Source of the DNA: Ignavibacteriales bacterium
GTDB lineage: Bacteria > Bacteroidota > Ignavibacteria > UBA10030 > UBA8401
NCBI GenBank assembly: GCA_026390635.1
Contig: JAPLFO010000149.1
Span: forward strand, 16,075-80,074
Reading direction: 5' to 3'
DNA: 64,000 bases
Positions within the stretch are counted from its first letter, which is position 1. Each line of letters opens with the position of its first letter. Below, in pieces: positions 1-64,000 of this stretch. Position numbers and translations under genes: made by a program. The notes beneath the pieces are model-generated. The model made no database searches and was not told the DNA's origin. It was given only the letters and a program-made list of their open reading frames with translations.

Positions 1-2021
1 TTGAGCGTGAGCGTACCCTTGCCGGGGCCGCCGGCGTTGGACGCCGTGAGGTCAATCGGGAAAGTGCCCACGATGTTGGGCAACGTGCCCGAGATCGCGC
101 CGGTGGAAGCGTTCACGGCCAGGCCGGCGGGCAGACCCGCGGCGGCGTAGGCCGTCGGCGAATTTGTGGCGACGATCTGGTAGCTGAACGCGCTGCCGCA
201 GGAGCCGCTCTTCGACTCGCTCGTGACGACCGGCGCGGACACGGCGTCGTCAATGGTTACCGTGTTGGTAACCTGGCCGCCGAAATAGAGGCGTGATGCC
301 TGAAAGAAGGTCAACGTGTAGGTCTGGCCGGCGACCAATGGAAGCGTGCTGGTGGCCTTGATCTTCCCCAGAGTTCCGAAGACAGCCTGCAGGTAGGCAT
401 ATTGATAAGTTCCGTCCGCCGACCCGAGCCCCTGGGCGTCCAAGCCCCAGTTTGCAGGAGAACCGTTGAGAATGCCGCTGTAGTTATTGAAGGCCCAGTT
501 GCCGAAAACGGCCGCGCCACCGTTGGCTGAAACTCCCGCGTTCGTGCCGAGGACCGGCGTCTCGAAGCCGTCTGAGAACGCGGTCGTCGCGCCATTGGTG
601 ATTTTCACGGCGTCGATGAGGATGGCGTTGTCGCCCGAGGGACCACCGGCGATGAGATTGAAACCGAGGGTATAGTTGCCCGAGTGTGTGGGAATGAAGT
701 TCACGGTGTATTTCTTCCAACCCTCCGCGGTCGCGGTCGTGCGGGTGAAGATTACCGGGGGAATCGCCGGCGGAGGTCCGAACGGCGTGGTGTTCGTCAG
801 CAAGTCGAAGTTCTGGCCGCCGTAGCCGTTGGGGCTGACTGAGGCGATGTCGGGCTTGCCGTCGCCAGTGAAATCGGCCAAAGTCACATCAACTGCATTC
901 GGAATAGTGCCAAAAAGAGAGGGCGCGCTCAAGGTTCCGTCCCCGTTTCCGGTCAGGATCGCAACCTTACCGGCAGCGTTGAGACTCGCGGCCACATCCA
1001 GATTTCCATCACCGTTGACATCGGCTACGAAAAACCCAGTCGGCCAATTGGCAGCCCCAGAGGGAAAGTTCGCTGGACTCCCGAAAGTTCCGTTGCCATT
1101 GCCAAGATAGACGGACACCGATCCGTCGCTAAGGCCCTCAATGAGATCCGGCTTGCCGTCCTTGTTTAGATCCGCTACCGCAATGCAGGACGCGGCCGGG
1201 CTGAGAATAATCGGCGCCTGCAGCGTGCCGTCCCCGTTTCCGATGAAGAGATCAGTCGCGTTGGCCTGTCCACTGGTCACAACAAAGTCAGCCTTGCCGT
1301 CTCCGTTTACGTCCACGATGACGCCCTGTCCGACGGCGGGACCGCCCGCATTCGGCATGATGCTGGTCACCTGTCCGGGAGTGAACGTGCCATCTCCATT
1401 ATTCTGATAAATATATAAGCCGGCGTAGGCGCTGCCGACGATGATATCCGGCTTACCATCACCATTCAGGTCGCCGACCGTCAGAGAGCGCACATCATAA
1501 AAACCGAGGTAATAGTTCGTGGTGGAAAACTGGGGCACCCCATTGACATCGTTGCCCGTGTTGATGAGCACGGTTACCAGGCTGTAAGGACCATAATTGA
1601 TATGCACCGTCGTTACGCAGACGGCATCGAGCTTCCCGTCCCCGTTCACATCGGCGGACTTTACTAACATGTAACCGTCAATGGCCTTAGGCATGTATTG
1701 GACGAGACTTCCGGGCAAGTTGACCATGTTGCCCGTCGTCATCTGATCTGCGTTGATGTCAAACTTCTGGAATGTGCCGTTGCCGTTGCCATACATGAAT
1801 CGGGCACTGGGGGAGCCGTCGACGATGAAGGCGTCCAATTTGCCGTCACCGTTAAAGTCGCCAACCGCGGCTGGCCTGGGCGGCTGCCAGGGCGCGCTAC
1901 CTGTCGGAGTTGCGATGATGGTATTGAACGTGGGCGCTTGCGCAACGGTACGAGCTGGAACCGCGGCAAGCGCCGCTATCCCCGCCAGCAAGAGAACCCA
2001 ACTGCGTAGATTTCTTTTCAT
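1..2021 (-). CDS. Secreted FG-GAP/VCBS-repeat protein with putative Ig (He_PIG-like) domain; runs off the left edge
   Basis: Absent from the ORF track because no stop was called in the window. ATG at 2021 with GGAGG upstream. Segments translated by hand give MKRNLRSWVLLLAGIAALAAVPA (signal peptide), repeated GDFNGDGKLD / ADVNGDGKLD motifs, and GLPAGLAVNASTGAISGT near the edge in the same frame. Confidence 0.85.
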   Translation of the reverse strand, partial: MKRNLRSWVLLLAGIAALAAVPARTVAQAPTFNTIIATPTGSAPWQPPRPAAVGDFNGDGKLDAFIVDGSPSARFMYGNGNGTFQKFDINADQMTTGNMVNLPGSLVQYMPKAIDGYMLVKSADVNGDGKLDAVCVTTVHINYGPYSLVTVLINTGNDVNGVPQFSTTNYYLGFYDVRSLTVGDLNGDGKPDIIVGSAYAGLYIYQNNGDGTFTPGQVTSIMPNAGGPAVGQGVIVDVNGDGKADFVVTSGQANATDLFIGNGDGTLQAPIILSPAASCIAVADLNKDGKPDLIEGLSDGSVSVYLGNGNGTFGSPANFPSGAANWPTGFFVADVNGDGNLDVAASLNAAGKVAILTGNGDGTLSAPSLFGTIPNAVDVTLADFTGDGKPDIASVSPNGYGGQNFDLLTNTTPFGPPPAIPPVIFTRTTATAEGWKKYTVNFIPTHSGNYTLGFNLIAGGPSGDNAILIDAVKITNGATTAFSDGFETPVLGTNAGVSANGGAAVFGNWAFNNYSGILNGSPANWGLDAQGLGSADGTYQYAYLQAVFGTLGKIKATSTLPLVAGQTYTLTFFQASRLYFGGQVTNTVTIDDAVSAPVVTSESKSGSCGSAFSYQIVATNSPTAYAAAGLPAGLAVNASTGAISGTLPNIVGTFPIDLTASNAGGPGKGTLTL

Positions 2022-2440
2022 AGTGCAAACCTCCAATTTGGTTGATTATTTAAGTGGATTTATGATGTCAACTAAAATAATGAACTAAATGAAATCCAAA
2101 AAGGTTCCCGAAAAGACCAACGGACTACGGCTCCTGACGGTTCGGATTCGAATAGGCCGTGAATACGTGCGAATTGTCTGCTGGAAAAGCAGGAGTCATA
2201 ATGTAGCCAGGGGAGCTCGAGGGAACAGAATCGAAGGCGCTACAACGCAGAGCTGCATATCTCAACAGGTCAGCCGCCTAAAGGAAACTGGCAGGGACTG
2301 CCTTGTCCGTCCCTTTCGTGCACCCCAAAATCCCTTTTCTTCCAAAAGGACTAACGTTGGAGTCCTCTTCCAGTATATTGGTGCAGACTCGGATCAGAGA
2401 ACCGGGCATGAGAGAAAACGCAAACTTAGGAAGACCTATA

Positions 2441-2575
2441 ATGATAGTAGAACAGTTCGAACGACGGTATAACCCCGATAGGCTCCGCGTGATTGCTTTT
2501 TCCATCCTGATCTTCTTCCACGCAGGGATGATCGCGACAAGACCGACAACCGCTCCTCCGGTAATTGATTTGTAG
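2441..2575 (+). pseudogene. N-terminal remnant of an acyltransferase-3 (OpgC/MdoC-like) gene
   Basis: MIVEQFERRYNPDRLRVIAFSILIFFHAGM resembles the family start RRYDLDWLRVIAFxLLIFYHxGM; truncated after about 30 codons. Confidence 0.55.
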
Positions 2576-2589
2576 ATACTCCATTATTG

Positions 2590-2936
2590 ACTGAAGCCTC
2601 TGTTCTTTTTGTAACATTTCTGATCCATGTACGACTAGCGTCGATAGATCTGGAAAGATCGGCTCACGTAGAAAAATCCCCGCTTTGATGTCGACAACTT
2701 TACTCCTGCGCAAGAGCCGGATAGTCAATTGTTATCCTCAGAAATTTTGCTTGGACTTCCGGCTGAATCAGACCGGCATCCCTCAATTCAATTACGTCTG
2801 ATTGATGAAGGTTCAGATAGCAGGGTAATCGGCGGTTGTCGATGAATATTTTCTTTGCTCCCTTATACTTATTGGTGAAAACAACAGGAATTTCGAATAA
2901 AAGCTTGATAGAATCCTCGTGTTTGGCGCGGAGCCA
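2590..2936 (-). pseudogene. Degenerate reading frame ending in a helix-turn-helix, copy 1
   Basis: One frame reads WLRAKHEDSIKLLFEIPVVF...IDYPALAQE*SCRHQSGDFST*ADLSRSIDASRTWIRNV, with two in-frame stops. Homologous to 10480-10794. Confidence 0.6.
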
Positions 2937-3140
2937 GAAAAACCCGATCGAGAGATCGGGTTTTTTGTTTAGTGCCTGTTGTAAGCTGACGAGTCCAGAT
3001 GAAATCTGGACGACGAAGTCCCGCGCTCTTTTTGCGGGATATGAGTCCTTTCGTGACGAAGCGGAGACAAAGCCTCTGGTGATCTGTCCGAGGCTTTGCC
3101 ATGTACGCATGGTTGTCCCGTATCACGGGATCCGCAGGGC
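2914..3140 (+). repeat. Dispersed repeat copy 1: tRNA-3'-end-like CGCGGAGCCA, intrinsic terminator and stacked hairpins
   Basis: 2914-2945 is identical over 32 nt to 10772-10803. Hairpin AAAAACCCGATC-GAGA-GATCGGGTTTTT at 2938-2965. Similarity continues for roughly 150 nt more. Confidence 0.85.
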
Positions 3141-3516
3141 AAATCGCCTGTTTCAGAGTCCACTATTTTATCCTGCTCCCATTCAGCATTGCAGCCCCGC
3201 GTCACCCCAAGGAAATAAATGAAAAATCTGTTCAACTTTTGTCCTGCATATATAGTCTATCCTTAAATATTCTATCATCGCTCAATAAGTATTGATCACC
3301 ATCGGAATTTCGGGATATTTCTTTATATAATGGGTAGAACTATTGCTGCATCATAGCCAGTGCGATTCTTTTTCAATCGTTTATGCCCGGGACGCACATC
3401 CTAGAAAACAATTTCTTTGGCGATTTTCCGGATTTGCAGACAACGGCGGTATGAGTATTGCGGCAGTCTCAAAATATATTTTGTGAAATCTATCACGCAT
3501 CGTCAAGGGACGAAAA

Positions 3517-5109
3517 ATGTTTATTCGCTACATCATTGCAGCATCTATGGGAATATTCTTCGGTTCAGCAGGGGTCGGTCAGACCTATAAAATTGTCGAT
3601 GCAGGTCAGGCGAAGTGCTTCGATTCAATAAAAGTAATTGCCCCGCCGTCTCCCGGAAAACCATTTTATGGACAGGATGCACAGTATTCCGGCAATCTTT
3701 CCAGCTATACGATCGGCGCGGACGGAAAAACAGTTTATGACAATACTGCGAACCTGACATGGATGCGCAGCCCGAATATGACCTACACCCCTCCGGTGAA
3801 GACAGACAGAATGAGCTATGCGGCTGGCCTGCGGTGGGTTACCGCCGTCAATGCGTCCAACCATGGCGGCTTCAATGATTGGCGAATCCCGACCATCAAA
3901 GAGCTCTATTCATTATATAGCGGCAAGGGCACAGATCCGGGCGGTTCGGCTTCATCAGCAGGTCTGACACCGTATATTGATTCAAGCTATTTCAAATTTG
4001 CTTATGGGAATACGGCGCTTGGAGAACGTGTTATTGACCAGCAGTACATGTCCGGCAACATTTTCATTATGAGTCCCAGTGAATCCGGATATGCAAAAGA
4101 TTTCGGTGTAAACTTCGCTGATGGAAGAATAAAAGGGTATGATACCGTTGATGCACTGGCCCATCAGATCAAAACTTTCTATGTGCAGTTGGTGAGGGGC
4201 GCGACAACGTACGGCATTAATAATTTCACGGATAATGGCGACCAGACAATCACCGATAATGCCGCCGGTTTAATGTGGGCAAAGAATGATAATGGATCAG
4301 GCCTTTGCTGGATAGATGCTTTGGCGTGGGTGCAGACAAAGAATGCCGAAAATTACCTTGGCCATAATGATTGGAGAATGCCCGACATTAAAGAATTGCA
4401 GAGTATTGTCGATTATTCGCACTCTCCAGACTTTGACAAACTGCCGGCAATCAACTCGAAGTTTTTCAATTGCAGTCCAATAATAAATGAAGCTGGACAG
4501 CCCGATTTTCCTTATTACTGGTCAGGGACAACTCATGAAGGATATGCGACAAATAATACCGGGGGAGGTGAAGCCGACTACATTGCTTTCGGGCGCGCGT
4601 TGGGCTGGCCGACTACTCAAGCATCCTGGGTTGACGTGCATGGCGCAGGCTGTCAGCGCAGCGATCCAAAGGTGGGTCCGCCATATGCTTATGCCGATGT
4701 TAAAACGGTTACAGTATACGGTGTCAGCTATACCGGCTATTCGCATGGACCGCAGGGTGATGCGATCCGCGGGGCCAATTATGTCCGCATTGTACGCACC
4801 GTCAACAAAGCGAGTGGATTCCATAATGGTCCGACATCACCATCACATTTTGAACTTGAACAGAATTTTCCAAACCCCTTTAATCCGACAACGATAATTC
4901 GATTTACGGTTCCTCTCACCGGAAAAACGATGTTGAGGGTGTTTAACTCGCTCGGGCAGCGCGTTGCCATTTTGTACGATGGCATAGCTGACGCGGCCAT
5001 CGACCATCAGGTGCAGTTTAGCGCATCGTATCTGCCGTCAGGCATCTACTTCTCGCGGCTGGAGCATGATGGAAAGGTGCAGTCGAAGAAAATGCAACTG
5101 CTCAAGTGA
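3517..5109 (+). CDS. Secreted double DUF1566 (Lcl C-terminal) domain protein with T9SS-type CTD
   Basis: Signal peptide; two DNxxxLxW...GxNDWRxPxIKEL units; YVRIVR; QNFPNPFNP CTD. Confidence 0.85.
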   Translation: MFIRYIIAASMGIFFGSAGVGQTYKIVDAGQAKCFDSIKVIAPPSPGKPFYGQDAQYSGNLSSYTIGADGKTVYDNTANLTWMRSPNMTYTPPVKTDRMSYAAGLRWVTAVNASNHGGFNDWRIPTIKELYSLYSGKGTDPGGSASSAGLTPYIDSSYFKFAYGNTALGERVIDQQYMSGNIFIMSPSESGYAKDFGVNFADGRIKGYDTVDALAHQIKTFYVQLVRGATTYGINNFTDNGDQTITDNAAGLMWAKNDNGSGLCWIDALAWVQTKNAENYLGHNDWRMPDIKELQSIVDYSHSPDFDKLPAINSKFFNCSPIINEAGQPDFPYYWSGTTHEGYATNNTGGGEADYIAFGRALGWPTTQASWVDVHGAGCQRSDPKVGPPYAYADVKTVTVYGVSYTGYSHGPQGDAIRGANYVRIVRTVNKASGFHNGPTSPSHFELEQNFPNPFNPTTIIRFTVPLTGKTMLRVFNSLGQRVAILYDGIADAAIDHQVQFSASYLPSGIYFSRLEHDGKVQSKKMQLLK

Positions 5110-5184
5110 GAACAACTTAGAATGAAAAAATGAAGACGCAAATATGAAACCGAAATCATTTTTTTACTAATCGAATCGAATTGC

Positions 5185-6672
5185 ATGGAGAGAACTGATT
5201 TTTATAAAGCAATGGCTTCTCTTATTATTACCATATTCTCGAGCCTCTCTGCGTTGTGCCAGACGTATAAAGTTGTCGATACCGGCGTTCATGAGTTTTA
5301 CGGTGACAGTACTATTATTTCCGTCCCGAAACCAGGTGATCCTTTTTATGGACAGGATGCTGCATATCAGGGTAACGAGCCCTCTTATGTTAATAATGGA
5401 GATGGCACGGTTACTGATAATGTCACCGGATTGATGTGGCAGAAAGACATGGGCGCCAAGATCTCCTATAGCGCGGCTTTTACGAAAGCAGACACCATGA
5501 CACTGGGAGGCTTCACTGATTGGCGCGTCCCGACAATAAAGGAACTGTATTCCCTGATTCTTTTTACGGGACGCAGCGGCGGAACTGCTTCTGTCAGAAA
5601 GTATATTGACTCCGCCTATTTTAATCAGCCGATCGGAAATACGGCAATCGGTGAGCGGGAGATCGATGCGCAGACCTGGTCTTCAACCCAATACAAGGGT
5701 CTAACCATGGCTGGTGATTCTACTGTCTTTGGAGTAAATTTTATTGACGGAAGAATAAAGGGATATCCAAAATATCAACCCGGCAGCGGAAACACCACGC
5801 CCAATACAATGTATTTTCGGATGGTGCGCGGAAACTTCAGCTATGGAATTAACAAATTTGTGAATAATGGCGACGGCACCATTGCCGATAATGCGACCGG
5901 ATTGATGTGGCAGCAAGCCGATGATGGAGTTGCACGCGATTGGAAATCCTCGTTGGCATACGCGGAGAACCTCACTCTCGCTAGCTATTCTGACTGGCGC
6001 CTGCCAAATGCTAAAGAATTGCAGAGTATTGTTGACTACACAAGAAGTCCTTCTTCTACAAATTCACCGGCAATAGATCCGCTTTTTTCAACGACGAGCA
6101 TCAAGGATCCCAATGGAACTGCCGGACAGTATCCATATTTCTGGACAAGCACCACTCATCTGGACGGTGTTAATCCGTATAGTCCCGCTGTCTATATCGC
6201 ATTCGGCAAGGCCCAGGGAAAAATGAACAGCACATTATTGGATGTTCACGGCGCGGGCGCGCAGAGAAGCGATCCCAAGTACGGTAATGCTGCCGACTAT
6301 CCTCAATATATGGGACCCCAGGGCGACGTTCGCTATGTGTTTAACTATGTCCGGTGTGTGAGAAGCAGCAGCCGTTCCACCGGAGCGGTTGAACAGCAAT
6401 CATCCCCTTCCGGATTTGTACTTGATCAGAACTTTCCCAACCCATTCAACCCGACGACCGCGGTTACATACGAACTGACGGTTACGAGTCGGGTCCGGCT
6501 CGTCATCTACGACATGCTCGGCCGGGAGCTCACCGTGTTAAAGAACGAACAGATGCCGCGAGGGACGTACACCGTTACTTGGAATGCGGCGGATATGCCC
6601 ACCGGAACATATTTCTGTTCATTGACAACCGGGAGCTTCTCGCAGACGCGACGGATGATGCTGATGAAGTGA
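5185..6672 (+). CDS. Secreted double DUF1566 (Lcl C-terminal) domain protein with T9SS-type CTD, paralog of the upstream gene
   Basis: NNGDGTVTDNVTGLMWQ, DWRVPTIKEL, DWRLPNAKELQS, YVRCVR, QNFPNPFNP. Confidence 0.88.
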   Translation: MERTDFYKAMASLIITIFSSLSALCQTYKVVDTGVHEFYGDSTIISVPKPGDPFYGQDAAYQGNEPSYVNNGDGTVTDNVTGLMWQKDMGAKISYSAAFTKADTMTLGGFTDWRVPTIKELYSLILFTGRSGGTASVRKYIDSAYFNQPIGNTAIGEREIDAQTWSSTQYKGLTMAGDSTVFGVNFIDGRIKGYPKYQPGSGNTTPNTMYFRMVRGNFSYGINKFVNNGDGTIADNATGLMWQQADDGVARDWKSSLAYAENLTLASYSDWRLPNAKELQSIVDYTRSPSSTNSPAIDPLFSTTSIKDPNGTAGQYPYFWTSTTHLDGVNPYSPAVYIAFGKAQGKMNSTLLDVHGAGAQRSDPKYGNAADYPQYMGPQGDVRYVFNYVRCVRSSSRSTGAVEQQSSPSGFVLDQNFPNPFNPTTAVTYELTVTSRVRLVIYDMLGRELTVLKNEQMPRGTYTVTWNAADMPTGTYFCSLTTGSFSQTRRMMLMK

Positions 6673-7016
6673 TTTTTGTGATAGTGTACCGATTGATCAT
6701 CCGCTTCGTTCATAGGCGAAAATATTTTCATCACGGCATAATGATGGAGTCAGAATATAGCCCCTGCGCAGGAATTGCAACAATGCTCCTCAAAAATATG
6801 TTCGTCTCGAAAAGAGTTTTCATGTAGCTGTGTGTCCTGCCCCCCCCCCAAAAAAAGGCCTGTAAAAACGAGAGCTTTCCTGAATCGCGTAAAAATTGTA
6901 TAATAGTCGGAGAAGAGAAGCAGCGTTGAATAACCCACGTGGAATTCATCAAATGAATCTTGGGATGTTGACTCGTTAGACAGTTCCTGCTCCCACCGCC
7001 CCGTTGAAAGCCGGAT

Positions 7017-8240
7017 ATGAAAAATATTCTTTTCCTTTTGGGAATATGTATCTGGTCCACCCACGCTCAAACCTTCCCGGTCTATGTTGTCCTGTTCACG
7101 CATATCGAGGACAACACACCGATCGGAATGCTTGGCAGCCAACAATCTAAAGACAATTATACATTAGTCCGAAACCGGCTGATTGAAATGGCGAATCTTG
7201 CCCATGTCAACAATGTGAGCTGGTCGCTTCAGCCCGACTGGAAAATACTGCTGGCGGCATTGATGTATGAAGACTCCCTGATGAAATCGCCGACGAAAGG
7301 AAAGAATTTTCTCCGCTATCTCAAAGAAGATCTCGGTGCAGCAATAGATGCCCATTCTCATGAAAGCTACGGCTATAACTACACCGATGTCGCGAATCTT
7401 CTCGATTCGCTCGGTGTCGGAGGCAGCACTGTCATCGGCGGCCATATATGGGATCCGACGCTGCCGCAATTTGCCTATTGGGACCGGTTCCGAGTTCCTG
7501 TGTACGGGCAGCAATATCCGTGGGCCGTCTGGCGAGGGAATATTCTCATGGGAAGCGGCACACCGAATCATGTGAACGATCCGGTCATAAGCGGCGTCTG
7601 GCGCCCCAAAGACCGCTACCACTATTTTGTCGACGACACTGCCGGAAATATTATCTGTATCGGACAATATAAGAGCGATATCGCAGGAATCGGCGAGTTG
7701 ATCGCACTCTATGCGAATGGAATCATTCCGGGCGAGGCCATGCTCACCTCGTCATATCACATTAAACCGGCCGATATAACCGCTGCCGGTGGCATCGCGC
7801 TGATCGACAGCACGGTTATCAAGCCATTATCTGTGCTGCGCCGTCAGAACAAAATCCGGTTGACGGATTTTACATCGCTCGTCCTTGATTGGAAGACGTT
7901 GTACGGATCGCGGGCAACGCTGTATGATCCGGGCAATGCTACGGCTGTCCGCGATGGAGATTCCGCTCCAGAGAGTTTTGCGGTATTTCAAAACTTTCCC
8001 AATCCCTTTAATCCGTCAACATCAATTTGCTATCGGCTGCCCGAGCGATGTTTTGTCTCGCTTCGTGTTTTCGATCTTTTGGGAAGGGATGTTGCTTCTT
8101 TGGTGACTGCGGAGCAGGATGGCGGCATGCATCAGGTGCTGTTCTCGGGAGAGGGGCCGGCATTTCCGAGTGGCATTTATTGGTATCAGTTGCGCGCCGG
8201 GAATCATTCCATCACAAAATGCATGACACTGCTGAAGTGA
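7017..8240 (+). CDS. Secreted protein with CTD; N-terminal domain possibly a NodB/deacetylase-like barrel
   Basis: Signal peptide; THIED and IDAHSHE His motifs; QNFPNPFNP CTD. Confidence 0.7.
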   Translation: MKNILFLLGICIWSTHAQTFPVYVVLFTHIEDNTPIGMLGSQQSKDNYTLVRNRLIEMANLAHVNNVSWSLQPDWKILLAALMYEDSLMKSPTKGKNFLRYLKEDLGAAIDAHSHESYGYNYTDVANLLDSLGVGGSTVIGGHIWDPTLPQFAYWDRFRVPVYGQQYPWAVWRGNILMGSGTPNHVNDPVISGVWRPKDRYHYFVDDTAGNIICIGQYKSDIAGIGELIALYANGIIPGEAMLTSSYHIKPADITAAGGIALIDSTVIKPLSVLRRQNKIRLTDFTSLVLDWKTLYGSRATLYDPGNATAVRDGDSAPESFAVFQNFPNPFNPSTSICYRLPERCFVSLRVFDLLGRDVASLVTAEQDGGMHQVLFSGEGPAFPSGIYWYQLRAGNHSITKCMTLLK

Positions 8241-8245
8241 ACACC

Positions 8246-10402
8246 ATGCACATGCGTTCTCTTTTTTTTCTGTCTGTTTTATCCATCTGCACATTGTTTG
8301 CGGAAGGGATGCTCACTCTTCGTGATTCCATGCAGCTTCCGCAGGCCTCGATCTGGGGCGGAATTTCCTTCAACGGCGAAAGCATCAGCATCACGACGAC
8401 GGCCATTGTGAACGGCAAGCCGCAGTTGTTTCTCAGAACACTGAATCCGCAGACCCTTCTGCAGATCCTCCCGCCAGTGCAACTGACATTCGAAAGCGAT
8501 CCTCAATCACAGCGGTGGATTACAGATCACAAACACCTCTTCCTTACAGGTCAACATTTTATTGTTTTTTCCGTGCGCGGTGACAGCGACATCTATATTT
8601 TCAAAACCGACGTCAACGGCAAACGCATCGGCAGCATCACGCCGATTGCCGAGCACACGACGAACCGCACCAACGATATGATGTTTGCCACAGACGGGGA
8701 AAATATTTTTGTCGCATATTTCAAGCCTACCGATCAGTCAATCGTTCACACCATCAATCAACAACTGCAGCCGGTTTCCGCACCGATCATCACTTCGTCC
8801 CAACTTCCGCACAATAACCTCGGCGGACTCTTCTATAGGAACAATTCCTTTTTCATGTTTACGGGAGACAAGGCCGGACCAAATTCCCAATTGATTGTGA
8901 CCATATGGAACCATGACTGGTCTCCCGCAATTCAGCAACGGAAGATTCTTGCGATACCTCCGGTAGGCGAGGGATATTTTTTTGCATCCGGCATTGCTTT
9001 TGACAGCTTGTCAAAACGATGGATCATCGCTTTTCATCATGTGCAGAACAGCAATCCGGACAGCAGCACGCATGTTGATTTTGGAATATTTGATGAATCC
9101 TTCTCGCTGATCGAACAGTCCCACGGATTCCGCGGCTACCGGCCGCATTTGCTGTTGAGAAACAGTGAGCTGTACGTAGTTTACGACGCAGGAGGCGTCT
9201 TCCTCCGGCGGTACACACTTCAGCCTGCCGTGCGGAAAACAATCGCGTGGAAGCAATACCTTACTCTGGCGCCGAACGAAGGCACGGCGTTCGTCGTTGA
9301 TACGTCGATGATCGTTAACTACGGCGGTGTTCCGGTGATTACGTTTGCGAATGACAGCTCGCTGATCCTCTCTTCATCGGGAAATACACAATTGCAGTTC
9401 TATCTTATCAAAAACAACGGCCAGACCTTGATCTCACTACCAACGACCCCGCGGGGACCGGACGGCGGATGTATCTATTTACCCGATGGACAATCGCGGT
9501 TCGTCACGGAAGAACCGGCTTCCAACAATACACCTCAGAAGCACAGGAGTAGAGTGATCAGTTGGATCTCCTCTGATGGGAAGATCTGGACGAAAGAATC
9601 GGGAATACGCTATCAGCCGGGGCTTGAGGATGACTCCATCGCCAGCGTCGTCTGTCCGATCCAGGTGAAGGACTCCGTCTGGCGGATGTATTATGTCGGA
9701 GATTTTTACAGAACGAACGGCGTGCGCACGGCGATTACGTACGATTGGGGATGGACATGGAAAGCAGAGTCACGAAAGAATATCATGAAGAACGGCGACG
9801 TGGATCCGCATCCTGTCTATGTGTCGGACGGCAGGATCCGGCTCTATGTCCGGACCGGCTTTTCAGAAACCAATCCTGCAAAAAGGGGTATCGGCTACAA
9901 CGACAGTAACGACGGTATCACCTTCGATACCACAAAGACAACGATGATCCTTCCGGACAATACGCTTCCCCTGACAATGAATCTCGATCCCTCGGTGATA
10001 CGATTCACCGACGGAACCGTTGCCTGTTTTTTTGGAGCGGCGCCAGCTATGAATCAAAATCAAAACACAATACCTCAATTACGCGTTGCATATGCACGAA
10101 AACCAACGGACGTTGAGACGTACCTTTCCGGGATTCCGGAGAGTTTTGACTTATCCCAGAATTATCCAAATCCTTTCAACCCGGCAACCGTGATCAATTA
10201 TGCACTGCCGGTTTTCAGTGCGACAAAGCTTGCCATCTATGACATGCTTGGCCGCGAAGTGGCGGTGCTGGTGAATCAAGAGAAACCGGCGGGGCGGTAC
10301 GAAGCAACGTGGGATGCATCCAGATTTTCTTCTGGAGTATATTTCTACAAGCTCTCAGCCGGAAGCTATGTGTCGGCGAAAAAATTGGTGTTGCTCCGAT
10401 AA
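8246..10402 (+). CDS. Secreted beta-propeller-like (GH32/GH43-like fold) protein with CTD
   Basis: Start moved to MHMRSLFFLSVL (signal peptide) just after the upstream stop. WISSDGKIWTKE, VDPHPV and LDPSVIR blade motifs; QNYPNPFNP. Confidence 0.7.
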   Translation: MHMRSLFFLSVLSICTLFAEGMLTLRDSMQLPQASIWGGISFNGESISITTTAIVNGKPQLFLRTLNPQTLLQILPPVQLTFESDPQSQRWITDHKHLFLTGQHFIVFSVRGDSDIYIFKTDVNGKRIGSITPIAEHTTNRTNDMMFATDGENIFVAYFKPTDQSIVHTINQQLQPVSAPIITSSQLPHNNLGGLFYRNNSFFMFTGDKAGPNSQLIVTIWNHDWSPAIQQRKILAIPPVGEGYFFASGIAFDSLSKRWIIAFHHVQNSNPDSSTHVDFGIFDESFSLIEQSHGFRGYRPHLLLRNSELYVVYDAGGVFLRRYTLQPAVRKTIAWKQYLTLAPNEGTAFVVDTSMIVNYGGVPVITFANDSSLILSSSGNTQLQFYLIKNNGQTLISLPTTPRGPDGGCIYLPDGQSRFVTEEPASNNTPQKHRSRVISWISSDGKIWTKESGIRYQPGLEDDSIASVVCPIQVKDSVWRMYYVGDFYRTNGVRTAITYDWGWTWKAESRKNIMKNGDVDPHPVYVSDGRIRLYVRTGFSETNPAKRGIGYNDSNDGITFDTTKTTMILPDNTLPLTMNLDPSVIRFTDGTVACFFGAAPAMNQNQNTIPQLRVAYARKPTDVETYLSGIPESFDLSQNYPNPFNPATVINYALPVFSATKLAIYDMLGREVAVLVNQEKPAGRYEATWDASRFSSGVYFYKLSAGSYVSAKKLVLLR

Positions 10403-10427
10403 TATACGTCTCAGTTTCAATCATCGG

Positions 10428-10453
10428 CCCGGATTAGAATCATCCGGGTTTTT
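10428..10453 (+). terminator. Intrinsic terminator
   Basis: CCCGGAT-loop-ATCCGGG followed by TTTTT after the 8246-10402 gene. Confidence 0.6.
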
Positions 10454-10479
10454 CCATTTGCTCGGGTCACGCACTTTGC

Positions 10480-10794
10480 TGAGCATGCGCGGCTGACACC
10501 GAGCGATCTTGTCAAATCAACCCATGTGGCAAACTCTCCCCTATAAAATCTTTCTCTCTATATTTAGGCAAGCGCAGGATAATCTATTCTCACTTTTGGA
10601 ATCTATATAGGCGCTTCCTGCTGGATCAATCCGGCCTCGCGAAGCGCGATCATATCAGACTGGTCGAGATTCAAAAAATGGGGCAAACGGGTGCGATCGA
10701 TGAAAATATGTTAGGCTCCCTTGTGAATTCTTGCGAAAAAAACTGGGATTTCGAATATTAAAAAGTTAGACTCCTCGTGTTTGGCGCGGAGCCA
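10480..10794 (-). pseudogene. Degenerate reading frame ending in a helix-turn-helix, copy 2
   Basis: Reads WLRAKHEESNFLIFEIPVFFARIHKGA*HIFIDRTRLPHFLNLDQSDMIALREAGLIQ...IDYPALA*I*RERFYRGEFATWVDLTRSLGVSRA, with several stops. Confidence 0.6.
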
Positions 10795-10980
10795 GAAAAA
10801 CCCAGTCGAGAGATCGGTTTTTTTGTTTAGTGCTGGTTGTAGGCTGAGGCCTCACGATGAAATCGAGACGACGAAGTCCCGCAGTTTTTTTGCGGGATTC
10901 GATCCCTGTCGCAGCGAAGCGGAAATCCCGTTACGGGACCCGTGGAGGCAAAAATCCCGATCAGCAATGATCGGGATTTT
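10772..10980 (+). repeat. Dispersed repeat copy 2, ending in a 31-bp hairpin shared with 13416-13446
   Basis: 32-nt identity with 2914-2945. AAAAATCCCGATCAGCAATGATCGGGATTTT at 10950-10980. Confidence 0.85.
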
Positions 10981-11117
10981 CCGTAATAGAGAAATTCGAG
11001 CTAACAATCGATCTTTCCCCCCGGTATAGTCTGCACTACGATGCAGTCACGCTCGGTTGATTCACATTATTCCACGCATAGGCAGGTTTTTTTTCAACTT
11101 CCGACGTTACAGCAGTA

Positions 11118-11996
11118 TTACGAGTTCATAGCCTTTCGATTTCGATCTTCTTCAATGCCCGTCTTGAACTGTTTTAATGATTGAAATACAAATTCAGGCA
11201 TCTGTTCATCATACGAGCGGTCACCAACCATATCGGCTAAGAGCCGCAACGCGGATTCTCTTGCCAACTCTTCATTGAGAATGTTGATGATCCTCACAAG
11301 CGTAGTTTCTGTGCAGATATCTCCGGCATCTCTGCCAAGAAGTCGTGCACTCACAAGATCGTAGTCAAGTTTTGCCGCAAATAGATCATCATCCGAAGTG
11401 TAAAACCGATCTTCATTACCGGCATCGATGTACTTTGTGAGAATATATCGAAGGTCCACCGCATCCTTCTTTCGCTCCGGATAAGCATCTTTCCACGAAC
11501 ACAGCTTCATCACTGCCAGCGCAGCCGGTGTACAAACCTTCACAACAACTTCCGGTTCGACGGATACGCGAACGGCGATTGAACTTTGGAGCGCCTCTTC
11601 GAATCCATCGGTCCTCATCAATACATCGGAGGTTGGAGGCCAGGCAATAATGCCAACGGGATTCTCCAGCGGTCCAAAGGGAACGATATCAACGATGGTG
11701 CCGGAGACATAAAGCCGTTGCTTCTTCTTGCTGTCCTTATCATACGATTTCAGATCGACAAGGTCATTGACAACGGTCTCGAACTGTTCCCATGTTTCAA
11801 TGCGAATGCCCAGATCAATATCGAGCGACGCACGCCGTGTCGGGATGTTATGGATCGCGCTGAAAACAATGTCACGGGCAGTGGCACCGACGACCAAGAA
11901 CGATATTCTATGCCTGCTTGTGATCTCTGCCAGATCTGTAAGAACTTTTACGACGGCAGGTTCAACTCTATTTGAAATGTCTTTTAAGTATGTCAT
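11118..11996 (-). CDS. AbiEii/AbiGii-like nucleotidyltransferase (type IV TA toxin)
   Basis: FLVVGATARD...SLDIDLG nucleotidyltransferase motif; MKLCSWKD...KKDAVD; overlaps the upstream antitoxin gene. Confidence 0.8.
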   Translation of the reverse strand: MTYLKDISNRVEPAVVKVLTDLAEITSRHRISFLVVGATARDIVFSAIHNIPTRRASLDIDLGIRIETWEQFETVVNDLVDLKSYDKDSKKKQRLYVSGTIVDIVPFGPLENPVGIIAWPPTSDVLMRTDGFEEALQSSIAVRVSVEPEVVVKVCTPAALAVMKLCSWKDAYPERKKDAVDLRYILTKYIDAGNEDRFYTSDDDLFAAKLDYDLVSARLLGRDAGDICTETTLVRIINILNEELARESALRLLADMVGDRSYDEQMPEFVFQSLKQFKTGIEEDRNRKAMNS

Positions 11997-13005
11997 TGAT
12001 CAATTCTGCCGCTTCAAGTGCGCGGGTATCCCCTATGGCCAATAGATCAGCGTAAACAAGTAATGGATGGACGGTTGCTGTATCTTCATCTTCAGCAGTA
12101 AAGTTCCAGAACTGCTCTCGCAATTCAATCGCTCCCTTATCATCTTTTCGAAGCCTTAGCGTCTTCATGAGGTCATCGACCGGTTGACGCATGAAGATTG
12201 TAATCACTTCGGGTTTCAAGTAGTTGGTAAGCTTGTTGGCAGCAACTTCGCCGCCCCAGTACGCACCCAAAGCCCTGATGTCTGTATCTCTCCAGAAGAG
12301 TTCACGTGCAGCAGTGTACCGCCCGCGAAATGTTTTCGCCCTGTATTTCATCACGTACGCATTCGCCCATTTGTCGGCAAGCTCCTGCTTCTGCACCAAG
12401 GTTCGGCCACGGTCAGCAAGTTCGATCAGATAGTTCTTCCGCGTCAGATCCCTCATTACGGCCACAACAGTTCCGAGAGCAACTTCTGCCGCTTCTGCAA
12501 TTTCCCGGTATGTGCATTTTACAAGATTTTCTTTACAGAGAAGCGCAAACACGACTCGAATACCGGCTGCGCCAAAAATATTTTCCGTCTCCGCCTCATT
12601 CTGGCCCGGCAGATCTGTTCCGGCTTTGTTGCCGTACATGAATATGTAGATTGGGGGTCTGTTGATATATGCATTCCCGGCCATATCTATAAACTGGATA
12701 TGCCTGTCTCGCATAATTTTGGCGAGCGTGGGAGTCACATGTTTTGTGATAAGAAGATTCGTCTCGGGATTTTTATTGTTCTGTGCAGCAACTTTCGCGA
12801 TTGTGAATTCATTGATCGTGAGTTTGATTTCCACGTTGAAGAGCGGAGCATTGATATCGTCCCTCACCCGCAACGTCCCATCAGTGGTCACGTCGCGAAG
12901 AAATACATTACCATGCGCATAGACAGCTCTGAGACAGGTTTCCTTCTCCAAGACATTCAATACCTGATTGACCAGCTCAGCTTCGTTTTGTGCTTTATTT
13001 TTCAT
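11968..13005 (-). CDS. AbiEi-family type IV TA antitoxin / transcriptional regulator
   Basis: QFIDMAGNAYI; wHTH TYREIAEAAEVALGTV; YWGGEVAA; VHPLLVYADLL. Confidence 0.82.
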   Translation of the reverse strand: MKNKAQNEAELVNQVLNVLEKETCLRAVYAHGNVFLRDVTTDGTLRVRDDINAPLFNVEIKLTINEFTIAKVAAQNNKNPETNLLITKHVTPTLAKIMRDRHIQFIDMAGNAYINRPPIYIFMYGNKAGTDLPGQNEAETENIFGAAGIRVVFALLCKENLVKCTYREIAEAAEVALGTVVAVMRDLTRKNYLIELADRGRTLVQKQELADKWANAYVMKYRAKTFRGRYTAARELFWRDTDIRALGAYWGGEVAANKLTNYLKPEVITIFMRQPVDDLMKTLRLRKDDKGAIELREQFWNFTAEDEDTATVHPLLVYADLLAIGDTRALEAAELINDILKRHFK

Positions 13006-13007
13006 AA

Positions 13008-13140
13008 CTGTTCAAATATTTAGCATGTTCATTTATATTGAACATACAATATTTATGAACACATGTCAAGTTCCGGGCAGGAAATTGTTCGTAAATCTGC
13101 ATTGTTCATATATATTGAACAATGAAACAATTTGAACGGT
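13008..13140 (-). promoter_or_regulatory. Inverted-repeat operator array upstream of abiEi
   Basis: ATGTTCATTTATATTGAACAT (13025-13045), ATTGTTCATATATATTGAACAAT (13101-13123) and further TGTTC/GAAC half sites. Confidence 0.7.
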
Positions 13141-13390
13141 GAACGCTGAAATCATTGAACATTGACGAAAACAACTCCTCCCGGCTCTGTTTCAGCATTT
13201 GTATCCCCAAAGCGGACACACGAATTTCCCTAATTACGCCATTTTCTCTCTTCGATCAAACATCGACGGTTGAAGATTGGAACCGCACATATTTGTGGTT
13301 CCATCCAGCAGAGCCGGTAGCAAGTTTGATTCCACGGTTTCCATTGGCCTACCGATAGCGTTGGCAGGCGGATTGCCCTATCAAAGTGAA

Positions 13391-13446
13391 GATCCCGTTT
13401 GAGATCCACGGAGCAAAAAATCCCGATCAGCAATGATCGGGATTTT
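13391..13446 (+). repeat. Partial repeat copy 3 / bidirectional terminator
   Basis: 13416-13446 is identical to 10950-10980; the preceding GATCCCGTT...CCACGGAGCA resembles 10925-10950. Confidence 0.85.
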
Positions 13447-13489
13447 TCATTTCACAAAAACCGCTGCGGCAGCCGTTGACGGACGCGTG

Positions 13490-14143
13490 TTATTCGCTGC
13501 CACCCTGCAATTCCTTCTGCATTCTTCGGATGTCTTGCAGGATCGGCCCTTTGGATTTCTTCCATTCGCGCTTCGAGACGAAATAGCCGAACAGATAGAC
13601 CATGGCGACGAAGCCGAAACTGGTTAAAATCCCCGCCAATGCGTTGTGGATGTCAAAGTATCTCCTGAAGACATCGATAATATACGGTGAAGCCGCCGAG
13701 GCCAGCAGTGATGTTACCACCAGAGACATCACGAAATACGGCGCCGACATAAATTGATACCGCGCAGCGGCTCTGTGGAGAAAGAGAGTCACCGGCGCAG
13801 CATAATCGATCGTGCCGAGTTTTTTTATCTGCAGATGCAGACCTATCGCAAGCCCCAAAAAGATCAGCATGATCAAAGCCTTGAGCGGAAAAGTGTTGTC
13901 AATGTGGTGAGAAGGATCTATCATTGCAATGGCCGCTACAACAAAAGAAAACAGCCAGAGTCCAGCAGCGATCCGCCAGAGGGGCGTCGCTTTTTTGAGA
14001 AGTTTCAATTGTTTGGCGTCCTCGGCTTTGAGTACTTCAATCAGGTTGTCAACGGTACTGTCAATGCTATTCATCGCTTCCTCCTGTTTTGCCTGTGGAG
14101 CCTTGATGGCATATCGATGTTCCTTCAGATCTTCAAGTTTCAT
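13490..14143 (-). CDS. Four-TM membrane protein, probable anti-sigma factor
   Basis: Overlaps the ECF sigma stop; four hydrophobic segments. Confidence 0.7.
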   Translation of the reverse strand: MKLEDLKEHRYAIKAPQAKQEEAMNSIDSTVDNLIEVLKAEDAKQLKLLKKATPLWRIAAGLWLFSFVVAAIAMIDPSHHIDNTFPLKALIMLIFLGLAIGLHLQIKKLGTIDYAAPVTLFLHRAAARYQFMSAPYFVMSLVVTSLLASAASPYIIDVFRRYFDIHNALAGILTSFGFVAMVYLFGYFVSKREWKKSKGPILQDIRRMQKELQGGSE

Positions 14144-14657
14144 TGCCGTTCTCCTCCATCATCTCTTTCAATGCTTTTCGGATCCGATGAAGCTTTACCC
14201 GGATGTTCACCTCCGAAATGCCAAGGATGTCCGCACTTTGTTTCGATCCCACATCTTCCAGATAGAGAGAAATTAACGCTCGATCGACAGGCGACAGGAT
14301 ATTGATGCAGCGATACAATTGATCAAGCGAACGCATTTCCTCTTCTGCTTCCTCATGATTCGCTTCCGGAATCAGATCAATAGTAGCTGAAGCTTCCAGG
14401 TCAATGTGTTTCTTCCGGCGTTGTTCCGTTCGCAGGTGACTGAGGCAGGTATTGACCGTGATTCGATAGATCCAGGTGCTGATGGCGGATTGGGACCGAA
14501 AAGTATCAAAACTCTTCCAGATATTGATGAGGATTTCCTGGTAGACATCGTTCCGCTCATCCTTGTCATGAACATATCCGCAGCATATCCGGAATATCCG
14601 GTCGCTGTTCGATTTGATGATTTCTCTATAACGGGTTTCTTTTTCCATCAATCTCAT
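14133..14657 (-). CDS. ECF RNA polymerase sigma factor
   Basis: DVYQEILINIWKS...STWIYRITVNT region 2; ADILGISEVNIRVKLHR region 4. Confidence 0.92.
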   Translation of the reverse strand: MRLMEKETRYREIIKSNSDRIFRICCGYVHDKDERNDVYQEILINIWKSFDTFRSQSAISTWIYRITVNTCLSHLRTEQRRKKHIDLEASATIDLIPEANHEEAEEEMRSLDQLYRCINILSPVDRALISLYLEDVGSKQSADILGISEVNIRVKLHRIRKALKEMMEENGNET

Positions 14658-14668
14658 CCTTCATATCT

Positions 14669-14696
14669 TAGATGACGGAAGGACAGATTTGTTACA
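14669..14696 (-). promoter_or_regulatory. Putative autoregulatory ECF promoter
   Basis: Minus strand reads TGTAAC-N-CATCTAA directly upstream of the sigma gene. Confidence 0.5.
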
Positions 14697-15035
14697 AAAA
14701 AGATGATAGCAAATCGCCCCGAATTGCCGCATAATGGTTAATGTAGTCTATACGATCGGCACTGGCAAGAGGGAGACTCATAGACCGTGGGTTCCCGCTT
14801 GAGAATCTCAGATGGCCCCCTTCCTACTGCTTCTATCCCAAACCATTCGCTACGGATGCTGCTCCGGTATTCCAAATCCTGTGTCTTTCGTTCTGTCCTT
14901 TCCCTTCGGATAGATGATGATTCAGCCGGAATTATTGAAACAGATATTGGAATTTCTTCATTTACTTCTTTACCATAGAATGCTTATTTTCATAATCCTC
15001 CAATAGATCCCGAATTTCTTATCGGAGAAGCCGCA

Positions 15036-16553
15036 ATGCCACAAGCCGTCGGATTTGATAATGCACGCTACCTTAAGGAACAGACTCAACCGATCCTTGA
15101 CCGGGTACAACAGTTAGACAATAAACTGTATCTCGAATTCGGAGGGAAATTGTTGTTTGATTTTCATGCGGCGCGCGTGCTTCCCGGATATGATCCGAAT
15201 GTGAAAATGCTGCTCCTGCAACAGTTGCGAGATAAATCCGAGATCATTCTCTGTATCTACGCAGGCGACATCGAACGGAAGAAGATCCGGGGAGATTTCG
15301 GCATCACCTATGATGCAGATGCCCTCAAACTGATCGACGACCTGCGCCAATGGAATATCAATGTCGCCTCTGTCGTCATCACGCGATATGATAATCAGCC
15401 GTCGGCCGGCGCATTTAAGAACAAACTGGAACGATCGGGTATGCGCGTCTACACACACCGTGCAACAGAGGGATATCCGATGGATGTCGACACGATCGTG
15501 AGCGACAAGGGATATGGGGCAAACGAGTATATCGAGACGACCAAACCGATTGTTGTGGTCACCGGACCCGGACCCGGCAGCGGAAAACTGGCCACCTGTC
15601 TTTCCCAACTCTACCATGAGCACCGGCAGGGAATCCGCGCAGGATACGCAAAATTTGAAACATTCCCCATCTGGGATCTGCCGTTGAAACATCCGGTCAA
15701 CATCGCGTATGAAGCGGCAACCGCGGACATCAGTGATTTCAACATGATCGATTCGTTCCATCTCGAAGCATATAATCAACGATCTGTCAACTATAACCGC
15801 GATATGGAAGCTTTTCCTCTTCTGCGGCGGATCATCGAGAAAATCACCGGGGCAGCATCATTCTACCAATCCCCAACCGATATGGGAGTCAACCGGGCCA
15901 GCACAGGGATCGTCGATGATGAAGCGATCCGCGAAGCGGCTCATCAGGAGATCATCCGCCGCTATTTCCGGTATTCATGTGAGTATGCTGCCGGATTTGC
16001 AGAAAAAGCAACTGTGGATCGAGTAACGCTCCTGCTCGATGAGCTTCATCTCAATGTCGAAGACCGGATCGTTGTCCGGCATGCCCGTATGGCTGCGAAA
16101 GAATGTGAAAAAAAACAAAATGGGAACGAAGGAATTTTTTGCGGAGCAGCGCTTGAACTCAAGGACGGAACGATCATCACCGGAATGAATTCTCCGTTGA
16201 TGCATGCCTCCTCTGCGCTGGTGTTGAATGCCATAAAGCGTCTCAGCGCAATTCCCGACGACAGGCATCTCCTTCCCCCGAACATCATCGATTCAATCAG
16301 CCATTTGAAAAGGGATGTGCTCCGCGGAAAAATGATGAGTCTCGATTTGGAGGAAACGCTTATTGCTCTCAGTATCGGTGCAGCAAACGATGCCTCGTTA
16401 CAGATGGTCCTCGCAAAACTCAAATATCTGCGGGGATGTGAAGTGCACATGACTCATATCCCGACACCGGGTGATGAAGCCGGACTCCGGAAACTCGGCG
16501 TCAACCTCACCACCGACCCGGACTTCTCGACAAAACGCCTATTCATCTCCTGA
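15036..16553 (+). CDS. DUF1846 (UPF0371) family protein
   Basis: KLYLEFGGKLLFDFHAARVLPG; GPGPGSGKLATCLSQLYHE; YAKFETFPIW; SPTDMGVN. Confidence 0.9.
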   Translation: MPQAVGFDNARYLKEQTQPILDRVQQLDNKLYLEFGGKLLFDFHAARVLPGYDPNVKMLLLQQLRDKSEIILCIYAGDIERKKIRGDFGITYDADALKLIDDLRQWNINVASVVITRYDNQPSAGAFKNKLERSGMRVYTHRATEGYPMDVDTIVSDKGYGANEYIETTKPIVVVTGPGPGSGKLATCLSQLYHEHRQGIRAGYAKFETFPIWDLPLKHPVNIAYEAATADISDFNMIDSFHLEAYNQRSVNYNRDMEAFPLLRRIIEKITGAASFYQSPTDMGVNRASTGIVDDEAIREAAHQEIIRRYFRYSCEYAAGFAEKATVDRVTLLLDELHLNVEDRIVVRHARMAAKECEKKQNGNEGIFCGAALELKDGTIITGMNSPLMHASSALVLNAIKRLSAIPDDRHLLPPNIIDSISHLKRDVLRGKMMSLDLEETLIALSIGAANDASLQMVLAKLKYLRGCEVHMTHIPTPGDEAGLRKLGVNLTTDPDFSTKRLFIS

Positions 16554-16634
16554 TCACCCGTTATGGGAAAAATCCGCCGAACAATAGGGTTACCAACATT
16601 CTAATGTATTCGTGCCTCTTTCGCAGCCCCAAAC

Positions 16635-16662
16635 AAAAATCCCCAAGATACTTGGGGATTTT
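16635..16662. terminator. Bidirectional intrinsic terminator
   Basis: AAAATCCCCAAG-ATA-CTTGGGGATTTT between convergent genes. Confidence 0.75.
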
Positions 16663-16721
16663 GCTTTAATGCGTGTCTGTACTCATATTCCGGCGTTTTG
16701 AATTCCTACTGCGAGAACGCT

Positions 16722-17852
16722 TTACTTCTTCTGCCAGCGATCATTCGCTTCCAGCACCGATCGCGGTCCGTCGCCATTGAGCCAGACTTTGGCGTCGGGA
16801 TTATCTCGCAGCCAGGCATCCCAGAACGCTGTACTGAGTGCAAGGACAACGCGGTGATGATTCGGATTTCTCTTTTCAGCGTCGCCGGGGAGCGCCCGAT
16901 CGGAGAACGCCGAATGTTCTGCCCGGTCAAGCACTAATTCATTTTTGCTGCCCGAAGGAAGTGCAGGAAATACCGCCATGCGGGATTCCGGATCTCCGCC
17001 TCCAACTAATCCGAAATCTTTTGTCCCGGTCATCAGCAGCCATGGAATCTTTACGGCACCGAAGGCTTGCTCGGCGCTCCCCCGTTTCGGACTGCTCGGA
17101 CTGAACGCGATTGCCGCTGTAATTCTTGCATCGGTGAACGGTGCGGCACCCAACGGAGTCCTTTGTCCGCTCACAGCCTGAGTTGTTACCGCACCGAACG
17201 AATGTCCTGACATGCCGATCCGTTTCAAATTGAGCCGTCCGGATAAGAGATGGCCGGCGGCCTTGTTCCAGCTTTCCAGTTGATCGAGTACTACCGGAAT
17301 GTCTTTCACGCGAAGAAGAAAATTTTTCAGATTTGCCGCATTCTGCATCGCCTTCATCCGCTCAGCTCGAGGCTTATCCTGCCATACGGAAACGTCGCTC
17401 CCCGGATGTTGAAGGAACACAGCGACATATCCCCGCACGGCCCAGTGCTTCCCAAGATATGCGCTGCCCTCTCACGAACCTCCCAATCCATGGCTGAAAA
17501 GCACCACGGGCGCTGGAGCGTCATTTTTGCTGATGTAAACACGAATCGGAATTTCCCGATCTCTCCCATCGTCATTGACCGTAAGGTCGATGATTTCGAC
17601 CTTTTCCGAATCTGATAGAATCATCGGGTCATAGGGATGCATTTGCGCAGAGAGTCGCACGGTCGAAGTTAGCAGTACGCCTGCAAGGAAAAAGAATGCC
17701 TGATAATGCACCCATATATTCCAGGCAGATGCCGTTCGCCTCCGGTAAAATATTAATCTGCAAGGACATAGTCTTACCGGCAAGACATCGTTCGCCGATT
17801 TCACAATCACTCTTTGATCTGCCGATGACAAGGTATGACCTCCCATTCTCAT
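16722..17852 (-). pseudogene. Alpha/beta hydrolase (dienelactone/PAF-acetylhydrolase-like) interrupted by an in-frame TGA; true start uncertain
   Basis: SHGLGGS-TGA-EGSAYLGKHWAVRGY; the two ORFs are in frame and 33 nt apart. GHSFG nucleophile elbow; GTKD; AEHSAF. Confidence 0.8.
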
Positions 17853-17950
17853 TTCAGCACTTGTTGTGTCTTGGTATGCGAACTTCCAATTAGCTGCTAA
17901 TAACTCGCGTTACGCAAAACACATCCTTTGCAACTTCGGTGATTGTTTTT

Positions 17951-18141
17951 ATGTCACTCCCAACGGAGATTGAAATCAAGAAGGTTCCTTCAATCTATAA
18001 ACATTACATCCCTTCGGGATTTCTCCCAAAAAACAATCGGTAACACTAATTACTTCGCTGCTCGTGGTAAAAGCTCCGAAGGAGCGATATGATTATAACA
18101 TAATCAAAATACTAAGATCAAACCCCGTGAGGGGTGACATG
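17951..18141. repeat. Cluster of four REP-like palindromes
   Basis: ATGTCACTCCCAACGGAG, CATTACATCCCTTCGGGAT, AGCTCCGAAGGAGCGATATG and AACCCCGTGAGGGGTGACATG; two reverse then two forward. Confidence 0.65.
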
Positions 18142-18243
18142 TAGATTCATTCTCTTTTGCATAACATCAGTTAATAAGTCTGCGGCGCTCGCTGGTGAAT
18201 CCTCTGAAGCCCGGAACGGCGAATCCTGACTTCCGGATGCTGT

Positions 18244-19200
18244 TTACTCTGCGTCCGCCGGTGCATTGTCACCCGCAGAAAATCTGTATTGAATTCCGAG
18301 GGAGAAGTACCCTGAGGCATCCAGTTGTTTCGTTGCAAGAGTGGTTGTTCCGGATAGAATAGTCAGCGTTCGTCGCGAGATCGAACCGATCTCAGTATTC
18401 AGCCCGAATGCATCCGACAGTTTTATTGCGCATCGTACTGCGATCTTTGCACCGGTTGTTCTCAATTGGAGATCGTTTGATGACACCGCATAATCGCCAT
18501 TGTTTGCGATTCGCATACGTTCCCCGGCCGCACTGATGTTCGCTTGCAGTGTAACGCTCTTGCCTGCCAGATATCGCAGCGAAAATGAAAATGGGAGAAT
18601 GACCGTGCTCGACCAATCGTCGTTGATAGTCCACCGCAGCCCCACTATTGGCAGAAGCAGATCGCGTCCAAAAAGAGCAGAATAGTTCACTCCGTACATC
18701 AAATGAAGAGGGTCGGAGAGCCGATAGGTACCCATCGCCATAAGGCGAAACCGTATCGTTGGCGGCCCGCTAATAAGTTTATCTTCCGACGTTCCCAGAC
18801 TTCCGGAGATCAGGTACAGATTTTTCGATTCTCCAATGTAAGACCAGGATCCCCCCAGCCATGCCGTTGTGATAATGCGCGGTTCGGCTATGATTGAGAG
18901 TTCTGTCGTGTTCCTGCGCAGTGATCCCGTCAGAGCAATCTGCTGGAAGGATCTTTCATCTTCTGCCAAATTTATCGAACGGTAGATCGGAACAACAGCG
19001 TTGATCCAGCTCCATCGCGATTCATACGTACCGCTGTCTGTCGCAAAGTTTGTCTGCGGAATTCGACCGAATGAAACTCCGATCATTCCGCTGAGCGGAC
19101 TGTTGTCAAGTGATTCCTGTGCGAGAGAGGATGAAGTAATCAACAAAATGGCGGCAAGAACTCGGTTCATAATGAGACTCCGGAAAAGGTTAAATGTCAT
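18244..19200 (-). CDS. Outer-membrane beta-barrel protein (DUF6268-like)
   Basis: Signal peptide; alternating beta-strand pattern; LLLPIVGLRW; terminal strand YFSLGIQYRF. Confidence 0.65.
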   Translation of the reverse strand: MTFNLFRSLIMNRVLAAILLITSSSLAQESLDNSPLSGMIGVSFGRIPQTNFATDSGTYESRWSWINAVVPIYRSINLAEDERSFQQIALTGSLRRNTTELSIIAEPRIITTAWLGGSWSYIGESKNLYLISGSLGTSEDKLISGPPTIRFRLMAMGTYRLSDPLHLMYGVNYSALFGRDLLLPIVGLRWTINDDWSSTVILPFSFSLRYLAGKSVTLQANISAAGERMRIANNGDYAVSSNDLQLRTTGAKIAVRCAIKLSDAFGLNTEIGSISRRTLTILSGTTTLATKQLDASGYFSLGIQYRFSAGDNAPADAE

Positions 19201-20558
19201 TTCACAACAATCATTCTCTTTGTCTGAACGAGGCCGGCGACGTCAAGCGTGTAGAGATAGATTCCGCTTGAAGTATGGTACTGCTGAGCATTGAACTGAA
19301 CTTGATACGTACCGGGTCCTTTGATTTCGTTGACGAGTGTAGCAATCTCTCTTCCCAGCATATCATGTACTTTCAACAGCGCATGTCCACTTGCCTCCAA
19401 CCGATACTCAATCATTGTAGAAGGATTAAACGGATTGGGATAATTTTGAAACAACCCTGATCTTTCCGGAAGGTCACAGCTCGTCTGCGTGGCGGCGTGC
19501 GTTGCTGTTTCAATAACCTTCGCCAACCGTTCCCATATCTGAGTGTTCAATGTTGTCGGGACAAGTGAATTGTCCGGCGCATCGCCCATTCGCACAAAGA
19601 CGAGACCCAAACTTGGAACGACATTGATAAGTTGGCCGTTTTTTCCCAGCGCGGCGATCATATCCTTCGGTGCTGTCGGCGTCAGATATCCCGGAAACAC
19701 TAATTGCATACCTGGAAGCATGTAGGTTGACTTTCCGTTCAACCACCAAAGGTATCCATAGGATGGATTGATGTTCTGGGATGTGTTGACCATGGCATTG
19801 AAATAGGCAGTATCGTTCAACACAACGGCTGAGCCCCATACACCGCGATTAAGAATGAGAAGACCGAATCGCGCCATGCTGCGCGGTGTGGTATACAAGA
19901 CGTTATTGTAATCATCGGAGCGGAGATACAGACCGTTCATTCCAATTTTGCTGCGAATCCGGGTCAGGTAGAACTGATTCAGAGACATTCCGGTGGATCG
20001 TTGGATGACCGAGTCAAGAAGAGTATAGGGGGCGTTATGATACGCCCACCGCGTTCCCGCATCGGCTTTGTACAGAAGACATGAACTGAGTGTACAGTCC
20101 TTATCAGGCACATCATCATCAAGACCTGCCGTCATCGTCAGTTGGTGTCGTACCGTGATGCGGCTTTCCTTCTCCGGCGATTCGCTCGTCCATCCTTTTC
20201 CCAGCCATTTCGAAGAAGTATCGGAAAGAGAAAGGAAGCCCTCGCTCCGGGCAATACCGACAAGCACTGATGTCATTGTCTTTCCGGCGGATGCCCAATA
20301 CCAGAGACTATCTTTTGTGAAAGTCCCGAAATATTTTTCAATGGCAATTTTCCCATCTTTCAAGATAAGAAATGCCCGAGTATGACTGCTATCCAGAAGG
20401 GAATACAGCGGATCGATGGCCGCGCTATTCCACCCGAAACGAGAGATCGAAACAGTATCCCACTGAGTACCGGTAGCGGGAGGGAAATAATACGTTTGCG
20501 CTGACAGGTATGAGCTGCAGAGGAAAGTAGAAAAGATACACAGAACCAATACTCTCAC
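19197..20558 (-). CDS. Secreted serine hydrolase (class C beta-lactamase-like family) with CTD
   Basis: SxxK (WASAGK), YHN, YGYLWWLN, ALGKNGQ; QNYPNPFNP. Confidence 0.88.
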   Translation of the reverse strand: MRVLVLCIFSTFLCSSYLSAQTYYFPPATGTQWDTVSISRFGWNSAAIDPLYSLLDSSHTRAFLILKDGKIAIEKYFGTFTKDSLWYWASAGKTMTSVLVGIARSEGFLSLSDTSSKWLGKGWTSESPEKESRITVRHQLTMTAGLDDDVPDKDCTLSSCLLYKADAGTRWAYHNAPYTLLDSVIQRSTGMSLNQFYLTRIRSKIGMNGLYLRSDDYNNVLYTTPRSMARFGLLILNRGVWGSAVVLNDTAYFNAMVNTSQNINPSYGYLWWLNGKSTYMLPGMQLVFPGYLTPTAPKDMIAALGKNGQLINVVPSLGLVFVRMGDAPDNSLVPTTLNTQIWERLAKVIETATHAATQTSCDLPERSGLFQNYPNPFNPSTMIEYRLEASGHALLKVHDMLGREIATLVNEIKGPGTYQVQFNAQQYHTSSGIYLYTLDVAGLVQTKRMIVVK

Positions 20559-20873
20559 ATGGATGCCTTTTCAGTCTGGAAGTGCTTCTACCTTAGACAG
20601 AACTTGAGAATAACGGTTTAATAGTGAGGTACTTCGATCTGCCGCCGCCTTCAAAGGAGGAGTCTATTCGCGGCCTCAGGATTCTGACCGGCGATTCTGG
20701 CTCAATCAAGACGGAATCCTGGAATTTTGTTGGTAACGGTGATCCGGCCGCGCGGAAGAAATTCGTTCTGGTCAGATTATTTCACTATCTTCATAACATG
20801 GGATCGATGAAACGGTTCTGCCGCCGGATACAATCGTCCCTCACACACTGTGCATTTTTCGTGTCGAGCTTTT

Positions 20874-23789
20874 ATGATTCGTATCAAAGCGTCTTGGCTC
20901 CTGTTGATCTTGGCGATATTCCCACTTGCCACCGCCAATCGATTATTCGCCGCCGAAAAGAACAGTGTCTCAGTTCCGGTATTTTCCACCCCGCGTGGCT
21001 TTTACAGCAACAGCTTTACAGTTACGGTGAGTTCCGATATTCAATCTGCGGCCATTCAATACACGCTTGATGGCTCAGATCCCAGAACTTCTCCGACGGC
21101 CATACGACACATATCTCCGGCAATTGTTTTGGTGCATCCACAAAGTACCGAAGGCGAACGGGCCAAAGCTCCCGGCTTTGTTCTTCGCGCCTGCACTGTG
21201 GCGGACGACTTCTCCGTTAGCGAACCAGTCACCCACACATACATTTTTGCCGACAACGCCGGATTGCTGTCGGTCGAAGGTGCTGTTCCAGGGCCGCACT
21301 GGCCTTCCACATCCCAATCGAGTCAATCTATTGATTATGGAATGAGTTCGACGGTCTTAAACGATATCCGATATAGAGATGTTATCAGCAACTCGCTGCG
21401 TTCAATTCCGACCATCTCCCTTTCTACGGATCTCAAGCATCTATTTGACGCTGATAGCGGCATCTATATGAATGCGATGATGGATGGCAGAACATGGGAG
21501 CGTCCTGTTTCGATTGAACTCCTCAATCCGGACGGAACGGAGGGTTTTCAAATCAACTGTGGACTTCGAATCCGCGGCGGATGGAGCCGTCACGGTGAGA
21601 ATCCAAAACATGCTTTTCGTCTTTTTTTCAGAAGCGACTACGGCTATGGAAAATTGAAATTCCCTCTTTTCGACAGCGAAGGAGCCGCGGAATTCGACAA
21701 GGTGGATCTTCGCACTGCTCAAAACTACGCCTGGAGTTATCCCGGCCACCTCGGGCAGTATAATACAATGATCAGTGAAGTCTTCTGCCGTGATCTGCAA
21801 AGAGAAATGGGGCAGCCGTATACGCGCAGCAGATTCTACCATTTGTACATCAACGGTGTCTATTGGGGAATCTATCAAACCCAGGAGCGTTCAGAGGCAA
21901 ACTATGCCGCAACATATTTTGGCGGCGCTCAAGAGGATTATGATGTCATCAAGAACGGCGATAACTATGTTGTGGAAGCGACAGACGGAAGTCTGGATGC
22001 ATATCGCACGCTGTGGAATTTCTGCTCAACAGGATTCAGCTCAAACACTATGTATTTTATGATTCAGGGATTAGCTCCTGACGGGACCAAAGATCCTCTC
22101 TATAAGACCCTCGTTGATATCGATAATCTGATAGATTATATGCTGGTCATATTCTATTCCGGCAATTTTGACAGCCCGACATCGAAGTTTGGCAATAACA
22201 AAGGGCTTAATAATTTCTATGCTGTTTATAACAGAAATGGAAACCGCGGATTTCAGTTTTTTGTCCACGATGCGGAACATACGCTTCGAACCACAGCGGG
22301 CGAGGGACCCGGGATCGGACTGTACGAGAACCGCGTAAACATCGGAGACCTGACAGACGGCTATCGAATGCTGGTTAATGATTTTTCTGTATTCCACCCG
22401 CAATGGTTGCACTTCAGATTATCGAGCAATGCTGAGTATCGCATGCGTTTTGCCGATCATGTGTACAAACATTTTTTCAACCGGGGTTGTTTGACACCGG
22501 CAAGAACAGCGGAATTGTTCCTTGCACGCGCAGCAGAAATCGATACTGCTATTATCGGCGAATCTGCACGATGGGGAAATACATACTTGTATCCGGCAGC
22601 AACGAGGGATGACACATGGAAACCCGCGATCAATGATATTGTGAAGAATTATCTCCCCAAACGGTCCTCAATCGTTTTGAGTCAGCTGCAATCCGCTTCA
22701 TTGTATCCCGCAATTCAACCGCCTCTTTTTCTCAACGGTGCGGATACGCTGCCGGGTGAAAGCATTAGAGTGTCTTCCGACTACACGCTGACACTTTCTA
22801 ATCCTAATGGATCAGCGGGCACAATACAGTACACGCTTGACAACAGTGATCCGCGGGCAATCGGAGGAACTTCCGCGCCTGAAGCAAAGCATGGCGGCAA
22901 TCGCGTCGATGTAACAATTCGTTCCACTACTGTGGTAAAAGCCCGTATTCTGAATGGAGGAACCTGGAGTGCGCTGCATGAAATTGTCCTCTTTTCAAAC
23001 GACAACGTCAGGGATCTCAAGGTTACGGAAATACACTACCATCCGTTGCCCGCTGATACGGTCAGCGGAAATGAGATCGAGTTTTTAGAATTGAAAAACA
23101 CCGGATCGTTGCCGATTAATCTATCGCAGGCGGCATTTTCCAAAGGCATTACATACACGTTCCCAACCGGTTGTGTGATTGATCCGAATGCCTTCATTGT
23201 TTTGGCTTCCAACAAAGCGGAGTTCACCAGGCGATATGCATTTCTCCCCTTTGGAGAATACGACGGTCAGCTTGATAACAGCGGCGAGAGAGTCTTGCTC
23301 ATGACCGCAGCAGCCGATACGATTTTTTCAATCCAGTACGATGATACGGCTCCATGGCCTGTTGCACCGGATACCGGGGGGTATTCACTGGTTCCAAAGG
23401 AGATAAATCCCAGAGGTGACCAAAATGACGGCTCACAGTGGCGGTCGTCGTATGCGGTGCACGGTTCTCCCGGACGGGATGATAATGTGACAGCTGTTGA
23501 AAAGACCCCGGCACCGATAGCGCCGCGGTCTTTTGCATTGTATCAAAACTATCCGAATCCATTTAATCCGATCTCAATCATCCGCTATCAGTTGCCGGCC
23601 GCAGCCCGCGTGACCCTCACCATCTATGACGTCCTTGGAAGAGAAGTAACAATGCTGGTGAATGAAATCAAAACTGCTGGAGATTATTCGGTCACATTCG
23701 ATGCGTCAAGACTATCCAGTGGAATGTATTGGGCACGACTGCAGGGCGGCCAAAATATTCAATGCAAGAAAATGATGTTGATACGATAA
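20874..23789 (+). CDS. Secreted CotH-family kinase with FN3-associated domains, LTD and CTD
   Basis: YTLDGSDP twice; GLRIRGGWSR...KHAFRLFFR; LYINGVYWGIY; EIHYHP...EFLELKN LTD; QNYPNPFNP. Start moved to MIRIK. Confidence 0.85.
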   Translation: MIRIKASWLLLILAIFPLATANRLFAAEKNSVSVPVFSTPRGFYSNSFTVTVSSDIQSAAIQYTLDGSDPRTSPTAIRHISPAIVLVHPQSTEGERAKAPGFVLRACTVADDFSVSEPVTHTYIFADNAGLLSVEGAVPGPHWPSTSQSSQSIDYGMSSTVLNDIRYRDVISNSLRSIPTISLSTDLKHLFDADSGIYMNAMMDGRTWERPVSIELLNPDGTEGFQINCGLRIRGGWSRHGENPKHAFRLFFRSDYGYGKLKFPLFDSEGAAEFDKVDLRTAQNYAWSYPGHLGQYNTMISEVFCRDLQREMGQPYTRSRFYHLYINGVYWGIYQTQERSEANYAATYFGGAQEDYDVIKNGDNYVVEATDGSLDAYRTLWNFCSTGFSSNTMYFMIQGLAPDGTKDPLYKTLVDIDNLIDYMLVIFYSGNFDSPTSKFGNNKGLNNFYAVYNRNGNRGFQFFVHDAEHTLRTTAGEGPGIGLYENRVNIGDLTDGYRMLVNDFSVFHPQWLHFRLSSNAEYRMRFADHVYKHFFNRGCLTPARTAELFLARAAEIDTAIIGESARWGNTYLYPAATRDDTWKPAINDIVKNYLPKRSSIVLSQLQSASLYPAIQPPLFLNGADTLPGESIRVSSDYTLTLSNPNGSAGTIQYTLDNSDPRAIGGTSAPEAKHGGNRVDVTIRSTTVVKARILNGGTWSALHEIVLFSNDNVRDLKVTEIHYHPLPADTVSGNEIEFLELKNTGSLPINLSQAAFSKGITYTFPTGCVIDPNAFIVLASNKAEFTRRYAFLPFGEYDGQLDNSGERVLLMTAAADTIFSIQYDDTAPWPVAPDTGGYSLVPKEINPRGDQNDGSQWRSSYAVHGSPGRDDNVTAVEKTPAPIAPRSFALYQNYPNPFNPISIIRYQLPAAARVTLTIYDVLGREVTMLVNEIKTAGDYSVTFDASRLSSGMYWARLQGGQNIQCKKMMLIR

Positions 23790-23829
23790 GGACATCTGTC
23801 CTTATCGGACGAGAAGCATCTTCCGCTTT

Positions 23830-24020
23830 TGCGCAAATCTTCTGTGGAAACCGCGTCCAGTGTATAGAAGTAGATTCCACTTGGTGTTTGAGCATTCCAC
23901 GTCGCTTGCCATTCGCCGGGCACATCATACACGTCCAGCGTCACCTTTCCGTTCTCCGGAAGAGCATAGTGAATACTCGTCGAGGGATTGAATGGATTCG
24001 GATAGTTCTGACCAATCGAA
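23830..24020 (-). pseudogene. Orphan, internally deleted CTD remnant
   Basis: GQNYPNPFNPSTSIHYALPENGKVTLDVYDVPGEWQATWNA lacks the usual GREVATLVNE segment and has no upstream passenger domain. Confidence 0.7.
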
Positions 24021-24124
24021 ATGCAGACATTTATGAATTGCTGATGATTCACAAAGAATCTATATTGCGATATGGTTTCTTCGCTGTCCACGACCGTACG
24101 ATCTGAAATATTTCTTCTCCTTGG

Positions 24125-25723
24125 GTGGCAAAAATGATATCAATCCTTCTCAAGAGCCGCAAACTATTCCTGTTTTTCTTGCTCCTGACCATCGCTCACG
24201 CACAAAACCGGCAGATCGATTCACTAAAACAACTACTCCCAACCATCAGTGGCAAAGGGCGACTTGCCGTCCTGTATGTCCTTTCCAATCAATTGGAGAA
24301 CACCTCCCCTAGAGAAGCGCGGGAATACGGTCTTGAAGGCGTTTCGCTCGCACGACAATTGGGTGATTCGTCTTCCTTGGCTACCCTTTATTCTTCGCTG
24401 GCTTTCAGTTCCAGCGAACTGGGCGATTTCGAGCAATCGCTGCAATACGGCTATCGCTCGCTTGAAATAGGCACCCTGATTCATGACAAGAGGAAGATCG
24501 CCAGCGCAAATAGCACTCTTGGCATTGCATATGTCTATGTCGGACAGTATAGCAAGGCTCTTGAGCATCATCTTGAAGCACTCCGTCTGCGCCAAGAACT
24601 CGGACTCATTATCCCGACAGCAAGTTCACTTAATAATATCGGAATTGTTTATCACAATATCGGTCAGTACGACAAAGCAATTGAGTACTACAAACGCGCA
24701 CAGGAACGCCATGGGTCATCGGTAACGGATCTTGTGAATGCCCGCTATCTTACCAACATCGGCTATTCGGAATTTAAGCGCGGTAATTTTGAGACGGCGA
24801 TGAAGTATCATACAGAGGCACTTCAGATCGCAGAGAAATCACATTATGACGGAGTGCTGGCCTATATTTATTTTAACCTCGGCATCATGCACTCGGAGAA
24901 ACAAGACTTCGAAAAAGCGCTCAGTTATCTGCTGCGCTCCTACCGCTATTATGAATCGCTTGGCCAGAAATACGGATCACTGCAAGTGCTGAATGCGATC
25001 GGAACGAATTATTACAAAACGGGTCGGTACAGCAAAGCATTTGAATATCTTGATCGGGCGGTTGTTTTGGCACGACAGATCAACGCACCGGAGCAATTGA
25101 AATCGAGTTATGAAATCCTCCATTCCATTTACGACAGAACCGGACCGACAGCAAAAGCATATCAATTCTATCGACTGTATTCCGAAGCGAAAGACTCGCT
25201 CATGAGTTCCAACGAATCAAAAAAGATCGCCGAAATTGCTATACAACACGTAACAACAGAAAAACAGCGGGAGATCGAGCTTCTCAAGAAAGAAAAGCTC
25301 ATCTCTGATCTGAATTTCGAACAAGAGGGCACCCGGACGAAAATCCTGTATGTGAGTATACTGTTGTCGGTGGTGATCAGTTCTTTTCTCTTTTTCAACT
25401 ATCGTCGGACCCACAAGACCAAACTGACAGTTGAGGAAAAGAACAAAGAACTCAATCTGCTGAACGATGAATTGACGCTGCTGAATGACAAACTGAAGTT
25501 GCTGAATGATGAATTGCAGATAAAAATGAGCGAGATCAAACTCCTCAGCGGATTGCTGCCGATCTGCGCCAATTGCAAAAAGATCCGAGATGATAATGGA
25601 AAGTGGGAACGGATGGAACAGTATATTACAAAGCACAGTGATGCGAAATTCTCCCACGGGATCTGCCCTGATTGCATGCAGTCACTGTATGGCGATGTCC
25701 TGACAAATTTCAAGCAACCGTAG
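24125..25723 (+). CDS. Membrane TPR sensor-like protein with coiled coil and C-terminal Cys/His domain; no kinase domain
   Basis: Signal peptide; multiple TPRs (SLNNIGIVYHNIGQYDKA); one TM; LLPICANCKKIRDD...FSHGICPDC. Confidence 0.8.
   Translation: MAKMISILLKSRKLFLFFLLLTIAHAQNRQIDSLKQLLPTISGKGRLAVLYVLSNQLENTSPREAREYGLEGVSLARQLGDSSSLATLYSSLAFSSSELGDFEQSLQYGYRSLEIGTLIHDKRKIASANSTLGIAYVYVGQYSKALEHHLEALRLRQELGLIIPTASSLNNIGIVYHNIGQYDKAIEYYKRAQERHGSSVTDLVNARYLTNIGYSEFKRGNFETAMKYHTEALQIAEKSHYDGVLAYIYFNLGIMHSEKQDFEKALSYLLRSYRYYESLGQKYGSLQVLNAIGTNYYKTGRYSKAFEYLDRAVVLARQINAPEQLKSSYEILHSIYDRTGPTAKAYQFYRLYSEAKDSLMSSNESKKIAEIAIQHVTTEKQREIELLKKEKLISDLNFEQEGTRTKILYVSILLSVVISSFLFFNYRRTHKTKLTVEEKNKELNLLNDELTLLNDKLKLLNDELQIKMSEIKLLSGLLPICANCKKIRDDNGKWERMEQYITKHSDAKFSHGICPDCMQSLYGDVLTNFKQP
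25448..25516 (+). repeat. Imperfect 21-bp tandem repeat (about 3 units) encoding coiled-coil heptads
   Basis: GAACTCAATCTGCTGAACGAT / GAATTGACGCTGCTGAATGAC / AAACTGAAGTTGCTGAATGAT = ELNLLND ELTLLND KLKLLND. Confidence 0.8.
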
Positions 25724-25737
25724 GCGCGGAAGGTGTC

Positions 25738-27099
25738 TCATTGAATTCTCACATGCGGCAGCAGCCTGTCGATCTTGCTGTTGAGTGTCGTTCGTGGAAT
25801 CTTGAGCAACCTTGCCGCATCGGTAACATTATTCCTGCACTGAGCGAGAGCCCATTCCAGGATCATCGTTTCCTTGCCTGAGATGTATTCTTCAAACGAC
25901 TGATAATTTGAAAATTCCTCTTTCAGGTATTTGTCCGTTGAACGCTCCGAAAGCGCCAACACCGAAATATCGATCTTGCCGCTGAAGGATAATGCAATCA
26001 TGCGCTCGACGATGTTTTCCAGTTCCCGGACATTTCCGGGCCAATGATACGACTGCAATTTGTCAAAGATTTCATTCGTGAGCAGCATGATCTTGTCTTC
26101 TGCATGATGTTTCTTGAAGAAGTATTCCACCAGCAAGGGAATATCTTCCTTGCGTTCGCGAAGCGTGGGAATCTTTATTGGAATAATGTTCAATCGATAA
26201 AAAAGATCTTCCCGGAATGTTTTATTCTCGACTTTTTTCTTCAAATCGATCTTTGTAGCACATATGATGCGAACGTCGATCGGGATGTTCTGATTTCCGC
26301 CTATATGTGTGATCTCACGCTCTTGAATAACCCTGAGCAGTTTGACCTGGACACTCAACGGAAAATCATCGACATCATCGATAAACAGCGTTCCTCTGTC
26401 TGCCCGTTCAAAATACCCGATATGCTGTTTGATTGCTCCGGTGAAGGATCCTTTTTCATGTCCGAAGAGTTCGCTTTCCAGGATGCTTTCCGGAATACTG
26501 GAGACACTCACCGTAATAAAGTTCTCATCACGACGGGAACTTGTTTTGTGCAGCGCCCGGGCGACAAGTTCTTTCCCCGTTCCGCTTTCCCCTTCGATCA
26601 ATACCGTCGAATCGTTATGCGCTATCTGGCTGATGGTATGAACCAGCGTTTTCATCGGTTGCGACAAGCCGACGATCGTCTTATTCTCAAGAGTTTGAAG
26701 CCTGTTCTTGAGTTCCAGATTCTCCGTAAGGACTTTTTGCAGCTGTTTGATGTTCCGGAGTATGGAAATCAATTTCTCAGGGGAGAATGGTTTGGTGAGA
26801 TAATCATACGCGCCGATCTTCAGCGACTGAATTGCGGTATCCACGCTCGCGTACGCCGTCATCAAAATGACTTTGCACGCCGGCTTGATAGATATAATGG
26901 ATGTCAGCACGTCGATACCGTTCAATTTCGGCAGACGCAGATCGGTGATGACAATGTCCGGATCCGCAGATTTGAAAAGCGTGAGTCCTTCCTCGCCGTT
27001 TTCGGCGGCAAAGACTTCATATCCCTCGTTCACCAGAATATCCGAGAGCGATTTCCGTGTGATTTTTTCGTCCTCAATGATCAGCAGCTTCGTCTTCAT
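25738..27099 (-). CDS. Sigma54-dependent NtrC/AtoC-family response regulator
   Basis: Receiver IIEDE...ITDLRLP; Walker A GESGTGKE; GSFTGA; FREDLFYRLN; C-terminal Fis-type HTH. Start moved to MKTKLL. Confidence 0.93.
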   Translation of the reverse strand: MKTKLLIIEDEKITRKSLSDILVNEGYEVFAAENGEEGLTLFKSADPDIVITDLRLPKLNGIDVLTSIISIKPACKVILMTAYASVDTAIQSLKIGAYDYLTKPFSPEKLISILRNIKQLQKVLTENLELKNRLQTLENKTIVGLSQPMKTLVHTISQIAHNDSTVLIEGESGTGKELVARALHKTSSRRDENFITVSVSSIPESILESELFGHEKGSFTGAIKQHIGYFERADRGTLFIDDVDDFPLSVQVKLLRVIQEREITHIGGNQNIPIDVRIICATKIDLKKKVENKTFREDLFYRLNIIPIKIPTLRERKEDIPLLVEYFFKKHHAEDKIMLLTNEIFDKLQSYHWPGNVRELENIVERMIALSFSGKIDISVLALSERSTDKYLKEEFSNYQSFEEYISGKETMILEWALAQCRNNVTDAARLLKIPRTTLNSKIDRLLPHVRIQ

Positions 27100-28549
27100 A
27101 CGCAACCGGTAATTGTATTGTGAAAATAGTTTCCACATTCTGAGTGCTCTGGACGTCTATCCGCCCGCCGTGTGATTCAATAATTCCCATGCAGACCGAT
27201 AATCCCAGCCCCGTACCTGTGCCGACGTCTTTGGTGGTGAAGAACGGGTCAAATATTTTTTTGAGATCATCCGGGGAAATCCCCGCCCCGCTATCCCGGA
27301 TCTCCATGAACACGTGTTTGCTGTCATTGTTTCCGGTGGTAATTGTGATTGAACCGTTTTTCTCGATGGCATCATAACTGTTCAATACTAGATTCATCAC
27401 CACTTCCTGAAACAAATGAGAATCGATCCGGACTTCTCCGATCTCGCCTGCAAGATCCGTCTGCACGTCGATTTGTTTCTCTTTCAGCCGAAGTTCAAAG
27501 AGATTGAGCACTTTGTGGATTGCATCATTAATATTGATGAGGCTTTCCGATGTTGACTGCTGCCGGGCGAATCCCAGAAGTTTTTTTACGATGGTTTCGA
27601 TATCCTCGATTCCTTCATTGATAAGATTGAGATATTCGCCGGTTTTCTGCCCATTGTTTGCATTCTGCTGGATCGCATACAAGCACGACTTGATACCATT
27701 CAAAGGATTATTCACCTGATGCGCAACGCCGGAAGCGAGCCTGCCGATGGAGGCGAGTTTCTCTGCCTGATAAATCTGTTTCTGCGCCTGCTCCAGTTCC
27801 TTTTTGGAACTTTCCAACCGCCCCTGTAATGATTGAAAGTGATTGTAAAAGAATCCGATCTCATCCTGTCGCCGCGGAAGCTCAATTTGCACATCCGGAG
27901 AAAAATCGATGGAATCAATGACGTGGACAAGCTGCTCCAGTGATGATGTCATCCGGCGGATGGAAATAAAAAGAATCAGAAGCACGATTGACGTAACAAG
28001 AATTGTCGCCACCAGAAGAATGATAAAAACGCTGGCAATCTCATCACGGATCGGCTGCGCATCGAACCCGATGGTGGCCGTGCCCCAGTGCTTTCCGGAA
28101 AATATCAGCGGCTGACGAACTTCCATCGTCCACCCGAACTGAGGATTATCATAGATCTTGATTTCTTTGGCATGTGCGGCAGGCGTTCCCGGATCGAACG
28201 AGAACGACGGGGCATAGTTTGAGTGATTCGTGATCTGAATAATAGATGTCCCGTTTTTGTCGAAGATGACAACATATTGTACATTGCCCAAACGGGAGAT
28301 GAAATTCTCCACATAGGTTTCAAGAATGTTCTCTTTTTTATAGACGGATTTTTCTTCAAAGATCAGCGCATCAACCACGGTCACGGCAAAGGTTCTTGAT
28401 ATGGAGACAGCATTTTCGGATTGTTTCTGAATAATGATCTCTCTCCACTTCAACAGCAGAACAAATGAGATCAGCAGCATGAGAAGCGTGATGACCGAAC
28501 CGGTGAGAAGTAATATTCTTGTCTTGAGACTGGAACGAACACTGAGCAT
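27074..28549 (-). CDS. Membrane sensor histidine kinase (2 TM, HAMP)
   Basis: EKLASIGRLASGVAHQVNNPL H-box; N, G1, F (FDPFFTTK) and G2 (GTGLGL) boxes. Confidence 0.93.
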   Translation of the reverse strand: MLSVRSSLKTRILLLTGSVITLLMLLISFVLLLKWREIIIQKQSENAVSISRTFAVTVVDALIFEEKSVYKKENILETYVENFISRLGNVQYVVIFDKNGTSIIQITNHSNYAPSFSFDPGTPAAHAKEIKIYDNPQFGWTMEVRQPLIFSGKHWGTATIGFDAQPIRDEIASVFIILLVATILVTSIVLLILFISIRRMTSSLEQLVHVIDSIDFSPDVQIELPRRQDEIGFFYNHFQSLQGRLESSKKELEQAQKQIYQAEKLASIGRLASGVAHQVNNPLNGIKSCLYAIQQNANNGQKTGEYLNLINEGIEDIETIVKKLLGFARQQSTSESLININDAIHKVLNLFELRLKEKQIDVQTDLAGEIGEVRIDSHLFQEVVMNLVLNSYDAIEKNGSITITTGNNDSKHVFMEIRDSGAGISPDDLKKIFDPFFTTKDVGTGTGLGLSVCMGIIESHGGRIDVQSTQNVETIFTIQLPVAYEDEAADH

Positions 28550-28560
28550 TCTATCCTCTG

Positions 28561-29456
28561 CTATTTGCTGATCGCTCTCACCACATTATAGTCTTTGTCT
28601 GTCGCTTCCACAAAGCCGTAAATGAATTCAGTATCCCATCCCTGGGTAATTTTTTCCCTGTCAGCATTCATTCGTCCGAGCTTGAGGAGTGTTGTTTTTA
28701 TCGCATCAACGACCGGTTTTGAGTAATCGCGTGCGACAACAATAGGAGACGTTGGAAATGGATCAGAATAGAGTAGTATCCTGATATTTCTGTTCATAAT
28801 TTTTTTAATGAGGTATTCGCGCGTAACACCTTTGTGACATTCAGGATGACGCTTTGATGGTGCGGGAAATTAATAACCTCCTGAAGATCGCTGCGCATGA
28901 TGTTGTTTTTTTTGAATACATAATGCAGTAACCAGTTGGATGAATATGATTCTTTCGACGGCAGAGCGATCTTCTTCTTCCTGAGATCATTCAGACTGAA
29001 GATGTTTTTTGAACCGGTGGTAAAGAGAACAGAGCGCGAGAAAGGTTCAAAATTACTATTCAATGGTTTCAAAATCGGAATAACACCGTATTCGTCGTGC
29101 GCTTTGATATAGACATAGGATCCTACAAATGCCGCTGCAACCTCTTTCCGGATCAACATCTTCACCGCTTGGCCATAATCATCACAGAGCCTGAGCTCGA
29201 ATCTATATGCGGTTTTCGATGTGAGATAGTCCAGCACTGGCTGATAGCCGCTGTAAATGATATGAGGCGGATATCGCGAAATGACGCTGATGTAAACAGC
29301 CGGCTTGTTGACAGAAACGGAATCGATCGAAATCTCTTCGATATTCCTTTCCACAATTCCCTCAATATTTACTGCATATCGGTAGAAATAGTATGTGAAC
29401 ACCGATGCGAGAAACATAAAGAGAGACAATCCGGCGACAATGGTTTTCTTCTTCAT
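28561..29456 (-). pseudogene. Membrane-anchored PhnD-like (phosphate/phosphonate-binding fold) protein, split by a frameshift near 28830
   Basis: Start MKKKTIVAG plus TM; YQPVLDYL...AFVGSYVY...SRSVLF...SYSSNWL...HHQSV. Continues in another frame as GVTREYLIKKIMNRNIRILLYSDPFPTSPIVV...GFVEATDKDY. Confidence 0.75.
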
Positions 29457-29574
29457 TTCTGTACTAATTGGTGTGACTATGGGCGACTGCGATATCTCTA
29501 TAAAAACCGTTCCAAATATTTCTGTCGTCTTTAGGGCAGAATAGCCTATTACTACCGCCGGCATAGACCACGAC

Positions 29575-29684
29575 GACGAAAAATCGTCAACATGACCATT
29601 GATCGTCGAATCAAGATACTGTTTTTTCGACAAACTTGTAATCGGTGCAAAAACAGCCTGTTTTCTATGGCATATTGTTTGACT
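29575..29684 (+). promoter_or_regulatory. Putative sigma54 promoter with upstream palindrome
   Basis: TGGCATATTGTTTGA at 29668-29682 (GG-N10-GA, near the -24/-12 consensus); palindrome GACGA-AAAA-TCGTC at 29575-29588. Confidence 0.5.
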
Positions 29685-29741
29685 ACATGCCATTAACCAG
29701 CAAAGAAACCAATCGATCATTACTACTGAAAGGGAGCCAGT

Positions 29742-30326
29742 ATGCAGGAAATAATACCGCGTTGGGAATGGCGGACGTTTACCAATGACCTAAAAAAGGC
29801 CGAAGAAAACATCCGGAAATTTCCTGAAGGAAAGTCGCGCGAAAGTGCAGAAGTCTATATTCTTTCTGAAGTCAGTATGGACAATACGAAGGTGCGCGAT
29901 GATCTGATGGATATAAAAACCCTTCAACAGGTGAACGAGGATCGGCTTGAACTCTGGCTGCCAATTATGAAAGGTACCTTCCCTCTTCCTGTCCCCGAGA
30001 TCGAAAAAGTATTCAAGTGCTTTCGGGTCAGCGTTCCAAAATTTGAGCGGGATCAGTATACGTTCCAACAGTACCTTGATGAAGTGATCCGTCCGTCGAA
30101 ATTGCTGAAAGCGGTCAATGTGTTCAAGAAACGGACCGGTTTCACGATTAACAACTGCATCGTTGAGATCGCAGAAGTGAAGGTTGACGATAAATGGATC
30201 AAAACCGCCGCAGTCGAAATGGAAGATCCGGCAATGGTTATTAAAACTGTACGCGAACTGGAGTTGGATAACTTCCCGAATATCAATTATCTGCGCGGCC
30301 TCAAGAACCTCGTTGGAATGAAATAA
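29742..30326 (+). CDS. Divergent CYTH-like (triphosphate tunnel) protein
   Basis: N-terminal PRWEWRTF where ExExKF would sit; basic NTKVR/DIK strands; VFKKR; VEIAE; AVEME; terminal NYLRGL. Confidence 0.6.
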   Translation: MQEIIPRWEWRTFTNDLKKAEENIRKFPEGKSRESAEVYILSEVSMDNTKVRDDLMDIKTLQQVNEDRLELWLPIMKGTFPLPVPEIEKVFKCFRVSVPKFERDQYTFQQYLDEVIRPSKLLKAVNVFKKRTGFTINNCIVEIAEVKVDDKWIKTAAVEMEDPAMVIKTVRELELDNFPNINYLRGLKNLVGMK

Positions 30327-30337
30327 GGAGAAGGTCA

Positions 30338-30811
30338 ATGGGAAAAGAGATCGAGAGAAAATTTCTGGTACAGGGAGATTTCAAACCCTCTGCCGGCAAA
30401 CAAACGCGCATCGTGCAGGGATATCTTTCTTCAGTTCCTGAGCGGACGGTACGCGTTCGCATCAAAGGCGACAAGGGATATATCACGATCAAAGGGATCG
30501 GCAATCTATCCGGTGCGAGCAGATATGAATGGGAAAAAGAGATTCCGATCAGCGAAACAGAAGAACTGTTGAAGATTTGTGAGCCGGGAGTGATCGACAA
30601 GACACGATTTTTGGTGAAGGCCGGCGTCCATACATTCGAAGTTGACGAATTCTACGGTGAGAATGACGGGCTTGTCGTTGCAGAGGTCGAACTGGCATCC
30701 GAGACGGAATCGTTTGAAAAGCCATCATGGCTTGGCGAAGAAGTCACCGGAGACACGCGCTACTATAACTCGATGCTGATGAAGAATCCATTTACGAAAT
30801 GGCCAAAGTAG
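30338..30811 (+). CDS. CYTH domain protein (short TTM, tripolyphosphatase-like)
   Basis: EIERKFLV, QGYL, TVRVRI, TIKG, RYEWE, IDKTR, FEVDEF, VAEVEL, EEVTGD. Confidence 0.92.
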   Translation: MGKEIERKFLVQGDFKPSAGKQTRIVQGYLSSVPERTVRVRIKGDKGYITIKGIGNLSGASRYEWEKEIPISETEELLKICEPGVIDKTRFLVKAGVHTFEVDEFYGENDGLVVAEVELASETESFEKPSWLGEEVTGDTRYYNSMLMKNPFTKWPK

Positions 30812-30818
30812 ATAACGA

Positions 30819-32323
30819 ATGACCGTGCGAATTGAATCGGCGGTACCACAATCGGCGGACACTGGTTCCGCAGATCACAACGGAAAGAATCTGGACGAAC
30901 TGCTTGATCTGGACAAGCACCGTCTTTCCGTTATTCCTCAAAAAAAATCCACCGGTACCGAGCGATGGATGAAATTCCTCGGCATTCCTGTCGGCATTGC
31001 GGTTTTCCTTTGGCTCTATTATATGCCGACACCCGCCGGACTTACTGCGTCCGGGCAGTCTATCATTGCATCGTTCTGTTTTGCCCTCATCCTCTGGATT
31101 TCCGAATCCATTCCGACACATGTCACATCGTTGATACTCATGGTGCTGCTTGTGTTCCTGGATGGATGGGACATGAAGAACGTACTGGGCGTTCTGGGTT
31201 TCGACGTTATCTGGCTGAACGTACTGGCATTCATTCTGAGTTCATTGCTGGTAAAAACAAATTTAGCGAAACGAATTGCACTTGCCTTGATCGTAAAATT
31301 CGGTCATAGTGCGATGCCCATGATGCTCGCATTCCTTCTCCTGCAGCTTGTCTTGGCACCGCTGATCCCCGCAACGGCAGCGCGGACCGTGATAACGCTT
31401 CCCATTATGCTGATCGTTGCATCTATCTACGGTTCAACAAATGAGAATCCGAACAATTTTGGAAAGAATCTCTTCCTGCAGAATTTGCTTGGTATCAATA
31501 TTTTTTCTTCCGGATTTATGACCGGAAGCACCGCCAATCTCATTGCCATCTCGTTCATCTTCAGCATGGCGGGAACAAAGGTGTATTATACCGATTGGAT
31601 GTTTGCAAATCTGCCGGTTGTTCTGATTGCCATGTCCCTTGCGTGGGTCATCGGTCCGAAACTGCTGTTCAAACTCTCTGCTAAAGAATCCACCCCGGCC
31701 GTCCATGGCGGCATCGAAGTGCTTAAGAAACAGCTCGACGCAATGGGAAAAATGAGCTTTCTGGAAAAAAAGGGCGCAGTCATTTTTGGCATTGTCGTTA
31801 TTCTCTGGGTAACGGATCGATTCCATTTTGCGCTTTTCGGTTTTCAGATCGATCCGGTTATGGCAGCCATGGTGGGCGGCATTATTGCACTGCTTCCTAA
31901 GGTGGGGATACTAAAATGGAACGACTGTGACATTCCATGGCATCTCATGCTCTTCAGTGCGGGAGCCTATGCCGGTGGATTGGCGCTCAACGACTCCGGT
32001 GCTGCTCGATGGGTGGTCCAGAACCTCTTCTCGGCGTTCCATCTTGACAAAAACATCAACTTCTGGCTGTTGTACACGATTGTTATATCTGTGATGATGT
32101 ATTCGCATTCAATCCGCTGGCATTGGCTCTCCCTGCCGCATTTACTATCGACTGGGTTATCGGACTGCCGATCAGCGCGAAGCCGAATGTCATTTTGTTC
32201 ACGACCGGTCAATATTCCGTATTGGACAACATCAAATACGGATTCATCATGGCAACGATAGGAATCATTCTGCTGGTGATTGCGGGACTTACCTGGTTCA
32301 GATTTTTGGGAATCACTCCATGA
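30819..32323 (+). pseudogene. SLC13/DASS family anion transporter, frameshifted near 32110
   Basis: Multiple TMs; LIPATAAR, TGSTANL, IPWHLMLF. C-terminal NPLALALPAAFTIDWVIGLPISAKPNVILF lies in a different frame. Confidence 0.8.
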
Positions 32324-33081
32324 CGAAGAGAATCGGAGTACATGCATTCATCATATTTCTCCTGGCGGTTCTCCCGCTGCCGATCGCCGCTCAATTGCTG
32401 AAACAGTTTTCAGAACAAGTCCTTCTGGAAAAAGACGGCAGCGCAACAGTGGTGTGGCATATTGTTCCGGCAAGCGATACACTGCGCTCTCTTATGGTGC
32501 CATGGAACTTCCCTTTCACAGCAGGAGAGGCAATTTCTTTTGTCGTTCGCGGTAATGACACATCCTTCCGCGCTGCCGATGCGGAACTTGCCGAGAGGGA
32601 AGGCATCCACTTTGTCAGAGTCGGAAACCACGATCGCTCGCCGCTGCATGCCCTGCAGATGCAATTTACCATTCAGCGGTACTGCAACTTTGGAAAAGAG
32701 AAAGCGACCGATTTCGGGAACTATACAATTAAAAAGAGATTCATCAATACTTCCCTGGCATCGATTGATCAATTCTCACTGGAACTCGTTCTCCCGTCAG
32801 GATTTGTCGTTACGTCTGTCGACGAGACAATTCCCAAGCAGACGGAGGATAATTCCATTTCGCCATTTGTCATTGGAAGGACAGAAGGAAGAAACAGCGT
32901 CGTCGTGCATGCCTCAAAAATGAAACTTGGAGAGCATGCATTTATGAAGTTGCAGACAAAACCTGAGGCAAAGTCTCCCGTGCTATTCATAAGCCTGTCA
33001 CTGATCGGTATTCTCTATGCTTTTTTCTTCCGCGACCTGCTGAAGAAGAAAGAATACGAACAACACGCCGACAAAACGTAA
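32320..33081 (+). CDS. Hypothetical protein with signal peptide and C-terminal membrane anchor
   Basis: ATGA overlap with the transporter stop; beta-rich ectodomain; VLFISLSLIGILYAFFF TM followed by a basic tail. Confidence 0.7.
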   Translation: MTKRIGVHAFIIFLLAVLPLPIAAQLLKQFSEQVLLEKDGSATVVWHIVPASDTLRSLMVPWNFPFTAGEAISFVVRGNDTSFRAADAELAEREGIHFVRVGNHDRSPLHALQMQFTIQRYCNFGKEKATDFGNYTIKKRFINTSLASIDQFSLELVLPSGFVVTSVDETIPKQTEDNSISPFVIGRTEGRNSVVVHASKMKLGEHAFMKLQTKPEAKSPVLFISLSLIGILYAFFFRDLLKKKEYEQHADKT

Positions 33082-33253
33082 TGTCAGGCAGCAATGTCTC
33101 CCTTTTCAAGAATGGTTAAACGTGCAAGAGCAAATCACGATCTTCTGCTTGATGAGTGAGTGACCCCGGAATTCACCGAGGATGTTTTCCCAGATTGGTG
33201 AATTGAATCGCAAATAGCTGGAACAGAATTACAGAACCATCACAAAAAGCAAA

Positions 33254-33269
33254 CGGCATCTCGAGTGCT
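33254..33269 (+). promoter_or_regulatory. Possible second sigma54 promoter upstream of the porin gene
   Basis: CGGCATCTCGAGTGCT (GG-N10-GC). Confidence 0.35.
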
Positions 33270-33339
33270 ATGCTCAAAGATCTAATCAACCATATCAATT
33301 AACTAACCATTTCATCAACTATTTTACAGAGGGATTCTT

Positions 33340-34608
33340 ATGAATACAAAGCATACACGCTGGATCGTGCTGATGTTCGCGTTGATAGGCACCATTAGCT
33401 CTTTCCTCATTGCACAAGACGCTCGCGTGCCCGGCGAGGATGCGATCAAAGCCCCCTTGGGTGCAGAGGCAAAAGACGGTAAGCTCGTTTTTGATTCGAA
33501 GGATTCAACATTTCAATGGTGGTTTGATTCAAGAATTCAGATTGACGGTGCCAAATATTTCGAGAACAAGAACCGCATGAGCGATGGAACGATCATGAGA
33601 AAGGTCACATTCGCACTGAAAGCTGTTCTCTGGAAAAACTGGCAGGCGGAAGTTGATGTTGACTATGGCGAAAACGTCCTTGATCTTCGCGACGCGTTTA
33701 TCCAATTCAATATCCCGAATCAAAATCTTTCATTGAAGGTTGGAAACTTCAAAGAACCGTTCGGATTGGATGCACTGATTAGTTCCCGTCTCTTGCCATT
33801 CATGGAACGTTCCAGTGTTTCAAATGCAATTGCTCTTGGCAGAAGAGTGGGTTTCTCTGCAAACTATTGGCAGGATTATGGGCAGGTAACAGTCGGCGTT
33901 TTCGGACATGAGGTCGGAACAAGAATTGACAAAGGAACCGACGATGAAGGATATTCAGCCAATGTTCGCATCACAGCCGCTCCAATCAACACACATGGCA
34001 AGAACCTCCATTTAGGATTTGCGGCTTCATACAAGACTCCTGATGCTGCGATGGGTGTCCCTCTGAATTCGCTGGAGGTCAAATCGCGTACTGAAACATA
34101 CGTTTTTGATCCCAAACTGCTGCACACTGGTGCTATTACTGATATTAACTATTGGACTCGTTTTTCCGGTGAATTGATGGGAATTTATGGACCGTTCTAT
34201 GTGCAGGCGGAATACTTGGGAATGTCAATTACACGATGGTATGGAAATCCGAAAATCAATCTTGGCGGAGGATATGGGTTAGTCTCTTGGATGGTAACCG
34301 GAGAGACAAGAGCTTATTATGTTGATGAAGGCGAGAGTGGCCCTATTGAACAGCCGATACATTCCTGGGGTGCCTTAGAAGTTGCGGCACGCTATAGTGT
34401 GACCGACCTGAACGACTCTAAAGCCAATATCACCGGTGGAAAAGCGAACATTCTTACACTCGGTGTAAATTACTACCCCGTCCAGACTATCAAAATGATG
34501 TTGAACTATGCGATGGTGAAATTAGATAAGTATGCAGACAGCAACGGCAAGTTCATCGGAGCCGATGATCATTCGTTTGTACAAATAAGGTTTCAAGCAT
34601 CACTCTAA
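33340..34608 (+). CDS. OprO/OprP-family phosphate-selective porin
   Basis: RIQID, LRDAFI, KVGNFKEPFGL, FMERS, FYVQAEY, GALEVAARYS, TLGVNYY; terminal IRFQASL. Confidence 0.88.
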   Translation: MNTKHTRWIVLMFALIGTISSFLIAQDARVPGEDAIKAPLGAEAKDGKLVFDSKDSTFQWWFDSRIQIDGAKYFENKNRMSDGTIMRKVTFALKAVLWKNWQAEVDVDYGENVLDLRDAFIQFNIPNQNLSLKVGNFKEPFGLDALISSRLLPFMERSSVSNAIALGRRVGFSANYWQDYGQVTVGVFGHEVGTRIDKGTDDEGYSANVRITAAPINTHGKNLHLGFAASYKTPDAAMGVPLNSLEVKSRTETYVFDPKLLHTGAITDINYWTRFSGELMGIYGPFYVQAEYLGMSITRWYGNPKINLGGGYGLVSWMVTGETRAYYVDEGESGPIEQPIHSWGALEVAARYSVTDLNDSKANITGGKANILTLGVNYYPVQTIKMMLNYAMVKLDKYADSNGKFIGADDHSFVQIRFQASL

Positions 34609-34623
34609 CCTCGAGGATCATGT

Positions 34624-35553
34624 ATGAAAAAGATAATAGTTGTTATCGTACCGCTTATGATCATTACGGGAGCATTTCTTTCATGTTCCCGAGATGCACC
34701 GGCTCCTACTGGACCGGCACCAAAGGTGATTGTACCGGTAGTAATGAATGAAATATATACACAAGGTATCCGTTCCAATCCAGATTGGATTGAAATTTAC
34801 AATCCCAATTCCGATTCCATAAGTATTGGAGGATATACTGTTTACAGTCTTGCGGGAAAGAACGGCGCAAAACCAAAGAAAGCAATTCCTTCGGGGACCT
34901 ATGTCCCGGGGATGGGTCATTACGTCGTCGTGGTGAATGATACCATCTCTGCAAGCGCGTTTGATCTATCTGCCGGCGGTGAAAAAGTCTGGTTTGAAAA
35001 TGGAACTGGAACCATTGTTGACAGTGTCAATGTACCTGCTCTCGGTGTTGATTCTTCGTATGCACGAAAGCCCGACGGCGCGAGTACGTGGGTTATAGCG
35101 ACGCCACCGACGAAGGGAGCTGCAAATTCTATCCTTCCAATTGTTATGAATGAAATCTTTGTTCAAGGTGTAGCAGGCAATCTTGATTGGATTGAACTGT
35201 ATAACCCCAACACTGCTTCGGCCAATATCGGCGGGTATAAAATCTATGATATCGGCGGACAAGGTGGTACGAAACCAAAGAAGGACATTCCCGTTGGCAC
35301 AATCATTGCCGCAAAAGGCTTCTTCGTAATCATTGTCGATACGGCAAGCTTTACCGGTGATTTGAGCGGATTTGGACTATCCCAAAATGGCGAAGCTGTC
35401 TGGCTGGAAAATGCAAACGGCAATATCCTCGATAATGTCACCTTCCCTGCGATGACAAGCACGGGCGGTACAGTATCGTATGGAAGAAAACCAGATGGGA
35501 GTTCCAACTGGCAGATCCTCACCGTCATTACACGCGGAACATCAAACAATTAA
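34624..35553 (+). CDS. Lipoprotein with two lamin tail domains (LTD)
   Basis: Lipobox FLSC; two MNEI...DWIE(I/L)YN...SY(A/G)RKPDG modules. Confidence 0.82.
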   Translation: MKKIIVVIVPLMIITGAFLSCSRDAPAPTGPAPKVIVPVVMNEIYTQGIRSNPDWIEIYNPNSDSISIGGYTVYSLAGKNGAKPKKAIPSGTYVPGMGHYVVVVNDTISASAFDLSAGGEKVWFENGTGTIVDSVNVPALGVDSSYARKPDGASTWVIATPPTKGAANSILPIVMNEIFVQGVAGNLDWIELYNPNTASANIGGYKIYDIGGQGGTKPKKDIPVGTIIAAKGFFVIIVDTASFTGDLSGFGLSQNGEAVWLENANGNILDNVTFPAMTSTGGTVSYGRKPDGSSNWQILTVITRGTSNN

Positions 35554-35563
35554 GAACGAAGGG

Positions 35564-35592
35564 CTGAACCGGATCACATCGATCCGGTTCAG
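35564..35592. other. Perfect 12-bp intergenic hairpin
   Basis: CTGAACCGGATC-ACATC-GATCCGGTTCAG with no U tract; may be an mRNA stability element. Confidence 0.5.
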
Positions 35593-35604
35593 TGGGATGA
35601 TTGA

Positions 35605-36372
35605 ATGAAGAGAATACGAGTTGTACCTCTGCCAATGGCTAGCGTTGCGCTCATACCATTGTTGTTGCTGCTGGCATGCAGTCGCACGGAACCGACTGTT
35701 GCAGTTCCAGTGCCAGTCAACGGCGGGCTTGTGGAGCTAAGCGTTCATAACACGTCTGTTCCGGAACCCTCAGGGCTGGTGTACAATTCCAAGAACAACA
35801 CCTTGATGACAGTATCAGACGCAAACGCGACTGTGTACGAGATTGATTTTATGGGAAACATTCTTCATTCGTTTGTAGTGCAGGGATCGGATCTGGAGGG
35901 AATTGCACTGTCGCCAGATTGCGACACAATGTATTTGGCGGAGGAAGGAAACCAACAGATTTCAACGTATCTCATCAACGGCTCGAAGATCAGTTCATTG
36001 AAAGTTCCTGTCGCAACCGAACAGAACCATTCGTTGGAAGGGGTCACGATTGACGATCGCCGCCACATCTATGTCGTCAATGAGAAGAATCCGAGATTAT
36101 TACTGGAATTCAACGGAGTAACGGAAGTCGCCCGGACGGAGATCACTGCAACGCTGGATCTGTCGGATGTCAGCTACGATGCCGCTTACGATTGTCTCTG
36201 GATCGTCAGTGACGAGTCACAAAAGATATTAAAATGCACCAGAAGCGGCATTGTTCTGAACGAATATCAGATTTCCTTCTCCAAGGGAGAGGGAATTGCC
36301 ATGGTCGGCGACAAGATGTACATTATAAGCGATGCAACCGGGAAATTGTATGTGTTCAATAAACCCCGATAG
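35605..36372 (+). CDS. SdiA-regulated/YjiK-like beta-propeller lipoprotein
   Basis: Lipobox LLAC; EPSGL, DLEGI, SLEGV, DLSDV, IVSDES and GEGIA blade motifs. Confidence 0.8.
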   Translation: MKRIRVVPLPMASVALIPLLLLLACSRTEPTVAVPVPVNGGLVELSVHNTSVPEPSGLVYNSKNNTLMTVSDANATVYEIDFMGNILHSFVVQGSDLEGIALSPDCDTMYLAEEGNQQISTYLINGSKISSLKVPVATEQNHSLEGVTIDDRRHIYVVNEKNPRLLLEFNGVTEVARTEITATLDLSDVSYDAAYDCLWIVSDESQKILKCTRSGIVLNEYQISFSKGEGIAMVGDKMYIISDATGKLYVFNKPR

Positions 36373-36635
36373 AATCAATAGCACGGGCTGCGATCTTTCA
36401 TCATGAGAAGGAAATACACAAAAACCGTGCACTTCTTGATTGAATTCGTTCACTAGAAGGTAAAGAGCAACGATTCTTTGGGGTATTTTGTATGTTGTAA
36501 AAGGAGCAGTTGCAAATATATTGCTTTCCAAAAACCACAATAGCAATATTTCCATTACTACTTGATGGTGCGGAGTTACGCCATCGTTGTATATAATTAA
36601 TTCACCTTGCTCTCCCTAAAAATAATGGAGGTCCA

Positions 36636-37820
36636 ATGAAAAAGAAATCGTTACTCTGTGTTGCGGTGTTATCCGTGCTGTTATGCGCGCATCTCAGTAT
36701 GGCCCAATCACCGATCAAAGTAAATGAGATTTATTCGCGCGGAGTCGCCGGAAATCTTGATTGGGTGGAGATGTACAATACATCGGCAGCATCGGTAGAT
36801 ATAAGCGGATACAAAATTTATGACGCCGGCGGCAAAACAGGAACAAAGCCCAAGAAACTATTTCCGACAGGAACGATCCTTCCCGCGAAAGGCTTTACCG
36901 TAATCATCGTCGATACCGCAAGCTTCACCGGCGATCTGAGCGGATTTGGACTTGGCAGCGGCGGCGACAGCGTATGGGTCGAAAATGCGGCAGGAACACT
37001 GATCGATTCCGTCTTCATTCCTGCTCTTGGCGTCGATACGACCTATGCACGCATTCCGGACGGCTCAAACGCATTAGTGAAAGCCACTCCGGCGACAAAA
37101 GGTTCCTCGAATGTGCTTGTTAAAATGAATGAAGTGTATACACGTGGCGTTGCAGGGAATCTTGATTGGATCGAGATGTATAACACATTAACCACACAGA
37201 TAGATATAAGCGGCTATAAAATCTACGACAACGGCGGAAGAGGCGGAACAAAACCGAAGAAATTATTCCCGACTGGGACAATTCTTCCTGCCAAAGGATT
37301 CTTCTTGATTGTTGTCGACACAGCAAGCTACACCGGTGATCTGAGCGGGTTTGGACTCGGAAGCGGCGGCGATACCGTCTGGGTGGAAAATACCGCGGGA
37401 ATAGTGATTGATTCCGTCTACCTTCCGGCTCTCGGTGTGGACACAACGTATGCGCGCAAACCGGACGGCTCCAACCTTTTTGTGAAATCCTCCCCGGCAA
37501 CCAAGGGTGCAACGAACGGCCCCGCAACGTCTGTTCGATCAAATACACTGTTTGTGTCAGACTTCGTGTTGAATCAGAACTTCCCTAATCCGTTCAATCC
37601 AACGACAACTATTAGTTATCAACTGACATCGAAGAGCATGGTTTCGCTCAGAGTCTATGATCTTCTGGGAAAAGAGATCGCAGAACTTGTGAACGAACAA
37701 AAAGAAGCCGGATCGTATTCTGTACAATTTAACGCCCGCAATCTTGCAAGCGGCATCTACATGGTTGGATTGAAGGCCGGCAACTACTCGGAAATGAAGA
37801 AGATGACTTTAATCAGATGA
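36636..37820 (+). CDS. Secreted protein with two near-identical LTDs and CTD
   Basis: GGAGG RBS; signal peptide; duplicated NE(I/V)YxRGVAGNLDWxEMYN...GTKPKKLFPTGTILPAKG; QNFPNPFNP. Confidence 0.85.
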   Translation: MKKKSLLCVAVLSVLLCAHLSMAQSPIKVNEIYSRGVAGNLDWVEMYNTSAASVDISGYKIYDAGGKTGTKPKKLFPTGTILPAKGFTVIIVDTASFTGDLSGFGLGSGGDSVWVENAAGTLIDSVFIPALGVDTTYARIPDGSNALVKATPATKGSSNVLVKMNEVYTRGVAGNLDWIEMYNTLTTQIDISGYKIYDNGGRGGTKPKKLFPTGTILPAKGFFLIVVDTASYTGDLSGFGLGSGGDTVWVENTAGIVIDSVYLPALGVDTTYARKPDGSNLFVKSSPATKGATNGPATSVRSNTLFVSDFVLNQNFPNPFNPTTTISYQLTSKSMVSLRVYDLLGKEIAELVNEQKEAGSYSVQFNARNLASGIYMVGLKAGNYSEMKKMTLIR

Positions 37821-37927
37821 GTAAACACCGCAGGAATAACGTCGTCTTTGCCTATATAGAATTGGCCGTCATTGTGTCTGTGATACTGTTTGGAATCATT
37901 CAGGCAATATTGTTCTTGCTGAAGTAA
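37817..37927 (+). CDS. Putative 36-aa single-TM small protein
   Basis: ATGA overlap with the upstream stop; MSKHRRNNVVFAYIELAVIVSVILFGIIQAILFLLK. Confidence 0.45.
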   Translation: MSKHRRNNVVFAYIELAVIVSVILFGIIQAILFLLK

Positions 37928-38445
37928 CTTTGATTTCCGCTCCACCACAATAGTTCGAGGATTTTGTTTGTGGTGGAGCGTATTTCTGCTTACCGCATGG
38001 CCGCATTGATTCGAGTTGCCCGGCAGATGATCTGTCTTCAGGATCCCGCAAGGGGGACTGCCGCACCGGACGGACCCGGGCAACAAGGCAAATGACGTTG
38101 ATGGAATTGGATTCTCAGCCAGCCCCGTCCCAGCGGCGGGGCTGTGTCTTGTGGTGGACACTCCCTTGGTCTTTTCCGGCGATGCACGCCTTCGTCACCG
38201 GAACACCCCGCATTCGACCGGCATTTGCCTCCCCTGCTATTTCAGCTCGGATGAAATTCTCCTCATTCCACTGAAAAATATGCCTTTTGATCGCAGATAT
38301 TGCTATCCTTCAAGATGACGACGTATCTTCCGGCTATTGAGTGTCGTCTCATTGCGGTGAGGACGAAAGAATTGCCCATTTTGCCATCCCCCAATGCGCA
38401 GGTTTTCCGCCAACACGTCGTCTATTCTTACAGAACCGGGAATTG

Positions 38446-39021
38446 ATGGAAGAGAAAGAACTCATACATCGGCTGCGAGATGGTGACAACAGTGCATATC
38501 GTTTGATTATTGACCGATATCAAACTTCCGTTCTGAATTGTTGTTTCAAGTTCGTGCGACACAGAGAGACCGCCGAGGACTTGACACAGGACGTTTTCAT
38601 AGAAGTCTACAGATCGATTCATATGTTCAGATCGGCATCAAAGTTTTCGACGTGGCTCTTGAGAATTGCAATATCAAAATCATTAGATCATATCAAGAGC
38701 CAGAAAAGAAAAAAACGATTCGGATATTTGAAGAGCATCTTTTCCGGCGACGATTCTGAAGAGCGCGCTCTATCATCCGATCTTCACAATCCGCAGCAAC
38801 TGCTGGAGAATGAAGACAGGGTGCAATTGCTTTCGTGGGCAATAGAATCGTTGCCCGATAATCAGAAGATAGCGTTGACACTCAGCAAATACGATGAACG
38901 AAGCTACAAGGAGATTGCTGACATTCTCCACACAACCATTCCCGCTGTTGAATCGTTGATTGTCCGTGCAAAATCAAATATGAAGAAAAAACTGTACGCA
39001 CATTATAAGAAGCATCTATAG
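38446..39021 (+). CDS. ECF RNA polymerase sigma factor
   Basis: AEDLTQDVFIEVY...FSTWLLRIA; SYKEIADIL...VESLIVRAK. Start moved to MEEKEL. Confidence 0.92.
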   Translation: MEEKELIHRLRDGDNSAYRLIIDRYQTSVLNCCFKFVRHRETAEDLTQDVFIEVYRSIHMFRSASKFSTWLLRIAISKSLDHIKSQKRKKRFGYLKSIFSGDDSEERALSSDLHNPQQLLENEDRVQLLSWAIESLPDNQKIALTLSKYDERSYKEIADILHTTIPAVESLIVRAKSNMKKKLYAHYKKHL

Positions 39022-39070
39022 TCCGCTCCCATGCAGGAACGTGGAAACGAAGTAGCGTGAGGAACATTTC

Positions 39071-39379
39071 ATGAAAGAAGAAGAACGAATACTCGAGGAA
39101 GTTGAAAAGACCCTGTGTGCGCTCGACGATTTGCCAACGATCGAGGCCAATCCATTTCTGTTTACGCGCATACAAGCCCGATTGGCTTCAGAAGATGTTT
39201 CACGGAAAACGTCCCTTGCAGGCTTCATAGAACTCAAACCCATAGCATTGGCCGTTATTATTGTTCTCAACATCATCACCGCCGTGTATTTTTTCAATTC
39301 CAGAAGCAGCGAATATTCCAAAGATCAACTGATCCATTCGCTTAGCGCCGAATATAATTCAACACAAAACGACTTCTAA
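39071..39379 (+). CDS. Single-TM putative anti-sigma factor
   Basis: EANPFLFTRIQARL N-terminal motif plus one TM; directly follows the ECF gene. Confidence 0.7.
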   Translation: MKEEERILEEVEKTLCALDDLPTIEANPFLFTRIQARLASEDVSRKTSLAGFIELKPIALAVIIVLNIITAVYFFNSRSSEYSKDQLIHSLSAEYNSTQNDF

Positions 39380-39391
39380 CGGAACACGACA

Positions 39392-40243
39392 ATGGATCTG
39401 ATAAGACAGAACAAGTTTATCGGCTGGGTCGTCGCCCTGTTGGTAGGACTAAATCTCCTCACATTGACCATGATTTGGATTCAGTCGGAACGAAGGAATC
39501 CCCCCCCACTCAGAGATTCCGGAAATTCTCCCGCGAGTCCTGTTCCCATGCTGCAGCGCGAGCTTGAGCTTACGGCTGACCAGACGGACAAATTTCAGGG
39601 AGTATGGAGGAATCATCAGGAGAAGACGAAAGAGATTAGTGAAGCACGGGACAATCTGAAACGCCTGATGACCGATGAGATATTCAGCTCCACGCCGGAC
39701 AAGCAGAGGGTTGACTCACTCGCCTCGGGAATTGGAAGTCTTGAAGCCAGGATGGAAATATTGCGCTACGAACATTTCAGATTGCTGGCACAAATCTGCA
39801 CCAGTGAACAGAAGACTCAACTGGGTGCAATACTGAGAGAGATCATCCGCAGGAAGGGGCCGACCGGAACGCCCGATCTCAAACCACAACAGCAGCGGTC
39901 GAAGGCCCCCGCAACGTTGAAGAACAATAGAGACATTGAAGAAAGACAACGACCGCCCCGACCGGATGACCGACAGGGCCCACCGACCGCGCTTCAGAAG
40001 CTCGATCGATATGCAGAAAGACTCTCTCTCTCACCTGATCAGATCAAAAAGGTCAAAGACATTCTTGCCCTTTCCCGAACAAAGGAAGAGAAGTTTAAGT
40101 CTCAATCCAGACCGAGTCCGGCTGACTTCGAGATTGAAAAACAGAAAGTGCGAAACGAAGAAGATGAAAGCATTGTCAGCATTCTGAATCCGCGGCAGAA
40201 AGTGGAATTCGAGGAGATGGTGAGAAACCGGGGGAAAAAATAG
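39392..40243 (+). CDS. Spy/CpxP-like periplasmic sensor/chaperone protein
   Basis: N-terminal anchor; LELTADQ, CTSEQK, LSLSPDQ and LNPRQK (LTxxQ-type motifs). Confidence 0.72.
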   Translation: MDLIRQNKFIGWVVALLVGLNLLTLTMIWIQSERRNPPPLRDSGNSPASPVPMLQRELELTADQTDKFQGVWRNHQEKTKEISEARDNLKRLMTDEIFSSTPDKQRVDSLASGIGSLEARMEILRYEHFRLLAQICTSEQKTQLGAILREIIRRKGPTGTPDLKPQQQRSKAPATLKNNRDIEERQRPPRPDDRQGPPTALQKLDRYAERLSLSPDQIKKVKDILALSRTKEEKFKSQSRPSPADFEIEKQKVRNEEDESIVSILNPRQKVEFEEMVRNRGKK

Positions 40244-40282
40244 ACGGGATCCTTCAACAAGACAGAAGCAATGTTGATGTGA

Positions 40283-42607
40283 ATGAAAGAGGTTCCTATG
40301 AAAATGATGAAGACCACATCGTACATTCTCATTTCAATGACCGGCATAGTCCTCTGGTCAAGCATTTCTTATGCTCAGTCATTCTATGACCTCAATACTG
40401 TTCAGACGATTGCTCTGACCTTTCGACAAAGCAACTGGGATTTTATGTTGGATACTGCGAAAGCCGGAAGCGACGGTTACATTATGGCCCAATCGGTTTC
40501 CATTAACGGAACAGTATTCGACAGTGTCGGCGTAAAATATAAGGGCAACAGCACCTATCGTCCCGAACAAGTAAAGAATCCTTTCCACATTGAACTGGAT
40601 ACGTACAAGGACCAGAATTATCAGGGCTACACGGATGTTAAACTCAGTAATGCCGCCAAAGACCCGTCATTCCTGCGTGAGGCGCTTTCGTATGCTATTT
40701 TGCGTCAATACATGGATGCCTCTCTGTCAAACTATGCAAACGTGTATGTGAATGGAAAATTAATCGGGTTGTACGTCAACTGTGAATCTGTCAGCAAAAA
40801 ATTTGTCCGAAATCATTTCTATTCCAAGGATAATGCGTTTTTCAAGTGCAATCCTATTGCCGGCGCAGGACCGGGAACATCGGCCTTACCCAATCTGGTC
40901 TATTTAGGACCTGACAGCACCAGTTATGCGCCTGCCTATGAAATGAATTCAGATTTTGGGTGGAGTGATTTGATACGTCTCTGCAACACTCTCAAGAACA
41001 ATATTAGTGGAATAGAGACCGTTTTGGATGTGGACCGGGCATTATGGATGTTGGCATTTGACAATTGCCTGGTCAATCTGGACAGCTACATCGGAGGATT
41101 CGCACAAAACTACTACCTCTACAAGGACAATACGGGACGATTCAATTGCGTCCTGTGGGATTTTAATGAATCATTCGGAACCTTCAGCAATACCGGAACG
41201 ATCAATTTACCAAACACGACCGCAAAAATTCAGATGACACATTTGCTCCATTCCGGTGACGCAAATTGGCCCTTGGTGCAAAAACTGCTTTCTGTTCCTG
41301 CATACAAAAAAATGTATTTGGCGCATTTGCAGACTATCCTGAATGAAAACTTCTCCAACGGCAGCTACCTGACAACGGCACGATCATACCAGCCGGTCAT
41401 TGATGCTTCCGTTCAGGCTGATCCCAACAAGCTGTACACTTATGCGCAATATCAAAGCAATCTAACGGCGGATGTTACTTCGGGATCCGGACCAAGTATG
41501 ACCTCTGCGCCGGGAATTGCAAATTTAATGAACGGCAGATATACCTATCTCTCACCCCTCTCAGATTTCACGAACACAAGACCCTCCATTGCCGGCGTTG
41601 CTCCCAGCAACGCAGCGCCCAAAGTGAAGAGCAGCATTTCCGTCACCGCAACGGTATCTAATACCAATGCAAATGCTGTTTATTTAGGATATCGGTACGA
41701 TGTCACCGACAAATTTACAAAAGTTCTCATGTATGACGACGGCGCGCATGGAGACGGTGCCTCCGGAGACAATGTCTACGGCGCGACCATCAACGTGAAC
41801 TCTCCGCTCATTCAGTACTACGTTTATGCAGAAAACAATAATGCAGGAATGTTCTCACCGGTAAGAGCTGAACATGAATTCTATACGATAAAGGCAGAAG
41901 GCGACCCCGGTACTGTGACCGTGAAAATGAATGAAATCTATTCCCGGGGCACAACAACAGATCCCGACTGGATTGAACTCTACAACACAACAACTGCACC
42001 GATTAGTCTCGCCGGATACAAGATTTATGATGTTGGTGGTCAGGGAGGCACAAAACCCAAGAAGGAGATCCCCGCCGGAACCGTGATCCCGGCGACGGGG
42101 TTCTTCGTCGTTGTCACGGATGGTTCTGCGTCCAGCGACTTCGGCCTCTCGAGCTCCGGTGAGACTGTTTGGCTTGAAGACTCGGCCGGCACAATCGTAG
42201 ACACCGTGAACTTCGCCGCTATGGGTACGTCCCAAAGTTACGGCAGATTTCCTGACGGAGGCGCGTGGAAGCTCCTCAATACGATTACTCGCGGAACGAC
42301 AAATGGAGGAGCCACAGCGGTTTGGTCTGAACACTCTATCCCGGGCAACTTTGAATTAAGTCAAAACTATCCGAATCCGTTCAATCCAGTCACGACAATA
42401 AAATACTCATTGCCACGGAATACCACTGTAATCTTGAGAGTGTATAACCTGATTGGTCAGGAGGTCGCAGTTAATGTCAATTCATTTCAGGCACCGGGGG
42501 AGTATTCGGTTACGTTTGACGCTTCCAAATTTCCAAGCGGCATATATTTCTATCGGTTGAGTGCGGGATCGTTCATCGAAACAAGAAAAATGATATTGAT
42601 TCGATAG
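40283..42607 (+). CDS. Secreted CotH-family kinase with LTD and CTD
   Basis: VGVKYKGNS, KNPFHIELD, DPSFLRE, LDSY...QNYYLY, WDFNESFG; MYDDGAHGDG domain; LTD; QNYPNPFNP. Confidence 0.88.
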   Translation: MKEVPMKMMKTTSYILISMTGIVLWSSISYAQSFYDLNTVQTIALTFRQSNWDFMLDTAKAGSDGYIMAQSVSINGTVFDSVGVKYKGNSTYRPEQVKNPFHIELDTYKDQNYQGYTDVKLSNAAKDPSFLREALSYAILRQYMDASLSNYANVYVNGKLIGLYVNCESVSKKFVRNHFYSKDNAFFKCNPIAGAGPGTSALPNLVYLGPDSTSYAPAYEMNSDFGWSDLIRLCNTLKNNISGIETVLDVDRALWMLAFDNCLVNLDSYIGGFAQNYYLYKDNTGRFNCVLWDFNESFGTFSNTGTINLPNTTAKIQMTHLLHSGDANWPLVQKLLSVPAYKKMYLAHLQTILNENFSNGSYLTTARSYQPVIDASVQADPNKLYTYAQYQSNLTADVTSGSGPSMTSAPGIANLMNGRYTYLSPLSDFTNTRPSIAGVAPSNAAPKVKSSISVTATVSNTNANAVYLGYRYDVTDKFTKVLMYDDGAHGDGASGDNVYGATINVNSPLIQYYVYAENNNAGMFSPVRAEHEFYTIKAEGDPGTVTVKMNEIYSRGTTTDPDWIELYNTTTAPISLAGYKIYDVGGQGGTKPKKEIPAGTVIPATGFFVVVTDGSASSDFGLSSSGETVWLEDSAGTIVDTVNFAAMGTSQSYGRFPDGGAWKLLNTITRGTTNGGATAVWSEHSIPGNFELSQNYPNPFNPVTTIKYSLPRNTTVILRVYNLIGQEVAVNVNSFQAPGEYSVTFDASKFPSGIYFYRLSAGSFIETRKMILIR

Positions 42608-42730
42608 TATCCGGTGATACCGTGGGTGGTTACACAATCAGCCTTGCGTCTTCTCTCGTGCAACATACTGCCGAAACAGCAGTACTTGCGACGCAGATGG
42701 TATCATAGATCTGCGGAGCAAGTCGGCATT

Positions 42731-45700
42731 CTATCGACTCGGTTCCTTTGCCCCTACCGCTTCAAAATAGCGGCGGATCAATTCCTGATAGTCTTTTGTA
42801 TAGCCCTCCTCCAGCGCCTTGATCAGGTCGCGGCGAAGTTTATCCGTCTCGGCGGTAGATGACAATGTCGCGGGACTAGACCGTACAGGCGCTTTGCCGG
42901 AGACAGAACGGCGACGCTGTTCAAAGTCTCTCTCCCGCAATGAACTCTGGGCTTCAAGCATACGGGAGAGAATTTTCTCCTGCTGCCGGAGCGTGTTGGG
43001 ATTGACATTGTTCTGCTCCATATCCGCAACCACTTCACGCATCTCGTCCGCAATGCGCTGTAAATCTCCCAGAATGCGGCTGCGCTCGTTGCTCGATTGC
43101 GCCTCCTTGTTCAATTGCTCCATCGATTTGCGCAGCGCATCCTGTTGTACAGCCAGACGCCCGGCTTGCTGCATCTGCGCCTGAGACATTCCGCTTCCCA
43201 TCTGCTGCGTCTGCATGTTGATTCCCTGCTGCTGGCCGGTCATGCGCCTCAATTGCTGCATAAGCGATCCGCCGCCTGCGCCCGCACCGTCCTGCTGCAT
43301 CGATTGCATCGCATCCTGGACAAGCTGCGCCGCCTGATTGAGCGAAGCCATCGCCCCTATCTGTTCCTGTCCGGCGGCACCGCCGTTGCGCTGATCCAGC
43401 CCCATGACGGCCTGGTTCATATGGGCAAGTGCGTCGCCGATCGACTTTCCCATTTCCGGGGTTACTATAAAAGATTTCTGCGATAGCTCCGCCAGGCCGT
43501 TGGTCACATTGCGAAGATCGTTCTGCACATCCTGCTGAGTCTCCGCCTTTTCACGCAGGCGCGGAGAATTCGGATCGCTCCGCTGGGTTTCATTCTTCAA
43601 TGCTTCTTCTTTCTGTGAAATCTGGAGGAGATCCTTCATGGCGCGGCGCAGGGCAGCCATCGTCTCCTGTATTTGCTTTGCGAGAAGCTGTTGCTGCATG
43701 CGGGACATCTGCTGCGTCATCTTCTGCATTTTCTTCGAAGCCTTCTGCTGGGATTCTTGTGCCTGCTGCGGCTGCTGCGCTTGGAGCTGTTGTTCGCTCT
43801 GCTCCATGGATTTTTCCATTTCCTCATCGTTCGCAGCCTGCTCCGCTTTCTCCAGCTCGTTCATCGGCATTTCTTTTGCGAACTCCTCCATCTTTGTGCG
43901 GAGTTCAGAAAGATGTTTCTGCAATTCCTGCAGATCCCTATTGATATCGCGCTGCTTTTGTGCGAGTTCCTTTGCTTTTGCCTTGTCCTGCGGATCCGCT
44001 TTAGCCGTTTCTTTCTGCAGCGCTTCCTGCTGTTCCTGCAATTGTTCCGCCCGTCGGACCATCTCGTCCACTTTCTGTTCTACTTGAATGCGCTTCAACA
44101 GGTTGAGTGTCCGCTCAATGCTTTTACGGAATGCCTCTTCGGTGAACTGTACCTTCTGCATTGCCTCTTTCAATTGATCAGGCGAAAAATTCTGCATCGA
44201 GCTTTGAAGGCGCTTCATCGCCTCCTGAAATTCCTTCAAGTCAAGCTGCTGCATCATCTGCTGGAGCTCCATATATTTTTGCATGGTCTCCTGCGAGAGG
44301 ACATTGTTTTTTTGCAGCTGCTGTGCCATTTCGTCGACCGTACGATTCACCTGATCGACCTTTTTCTGAAGATCCTCATACTTTCTTGCAAGTTCGGTGG
44401 CACGCTGCTGCTGCTGCCAATCGGGCGGCTGGCTCTTCTTCATTTCCCGGGCCAGTTTCTCGACATCTTTCTTAAATTCCTCCGCCTGTTGAAGTGATTC
44501 ATTCAGGTTTTTGACGGCGCTGTTTTGAGCCTTATCGGCATCCGCGAATACTTCCTCGAAGGATGGCAGGCGAAGGATGTACGTGTCGCTGACTCCCATC
44601 TTGGGACCGGAGACGACATCGTTGTCGAATACTTCCGCACGGTATTCAACAACATCTTCCGGCACAAGGGCGAGGGGTGCAAGATTCCAGGTATGGTCGG
44701 ATTCAAGATCGAAACCGGTCATCCCGGCTGCCGATCGTCCGCCGGGTGCTATTGGAATCTGGACATAGGTGAATTGCTCCTGCGGCTTTTCATATTTTGA
44801 CTGGATAAGACGGTAGGCAATGCGCAGCGCGCTGATGCCGTAGTCGTCATGCAGCTTGAAATGCATCGGCAGCGTTGTTGCGTCTGTGATATCAACATTG
44901 CGTCCGGGCTGCGTGATGGCAACACCCGGAACCTCGTCTGCCGTAATGTCGATCTTGTACTCGATCGGATTGATACTTGTATTTCCAGTTACATCTGTCA
45001 GCGCGATATGATAGCTCGTGGATTGACGAAAGACCGCTTGAGCCGTCACTGATGTTCCGTTCATCGTGCACGGTATTTTTTTCCCTTCCCGGCAAAGGAC
45101 CGATGCCGATGAAAGTTTCTTGTTGGAAAGAATTGTCCAATGCACGCGGGAACCGGCCAGTGCCGCAACATCTCCGACATTGTCATCCAATGAGATTGCC
45201 GGTGTATGCGCGTAGACCGGAGAAGTCACTACAACTTTCATCGAGCGAACATAAGGACGATCGACCACTGCGATACGGTACTCATCGCTCTGCATTTCTG
45301 CCGCCGAAACAGAGTAGCGGAAGGACTGCTTGGCGGATGGAATCGCATACACAAATCGGCCGGTGGAATCCGCTGCCAGCGACACGTCTTCTGCGACCGT
45401 GACGCCTTCCAGTTGAAGTCGAAGCCGGACGCTCGTTGGCATCCGGAACGAGAGCGATTGGTTTGCAGTCACCAGGTCTGCGGAAATTGATACCGGAAGT
45501 CCTTTGACCACTTCTGTGTTGCCGGGCTGGACGCGAATTGTAAACGGATAAGGATGATGAAACTTCGTTGAACAATGCAGAATGCGACGTCCTGCTTCAC
45601 CGAGTCCGGTCGCCGATGTTCCAAACAGGATTGCAGCAACCACAAGCAGAGCTGCACACCAGCGGATGTTGCGCTTGAACGATGTGAACGATACAATCGC

Positions 45701-46159
45701 AATAAATGGAAGATTGCTGCTTGCCTCGTGCAGTTCCTTCGCCGCTGCTTCGATCATTTCCGGAGAATACTCATACCGTGATACGCTCTTGCCGGCACCG
45801 GAAAGCTCCAGCACATTGCGTAAGTGGTCTTTGATCTGGGGATACAAAATTCCGACGCGATCGGCAATGTCAAGCTCCGACAGCGAATGCAGGAGCTTTT
45901 GGGATGCAAGGATTGGACGGAGAACGAACCATGCCGCTGAAGCCGAGCAAATAAGAATCCCGAGCAAGAGAAGCAGTGTTCTGCCTGTTGTTCCGTATGC
46001 AAACAGCGCCTCCACTGCAGACGAGAAAAGTGCAACAATGACGGCACAACCTGCACCGATAATTGCGCCGCTGCCGATTTGCTCTTTATAATGAAGATTT
46101 CGGGCGGCGGTCAGCTTCCTGCGAAATTCTGCTTCGTATTTTTCTATCCGGTTTGTCAT
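42731..46159 (-). CDS. DUF4175-family membrane protein with long Q/E/K-rich coiled coil
   Basis: Three N-terminal TMs; DDYGI; EVFDNDVVSGPK; LRRQEKILSRML-like segment; YQELIRRYF terminus. Confidence 0.75.
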   Translation of the reverse strand: MTNRIEKYEAEFRRKLTAARNLHYKEQIGSGAIIGAGCAVIVALFSSAVEALFAYGTTGRTLLLLLGILICSASAAWFVLRPILASQKLLHSLSELDIADRVGILYPQIKDHLRNVLELSGAGKSVSRYEYSPEMIEAAAKELHEASSNLPFIAIVSFTSFKRNIRWCAALLVVAAILFGTSATGLGEAGRRILHCSTKFHHPYPFTIRVQPGNTEVVKGLPVSISADLVTANQSLSFRMPTSVRLRLQLEGVTVAEDVSLAADSTGRFVYAIPSAKQSFRYSVSAAEMQSDEYRIAVVDRPYVRSMKVVVTSPVYAHTPAISLDDNVGDVAALAGSRVHWTILSNKKLSSASVLCREGKKIPCTMNGTSVTAQAVFRQSTSYHIALTDVTGNTSINPIEYKIDITADEVPGVAITQPGRNVDITDATTLPMHFKLHDDYGISALRIAYRLIQSKYEKPQEQFTYVQIPIAPGGRSAAGMTGFDLESDHTWNLAPLALVPEDVVEYRAEVFDNDVVSGPKMGVSDTYILRLPSFEEVFADADKAQNSAVKNLNESLQQAEEFKKDVEKLAREMKKSQPPDWQQQQRATELARKYEDLQKKVDQVNRTVDEMAQQLQKNNVLSQETMQKYMELQQMMQQLDLKEFQEAMKRLQSSMQNFSPDQLKEAMQKVQFTEEAFRKSIERTLNLLKRIQVEQKVDEMVRRAEQLQEQQEALQKETAKADPQDKAKAKELAQKQRDINRDLQELQKHLSELRTKMEEFAKEMPMNELEKAEQAANDEEMEKSMEQSEQQLQAQQPQQAQESQQKASKKMQKMTQQMSRMQQQLLAKQIQETMAALRRAMKDLLQISQKEEALKNETQRSDPNSPRLREKAETQQDVQNDLRNVTNGLAELSQKSFIVTPEMGKSIGDALAHMNQAVMGLDQRNGGAAGQEQIGAMASLNQAAQLVQDAMQSMQQDGAGAGGGSLMQQLRRMTGQQQGINMQTQQMGSGMSQAQMQQAGRLAVQQDALRKSMEQLNKEAQSSNERSRILGDLQRIADEMREVVADMEQNNVNPNTLRQQEKILSRMLEAQSSLRERDFEQRRRSVSGKAPVRSSPATLSSTAETDKLRRDLIKALEEGYTKDYQELIRRYFEAVGAKEPSR

Positions 46160-46165
46160 TGGCTG

Positions 46166-46837
46166 CTACTGCGTCAGCGCCCACACAAGAATATTTGTTC
46201 CAAAGCGAAGAGCTTCCTCTCTTTTTTCATCCGGATCTTTATGCACCTCCGGATCGGCCCAACCGTCCGAAGGAGTCGATTCGAAGGTATAGTACACCGC
46301 CAGGCGGCCTTTAAGGAAAATGCCGAAGCCCTGAGGCGGTTTGTTGTCGTGCTCATGCGTCTTGGGCGGGCCGTTTGGAAAATCAAATTTACAATGATAC
46401 AGTCCGTGCGAATACGGAAGCTCCACGAGTTCTGCGTCGGGAAAGACACGCTTCATCTCCCGCCGGAAGGCTTTGTCCATGCCATAATCGTCGTCTGCGT
46501 ACAGAAAACCGCCGTTTTCAATATACTGTCGAAGTCGCCGGATTTCATAGTCTGAGAGGACAATGTTTCCATGCCCGGTCATAAAGAGAAAGGGACAGGA
46601 AAAGAGATTATCACTGCCGAGTTCGGCAAACTCATACTTTGGATCGGCATCGATGCCGGCATATTGGCGCGCAAAGAGGAGCAGATTCACTTCTGCGGAT
46701 GGATCATTGTACCAGTCACCACCGCCGGCGTATTTTAGCCGGGTAATCCTGAATTGCGAATCGATCCGCCTGGATTGGGCAGAAGCCAATCCGATCAGAA
46801 GTGCCGAAAGGAGTATAAAAAAAGGAAGGCGGCGCAC
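46166..46837 (-). CDS. DUF4159 domain protein
   Basis: LKYAGGGDWY, PFLFMTGHG, GGFLYADDDYG, HEHD, DGWAD. Confidence 0.85.
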   Translation of the reverse strand: MRRLPFFILLSALLIGLASAQSRRIDSQFRITRLKYAGGGDWYNDPSAEVNLLLFARQYAGIDADPKYEFAELGSDNLFSCPFLFMTGHGNIVLSDYEIRRLRQYIENGGFLYADDDYGMDKAFRREMKRVFPDAELVELPYSHGLYHCKFDFPNGPPKTHEHDNKPPQGFGIFLKGRLAVYYTFESTPSDGWADPEVHKDPDEKREEALRFGTNILVWALTQ

Positions 46838-46964
46838 TGCAGTCCGTTACACTCGTGTATAAATGGAGCAGAGGATACAGAGAAAGATCGCTCTGTGTCC
46901 TCTGCGCTATACTGTCCAGAACTGCAGATAATGTACTCTTTGGTGTGTGAAATTGCAACAGCAG

Positions 46965-47315
46965 CTACATCGACTTCACCATGATGGCAACTTCCTGAGC
47001 AACTTTCCAATTGAATTCAAATGCCAGGCTCCTGTGATTGACCAGATCGATAATTGTTCCGATGCAGCAGAAGCCCCAGGTGAATAGATAGAGAATGCCC
47101 ATGCCGATTTGCCGAACTAAAAACCGCTGCACACCGGCCGCGCCGACAAAAGCGATCAGCGTGACCAGCAACAGCGTCTGCGGTTCACGGCGGCGGGCAC
47201 CGTAAATCATTGCAAACTGCTGAACCTGTGTTTCCGTCATATCTTTGGTCAGGTTCTGTATAAAGGTGAACTCGTCCCCTTCCAGTGTCGGCAGCATCGT
47301 TAGAATATTAGCCAT
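46965..47315 (-). CDS. TM2 domain protein
   Basis: GAAGVQRFLVRQIGMGILYLFTWGFCCIGTIIDL. Confidence 0.85.
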   Translation of the reverse strand: MANILTMLPTLEGDEFTFIQNLTKDMTETQVQQFAMIYGARRREPQTLLLVTLIAFVGAAGVQRFLVRQIGMGILYLFTWGFCCIGTIIDLVNHRSLAFEFNWKVAQEVAIMVKSM

Positions 47316-47399
47316 TTGAGCTCCTTGGTATGTGTGCGATTATTTTTGCGACTGCTTCTGTATCCGTTTCCGATAGAGATGATATTCAAACAGTTTTGA

Positions 47400-47750
47400 C
47401 TACGAAATTTGGGTTCCTGCAGAATGTGTTTTCCAGAACCGGTAGAAGAGGGCAAGACTGCGCGCGCTGAGCACAACGACAGCCGGAATACCGAGCCAAT
47501 GAGTCGACCATGATTGTTGAACATTGCCATGCAAGAAGAACGTAATCGCGTGGCCGATGTTGCAGCCTGGACAGAAATTGAGACCGAGAGATTTCAGCGG
47601 ACAGAGTGAGAAATGGCGGTCTGCATTGGGATCCGCGATTGCGAGAGCCGCCAGGGCCGTCACCCAGAAAGCTGCTTCCCATGGAAAACGAAGCATTTTT
47701 TGCACTCCGGACTTCATTTCATTCAAACCACGCTCTTGGAAAAAGCTCAC
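47400..47750 (-). CDS. DUF2752 domain membrane protein
   Basis: SLCPLKSLGLNFCPGCNIGHAI. Confidence 0.8.
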   Translation of the reverse strand: MSFFQERGLNEMKSGVQKMLRFPWEAAFWVTALAALAIADPNADRHFSLCPLKSLGLNFCPGCNIGHAITFFLHGNVQQSWSTHWLGIPAVVVLSARSLALFYRFWKTHSAGTQIS

Positions 47751-47827
47751 TTACCAACCGCCGACAGAAGTATTAATGTACGCAAATACTTCTTCTTGTT
47801 CCCAACCGTGTGCTTGCTTCGCCGCAA

Positions 47828-47868
47828 CAGAAAGCCCTGCTGACGACCGCGTCTGCAGGGCTCTTTGT
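47828..47868 (-). terminator. Terminator-like hairpin downstream of ftsZ
   Basis: AGCCCTGC...GCAGGGCT flanked by short A/T tracts. Confidence 0.55.
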
Positions 47869-47884
47869 CATCGTGCCGGAAGCA

Positions 47885-49063
47885 TTAGTCCATAATCTTC
47901 CGGAGGAATGCCGGACGATCAGTGTCGCTCCGATCAAAGCTGCCCTGCCGGATTTTTGCTTCTTCGGCAGCAACAGGCTCGGGCATGAACGATTTTCTTC
48001 GTTCAAATGCGGGTTGATTGTATTTACCAAGTTCTGTCGGACCGGTCGGGATATGATCGATCAAGCCGCGCACCGTTTTCACCGGGGCTTTGGCCTGCTG
48101 CATGGCGTTACGATTGAATCCTGTTGCTATCACGGTCACCATCAACTCGTCGGTCATGCGATCGTCCACCACGGCACCGAGGATCACATTTGCATCGTCG
48201 CCGGCGGCTTCGTGAATAATGGAGGTTGCTTCATCGAGTTCATGCAGCGACATATTCTTGCCGCCGGTGACATTCACCAGTACACCTTGTGCACCCTTGA
48301 TCGACACGCCTTCCAGCAGCGGGCTGGAGATTGCGGCATTCGCAGCTTCCGTGGCACGGTTCTCGCCTGTTGCATAGCCCGTGCCCATCAACGCATCACC
48401 CATTTCGCGCATGATGGTGCGGACATCGGCAAAATCGACGTTGATCAGTCCGGGAACGGTGATGATTTCCGATATGCCACGCGTTGCATTGTGCAGCACG
48501 CGGTTGCAGATCTCGAAAGCTTCTTCCAGTGGCGTTGTCTTTTCGACGATCGACAAGAGCTTCTGATTGGGGATGACGATCAGCGTATCGACCTGCTTCT
48601 TCATCTCCTCAATGCCAGTTTCTGCCAGCGACAAACGCTTCTTGCCTTCGCAGCTGAACGGCTTTGTTATGATGCCGACCACCAAAGCGCCCATGCTCTT
48701 GGCGATGTTGGCAACGACTGGACCCGCACCGGTTCCAGTTCCGCCGCCCATGCCTGCTGTAATGAACACCATATCGCTGCCCTGCAATGCACGGGCGATT
48801 TCTTCACGATCCTCCTCTGCAGCTCGGTGTCCGATCGTTGGATCGGCTCCTGCACCCAGGCCGCGAGTCAGATTCTTCCCGATCTGGATCTTGTTGGTCG
48901 CGTTGCTGCGGTCCAACGCCTGCGTATCGGAATTAATGCAGATGAAATCAACGCCCGTCAAGCCTTTTTCGATCATGCTGTTGATGGCGTTGGATCCGCC
49001 GCCGCCGACACCCACAACGCGAATCTTCGCGCCGTTTTCCGCAGAATCGTCTAGAAAAATCAT
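47885..49063 (-). CDS. ftsZ: Cell division protein FtsZ
   Basis: [26 protein letters not shown]; C-terminal PAFLRK. Start moved to MIFLDD. Confidence 0.98.
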
Positions 49064-49104
49064 TGTAACTCCTTTGATTGGTGAGTGATGCTGAGATAAT
49101 TTTT

Positions 49105-50343
49105 TTACAATTCGTCGAACCAATGAACCATTCTGCCAATTATCGTTTTCAATTTGCCGTCCATTTTTGGCGGCCGGATGGAATCCACATGCGGTTGCTC
49201 ACGATGTTTGATCGCATGCATCACCAATCCGACTCCTGTTGCATACATCGGATTCTCGATCTCTTTCACAAACCCGCCATGAAATCCCTTCGGAATGCCG
49301 ATCGCGACAGGCATGCCGAGTACTTCGCGCGCCAGATCGGCCGTTCCTTTAATCAACGATCCGCCTCCGGTCAACACAACACCGGCGGCGAGATGTTTTT
49401 GATAGCCTGAACGGTTGATTTCGAGTGCAACAATCTCCAAGATCTCTTCCATCCGCGGCTGGATGATCTGGCAAAGGCTTCTCGTATCTATTTCCACCGG
49501 CGGACGCGCGCCGATTCCGGGCACTGTGATCGGTGCATTGTCGATCACCCCCGGCATATAGGCGTGGCCATACGTCACCTTGAGATACTCCGCCTGTTCC
49601 GTCAGCACACCGAGTCCACGGCGAATGTCATCCGTCACAGAGCGTCCGGCAATGCCGATCACCGCTGTGTGGCGGATCGTACGATCTTCAAAAACGGCGA
49701 GATCCGTGGTGCCGCCGCCGATATCGATCAGTGCAACACCCACTTCTTTCTCTTCTTTGTCTAGAACCGCTTCACTCGAAGCAATCGGCTCCAGGACGAT
49801 GTCGCTGACGCTGACGCCGGAACGCTGGACACATTTGATGATGTTCTGCGCCGCAGAGACAAGTCCGGTGATGATGTGGACATTGGCTTCCATGCGAACG
49901 CCGGACATTCCGACCGGATCGGTCACCCCATCCTGGCCGTCGACGATGAAAGCCTGTGGAATGACATGAATGATCTTGCGATCTGACGGCAGTGCGATTT
50001 TTTTTGTGTCCTCGATCAGCCGGTTGACGTCCGCCTGCGTGATCTCCTGTTCCGCACCGGAAATGGCTACCACACCGCGGCTTTGAAAGCTCTGCACGTG
50101 ATCGCCGGCAATGCCCGCCACCACCGACGCAATTTTTGTGCCCGACTGCGCCTCGGCATCCGCAACAGCTGCACGAATCGATGCAATCGTCCGGTCGATG
50201 TGCGTAATCACTCCACGTGTCAATCCATCCGACTTGCTCTTTCCGATGCCGAGAATATTGATTTCCTGATTCGGTCCGAGGGACGCAACGATCGCACACA
50301 CCTTGGTTGTACCGATATCAAGACCGACATAAATATTATCCAT
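49105..50343 (-). CDS. ftsA: Cell division protein FtsA
   Basis: [23 protein letters not shown]. Confidence 0.97.
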
Positions 50344-50344
50344 G

Positions 50345-51160
50345 TTATCCCTTTTTTTCTGATTGCGATAGATCCTGTCCACGCACCACGATCACCTGAT
50401 CGCGAAAACGCAGATCGATCGCTTTAATATGCTGCATCCCTTCGTGCGCTACAACGGTCTTCCAAAATCCGTCAAGCTTTACAATTTTTTCCGCCAGCAC
50501 ATCGTTGCCGACATGAATGGCGATGCCGCCGTCCACGGTGTACAGTATGATGTCGGCGCTGTTGCGCATATCCACTTCCGATATCTGTTGAGGCACATCA
50601 CCGGCAGTCCTGCGGCTGAGGCGAAGCAGTTCAAGTGCCGTCGCCAGTGATGCGTTCTTGACGCAAATGCCCAGCGAATCGCTCACCGACGGCGCAATAC
50701 CGGAAATGACCGGAATATCAAAGATCATGCGACCCGGAGCATGCGGCAACAGACAACTCTCATCGTCCACCATGAGCAGATCCGTCGGTTGCTCGGAAGC
50801 GACATAAGCCACCGGCACTCGTTCCATCACCGTTACATGTATCGCCAATGGCGGATTGCGCCGGACAATCGCTCGTTTGACGAACTTGTTCGATTCCACG
50901 GACTGCACCACTGATGCAAGATCAACCGAGTACATTTTTGCACCGGAGGGAATATTTGCCAGCGCAAGAATTTCGTCCTGCGATAGTATCAATTGTCCGT
51001 CCACAAGCACTTGCGGAACCGTCAGTTGTTCCTTCCAGCGCATCGATCCGTACCACGAGACGACGAGAAGGAGCAGCAATCCGCTGAGAATCCAATAGAC
51101 TGATTTTCCACGCAGCGGCGCGTCTTTGCGATCGTCTGATATTTTGGGGTCTTCGCTCAT
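50345..51160 (-). CDS. ftsQ: Cell division protein FtsQ/DivIB
   Basis: One TM, POTRA domain, ERVPVA, IDLRFRDQVIV; lies between murC and ftsA. Confidence 0.88.
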   Translation of the reverse strand: MSEDPKISDDRKDAPLRGKSVYWILSGLLLLLVVSWYGSMRWKEQLTVPQVLVDGQLILSQDEILALANIPSGAKMYSVDLASVVQSVESNKFVKRAIVRRNPPLAIHVTVMERVPVAYVASEQPTDLLMVDDESCLLPHAPGRMIFDIPVISGIAPSVSDSLGICVKNASLATALELLRLSRRTAGDVPQQISEVDMRNSADIILYTVDGGIAIHVGNDVLAEKIVKLDGFWKTVVAHEGMQHIKAIDLRFRDQVIVVRGQDLSQSEKKG

Positions 51161-52536
51161 GCCTTCAATAGAGATAGATATTCTTCGCCAAACTTCCAGA
51201 TATCACCGGCACCCATGGTGATGACAATATCGCCCGGCTTTGTTATTGATTTCAGAAATGCAGGAAGTTCCTTTTTATTCTGTACATAATGCACTTCCTT
51301 GTGCCCGTACTGTTTGGCCGCATTGGTGATAAGCTCACCTGTGACGCCCTGAATGGGTTCCTCGCGTGCAGGATACACATCTGTCACTACCAAGACGTCT
51401 GCGAGCAGAAACGCCTTTCCAAATTCTTCATAGAAATCTCGTGTACGCGAAAATAGGTGCGGCTGGAACGCACAGACAACTCTGCGGCGCCATCCTGCCT
51501 TCACTCCGGAAAGCGTCGCCTTGCATTCCGTCGGATGGTGCGCATAGTCGTCGTACACGGCAATGCCGGCGGCTTCACCTTTCTTTTCCCAGCGCCGGTA
51601 AACACCCGTAAAGCGCTCGATGCCGGCCTTCACTTGCTCGAATGGAACACCGAGCTGCAGTCCGACGGCGATTGCCGCCAGCGCGTTTTGCACGTTGTGA
51701 TTTCCGGGAATCTGCACTGTCACCGTTCCCAATTCGTCCTGACCATGTACAACGGCGAAAGTGGAGATATTTTCCTTGTGATAAATATCGACAGCCTGCA
51801 CATCTGCCTGCGGTGTCAGTCCGTAGGTGATCAATTTCTTTTTTCGAAGCTGCGGCATGATGTCCTGCAGTGCCGGCTCATCGAGACACAGTACGATAAA
51901 TCCGTAAAATGGTACTTTGTTCGCAAATTGAATGAACGCCCCCTTGATATCTTCCAGATCCCGGTAGCAGTCGAGATGATCTGTCTCCAGCGTCGTCAGC
52001 ACTGCGACGGTGGGCGTGATGGACAGGAACGAGCGGTCAAACTCATCGGCTTCAACGACGATGAAATCGCCTTTTCCGAGACGCGCATTCGTTCCACCGA
52101 GACCGCTCAGTTTTCCTCCCACAATCACCGTGGGATCAAGGCCGCCTTCCATTAGCACGAGGCTGACCATGGATGTCGTCGTTGTTTTTCCGTGTGTGCC
52201 GGCAATCCCGATGCCGTATTTCAATCGCATTACCTCGGCAAGCATTTCTGCCCGGCGCACGATCGGAATCTTGCGCCGCTGTGCTTCGATGACCTCCGGA
52301 TTCTCGGACGCAACGGCAGATGAGTACACCACGGTGTCCACATCGTCCGCGATGTTCTCCGCGCGGTGTCCTTCGTAAATGGCGGCACCCAGAGATTTTA
52401 AGCGCTCCGTGACTTCACTCAGTGCACGGTCGGATCCGCTGACGGTAAATCCCTGATCCAGGAGGATCTCGGCGATTCCACTCATGCCAATACCGCCGAT
52501 TCCGACAAAATGAATTTTCTTTATTGAACTGAACAT
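51157..52536 (-). CDS. murC: UDP-N-acetylmuramate--L-alanine ligase
   Basis: HFVGIGGIGMSG, GTHGKTTT, DDYAHHPTE. Confidence 0.97.
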   Translation of the reverse strand: MFSSIKKIHFVGIGGIGMSGIAEILLDQGFTVSGSDRALSEVTERLKSLGAAIYEGHRAENIADDVDTVVYSSAVASENPEVIEAQRRKIPIVRRAEMLAEVMRLKYGIGIAGTHGKTTTTSMVSLVLMEGGLDPTVIVGGKLSGLGGTNARLGKGDFIVVEADEFDRSFLSITPTVAVLTTLETDHLDCYRDLEDIKGAFIQFANKVPFYGFIVLCLDEPALQDIMPQLRKKKLITYGLTPQADVQAVDIYHKENISTFAVVHGQDELGTVTVQIPGNHNVQNALAAIAVGLQLGVPFEQVKAGIERFTGVYRRWEKKGEAAGIAVYDDYAHHPTECKATLSGVKAGWRRRVVCAFQPHLFSRTRDFYEEFGKAFLLADVLVVTDVYPAREEPIQGVTGELITNAAKQYGHKEVHYVQNKKELPAFLKSITKPGDIVITMGAGDIWKFGEEYLSLLKA

Positions 52537-52542
52537 GATATC

Positions 52543-53037
52543 CTACCGTACTTTCCGTCGCATGGAAAAGGCACGCCGCTCTCCTTTGGGGATATGGACG
52601 GCGACTTTTTCTATGGCAGCAACCAATTCCTTTCCCCGTTCATACCGGCCGACCCGGATGCGATACAGCCGGTGGCGTCCCTTCACTTTGAAAACGATCA
52701 CCTGAAAGATTCCCGATGTCTGCACACGCCGCTCGCGGCCGATATGCAACCATTCGATCGACTTCAATGAAATGGCGTGCGAGCCGAAGCGGTGATGAAA
52801 AATTAGACCGGTCTCGTTGACAATGAGTTTTCTGCCGCGCACGCGATTCAACACCAGCATCGCCAGCGCGATGACGATGAAGAACATCATGATGAGCAGA
52901 ATCGGATCTGAGAAGACAAGGAAAAATTGTGTTTCCACGACACTGCCTTTGACCGCCGCGTACAGCACAAATGTCACCAGATACATCACCGTCTGCTGAT
53001 AGTAGAAATCAAGTTTATATTTAAATTCAGCGTCCAT
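52543..53037 (-). CDS. Hypothetical 2-TM protein inside the dcw operon
   Basis: Overlaps the murG stop; two TMs followed by a basic beta-rich domain. Confidence 0.75.
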   Translation of the reverse strand: MDAEFKYKLDFYYQQTVMYLVTFVLYAAVKGSVVETQFFLVFSDPILLIMMFFIVIALAMLVLNRVRGRKLIVNETGLIFHHRFGSHAISLKSIEWLHIGRERRVQTSGIFQVIVFKVKGRHRLYRIRVGRYERGKELVAAIEKVAVHIPKGERRAFSMRRKVR

Positions 53038-54142
53038 AGGCCAAGCCCAGTGCTCTTGTTGCAATTTCGATTCCTGCCGCCGGCCTGCCCAGTGCGAGGC
53101 ATTTCCGGCTCATTATTTTCAGTGTATCGGAATCGTTTAAAAGTCTGCAAATCGCTGCAATTCCATTTTCGGCAAAATCCTTATCCGTGACCAATAGCGC
53201 TCCCCCGGCATCCCGCAGCGCGCAGGCATTGAGCGTCTGATGATCGGCAGCTGCATGCGGATACGGAACAAGAATTGCCGGTTTTCCGAGCCGTGTCAGT
53301 TCGGCGAGGCTTGTGGCTCCGGATCGGCAAACAACCAGGTCGGCCGCCGCATACGCCTGCGGCATATTGTCGACAAACCTCTTCACGACCACTCCATTAC
53401 ACGCTAACGCTTCATACGCCGCGGGTGCTTGCACACCGATTTGCCAGAGGACTTGAATCCCATTGGCACGGAGCAATTCCAGGTTCTTCGCAATCACTCT
53501 ATTGAGAGATTTGGCTCCCAGACTGCCGCCGAACACGAAGACCGTTTTTTTTCCCGATTCGAGGCCGAAAGCTTTTAGTCCGGATTCGCGGTCTCCATAG
53601 ACCAGCTCGTCGCGTGTCGGATTTCCGATCAGCACTGCGCGCCTACCCTTCTTCTTCAGATAGCCGCGTGTTGCATTGAATGTGATTAGCAGCTCAGTCA
53701 CTAGGGACGCCAGCATACGCGTTGTCGCTCCCGGATAGCTGTTGCTTTCATGAATCATGGTTGGCACCCTGAGCATTGAGGCCACAAACAACACCGGTCC
53801 GCACACATATCCGCCGGTTCCGATGACCACCTGCGGCTTGATCCTCATAATCAAGCGGAGCGATTGCCACAGGGACACGATCACTTTCACCGGAAAAAGA
53901 AGGTTCGATACCGTCAACCGCCGGTGCAGTCCGCTGATCCAGATCGGCGCAAACTCATAGCCCTTCTGCGGTACGACGCGCGCCTCTATTTTGTCCTTCG
54001 TGCCTGCAAAGACGATGCGAAGATCCGGCTGCAGTTTCTTCATTTCGTCCGCAATCGCGATGGCGGGAAAAAGATGACCGCCGGTCCCGCCGCCGGCAAA
54101 AAGCACGCTTACCGTTTGTGCGGCTGCCATATCAGTAGACAC
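53027..54142 (-). CDS. murG: Lipid II GlcNAc transferase MurG
   Basis: GGGTGGH, GTGGYV, GGSLGA, RSGATS. Confidence 0.97.
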   Translation of the reverse strand: MSTDMAAAQTVSVLFAGGGTGGHLFPAIAIADEMKKLQPDLRIVFAGTKDKIEARVVPQKGYEFAPIWISGLHRRLTVSNLLFPVKVIVSLWQSLRLIMRIKPQVVIGTGGYVCGPVLFVASMLRVPTMIHESNSYPGATTRMLASLVTELLITFNATRGYLKKKGRRAVLIGNPTRDELVYGDRESGLKAFGLESGKKTVFVFGGSLGAKSLNRVIAKNLELLRANGIQVLWQIGVQAPAAYEALACNGVVVKRFVDNMPQAYAAADLVVCRSGATSLAELTRLGKPAILVPYPHAAADHQTLNACALRDAGGALLVTDKDFAENGIAAICRLLNDSDTLKIMSRKCLALGRPAAGIEIATRALGLAYGR

Positions 54143-55304
54143 TCCCGACAGCGGGTTCTGCTGCCGCGCCGGAATTTTCTTGCATCGGCTGAACCCTGGG
54201 ATGAAGATCCGTGTACGACGAAATATTCAGGAGCACACCGATCGCAAATGACGAAAAGATGATCGACGAACCGCCATAGCTGACAAACGGCATTGGCAAT
54301 CCTGTCGTCGGGAACACTCCCAGTGTGACGAGCGCATTCCCCAGCGCGTAAATAACAACGGTCGATGTAATTCCGATTGCCAAAAACTTTCCAAAATCAT
54401 CCGGCGCATTCTTCGCGATACGGAAACCGCGTATCAGAATAACGAAAAAGAGAGTCAGAAATATTACCGTACCGATAAACCCGTACTCTTCGCCGATGAT
54501 CGAAAAAACAAAATCGCCGTACGATTCGGGCAGGAAGAGATCCCGCTGTTTGCTTTCGCCCATGCCGACGCCGAATAATCCGCCGTTGCCGAAGCCGATA
54601 ATTCCCTGCCAGAGCTGATAGTTTGATTTGCTCGGGGTCGTACTTCCGTCCGCAATGCCGAGAAAAGCGAGCACCCTTTTCATCCGGTATTGTGCGCTCA
54701 CCATATAGATCAGCAGTGCCGGAACGGCAAGCGACAGGGTTCCCAGCAAATGCTTCCAGCGGGCACCGCCCATATAGAGCATCACGATACCGATACAGGC
54801 AATCATCGCGCCGGTGCTGAAATTCGGCTGCAGCATGACGAGCACAACGACGCCTCCGATCCAGAGCATCAGCGGCAGAAATCCGGAATGGAAGTCCAGG
54901 ATCTTGTCCTTCTTTGCGGCCATCATGCCGCTGAGCAGGAAGATCAATGCGAACTTTGCCGCTTCCGACGGCTGCAGATTGAAACCCGCAAAGCTTAGCC
55001 ACCGCGCAGCGCCTTTGATCTCCCCGCCGATCGCCAGCGTCACGGTCAACAGGACGAGACAACCGATGATTGCCGGCCGTGCCAGCTTGCGATAGATTGT
55101 ATATTTCACATTCATCGCAAAGAGAATCACCACAAAGCCGGCCAGCACTTTGATGATGTGCTTGTTCACCAATCCGCTGGCGGCTCCGTATTTCTGAAAC
55201 GCCCATGTAGATGAAGCGCTGTAGACGACAACGGTGCTCGCCACCATGAGAAAGAGCACGGTGAGCAGTACGACCCGGTCGATATGGTTTCTCCGCGCGG
55301 CCAT
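54132..55304 (-). CDS. ftsW: SEDS peptidoglycan polymerase FtsW
   Basis: GAARWL, QPSE, LPESYGDF, PFVSYGGSS. Start moved to the ATG overlapping the murD stop. Confidence 0.95.
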   Translation of the reverse strand: MAARRNHIDRVVLLTVLFLMVASTVVVYSASSTWAFQKYGAASGLVNKHIIKVLAGFVVILFAMNVKYTIYRKLARPAIIGCLVLLTVTLAIGGEIKGAARWLSFAGFNLQPSEAAKFALIFLLSGMMAAKKDKILDFHSGFLPLMLWIGGVVVLVMLQPNFSTGAMIACIGIVMLYMGGARWKHLLGTLSLAVPALLIYMVSAQYRMKRVLAFLGIADGSTTPSKSNYQLWQGIIGFGNGGLFGVGMGESKQRDLFLPESYGDFVFSIIGEEYGFIGTVIFLTLFFVILIRGFRIAKNAPDDFGKFLAIGITSTVVIYALGNALVTLGVFPTTGLPMPFVSYGGSSIIFSSFAIGVLLNISSYTDLHPRVQPMQENSGAAAEPAVGSVY

Positions 55305-56710
55305 CAGGCTTCGGCGATCTCCTGCACCAGTTGCTTGAACACGCGCCCGCGTTCTTCGTAGTCGGTAAACCAATCGAATGACGTGCACGCAGGCGCCAGC
55401 AGCACGACATCGCCCGGATGGGCCAATCCGCCGGCAATCCAGATCGCTTTTTTCATCGAAGTAGTATTGGGGATCGCCGATCCGATGGTCTCAACTTTCA
55501 ATACCGGAACTTTGTGAGCAAAATTTTCGACAATGGTATCAGCAGAATGACCGGTCGCGACAATCGCCCTTACTTTTCTTTCCACAAGATCGTAAATGGT
55601 CGAATAGTCGTTGCCCTTGTCTTTTCCACCCATCATCAACACAATCGGCTGCTCGTAGCTTCGGAGCGCATAACCGACCGCTTCCACCGTTGTCGCCTTG
55701 GAGTTGTTGATGTACGTAATGCCCTTGACCGTCCTGACGAATTCCTGCCGGTGTTCCACTCCCTTAAAATTCCGCAACGTACCGCGAATGACCGCGGGAC
55801 TGATGCCGAACGATTGCACCGCGAGGATGGCGGCCATGGCATTCTGCACATTATGATCACCGGCAAGCGACAGGTCGGCAATTTTCATGATCTGTTTTCG
55901 TTCTCCCGCCACACGCATCACGATGGATCCCTGATCAGCAAAAACACCGTCAGTTTTTTCTTCATTCATGCTGAATGTCAGAGTGCAGCTCTGTGCCGCA
56001 GCGATTTTCTCCACGCTGATCCGGTCTTCTGCATTATAAATGAGAAGATCGCCGGCTTGTTGATTCATAAAGATGCGCGTCTTTGCCGCCGCGTACCGTT
56101 CCATCGAATTGTCATATCGATCCAGGTGATTGCGCGTGATATTGAGAATCACGGCAACTGCCGGCCGGAGGTCGAGGATGTGTTCGAGCTGAAAACTGCT
56201 GACCTCCAGCACAACGATATGGTCCGGTGTTGCCTGCTCTACCACGGTCGACAATGCTTCGCCGATGTTACCCGCAACAATACATTTCTTCTTGGCATCT
56301 TCCAGCATGCGGCCGACCAGCGTGGCGGTGGTTGTTTTGCCATTGCTTCCGGTGATGGCAATGACCGGAGCGGAACAGAACCAACTCGCGAGTTCCAGCT
56401 CGCTCACCACCGTGATGCCCCGCTTCTGTGCCTCGACAACAATTGGAATATTTCCGGGCACACCGGGACTGATCACCATCAGGGAACAGTCGAGTGCACA
56501 ATCGGTGTGGCCCGCGGTCTCAAACGGAATTCCTGCGGCAGATAACTCAGCGGCTGCATCGGCGAGTTTCCCGGCGCTCTGGCTATCGCTCACGAACACC
56601 GATGCACCGTGCCGCTTCAGGAGGGCAGCCGCTCCACGACCGCTGCGCGCAGCACCGATCACCGTAACATGTTGTCCTTCGACAAGAGCCCTATGTTTTT
56701 GGTCGATCAT
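55304..56710 (-). CDS. murD: UDP-MurNAc-L-Ala--D-glutamate ligase
   Basis: GAARSG, TGSNGKTTT, EVSSFQL, NSKAT, LAPACTSFD. Confidence 0.96.
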   Translation of the reverse strand: MIDQKHRALVEGQHVTVIGAARSGRGAAALLKRHGASVFVSDSQSAGKLADAAAELSAAGIPFETAGHTDCALDCSLMVISPGVPGNIPIVVEAQKRGITVVSELELASWFCSAPVIAITGSNGKTTTATLVGRMLEDAKKKCIVAGNIGEALSTVVEQATPDHIVVLEVSSFQLEHILDLRPAVAVILNITRNHLDRYDNSMERYAAAKTRIFMNQQAGDLLIYNAEDRISVEKIAAAQSCTLTFSMNEEKTDGVFADQGSIVMRVAGERKQIMKIADLSLAGDHNVQNAMAAILAVQSFGISPAVIRGTLRNFKGVEHRQEFVRTVKGITYINNSKATTVEAVGYALRSYEQPIVLMMGGKDKGNDYSTIYDLVERKVRAIVATGHSADTIVENFAHKVPVLKVETIGSAIPNTTSMKKAIWIAGGLAHPGDVVLLAPACTSFDWFTDYEERGRVFKQLVQEIAEA

Positions 56711-56763
56711 AAGCTAATTACGAATTATGAATTACGGTAACTACTCAGCGTATTTCTTGAAAA

Positions 56764-56892
56764 TGTCATTCCCGCATGTTTTTGGCGGGAATCCATGTTT
56801 TCCATCTGGATGCCCGACAGAAGTCCGTTCCGTTTCACGGGACGACATCTCGTCTCGATTCGGAGAATCGAGACGGACATTCGGGCATGACA
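56764..56892. repeat. REP-doublet (REPIN-like) element between mraY and murD
   Basis: TGTCATTCCCGC...GCGGGAATCCA, then TGGATGCCCGA...TCGGGCATGACA with nested hairpin CGTCTCGATT-CGGAG-AATCGAGACG. Confidence 0.7.
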
Positions 56893-57015
56893 GGCCTGAA
56901 ACGAAACATGACGCTAAACATGATGAGTAGATACGAATTACGGATGATTGATCTTTGTCTGTTCTCTCTTCTTCATCTCTGTAGCTATTTTTTTCCTTCA
57001 CTATACAGAACGCTG

Positions 57016-58149
57016 CTACCGCACTTTGAACGTCGCCAGGCTGACAATCATCAACAGTACTGCAATAATGTAGAATCGCATGACGATCTTCGGCTCAGGG
57101 ATTCCCTGCATCTCAAAATGATGATGCAACGGTGCCATTTTGAAAACGCGGCGTCCTTCGCCGAAACGTTTCTTCGTATATTTGAAATACAACCGCTGAA
57201 TGATCACCGATGCCGTCTCCATGAAAAATATACCTCCCAGAATCGGCAGTATAAGTTCTTTCTTGATCATGATGGTGGTCGCACCGATGGCTCCGCCGAG
57301 CGCAAGCGAACCGGTATCGCCCATAAAGACCTGTGCCGGGTAGGAATTGAACCAGAGAAAACCGAGCGCTGCACCCACAAGGGCTGCGCAGTAGATTACC
57401 AATTCCCCGCTCCCGCGCAGGTAAATGACATTCAAATAACTGCTGAATTCGACGTTGCCGGAAATATAGCTGATGGCCGCCAGAGTGAGCGCGACGATAC
57501 CGACCGTACCGATTGCCAAGCCATCAAGACCATCGGTGAGATTGACCGCATTCGACGTCGCCGTGATGATAAAAATCACCATGGGAATGTAGAGATACGA
57601 AAAGTCGAATGTCACATTCTTGAAAAACGGCACCGTTGTCAGCGTGTTGACACCATGCACTCCATTGACGACGACGGCCTTGAGCTCCGGTGCAAAATAA
57701 AGAGTGGAGCCGAGAATCAATCCGACAACAACCTGGCCAAAGATTTTGTACCAGCCAATCAGGCCTTTCGGTTTCTTCTTCACGACTTTCAGATAGTCGT
57801 CCAGGAAACCAACGAGACCAAGACCGACGGTAACGACAAGAATGAGAAGCACGTACATGTTTTTCAAATCGCCCCAGAGCAGCGTCGGGACAAGAACGGA
57901 ACCGAGAACGATCAGACCACCCATGGTTGGGGTACCGGCTTTGCTCAGATGACTCTTTGGCGCTTCGACTTTCGCCGCCTCGCCGATCTGATGTTTCTTC
58001 AGCAACCGGATGATTTTCGGTCCGATCCAGAAGCTGATGATAAGCGCCGTGACCGCTGCTGCCGCTGCGCGAAACGTCAGGTACCGCACCACTCCGAATC
58101 CCGGAGGATGATAGATTTTTTCAAGCAGCGAAAAGAGATAATAGAGCAT
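57016..58149 (-). CDS. mraY: Phospho-MurNAc-pentapeptide transferase
   Basis: KAGTPTMGG, DDYLK, NLTDGLDGL, FMGDTGS, PLHHHFE. Confidence 0.98.
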   Translation of the reverse strand: MLYYLFSLLEKIYHPPGFGVVRYLTFRAAAAAVTALIISFWIGPKIIRLLKKHQIGEAAKVEAPKSHLSKAGTPTMGGLIVLGSVLVPTLLWGDLKNMYVLLILVVTVGLGLVGFLDDYLKVVKKKPKGLIGWYKIFGQVVVGLILGSTLYFAPELKAVVVNGVHGVNTLTTVPFFKNVTFDFSYLYIPMVIFIITATSNAVNLTDGLDGLAIGTVGIVALTLAAISYISGNVEFSSYLNVIYLRGSGELVIYCAALVGAALGFLWFNSYPAQVFMGDTGSLALGGAIGATTIMIKKELILPILGGIFFMETASVIIQRLYFKYTKKRFGEGRRVFKMAPLHHHFEMQGIPEPKIVMRFYIIAVLLMIVSLATFKVR

Positions 58150-58160
58150 GGGCGATGTCT

Positions 58161-59534
58161 CTACAATTGATCTGCAATTTCTTCCATTTTCATGCCGCGT
58201 GATCCCTTCACGAGCACAACATCTCCGCTTTGCGCGATTTGCCGCAGCGAAACAAGTAGATCCTGTTTGGTCGCATAGTGCTTCGCTGCCGCAAGCTGCG
58301 ATCCCCTTGCGATATTCTCCGCAAGCGGACCGACTGTCAAGAGATATTCAAAGCCCGATTTCGCCACATCGCGGCCGATTGCGATGTGCTCATCGACGGC
58401 TCTGCTGCCAAGCTCCAACATATCGGCAAGCACAACAATTTTTTTTCCAATGGAACGGATGTCTTTCAGTGTCGCAAGGGCTGCACGAACGGAATCGGGA
58501 TTCGCATTATAGGTGTCGTTGAGAATAACCATGCCGTTGCGTTCAACAATCTGCATCCGCTTTGCTGCACCTTTACATTCTCTTAATGCCGCGGCAATAG
58601 CGTGAAAAGGAACGCCGAATTTTAAACCGACTGCGGCTGCGGCAATTCCGTTGGCGAGATTATGCAAACCGGGAACGCCGATCGCGACTGGAACGGAGTA
58701 CGTCTTTGCTCCTGCTTTGAGCGTGAACGAACCGCACCCCCTGTTGTCCTGGAATAGTTTCAGCGCACGAACAGCAGCCGTCCGTCCTGTTCCATAGCCT
58801 ACTGATGCCTTGAGTGATTTCGCCGCGCCGGCCAGATTCGGATCATCAACATTTACAAATGCAATTCCTTTCGGCCCGAGTGCGCGAAATAGTTCCATTT
58901 CCTCCCGGGCCACGCCGTCCAGATTGCCGAAGAATTCAAGATGCTCATTGCCGATATTGGTGATCAGCGCATGCGTCGGCTGCGCAATCGAACAGAGATA
59001 CTTCAGTTCACCGGGGTGATTTGTTCCAAGCTCCAGCACCGCCATCTGATGCTTTCTTTTCAGCCGGAAGATCATCTGCGGAACACCGATGTGATTGTTG
59101 AGATTTCCCTGCGTTCCAAGCACCCGGTATTTTTTTTCGAGAACGGCAACGATCATTTCTTTGGTCGTCGTTTTGCCGTTGCTGCCGCCGACGGCGATGA
59201 CTGGAATTGGAAATTTATTGCGATAGATCCGTGCGAGATCGCCCAGCGCCTTCGTCGTATCCGGTACGACAAAGAACGGTATCGACAGCGTGCGCATCTC
59301 TGCGGCATGCTCGAAGAACCACGCTTCGTCCACCATGACGGCCGCTGCGCCTTGTGTCACAACATCGCGCACAAAATAATGTCCGTCAAACGATTCTCCG
59401 CGCAGCGCAATAAACAGATCACCCGCGGCAATAGTGCGTGAATCTGTTGAGACGCTGCTCAATATGACCTTCGGCGCCGACAAATTCATGACGCGAATTC
59501 CATCCAGCTGCAGTATGTCTGTCAGTGTCATCAT
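58161..59534 (-). CDS. murF: UDP-MurNAc-tripeptide--D-Ala-D-Ala ligase
   Basis: GSNGKTTTKE, NNHIGVP, DTYNANPDS, KGSRGM. Confidence 0.96.
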   Translation of the reverse strand: MMTLTDILQLDGIRVMNLSAPKVILSSVSTDSRTIAAGDLFIALRGESFDGHYFVRDVVTQGAAAVMVDEAWFFEHAAEMRTLSIPFFVVPDTTKALGDLARIYRNKFPIPVIAVGGSNGKTTTKEMIVAVLEKKYRVLGTQGNLNNHIGVPQMIFRLKRKHQMAVLELGTNHPGELKYLCSIAQPTHALITNIGNEHLEFFGNLDGVAREEMELFRALGPKGIAFVNVDDPNLAGAAKSLKASVGYGTGRTAAVRALKLFQDNRGCGSFTLKAGAKTYSVPVAIGVPGLHNLANGIAAAAVGLKFGVPFHAIAAALRECKGAAKRMQIVERNGMVILNDTYNANPDSVRAALATLKDIRSIGKKIVVLADMLELGSRAVDEHIAIGRDVAKSGFEYLLTVGPLAENIARGSQLAAAKHYATKQDLLVSLRQIAQSGDVVLVKGSRGMKMEEIADQL

Positions 59535-61036
59535 CAGAGATAGTGTTGCACCGTTTCTTTGTCGCTGAAATGCCGCTTTTCTGTACCGATCACCTGATAC
59601 TCTTCATGTCCTTTTCCGGCGATAAGCACGACATCACCGGGACAAGCCATTGCACACGCCTGTTGAATCGCTGCAGCGCGATCGGGTTCGCATACTACTT
59701 TTTCCGGACGTCGGAGCTGCGCACAGATATTCCGTATGATCGCATTGGGATCTTCCGTTCGCGGATTGTCTGATGTCACAATTACAATGTCGCTCTTCTC
59801 CTCGGCAATGTACCCCATGAGGGGCCGCTTGCCTTTGTCCCGATCACCGCCGGCACCGAAGACGGTTATGATTCGCCCCCGGTTTTCCAGGGGCATAACC
59901 TCGCCGATCGTCGCAAGGCATTTTTCCAGAGCATCCGGTGTGTGAGCATAGTCGATCACGGCGCACCACCCTTTGGAAGAGTCCAGGCGTTCGAATCTGC
60001 CGGGAGCGGCGGTAAAGGAGCGCAATCCTTCCTGGATTTCTGTCCCGTTTATTCCGATGGAGAGACAGACGGCCGTCGCACCAAGCGCATTGGAAATATT
60101 AAAACGCCCGACCAGCGGTGTGTTGATCGCATAGGTTGCAGTAGGTGTTTTCACGCTGTACGTTGTTCCGCTCATCGCGAGGGCGACGGCGTCCGCTTGA
60201 ACATCTGCGCCAGGGCTCAGTCCGTAGGTCATACGGCGCGCCGTACAGTCTCTGACGATCTTCGATCCCCAAGGATCATCAGCATTCGTCACTGCAATTG
60301 CGCCAGTCGACAAGGTGTCGAAGAGCGATTTCTTTGCACCAAAATATTCGTCCATCGTCAGATGGTAGTCCAGGTGATCCTGCGTCAGATTTGTGAAAAC
60401 TGCCTCATCAAAATCCAGTCCGAACACGCGCTGTTGATGCAGGGCATGGGACGATACTTCCATGACAACAGCCGAACACCCGACATTTTTCATTTTTAAA
60501 AGATGTTCATGCAGTTCCAGCGACTCCGGCGTTGTATGTGTTGCCGGCACTTGCTCGGTTCCAACAATCGTTTCGATCGTTCCTATCAGCCCGACCAACG
60601 GATACCGCTTACTCTGCTGCAGCAAATGGCGGATCAGGTAGGCGGTTGTTGTCTTTCCGTTCGTTCCTGTGACGCCTATCAACTGCATCGACTTTGCGGG
60701 ATACTGATACCATGCCGCTGCGAGTTTCGCCAGTGCGCGCCGTGAACTCGAGACGACAATCTTTACGACACCGGTATGCATAAAATATGAGTCCGGCACC
60801 GCATCGTCATCTTCCATCACCACCGCTGTGGCGCCGCGGGAAATGGCATCCGTCACATACTGATGCCCATCGGTCTTACTGCCCCGCAGGGCGACAAACA
60901 TTTCGCCCCTCTGGATCTTCGCCGAGTTGTATTGAATACCCGCAATCTCGACATCATGCGTCACCGCCATCGCACCAAACGTCGTCTGGAACATTTTTGA
61001 GACAGGAACATTTTCCAACAACTGTCCGAGAGTCAT
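59534..61036 (-). CDS. murE: UDP-MurNAc-dipeptide--meso-DAP ligase
   Basis: GTNGKTTT, MEVSSH, DYAHTPD, DNPR (DAP-type), GKGHE. Confidence 0.96.
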   Translation of the reverse strand: MTLGQLLENVPVSKMFQTTFGAMAVTHDVEIAGIQYNSAKIQRGEMFVALRGSKTDGHQYVTDAISRGATAVVMEDDDAVPDSYFMHTGVVKIVVSSSRRALAKLAAAWYQYPAKSMQLIGVTGTNGKTTTAYLIRHLLQQSKRYPLVGLIGTIETIVGTEQVPATHTTPESLELHEHLLKMKNVGCSAVVMEVSSHALHQQRVFGLDFDEAVFTNLTQDHLDYHLTMDEYFGAKKSLFDTLSTGAIAVTNADDPWGSKIVRDCTARRMTYGLSPGADVQADAVALAMSGTTYSVKTPTATYAINTPLVGRFNISNALGATAVCLSIGINGTEIQEGLRSFTAAPGRFERLDSSKGWCAVIDYAHTPDALEKCLATIGEVMPLENRGRIITVFGAGGDRDKGKRPLMGYIAEEKSDIVIVTSDNPRTEDPNAIIRNICAQLRRPEKVVCEPDRAAAIQQACAMACPGDVVLIAGKGHEEYQVIGTEKRHFSDKETVQHYL

Positions 61037-61043
61037 AGGCCGT

Positions 61044-63197
61044 TCAATGGACTCGTTCGCAAACGAGAACGATTTTTGTATTCTTTGTTACAGGAGCGCC
61101 CGCTTCGGGATACTGCGCCGTTACCACTCCCGACCCTTTGACGGTGGCTTCGAGTTGCTCTGATGCAAGCCGCGTGATCGCACGACGCACGCTCATTCCT
61201 TTCAAATCCGGAACCTGGAGTGCAGAACCCGACGCAACCATTGGATCGTTTTGCGTGAAGAGATGAATGGTGGCACCCGGCCGCACTATCGAACCCGCTT
61301 CAGGCGACTGTCGCAAAACGACATCGCCCGTTCCAAGAGCGCTGGCGGCTATTCCTCTTTCGTGCAGTTGCTCCGCTGCGGCGTCTCTCTTAAGATTCTT
61401 CACATCCGGTACGACGACCATGGACGAGTCACGCAGCGGAGAAAGGGACGCGGTACGTATCTGCGTCACGATACCATAATTGTTGAGAAGCCGTTCGGTA
61501 ATCGCCTTGAAAATCGGTGCGCTCACCATGCCGCCTGTATAGCCGATCGCCTTCGGGTTCTCCAGCATCACCAAGCATAACACTTCAGGGCGGTCTGCCG
61601 GATAGAAACCAACAAACGATGCGTTATATCGTCCCTCTTTATATTCGCCTTCCATCGTTTTGCGCGATGTGCCCGTTTTTCCTGCGATGCTCATACCGGG
61701 AATTCTTGCGACCAAACCCGTTCCGCGTTCCACCACACCGACCAGAAATTCCCTCATCGTCGCCGCTGTCGCCTCGGAAACAACCCGCCGAATTGCCTGA
61801 GGTTCTGCTGTATAGATCAGCTCGCCCGTTTCACTGAACTCTTTCGCGATGATATACGGTTTCATCAGTGTCCCACCGTTTGCAATTGTCGCATATGCCA
61901 GGGCAATCTGCAGCGGTGTCACGCCGACTTCGTAGCCGTAGGCAATGGAATTCAATGACGTCATGGACCATTCCACCGGCTTATTCAGATTACCGCCCGC
62001 TTCTCCGGGTAGTTCGATGCCCGTTTGCATTCCGAAGCCCATCGTGCGTGCTTGAGTGTAGAGCCGTTCCGCTCCGATGATGTCGCTGACTTTCGCCATA
62101 ACGATATTGCTGGACACCTCCATGGCCTTCTCAAACGTGATCATTCCGCTCTCATGTGTATCGTTGATCACGCGAAATTTACCGTTGTTGAGCGCGACGC
62201 GATATTTTCCGTTTTCGCCAAAGAACATTTGGTCGGGACGTACCAGATGATTTTCCAGCGCAGCCGCAACCGTCACCAGCTTGAACACCGATCCCGGTTC
62301 CACAACATCCGTCACCGCGCGGTTTTTCAGCGTCTGCATATCCACGCCCGACATTGCGCTCGGAGTGAACGCAGGATATTGCGCCATCGCCAGAATTTCT
62401 CCCGTTTGCGGCTTTAGTACGATTGCGACTCCCGCATCGGCGTTGGCACGGATCGCGCCTTTTTTCAACTCCTCCAGAACGATGGACTGAAATCCGACAT
62501 CGATTGTCAATTGAATCGAATGGCCATCCACCGGTTCCACTCTCGGATAATCGACCGATGGACGGGGACGGCCGAGTCCGTCGAGCTGCATAATCACCCA
62601 TCCATCTACACCACGCAGCTGCTTGTCGTACGAATATTCAGCGCCGCTGATTCCGGTATTGTCGAAGTTTGTTGCACCGACAATCTGCCCGCCGATTTCT
62701 TCGTAGTGATACAACCGTTTCGGCTCGTTGATCTGTACGACGCCTTCCAGTTTCTTGACATCGATCGACTTCGCAAGATCCGGTTTCACACGACGTTCCA
62801 GCCATACAAAGCGCCGGCCGGCAACAATTTTCTCGCGGTAGTACGACTCCGGCTTACCGAAGGTACGCGCAAAGACTTGCGCAATCTTGCCGGCAGATTT
62901 TGAGGCAATCTTCGGATCCGCATAGAACGATACGAACAGTGCGTTCGACGCCAGCGTGATGCCATTCCGGTCCGTGATCGTTCCCCGCCTGGACGGCAGA
63001 TCCATTTTTGATTCATACTGGCGGCGTGCGATCTCCTGGTAGCGACCGGACTCCACAATCTGAATCTGTATCAGGCGCGCAACAGCAACGATGAAAAAGA
63101 AAATCAGCGTACCTTTTACAACGCCAAATCGCCGCGACACACTGGCCGGCACGGGCGGTATGCGGGGAGTGTCCGTATGTCGGGCAAACAGTTTCAT
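61044..63197 (-). CDS. ftsI: Class B penicillin-binding protein FtsI with two PASTA domains
   Basis: RGTITDRNG, SVFK, SSN, KTGT; VPDV and VPDL PASTA repeats. Confidence 0.93.
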   Translation of the reverse strand: MKLFARHTDTPRIPPVPASVSRRFGVVKGTLIFFFIVAVARLIQIQIVESGRYQEIARRQYESKMDLPSRRGTITDRNGITLASNALFVSFYADPKIASKSAGKIAQVFARTFGKPESYYREKIVAGRRFVWLERRVKPDLAKSIDVKKLEGVVQINEPKRLYHYEEIGGQIVGATNFDNTGISGAEYSYDKQLRGVDGWVIMQLDGLGRPRPSVDYPRVEPVDGHSIQLTIDVGFQSIVLEELKKGAIRANADAGVAIVLKPQTGEILAMAQYPAFTPSAMSGVDMQTLKNRAVTDVVEPGSVFKLVTVAAALENHLVRPDQMFFGENGKYRVALNNGKFRVINDTHESGMITFEKAMEVSSNIVMAKVSDIIGAERLYTQARTMGFGMQTGIELPGEAGGNLNKPVEWSMTSLNSIAYGYEVGVTPLQIALAYATIANGGTLMKPYIIAKEFSETGELIYTAEPQAIRRVVSEATAATMREFLVGVVERGTGLVARIPGMSIAGKTGTSRKTMEGEYKEGRYNASFVGFYPADRPEVLCLVMLENPKAIGYTGGMVSAPIFKAITERLLNNYGIVTQIRTASLSPLRDSSMVVVPDVKNLKRDAAAEQLHERGIAASALGTGDVVLRQSPEAGSIVRPGATIHLFTQNDPMVASGSALQVPDLKGMSVRRAITRLASEQLEATVKGSGVVTAQYPEAGAPVTKNTKIVLVCERVH

Positions 63198-63589
63198 CGA
63201 TCCTGACCATACAGTTTCTGTTCATCGATATCAAACCATCCGGGCGGCTCCGAAGGATCGACCATGCCCAGCTGTTCCGAAGCAATCGAGGCGATCCGTC
63301 CACGCGTCGACTTTTTCTTGATTTCCGCCTGTATCATACCGTTCTGATTGACCAATGTTGTGTGCTTCACCCGGAGATCATTAATCTCTTTCGAGAGCTG
63401 ATTGACCGCGATGATATTGCTGGTGTAGAGCAGGCAGACAATGGCGATGCCAAAGAACAATCCTACAATATTGAAGGTGGAGTGGCGCCGCCGCACCGTT
63501 TTCCGGTTGGATTTGGGCGCCTTCCGCTGTGCCAGCACGTCGGGATCGGATGCCAGCCCGCCGGTATAGATACGTCGATCGTCCGCCAC
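63194..63589 (-). CDS. ftsL: Cell division protein FtsL-like
   Basis: One TM plus coiled coil, IASEQLGM; lies between rsmH and ftsI; GTG start after GAGG. Confidence 0.75.
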   Translation of the reverse strand: MADDRRIYTGGLASDPDVLAQRKAPKSNRKTVRRRHSTFNIVGLFFGIAIVCLLYTSNIIAVNQLSKEINDLRVKHTTLVNQNGMIQAEIKKKSTRGRIASIASEQLGMVDPSEPPGWFDIDEQKLYGQDR

Positions 63590-63596
63590 ACATTCC

Positions 63597-64000
63597 TCAC
63601 ACCTTTTCCGCGGCACGCAGTTTTGCACTGCGTGAACGGGGATTTTGCCTCTGTTCCTCTTCCGATGCTGTGACCGGTTTGCGCGTCAACAAGCGTAACT
63701 GCGGTGTCAGCAGCGTGTCGGGGATCAATGGATGCGCCGAACGTTTTGAAACTGCGGAGCGTTCAGCGAAAAAATTCTTCACAATCCTGTCTTCCAGCGA
63801 ATGGTATGACAGAATGACGATACGTCCTGCCGGTGCAAGGAGATCAACGGCATCGGCAAGAACATGTTTGAGATTTTCGAGTTCGTTGTTGACTTCGATA
63901 CGCAGTGCTTGGAAGACGCGGGAAAGTGTCTTGATGCGGTACTTGGCGCCGGCAGTGTCTTCAATGACTGCCGCCAGATCGCCTGTCGTTTCGATGGGAC
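63597..64000 (-). CDS. rsmH: 16S rRNA m4C1402 methyltransferase, 3' part only
   Basis: FQALRIEVNNEL, SYHSLEDRIVK, NPRSRSAKLR. Confidence 0.96.
   Translation of the reverse strand, partial: PIETTGDLAAVIEDTAGAKYRIKTLSRVFQALRIEVNNELENLKHVLADAVDLLAPAGRIVILSYHSLEDRIVKNFFAERSAVSKRSAHPLIPDTLLTPQLRLLTRKPVTASEEEQRQNPRSRSAKLRAAEKV

Follow-up and report, generated by a model that had tools for sequence, protein, structure and literature searches.

What is a divergent bacterial locus for in which a sensor arm faces a porin, an anion transporter and two tunnel-fold proteins? Inspection of a 64,000-nucleotide stretch of Ignavibacteriales DNA (the window) had led to the original prediction that one such locus senses, captures, imports and hydrolyses condensed phosphates. 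All eleven genes listed in that prediction were confirmed, with the orientations and domains it gave them, the left arm lying on the minus strand and the right arm on the plus strand. Our literature search found no published description of such a locus.

It should be noted that two of the genes, encoding a PhnD-like protein and a DASS transporter, are each split over two frames in this record, through deletions of 16 nt and 76 nt, respectively, relative to their homologues. Both gaps are filled in public contigs of three runs, X1 (possibly the source), X6 and X8, which have an additional 16 bases at 28830 and about 76 at 32109; the X5 contigs end at both of these sites. Since the missing bases are present in the contigs of three of the four runs, the frame breaks belong to this record. 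Comparison with relatives places the flanking CotH-LTD-CTD genes outside the conserved locus. A terminator-like hairpin (38120..38144, plus strand; 10 pairs, 8 of them G-C), identified by consensus match only, may end the rightward transcription unit. The window also holds a neighbouring ECF sigma factor gene and an LTXXQ/Metal_resist gene.

The sensor arm and its control region

The left arm encodes an NtrC-family sigma54 activator (25738..27138, minus strand) with a receiver, an AAA+ sigma54-interaction domain and a Fis-type HTH (Pfam Response_reg, 104.5 bits; Sigma54_activat, 226.9; HTH_8, 32.8), showing 75-79% identity in three relatives. Next to it is a sensor histidine kinase (27074..28549, minus strand; HATPase_c, 85.9 bits; HisKA, 41.3) that spans the membrane with two helices and has a periplasmic domain. 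The best partial NCBIfam matches of the kinase, AtoS and ZraS, are both far under their cut-offs, and its periplasmic part bears a weak likeness to sCache_3_2 (25 bits, under the 28.4 cut-off), a type associated with carboxylate sensors. The third protein (28561..29456, minus strand; frame broken near 28830) is a PhnD/PtxB-like binding protein (Phosphonate-bd, 90.8 bits), anchored by an N-terminal membrane helix and the likely partner of the sensor. An intact homologue (L005:5704-6624) covers the whole family model (1-242/242, 159.3 bits). The nearest solved relatives of the window's protein are PtxB (7e-13), ArrX (1e-10) and AioX (4e-4).

The same three parts, namely a periplasmic oxyanion-binding protein, a histidine kinase and a sigma54 activator, make up the AioXSR and ArrXSR three-component systems, and the likeness extends to the sigma54-type promoter of the locus target. 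The differences are that the binding protein is membrane-anchored here, that its similarity to AioX itself is weak, and that the genes under the control of the locus concern phosphorus, not arsenic. Passages in PMC5908839 present ArrX and AioX as the first components of signalling systems, and AioX appears as the sensor for AioS/AioR both there and in part of PMC7565993.

A candidate start of the PhnD-like gene at 29720 was rejected; homology places the start at 29456, leaving a divergent control region of 285 bp. This region contains two palindromes of the GACGA-N4-TCGTC type, 19 bp apart (29575..29607), which form a candidate activator binding site, and a sigma54-type -24/-12 element on the plus strand (29668..29682) that begins 74 bp upstream of the first rightward ATG. 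The palindrome pair is the only one of its kind in the 3.98-Mb genome, and palindromic sites are conserved in all four aligned intergenic regions. The TGGCATA...TTG of the -24/-12 element is invariant in four of four genomes, with variable flanks. At least one palindromic site was found in 44 of 61 transport-type loci (shuffled mean, 0.2) and a relaxed -24/-12 element in 52 of 61 (shuffled mean, 0.7; maximum, 3); the relaxed element occurs in one of 13 Ppx-only loci. The predicted sigma54 control is thus backed by a conserved promoter element, a paired palindrome and an rpoN gene in the genome. The proposal that this control operates apart from PhoBR/Pst also held up, pstB-phoU lying on another contig.

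A modular core of tunnel-fold protein, hydrolase and importer

The rightward operon begins with CYTHL (29742..30326, plus strand), a cytoplasmic protein of 194 aa with no Pfam or NCBIfam family match. Its AF2 model (pLDDT 97.6) has tunnel metalloenzymes as top Foldseek matches (TM 0.5-0.57), rare exceptions near the bottom of the list being Mediator head subunits; on this predicted structure, CYTHL is a real triphosphate-tunnel fold. Its strand 1 reads RxExR, in place of the ExExK of CYTH proteins, and R7, E9, R11 and Y39 never vary among 60 sequences. Charged residues that are invariant or nearly so alternate along the strands (R7, E9, R11, E37, K50 and R52, then K59, E70, K129, R131, E142 and E159). 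Because the first ExExK glutamate is lacking, CYTHL may bind without hydrolysing. The family numbers 1277 clusters, and five of the ten long homologues scanned are fused to a Ppx-GppA domain.

The next gene (30338..30811, plus strand) encodes a predicted short NeuTTM-type CYTH/TTM enzyme of 157 aa (PF01928, 58.6 bits), also cytoplasmic; neither it nor CYTHL has a signal peptide. Its nearest solved structure, matched over nearly the full length, is NE1496 (NeuTTM) of Nitrosomonas europaea (2fbl/3typ, E about 2e-17), whose ExExK motif and charged tunnel residues it keeps: among 35 locus homologues there is no variation at E4, E6, K8, R39, R41, K52, E64, E66, K88, R90, E116 or E118. Unlike NeuTTM, the CYTH of the locus is always paired with the divergent CYTHL and an importer. 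NE1496 is described, in part of PMC3440374, as a specific inorganic triphosphatase.

We analysed 79 loci, drawn from the 80 best of at least 583 matches and including many close kin. The original prediction had named loss of synteny in other genomes as evidence against itself; synteny is strongly conserved among these loci, with Ignavibacteria, Melioribacteraceae, Calditrichia, KSB1, Krumholzibacteria, Fibrobacter and Acidobacteriota appearing in the record titles. Where the downstream sequence extends for at least 1.5 kb (72 loci), CYTHL is adjoined by CYTH (53) or Ppx (17) in 70. Among CYTH-type loci with enough flank, the other components recur as follows: DASS 43/51, PiT 45/47, porin 46/47, LTD 38/41, YjiK 38/41, PhnD-like 32/38 and NtrC 31/38. 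Ppx/GppA exopolyphosphatases take the CYTH slot in some loci (e.g. L050 and L052; Ppx-GppA, 183.6 bits), besides being fused to CYTHL in others. This differs from a ppk-ppx operon in that the partner in CYTHL loci is a tunnel-fold protein rather than PPK, and in the window the slot is filled by CYTH, not Ppx.

The importer slot of the window holds a DASS/SLC13 anion transporter (30819..32323, plus strand; Na_sulph_symp, 168.8 bits), whose frame-breaking deletion at about 32109 was located by comparison with L030. Its nearest solved relatives carry carboxylates (including dicarboxylates), citrate or sulfate. It aligns over its full length with LaINDY and DiT1, members of the same Na_sulph_symp family, and differs from LaINDY at the tip of the first hairpin (P-A-T-A-A-R vs. 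P-S-N-S-A-R). In contrast to DASS/SLC13 carriers such as LaINDY, VcINDY, NaCT and NaS1, one subtype in these loci has a dedicated anchored ectodomain protein (32320..33081, plus strand), with a signal peptide, two beta-sandwiches and a C-terminal helix (AF2 pLDDT 84.8; fold matches uninformative). Of 18 window-type DASS genes, 17 have it as a neighbour, compared with one of 26 of the other subtype. Yeast Pho87/90/91 are linked to DASS; the locus protein differs from them in having no SPX domain (Pfam), and no closer link to phosphate-carrying members was found.

In nine loci (L053-L055, L057-L060 and L068 are listed), all of which also carry PiT, TctC/TctB and TctA stand in place of DASS. L085 and L064 show the order CYTHL-Ppx-TctC-TctA, L086 breaks off after TctC, and the TTT genes of L078 lie about 6 kb downstream. 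The phylum of L085 was sampled with 301 genomes, of which four were CYTHL-positive; all four had a CYTHL-Ppx-TTT arrangement. Hydrolase and importer are also paired in a Firmicutes-labelled lineage, where the 12.5-20.6 kb examined hold no PiT. TTT systems, known for carboxylates, depend on a binding protein, which implies import; we know of no precedent for TTT as an orthophosphate carrier. The core is modular: CYTHL with a NeuTTM-like CYTH or Ppx/GppA, then DASS or TTT.

Outer-membrane and surface proteins

Downstream lies an OprO/OprP-family outer-membrane porin (33340..34608, plus strand; Porin_O_P, 189 bits), whose nearest solved chains are Pseudomonas OprP (2o4v, 2e-16) and OprO (4rjw, 3e-13). 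The phosphorus-acquisition theme is shared with these porins. However, they belong to the PhoBR-Pst Pho regulon, whereas the locus is under an NtrC-type activator and sigma54, not PhoB, and inner-membrane uptake here would be by DASS/TTT and PiT, not Pst. Then follow a lipoprotein with two lamin-tail domains (34624..35553, plus strand; LTD, 86.6 bits over two stretches) and a YjiK/SdiA-regulated beta-propeller lipoprotein (35605..36372, plus strand; PF06977, 87.1 bits; solved relative YjiK 3qqz, 4e-6), with signal peptides ending in the lipoboxes FLSC and LLAC, respectively. The last gene encodes a secreted 2xLTD protein (36636..37820, plus strand; LTD, 97.1 bits) with a signal peptide and a type IX secretion C-terminal domain (Por_Secre_tail, 48.4 bits).

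The window's locus lacks the PiT with its DUF47 (PhoU_div) partner, a pair that 45 of 47 CYTH-type loci with enough flank carry in the interval from transporter to porin. This absence is real, as the X1 contig is gapless from 32109 to 33400. The only DUF47+PiT pair of the genome is on contig C104, with no sigma54-like or palindrome motif upstream.

Condensed phosphate import and its alternatives

A phosphorus role for the locus is well supported, the theme of the original prediction being strengthened by the DUF47+PiT of relatives, by the exchange of CYTH for Ppx/GppA and by the CYTHL-Ppx fusion. The most economical reading, to which we give a probability of about one half, is that the locus imports condensed phosphate. 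It would be a self-regulated phosphorus-acquisition system, in which the anchored PtxB/PhnD-like protein, on meeting its presumptive ligand, would report to the histidine kinase and the NtrC-type activator; the latter would bind the paired palindrome and fire the sigma54 promoter ahead of the rightward operon. The invariant core comprises cytoplasmic CYTHL, a predicted condensed-phosphate hydrolase (NeuTTM-like CYTH here, Ppx/GppA exopolyphosphatase elsewhere) and a presumed inner-membrane polyanion importer (DASS here, TTT elsewhere). Diderm versions also have a porin of the OprO/P type, LTD proteins at the surface and a YjiK-like propeller, both with putative roles, and usually DUF47+PiT. 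The presumed flow is inward: condensed inorganic phosphate from outside the cell, be it tripolyphosphate, short polyphosphate or perhaps pyrophosphate, would pass the porin and be brought across the inner membrane by DASS or TTT, after which CYTHL with CYTH or Ppx would split it to cytoplasmic orthophosphate. Orthophosphate freed outside the cell would enter via PiT.

A possible, if less probable, explanation is orthophosphate homeostasis. The porin, PiT and perhaps DASS (by analogy with Pho87/90) would move orthophosphate, and CYTHL with CYTH or Ppx would act on internal triphosphate or polyphosphate or, in an SPX-like manner, sense it and tune transport. The PiT found in most loci indicates that orthophosphate itself is a transported species, and a CYTHL short of one ExExK glutamate also fits this reading. 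The 13 Acidobacteria-labelled loci have CYTHL, mostly beside Ppx, and no transporter, porin or sigma54 motif; the pair therefore has an import-independent role. PPK1 is present in six of eight CYTHL-positive genomes of the class sample, and an endogenous polyphosphate substrate is possible for CYTHL loci in general. However, this genome, 96.2% complete, yielded neither PPK1 (PF02503, PF13090) nor PPK2 (PF03976), making such a substrate less likely here. The lack of SPX in DASS, the nine PiT-carrying loci that fill the transporter slot with a binding-protein-dependent TTT, and the PiT-free hydrolase-importer pairs of the Firmicutes-labelled lineage also argue against homeostasis.

We consider it doubtful that the locus scavenges organic or mixed polyanionic phosphorus (extracellular DNA, nucleotides, phytate or phosphorylated carboxylates), with LTD and YjiK proteins binding or degrading the polymer and the carrier importing a small organic product. 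DASS and TTT relatives do carry organic anions, the YjiK protein matches Phytase-like PF13449 (41 bits), and the LTD region shows a weak similarity to the lamin-tail part of the model for the extracellular exonuclease ExeM (E 7.8e-5, far under cut-off). Yet no catalytic domain of a nuclease or phosphatase is recognisable in the window's locus, and scavenging leaves unexplained that the importer's invariant neighbour is a triphosphatase or exopolyphosphatase, even where LTD or YjiK is missing.

Very improbable is a carboxylate (citrate/dicarboxylate) uptake operon or a metal-phosphate efflux/detoxification system with phosphorus genes as chance neighbours: the family assignments of DASS and TTT, the weak sCache_3_2 resemblance, the nearby ECF and LTXXQ genes and the part of polyphosphate degradation and Pit in copper tolerance (in a passage of PMC3994843) would fit it, but porin O/P, PiT, DUF47, PhnD-like sensor and CYTH/Ppx are co-conserved far too regularly for coincidence, the ECF and LTXXQ genes have no tblastn match in the relatives' regions extending past the locus (L005 and L006), and a binding-protein-dependent TTT speaks against efflux.

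According to a passage of PMC13318637, the means of access to exogenous polyphosphate, and of its transport, are unknown. Under the condensed-phosphate reading, this cross-phylum cluster is a strong candidate for the bacterial uptake of extracellular polyphosphates.

Genes and protein families of the locus

ORF listing and Pfam scans of the window bore out every gene named in the original prediction, which had proposed sigma54-controlled sensing, capture, import and hydrolysis of condensed phosphates (25738-37927). Leftward lie genes for an NtrC-type activator (Sigma54_activat, 226.9 bits), a histidine kinase and a PhnD-like protein (Phosphonate-bd) with a membrane helix at its N-terminus. Homologues place the start of the PhnD-like gene at 29456, giving a divergent control region of 285 bp. 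Rightward are CYTHL (29742-30326, + strand; 194 aa), which lacks a Pfam or NCBIfam match, CYTH (30338-30811, + strand; 157 aa), a DASS (SLC13-type) transporter, a 253-aa anchored protein that has a signal peptide and, at its C-terminus, a helix, a Porin_O_P porin, a lipoprotein with two lamin-tail domains (2xLTD), a YjiK/SdiA-regulated lipoprotein and a 2xLTD protein ending in a type IX secretion tail at 36636-37820 (Pfam Por_Secre_tail, 48.4 bits vs. a cut-off of 27). The lipoboxes of the two lipoproteins and the signal peptide of the type IX cargo were read from the translations.

The PhnD-like and DASS genes are both divided between two reading frames in the window. They lack 16 and 76 nt, respectively, relative to intact homologues, and the losses are not homopolymer slips. 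When contigs from public sequencing runs were aligned to the window, those of X1 (possibly the source sample), X6 and X8 each had a 16-letter insertion at 28830 and about 76 additional letters at 32109; judged by length, these are exactly what is needed to restore both frames. The contigs of a further run, X5, stop at both positions, and elsewhere the public contigs are near-identical to the window. Since X1, X6 and X8 carry the missing bases, the frame breaks would be peculiar to this genome record, and the sampled populations probably have both genes intact. Other genes of the same assembly may be affected in the same way.

The description of CYTHL as a CYTH-like protein held at the level of the fold: its AF2 model (pLDDT 97.6) has thiamine triphosphatase (ThTPase), AtTTM3, class IV cyclases and SaTTM as top Foldseek matches (E 2.5e-6 to 1e-3, TM 0.4-0.57), identifying a triphosphate tunnel fold. 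CYTHL gave no match to the Pfam CYTH, VTC or NCBIfam models at E up to 0.01, and a 60-sequence profile reached the solved CYTH protein 1yem at an E of 0.31 only. Strand 1 lacks the ExExK signature and bears the invariant residues R7, E9 and R11 (RxExR); along the strands, other conserved residues (lysine, arginine and glutamate) follow in alternation, a pattern that fits a predicted charged tunnel binding a phosphate chain. Public annotation calls CYTHL homologues 'hypothetical protein' or exopolyphosphatase, the latter label having apparently arisen by association.

CYTH itself is canonical (Pfam CYTH, 58.6 bits vs. a cut-off of 23.2), with an ExExK motif in its N-terminus, MGKEIERKF, and residues E4, E6, K8, R39, R41, K52, E64, E66, K88, R90, E116 and E118 invariant among 35 sequences. 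Its nearest solved relative is NE1496, and triphosphatase activity is predicted from this similarity. A complex prediction for CYTHL and CYTH, run without controls, scored 0.00 and has no bearing either way.

The DASS protein scores 168.8 bits against Na_sulph_symp (cut-off 27), and an intact homologue from another genome (locus L005) reaches 197.4 vs. the TIGR00785 cut-off of 198.6. The nearest solved structures are LaINDY, DiT1, NaCT and NaS1, from which specificity is not readable. Unlike the Pho87/90/91-type SPX-DASS carriers, which have an N-terminal SPX domain, the window protein lacks one; no SPX family was found among the Pfam matches of the window or L005 proteins. The porin (Porin_O_P, 189 bits) is closest to the solved chains of OprP (2e-16) and OprO (3e-13). 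The anchored protein goes with one DASS subtype (17/18 loci vs. 1/26 for the other), and a fold search with it gave nothing beyond generic beta-sandwich-plus-helix matches (OST subunits, TM about 0.46). For the LTD lipoprotein, solved sequence relatives were absent at E up to 0.1.

Two large secreted proteins combining a CotH kinase, LTD and a type IX tail flank the locus (20850-23789 and 40283-42607), their LTD parts being about 50% identical to the LTD proteins of the locus. CotH may have a link to polyphosphate genes; no CotH domain was found near the locus in two relatives. Directly downstream are an ECF sigma factor (38341-39021) and an LTXXQ/Metal_resist protein (39392-40243), neither of which had a tblastn match in the L005 and L006 regions, which extend past the locus in two other genomes.

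Conservation and module swaps

The CYTHL module is sparsely distributed. Three further genomes of the family encode the protein at 87-93% identity. It is present in 4 of 41 relatives (the window's own genome counted), and a class-wide sample of 201 genomes has it in 8. The complete arrangement was found again in the three family relatives, with genes for DUF47 (PhoU_div) and PHO4/PiT between DASS and the porin. The window's locus has no DUF47 and PiT genes, the sole such pair of the genome lying on contig C104.

Scanning species-representative genomes with a pattern from a 14-sequence CYTHL alignment gave at least 583 confirmed CYTHL-encoding stretches, the best 80 of which yielded 79 loci. 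The gene-neighbourhood check proposed with the original prediction was run on these by tblastn with the locus proteins, and the arrangement recurs widely; many of the loci are close kin, and the fractions hold for this sample of the best 80 of at least 583 only. Downstream sequence of 1.5 kb or more was available for 72 loci, and in 70 of these the neighbour of CYTHL is CYTH (53) or Ppx (17). Among CYTH-type loci with enough flank, DASS was found in 43/51, PiT in 45/47, the porin in 46/47, and LTD and YjiK each in 38/41; upstream, the PhnD-like protein was found in 32/38 and NtrC in 31/38. The record titles include Ignavibacteria, Melioribacteraceae, Calditrichia, KSB1, Krumholzibacteria, Fibrobacter and Acidobacteriota.

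Within Ignavibacteria-labelled loci, CYTHL is much better conserved (74-95% identity) than its neighbours, with 53-80% for NtrC, 37-76% for the PhnD-like protein and 37-56% for YjiK. Both CYTH and DASS come in two subtypes there, variously combined, a pattern suggestive of recombination between variants of the locus. Some loci (L018:4900-6000 and L083:5000) have a second, more divergent CYTHL copy close to the sensor genes, accompanied in L018 by a second CYTH.

The module swaps are the most informative result of the analysis. Two Bacteroidota-labelled loci (L050, L052) have a 304-aa Ppx/GppA in the CYTH slot, and in nine Calditrichia-, KSB1- or Deferribacteres-labelled loci the DASS slot is filled by a TctC-TctB fusion plus TctA (the TTT importer). 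The order CYTHL, Ppx, TctC, TctA is seen in Firmicutes-labelled L085 and Atribacterota-labelled L064; the sequence of L086 ends after TctC, and in Cloacimonadota-labelled L078 the TTT genes lie about 6 kb downstream. In the phylum of L085, CYTHL is present in 4 of 301 sampled genomes, all four with the CYTHL-Ppx-TctC-TctA order. A Ppx-GppA domain is fused to CYTHL in 5 of the 10 long homologues scanned; the Pfam scan gave no match for the long homologues P0011, P0017, P0021 and P0032. Thirteen Acidobacteria-labelled loci have CYTHL, mostly with an adjoining Ppx, and lack the rest of the set. Together, the swaps and fusions point to CYTHL plus a condensed-phosphate hydrolase as the invariant unit, followed directly in most lineages by a predicted polyanion importer.

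Some loci show further peculiarities. A DUF498 (Mth938-like) gene lies between CYTHL and CYTH in the TTT-type locus L055 (10649-11050), with homologues in L053 and L057-L060; L055 only has a 160-aa gene of no assigned family between TctA and DUF47. Two CYTHL matches in the Firmicutes-labelled phylum have one in-frame stop each (G229:C3:50238-50816, TAG; G273:C31:142441-143019, TAA).

Sensor genes and proposed sigma54 control

The genes for the PtxB/PhnD-like binding protein, the histidine kinase and the sigma54 activator adjoin, and occur together in 31-32 of the 38 CYTH-type loci with enough upstream flank (best 80 of at least 583). The PhnD-like protein is nearest to PtxB, ArrX, HtxB and AioX. 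The sensor arm shares the three-gene design of AioXSR and ArrXSR; ligand-dependent signalling is here predicted from the genes.

A TGGCATA...TTG element starts 74 bp before the CYTHL start and is unchanged in four genomes, although the sequence around it varies. With a relaxed promoter pattern searched 25-130 bp upstream, and a palindrome of the GACGA-N4-TCGTC type, 52 of 61 transport-type loci had the -24/-12 element and 44 the palindrome, vs. means of 0.7 and 0.2 in a shuffled control of the same loci. The thirteen Ppx-only Acidobacteria-labelled loci had one -24/-12 element and no palindrome, and the four Ppx-TTT loci of other phyla had neither motif. Both motifs are still there in L037, L040 and L047, examples without an adjacent sensor. 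The paired palindrome at this locus is the only one in the 3.98-Mb genome.

The genome contains rpoN, which together with the conserved -24/-12 element gives motif evidence for the proposed sigma54 control. In line with the further claim, that a dedicated sigma54 system acts rather than PhoBR/Pst, the regulator is NtrC-type and no PhoB-type regulator or Pst was found at the locus. Since pstB and phoU lie elsewhere (contig C23), NtrC-type control would be additional to Pst, not a replacement for it.

We considered co-regulation of the DUF47 and PiT pair on C104 with the locus and rejected it, as neither a sigma54-like element nor the palindrome was found in about 450 bp upstream of the pair. 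In the window, a 258-bp gap takes the place occupied by DUF47 and PiT in relatives; it contains a weak GG-N10-GC element at 33255-33268, 72 bp before the porin start.

Readings of the locus

A phosphorus role for the locus is very well supported. We put the probability that it serves import of condensed inorganic phosphate at roughly 0.5; going by the gene content, condensed phosphate would be imported and then hydrolysed inside the cell. This one reading would cover a NeuTTM-like triphosphatase or an exopolyphosphatase in the hydrolase slot, DASS or TTT in the importer slot, and cytoplasmic hydrolases together with an O/P porin. It is further favoured in this genome (G000) because PPK1 and PPK2 were not found at 96.2% completeness; a stand-alone Ppx/GppA is encoded on contig C50.

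Several points stand against condensed-phosphate import: CYTHL-Ppx occurs without a transporter as well, PPK1 is present in 6 of the 8 CYTHL-positive class members, and known relatives of the carriers move carboxylates or sulfate. The strongest alternative, which we regard as unlikely, is orthophosphate homeostasis, with polyphosphate handled or sensed inside the cell. That the locus serves an organic polyanionic phosphorus source appears less probable still, and readings outside phosphorus are very improbable.

The class sample of 201 genomes yielded PPK1 in 145, with none among the 11 genomes of one neighbouring family. The idea of CYTHL as a substitute polyphosphate synthase gained no support, there being no complementary pattern with PPK1 (6/8 CYTHL-positive vs. 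139/193 CYTHL-less genomes).

More tentatively, and at somewhat short of even odds, the locus would represent the first bacterial pathway devoted to bringing condensed inorganic phosphate (tripolyphosphate or short polyphosphate) in from outside the cell. The pathway would be marked by CYTHL, an unmodelled tunnel-fold family whose members would work only together with a triphosphatase or exopolyphosphatase, next to DASS or TTT; the module occurs in records whose titles span at least eight phyla. FCB-type diderms would add the O/P porin, surface LTD proteins and a sigma54 sensor of the AioXSR kind that responds to a phosphorus oxyanion. A full-text literature search, incomplete in coverage, turned up no account of these genes in combination. 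The building blocks all come from known families and the sensor-porin-carrier-hydrolase design is familiar; the locus contains what the structural model indicates is a new tunnel-fold family, and possibly addresses a new substrate class.

Polyphosphate can account for a large share of biological phosphorus. According to a 2026 article (PMC13318637), the way in which microbes reach extracellular polyphosphate and take it up is unknown. The locus gives candidate genes for such entry, namely a porin, importers and hydrolases of two interchangeable types each, a new tunnel-fold partner protein and a dedicated sensor, all open to ordinary biochemistry and genetics. It would also give a functional context to the CYTHL family, which has 1277 clusters with many genes unannotated, and the AioXSR-type three-component design would reach from arsenic to phosphorus.
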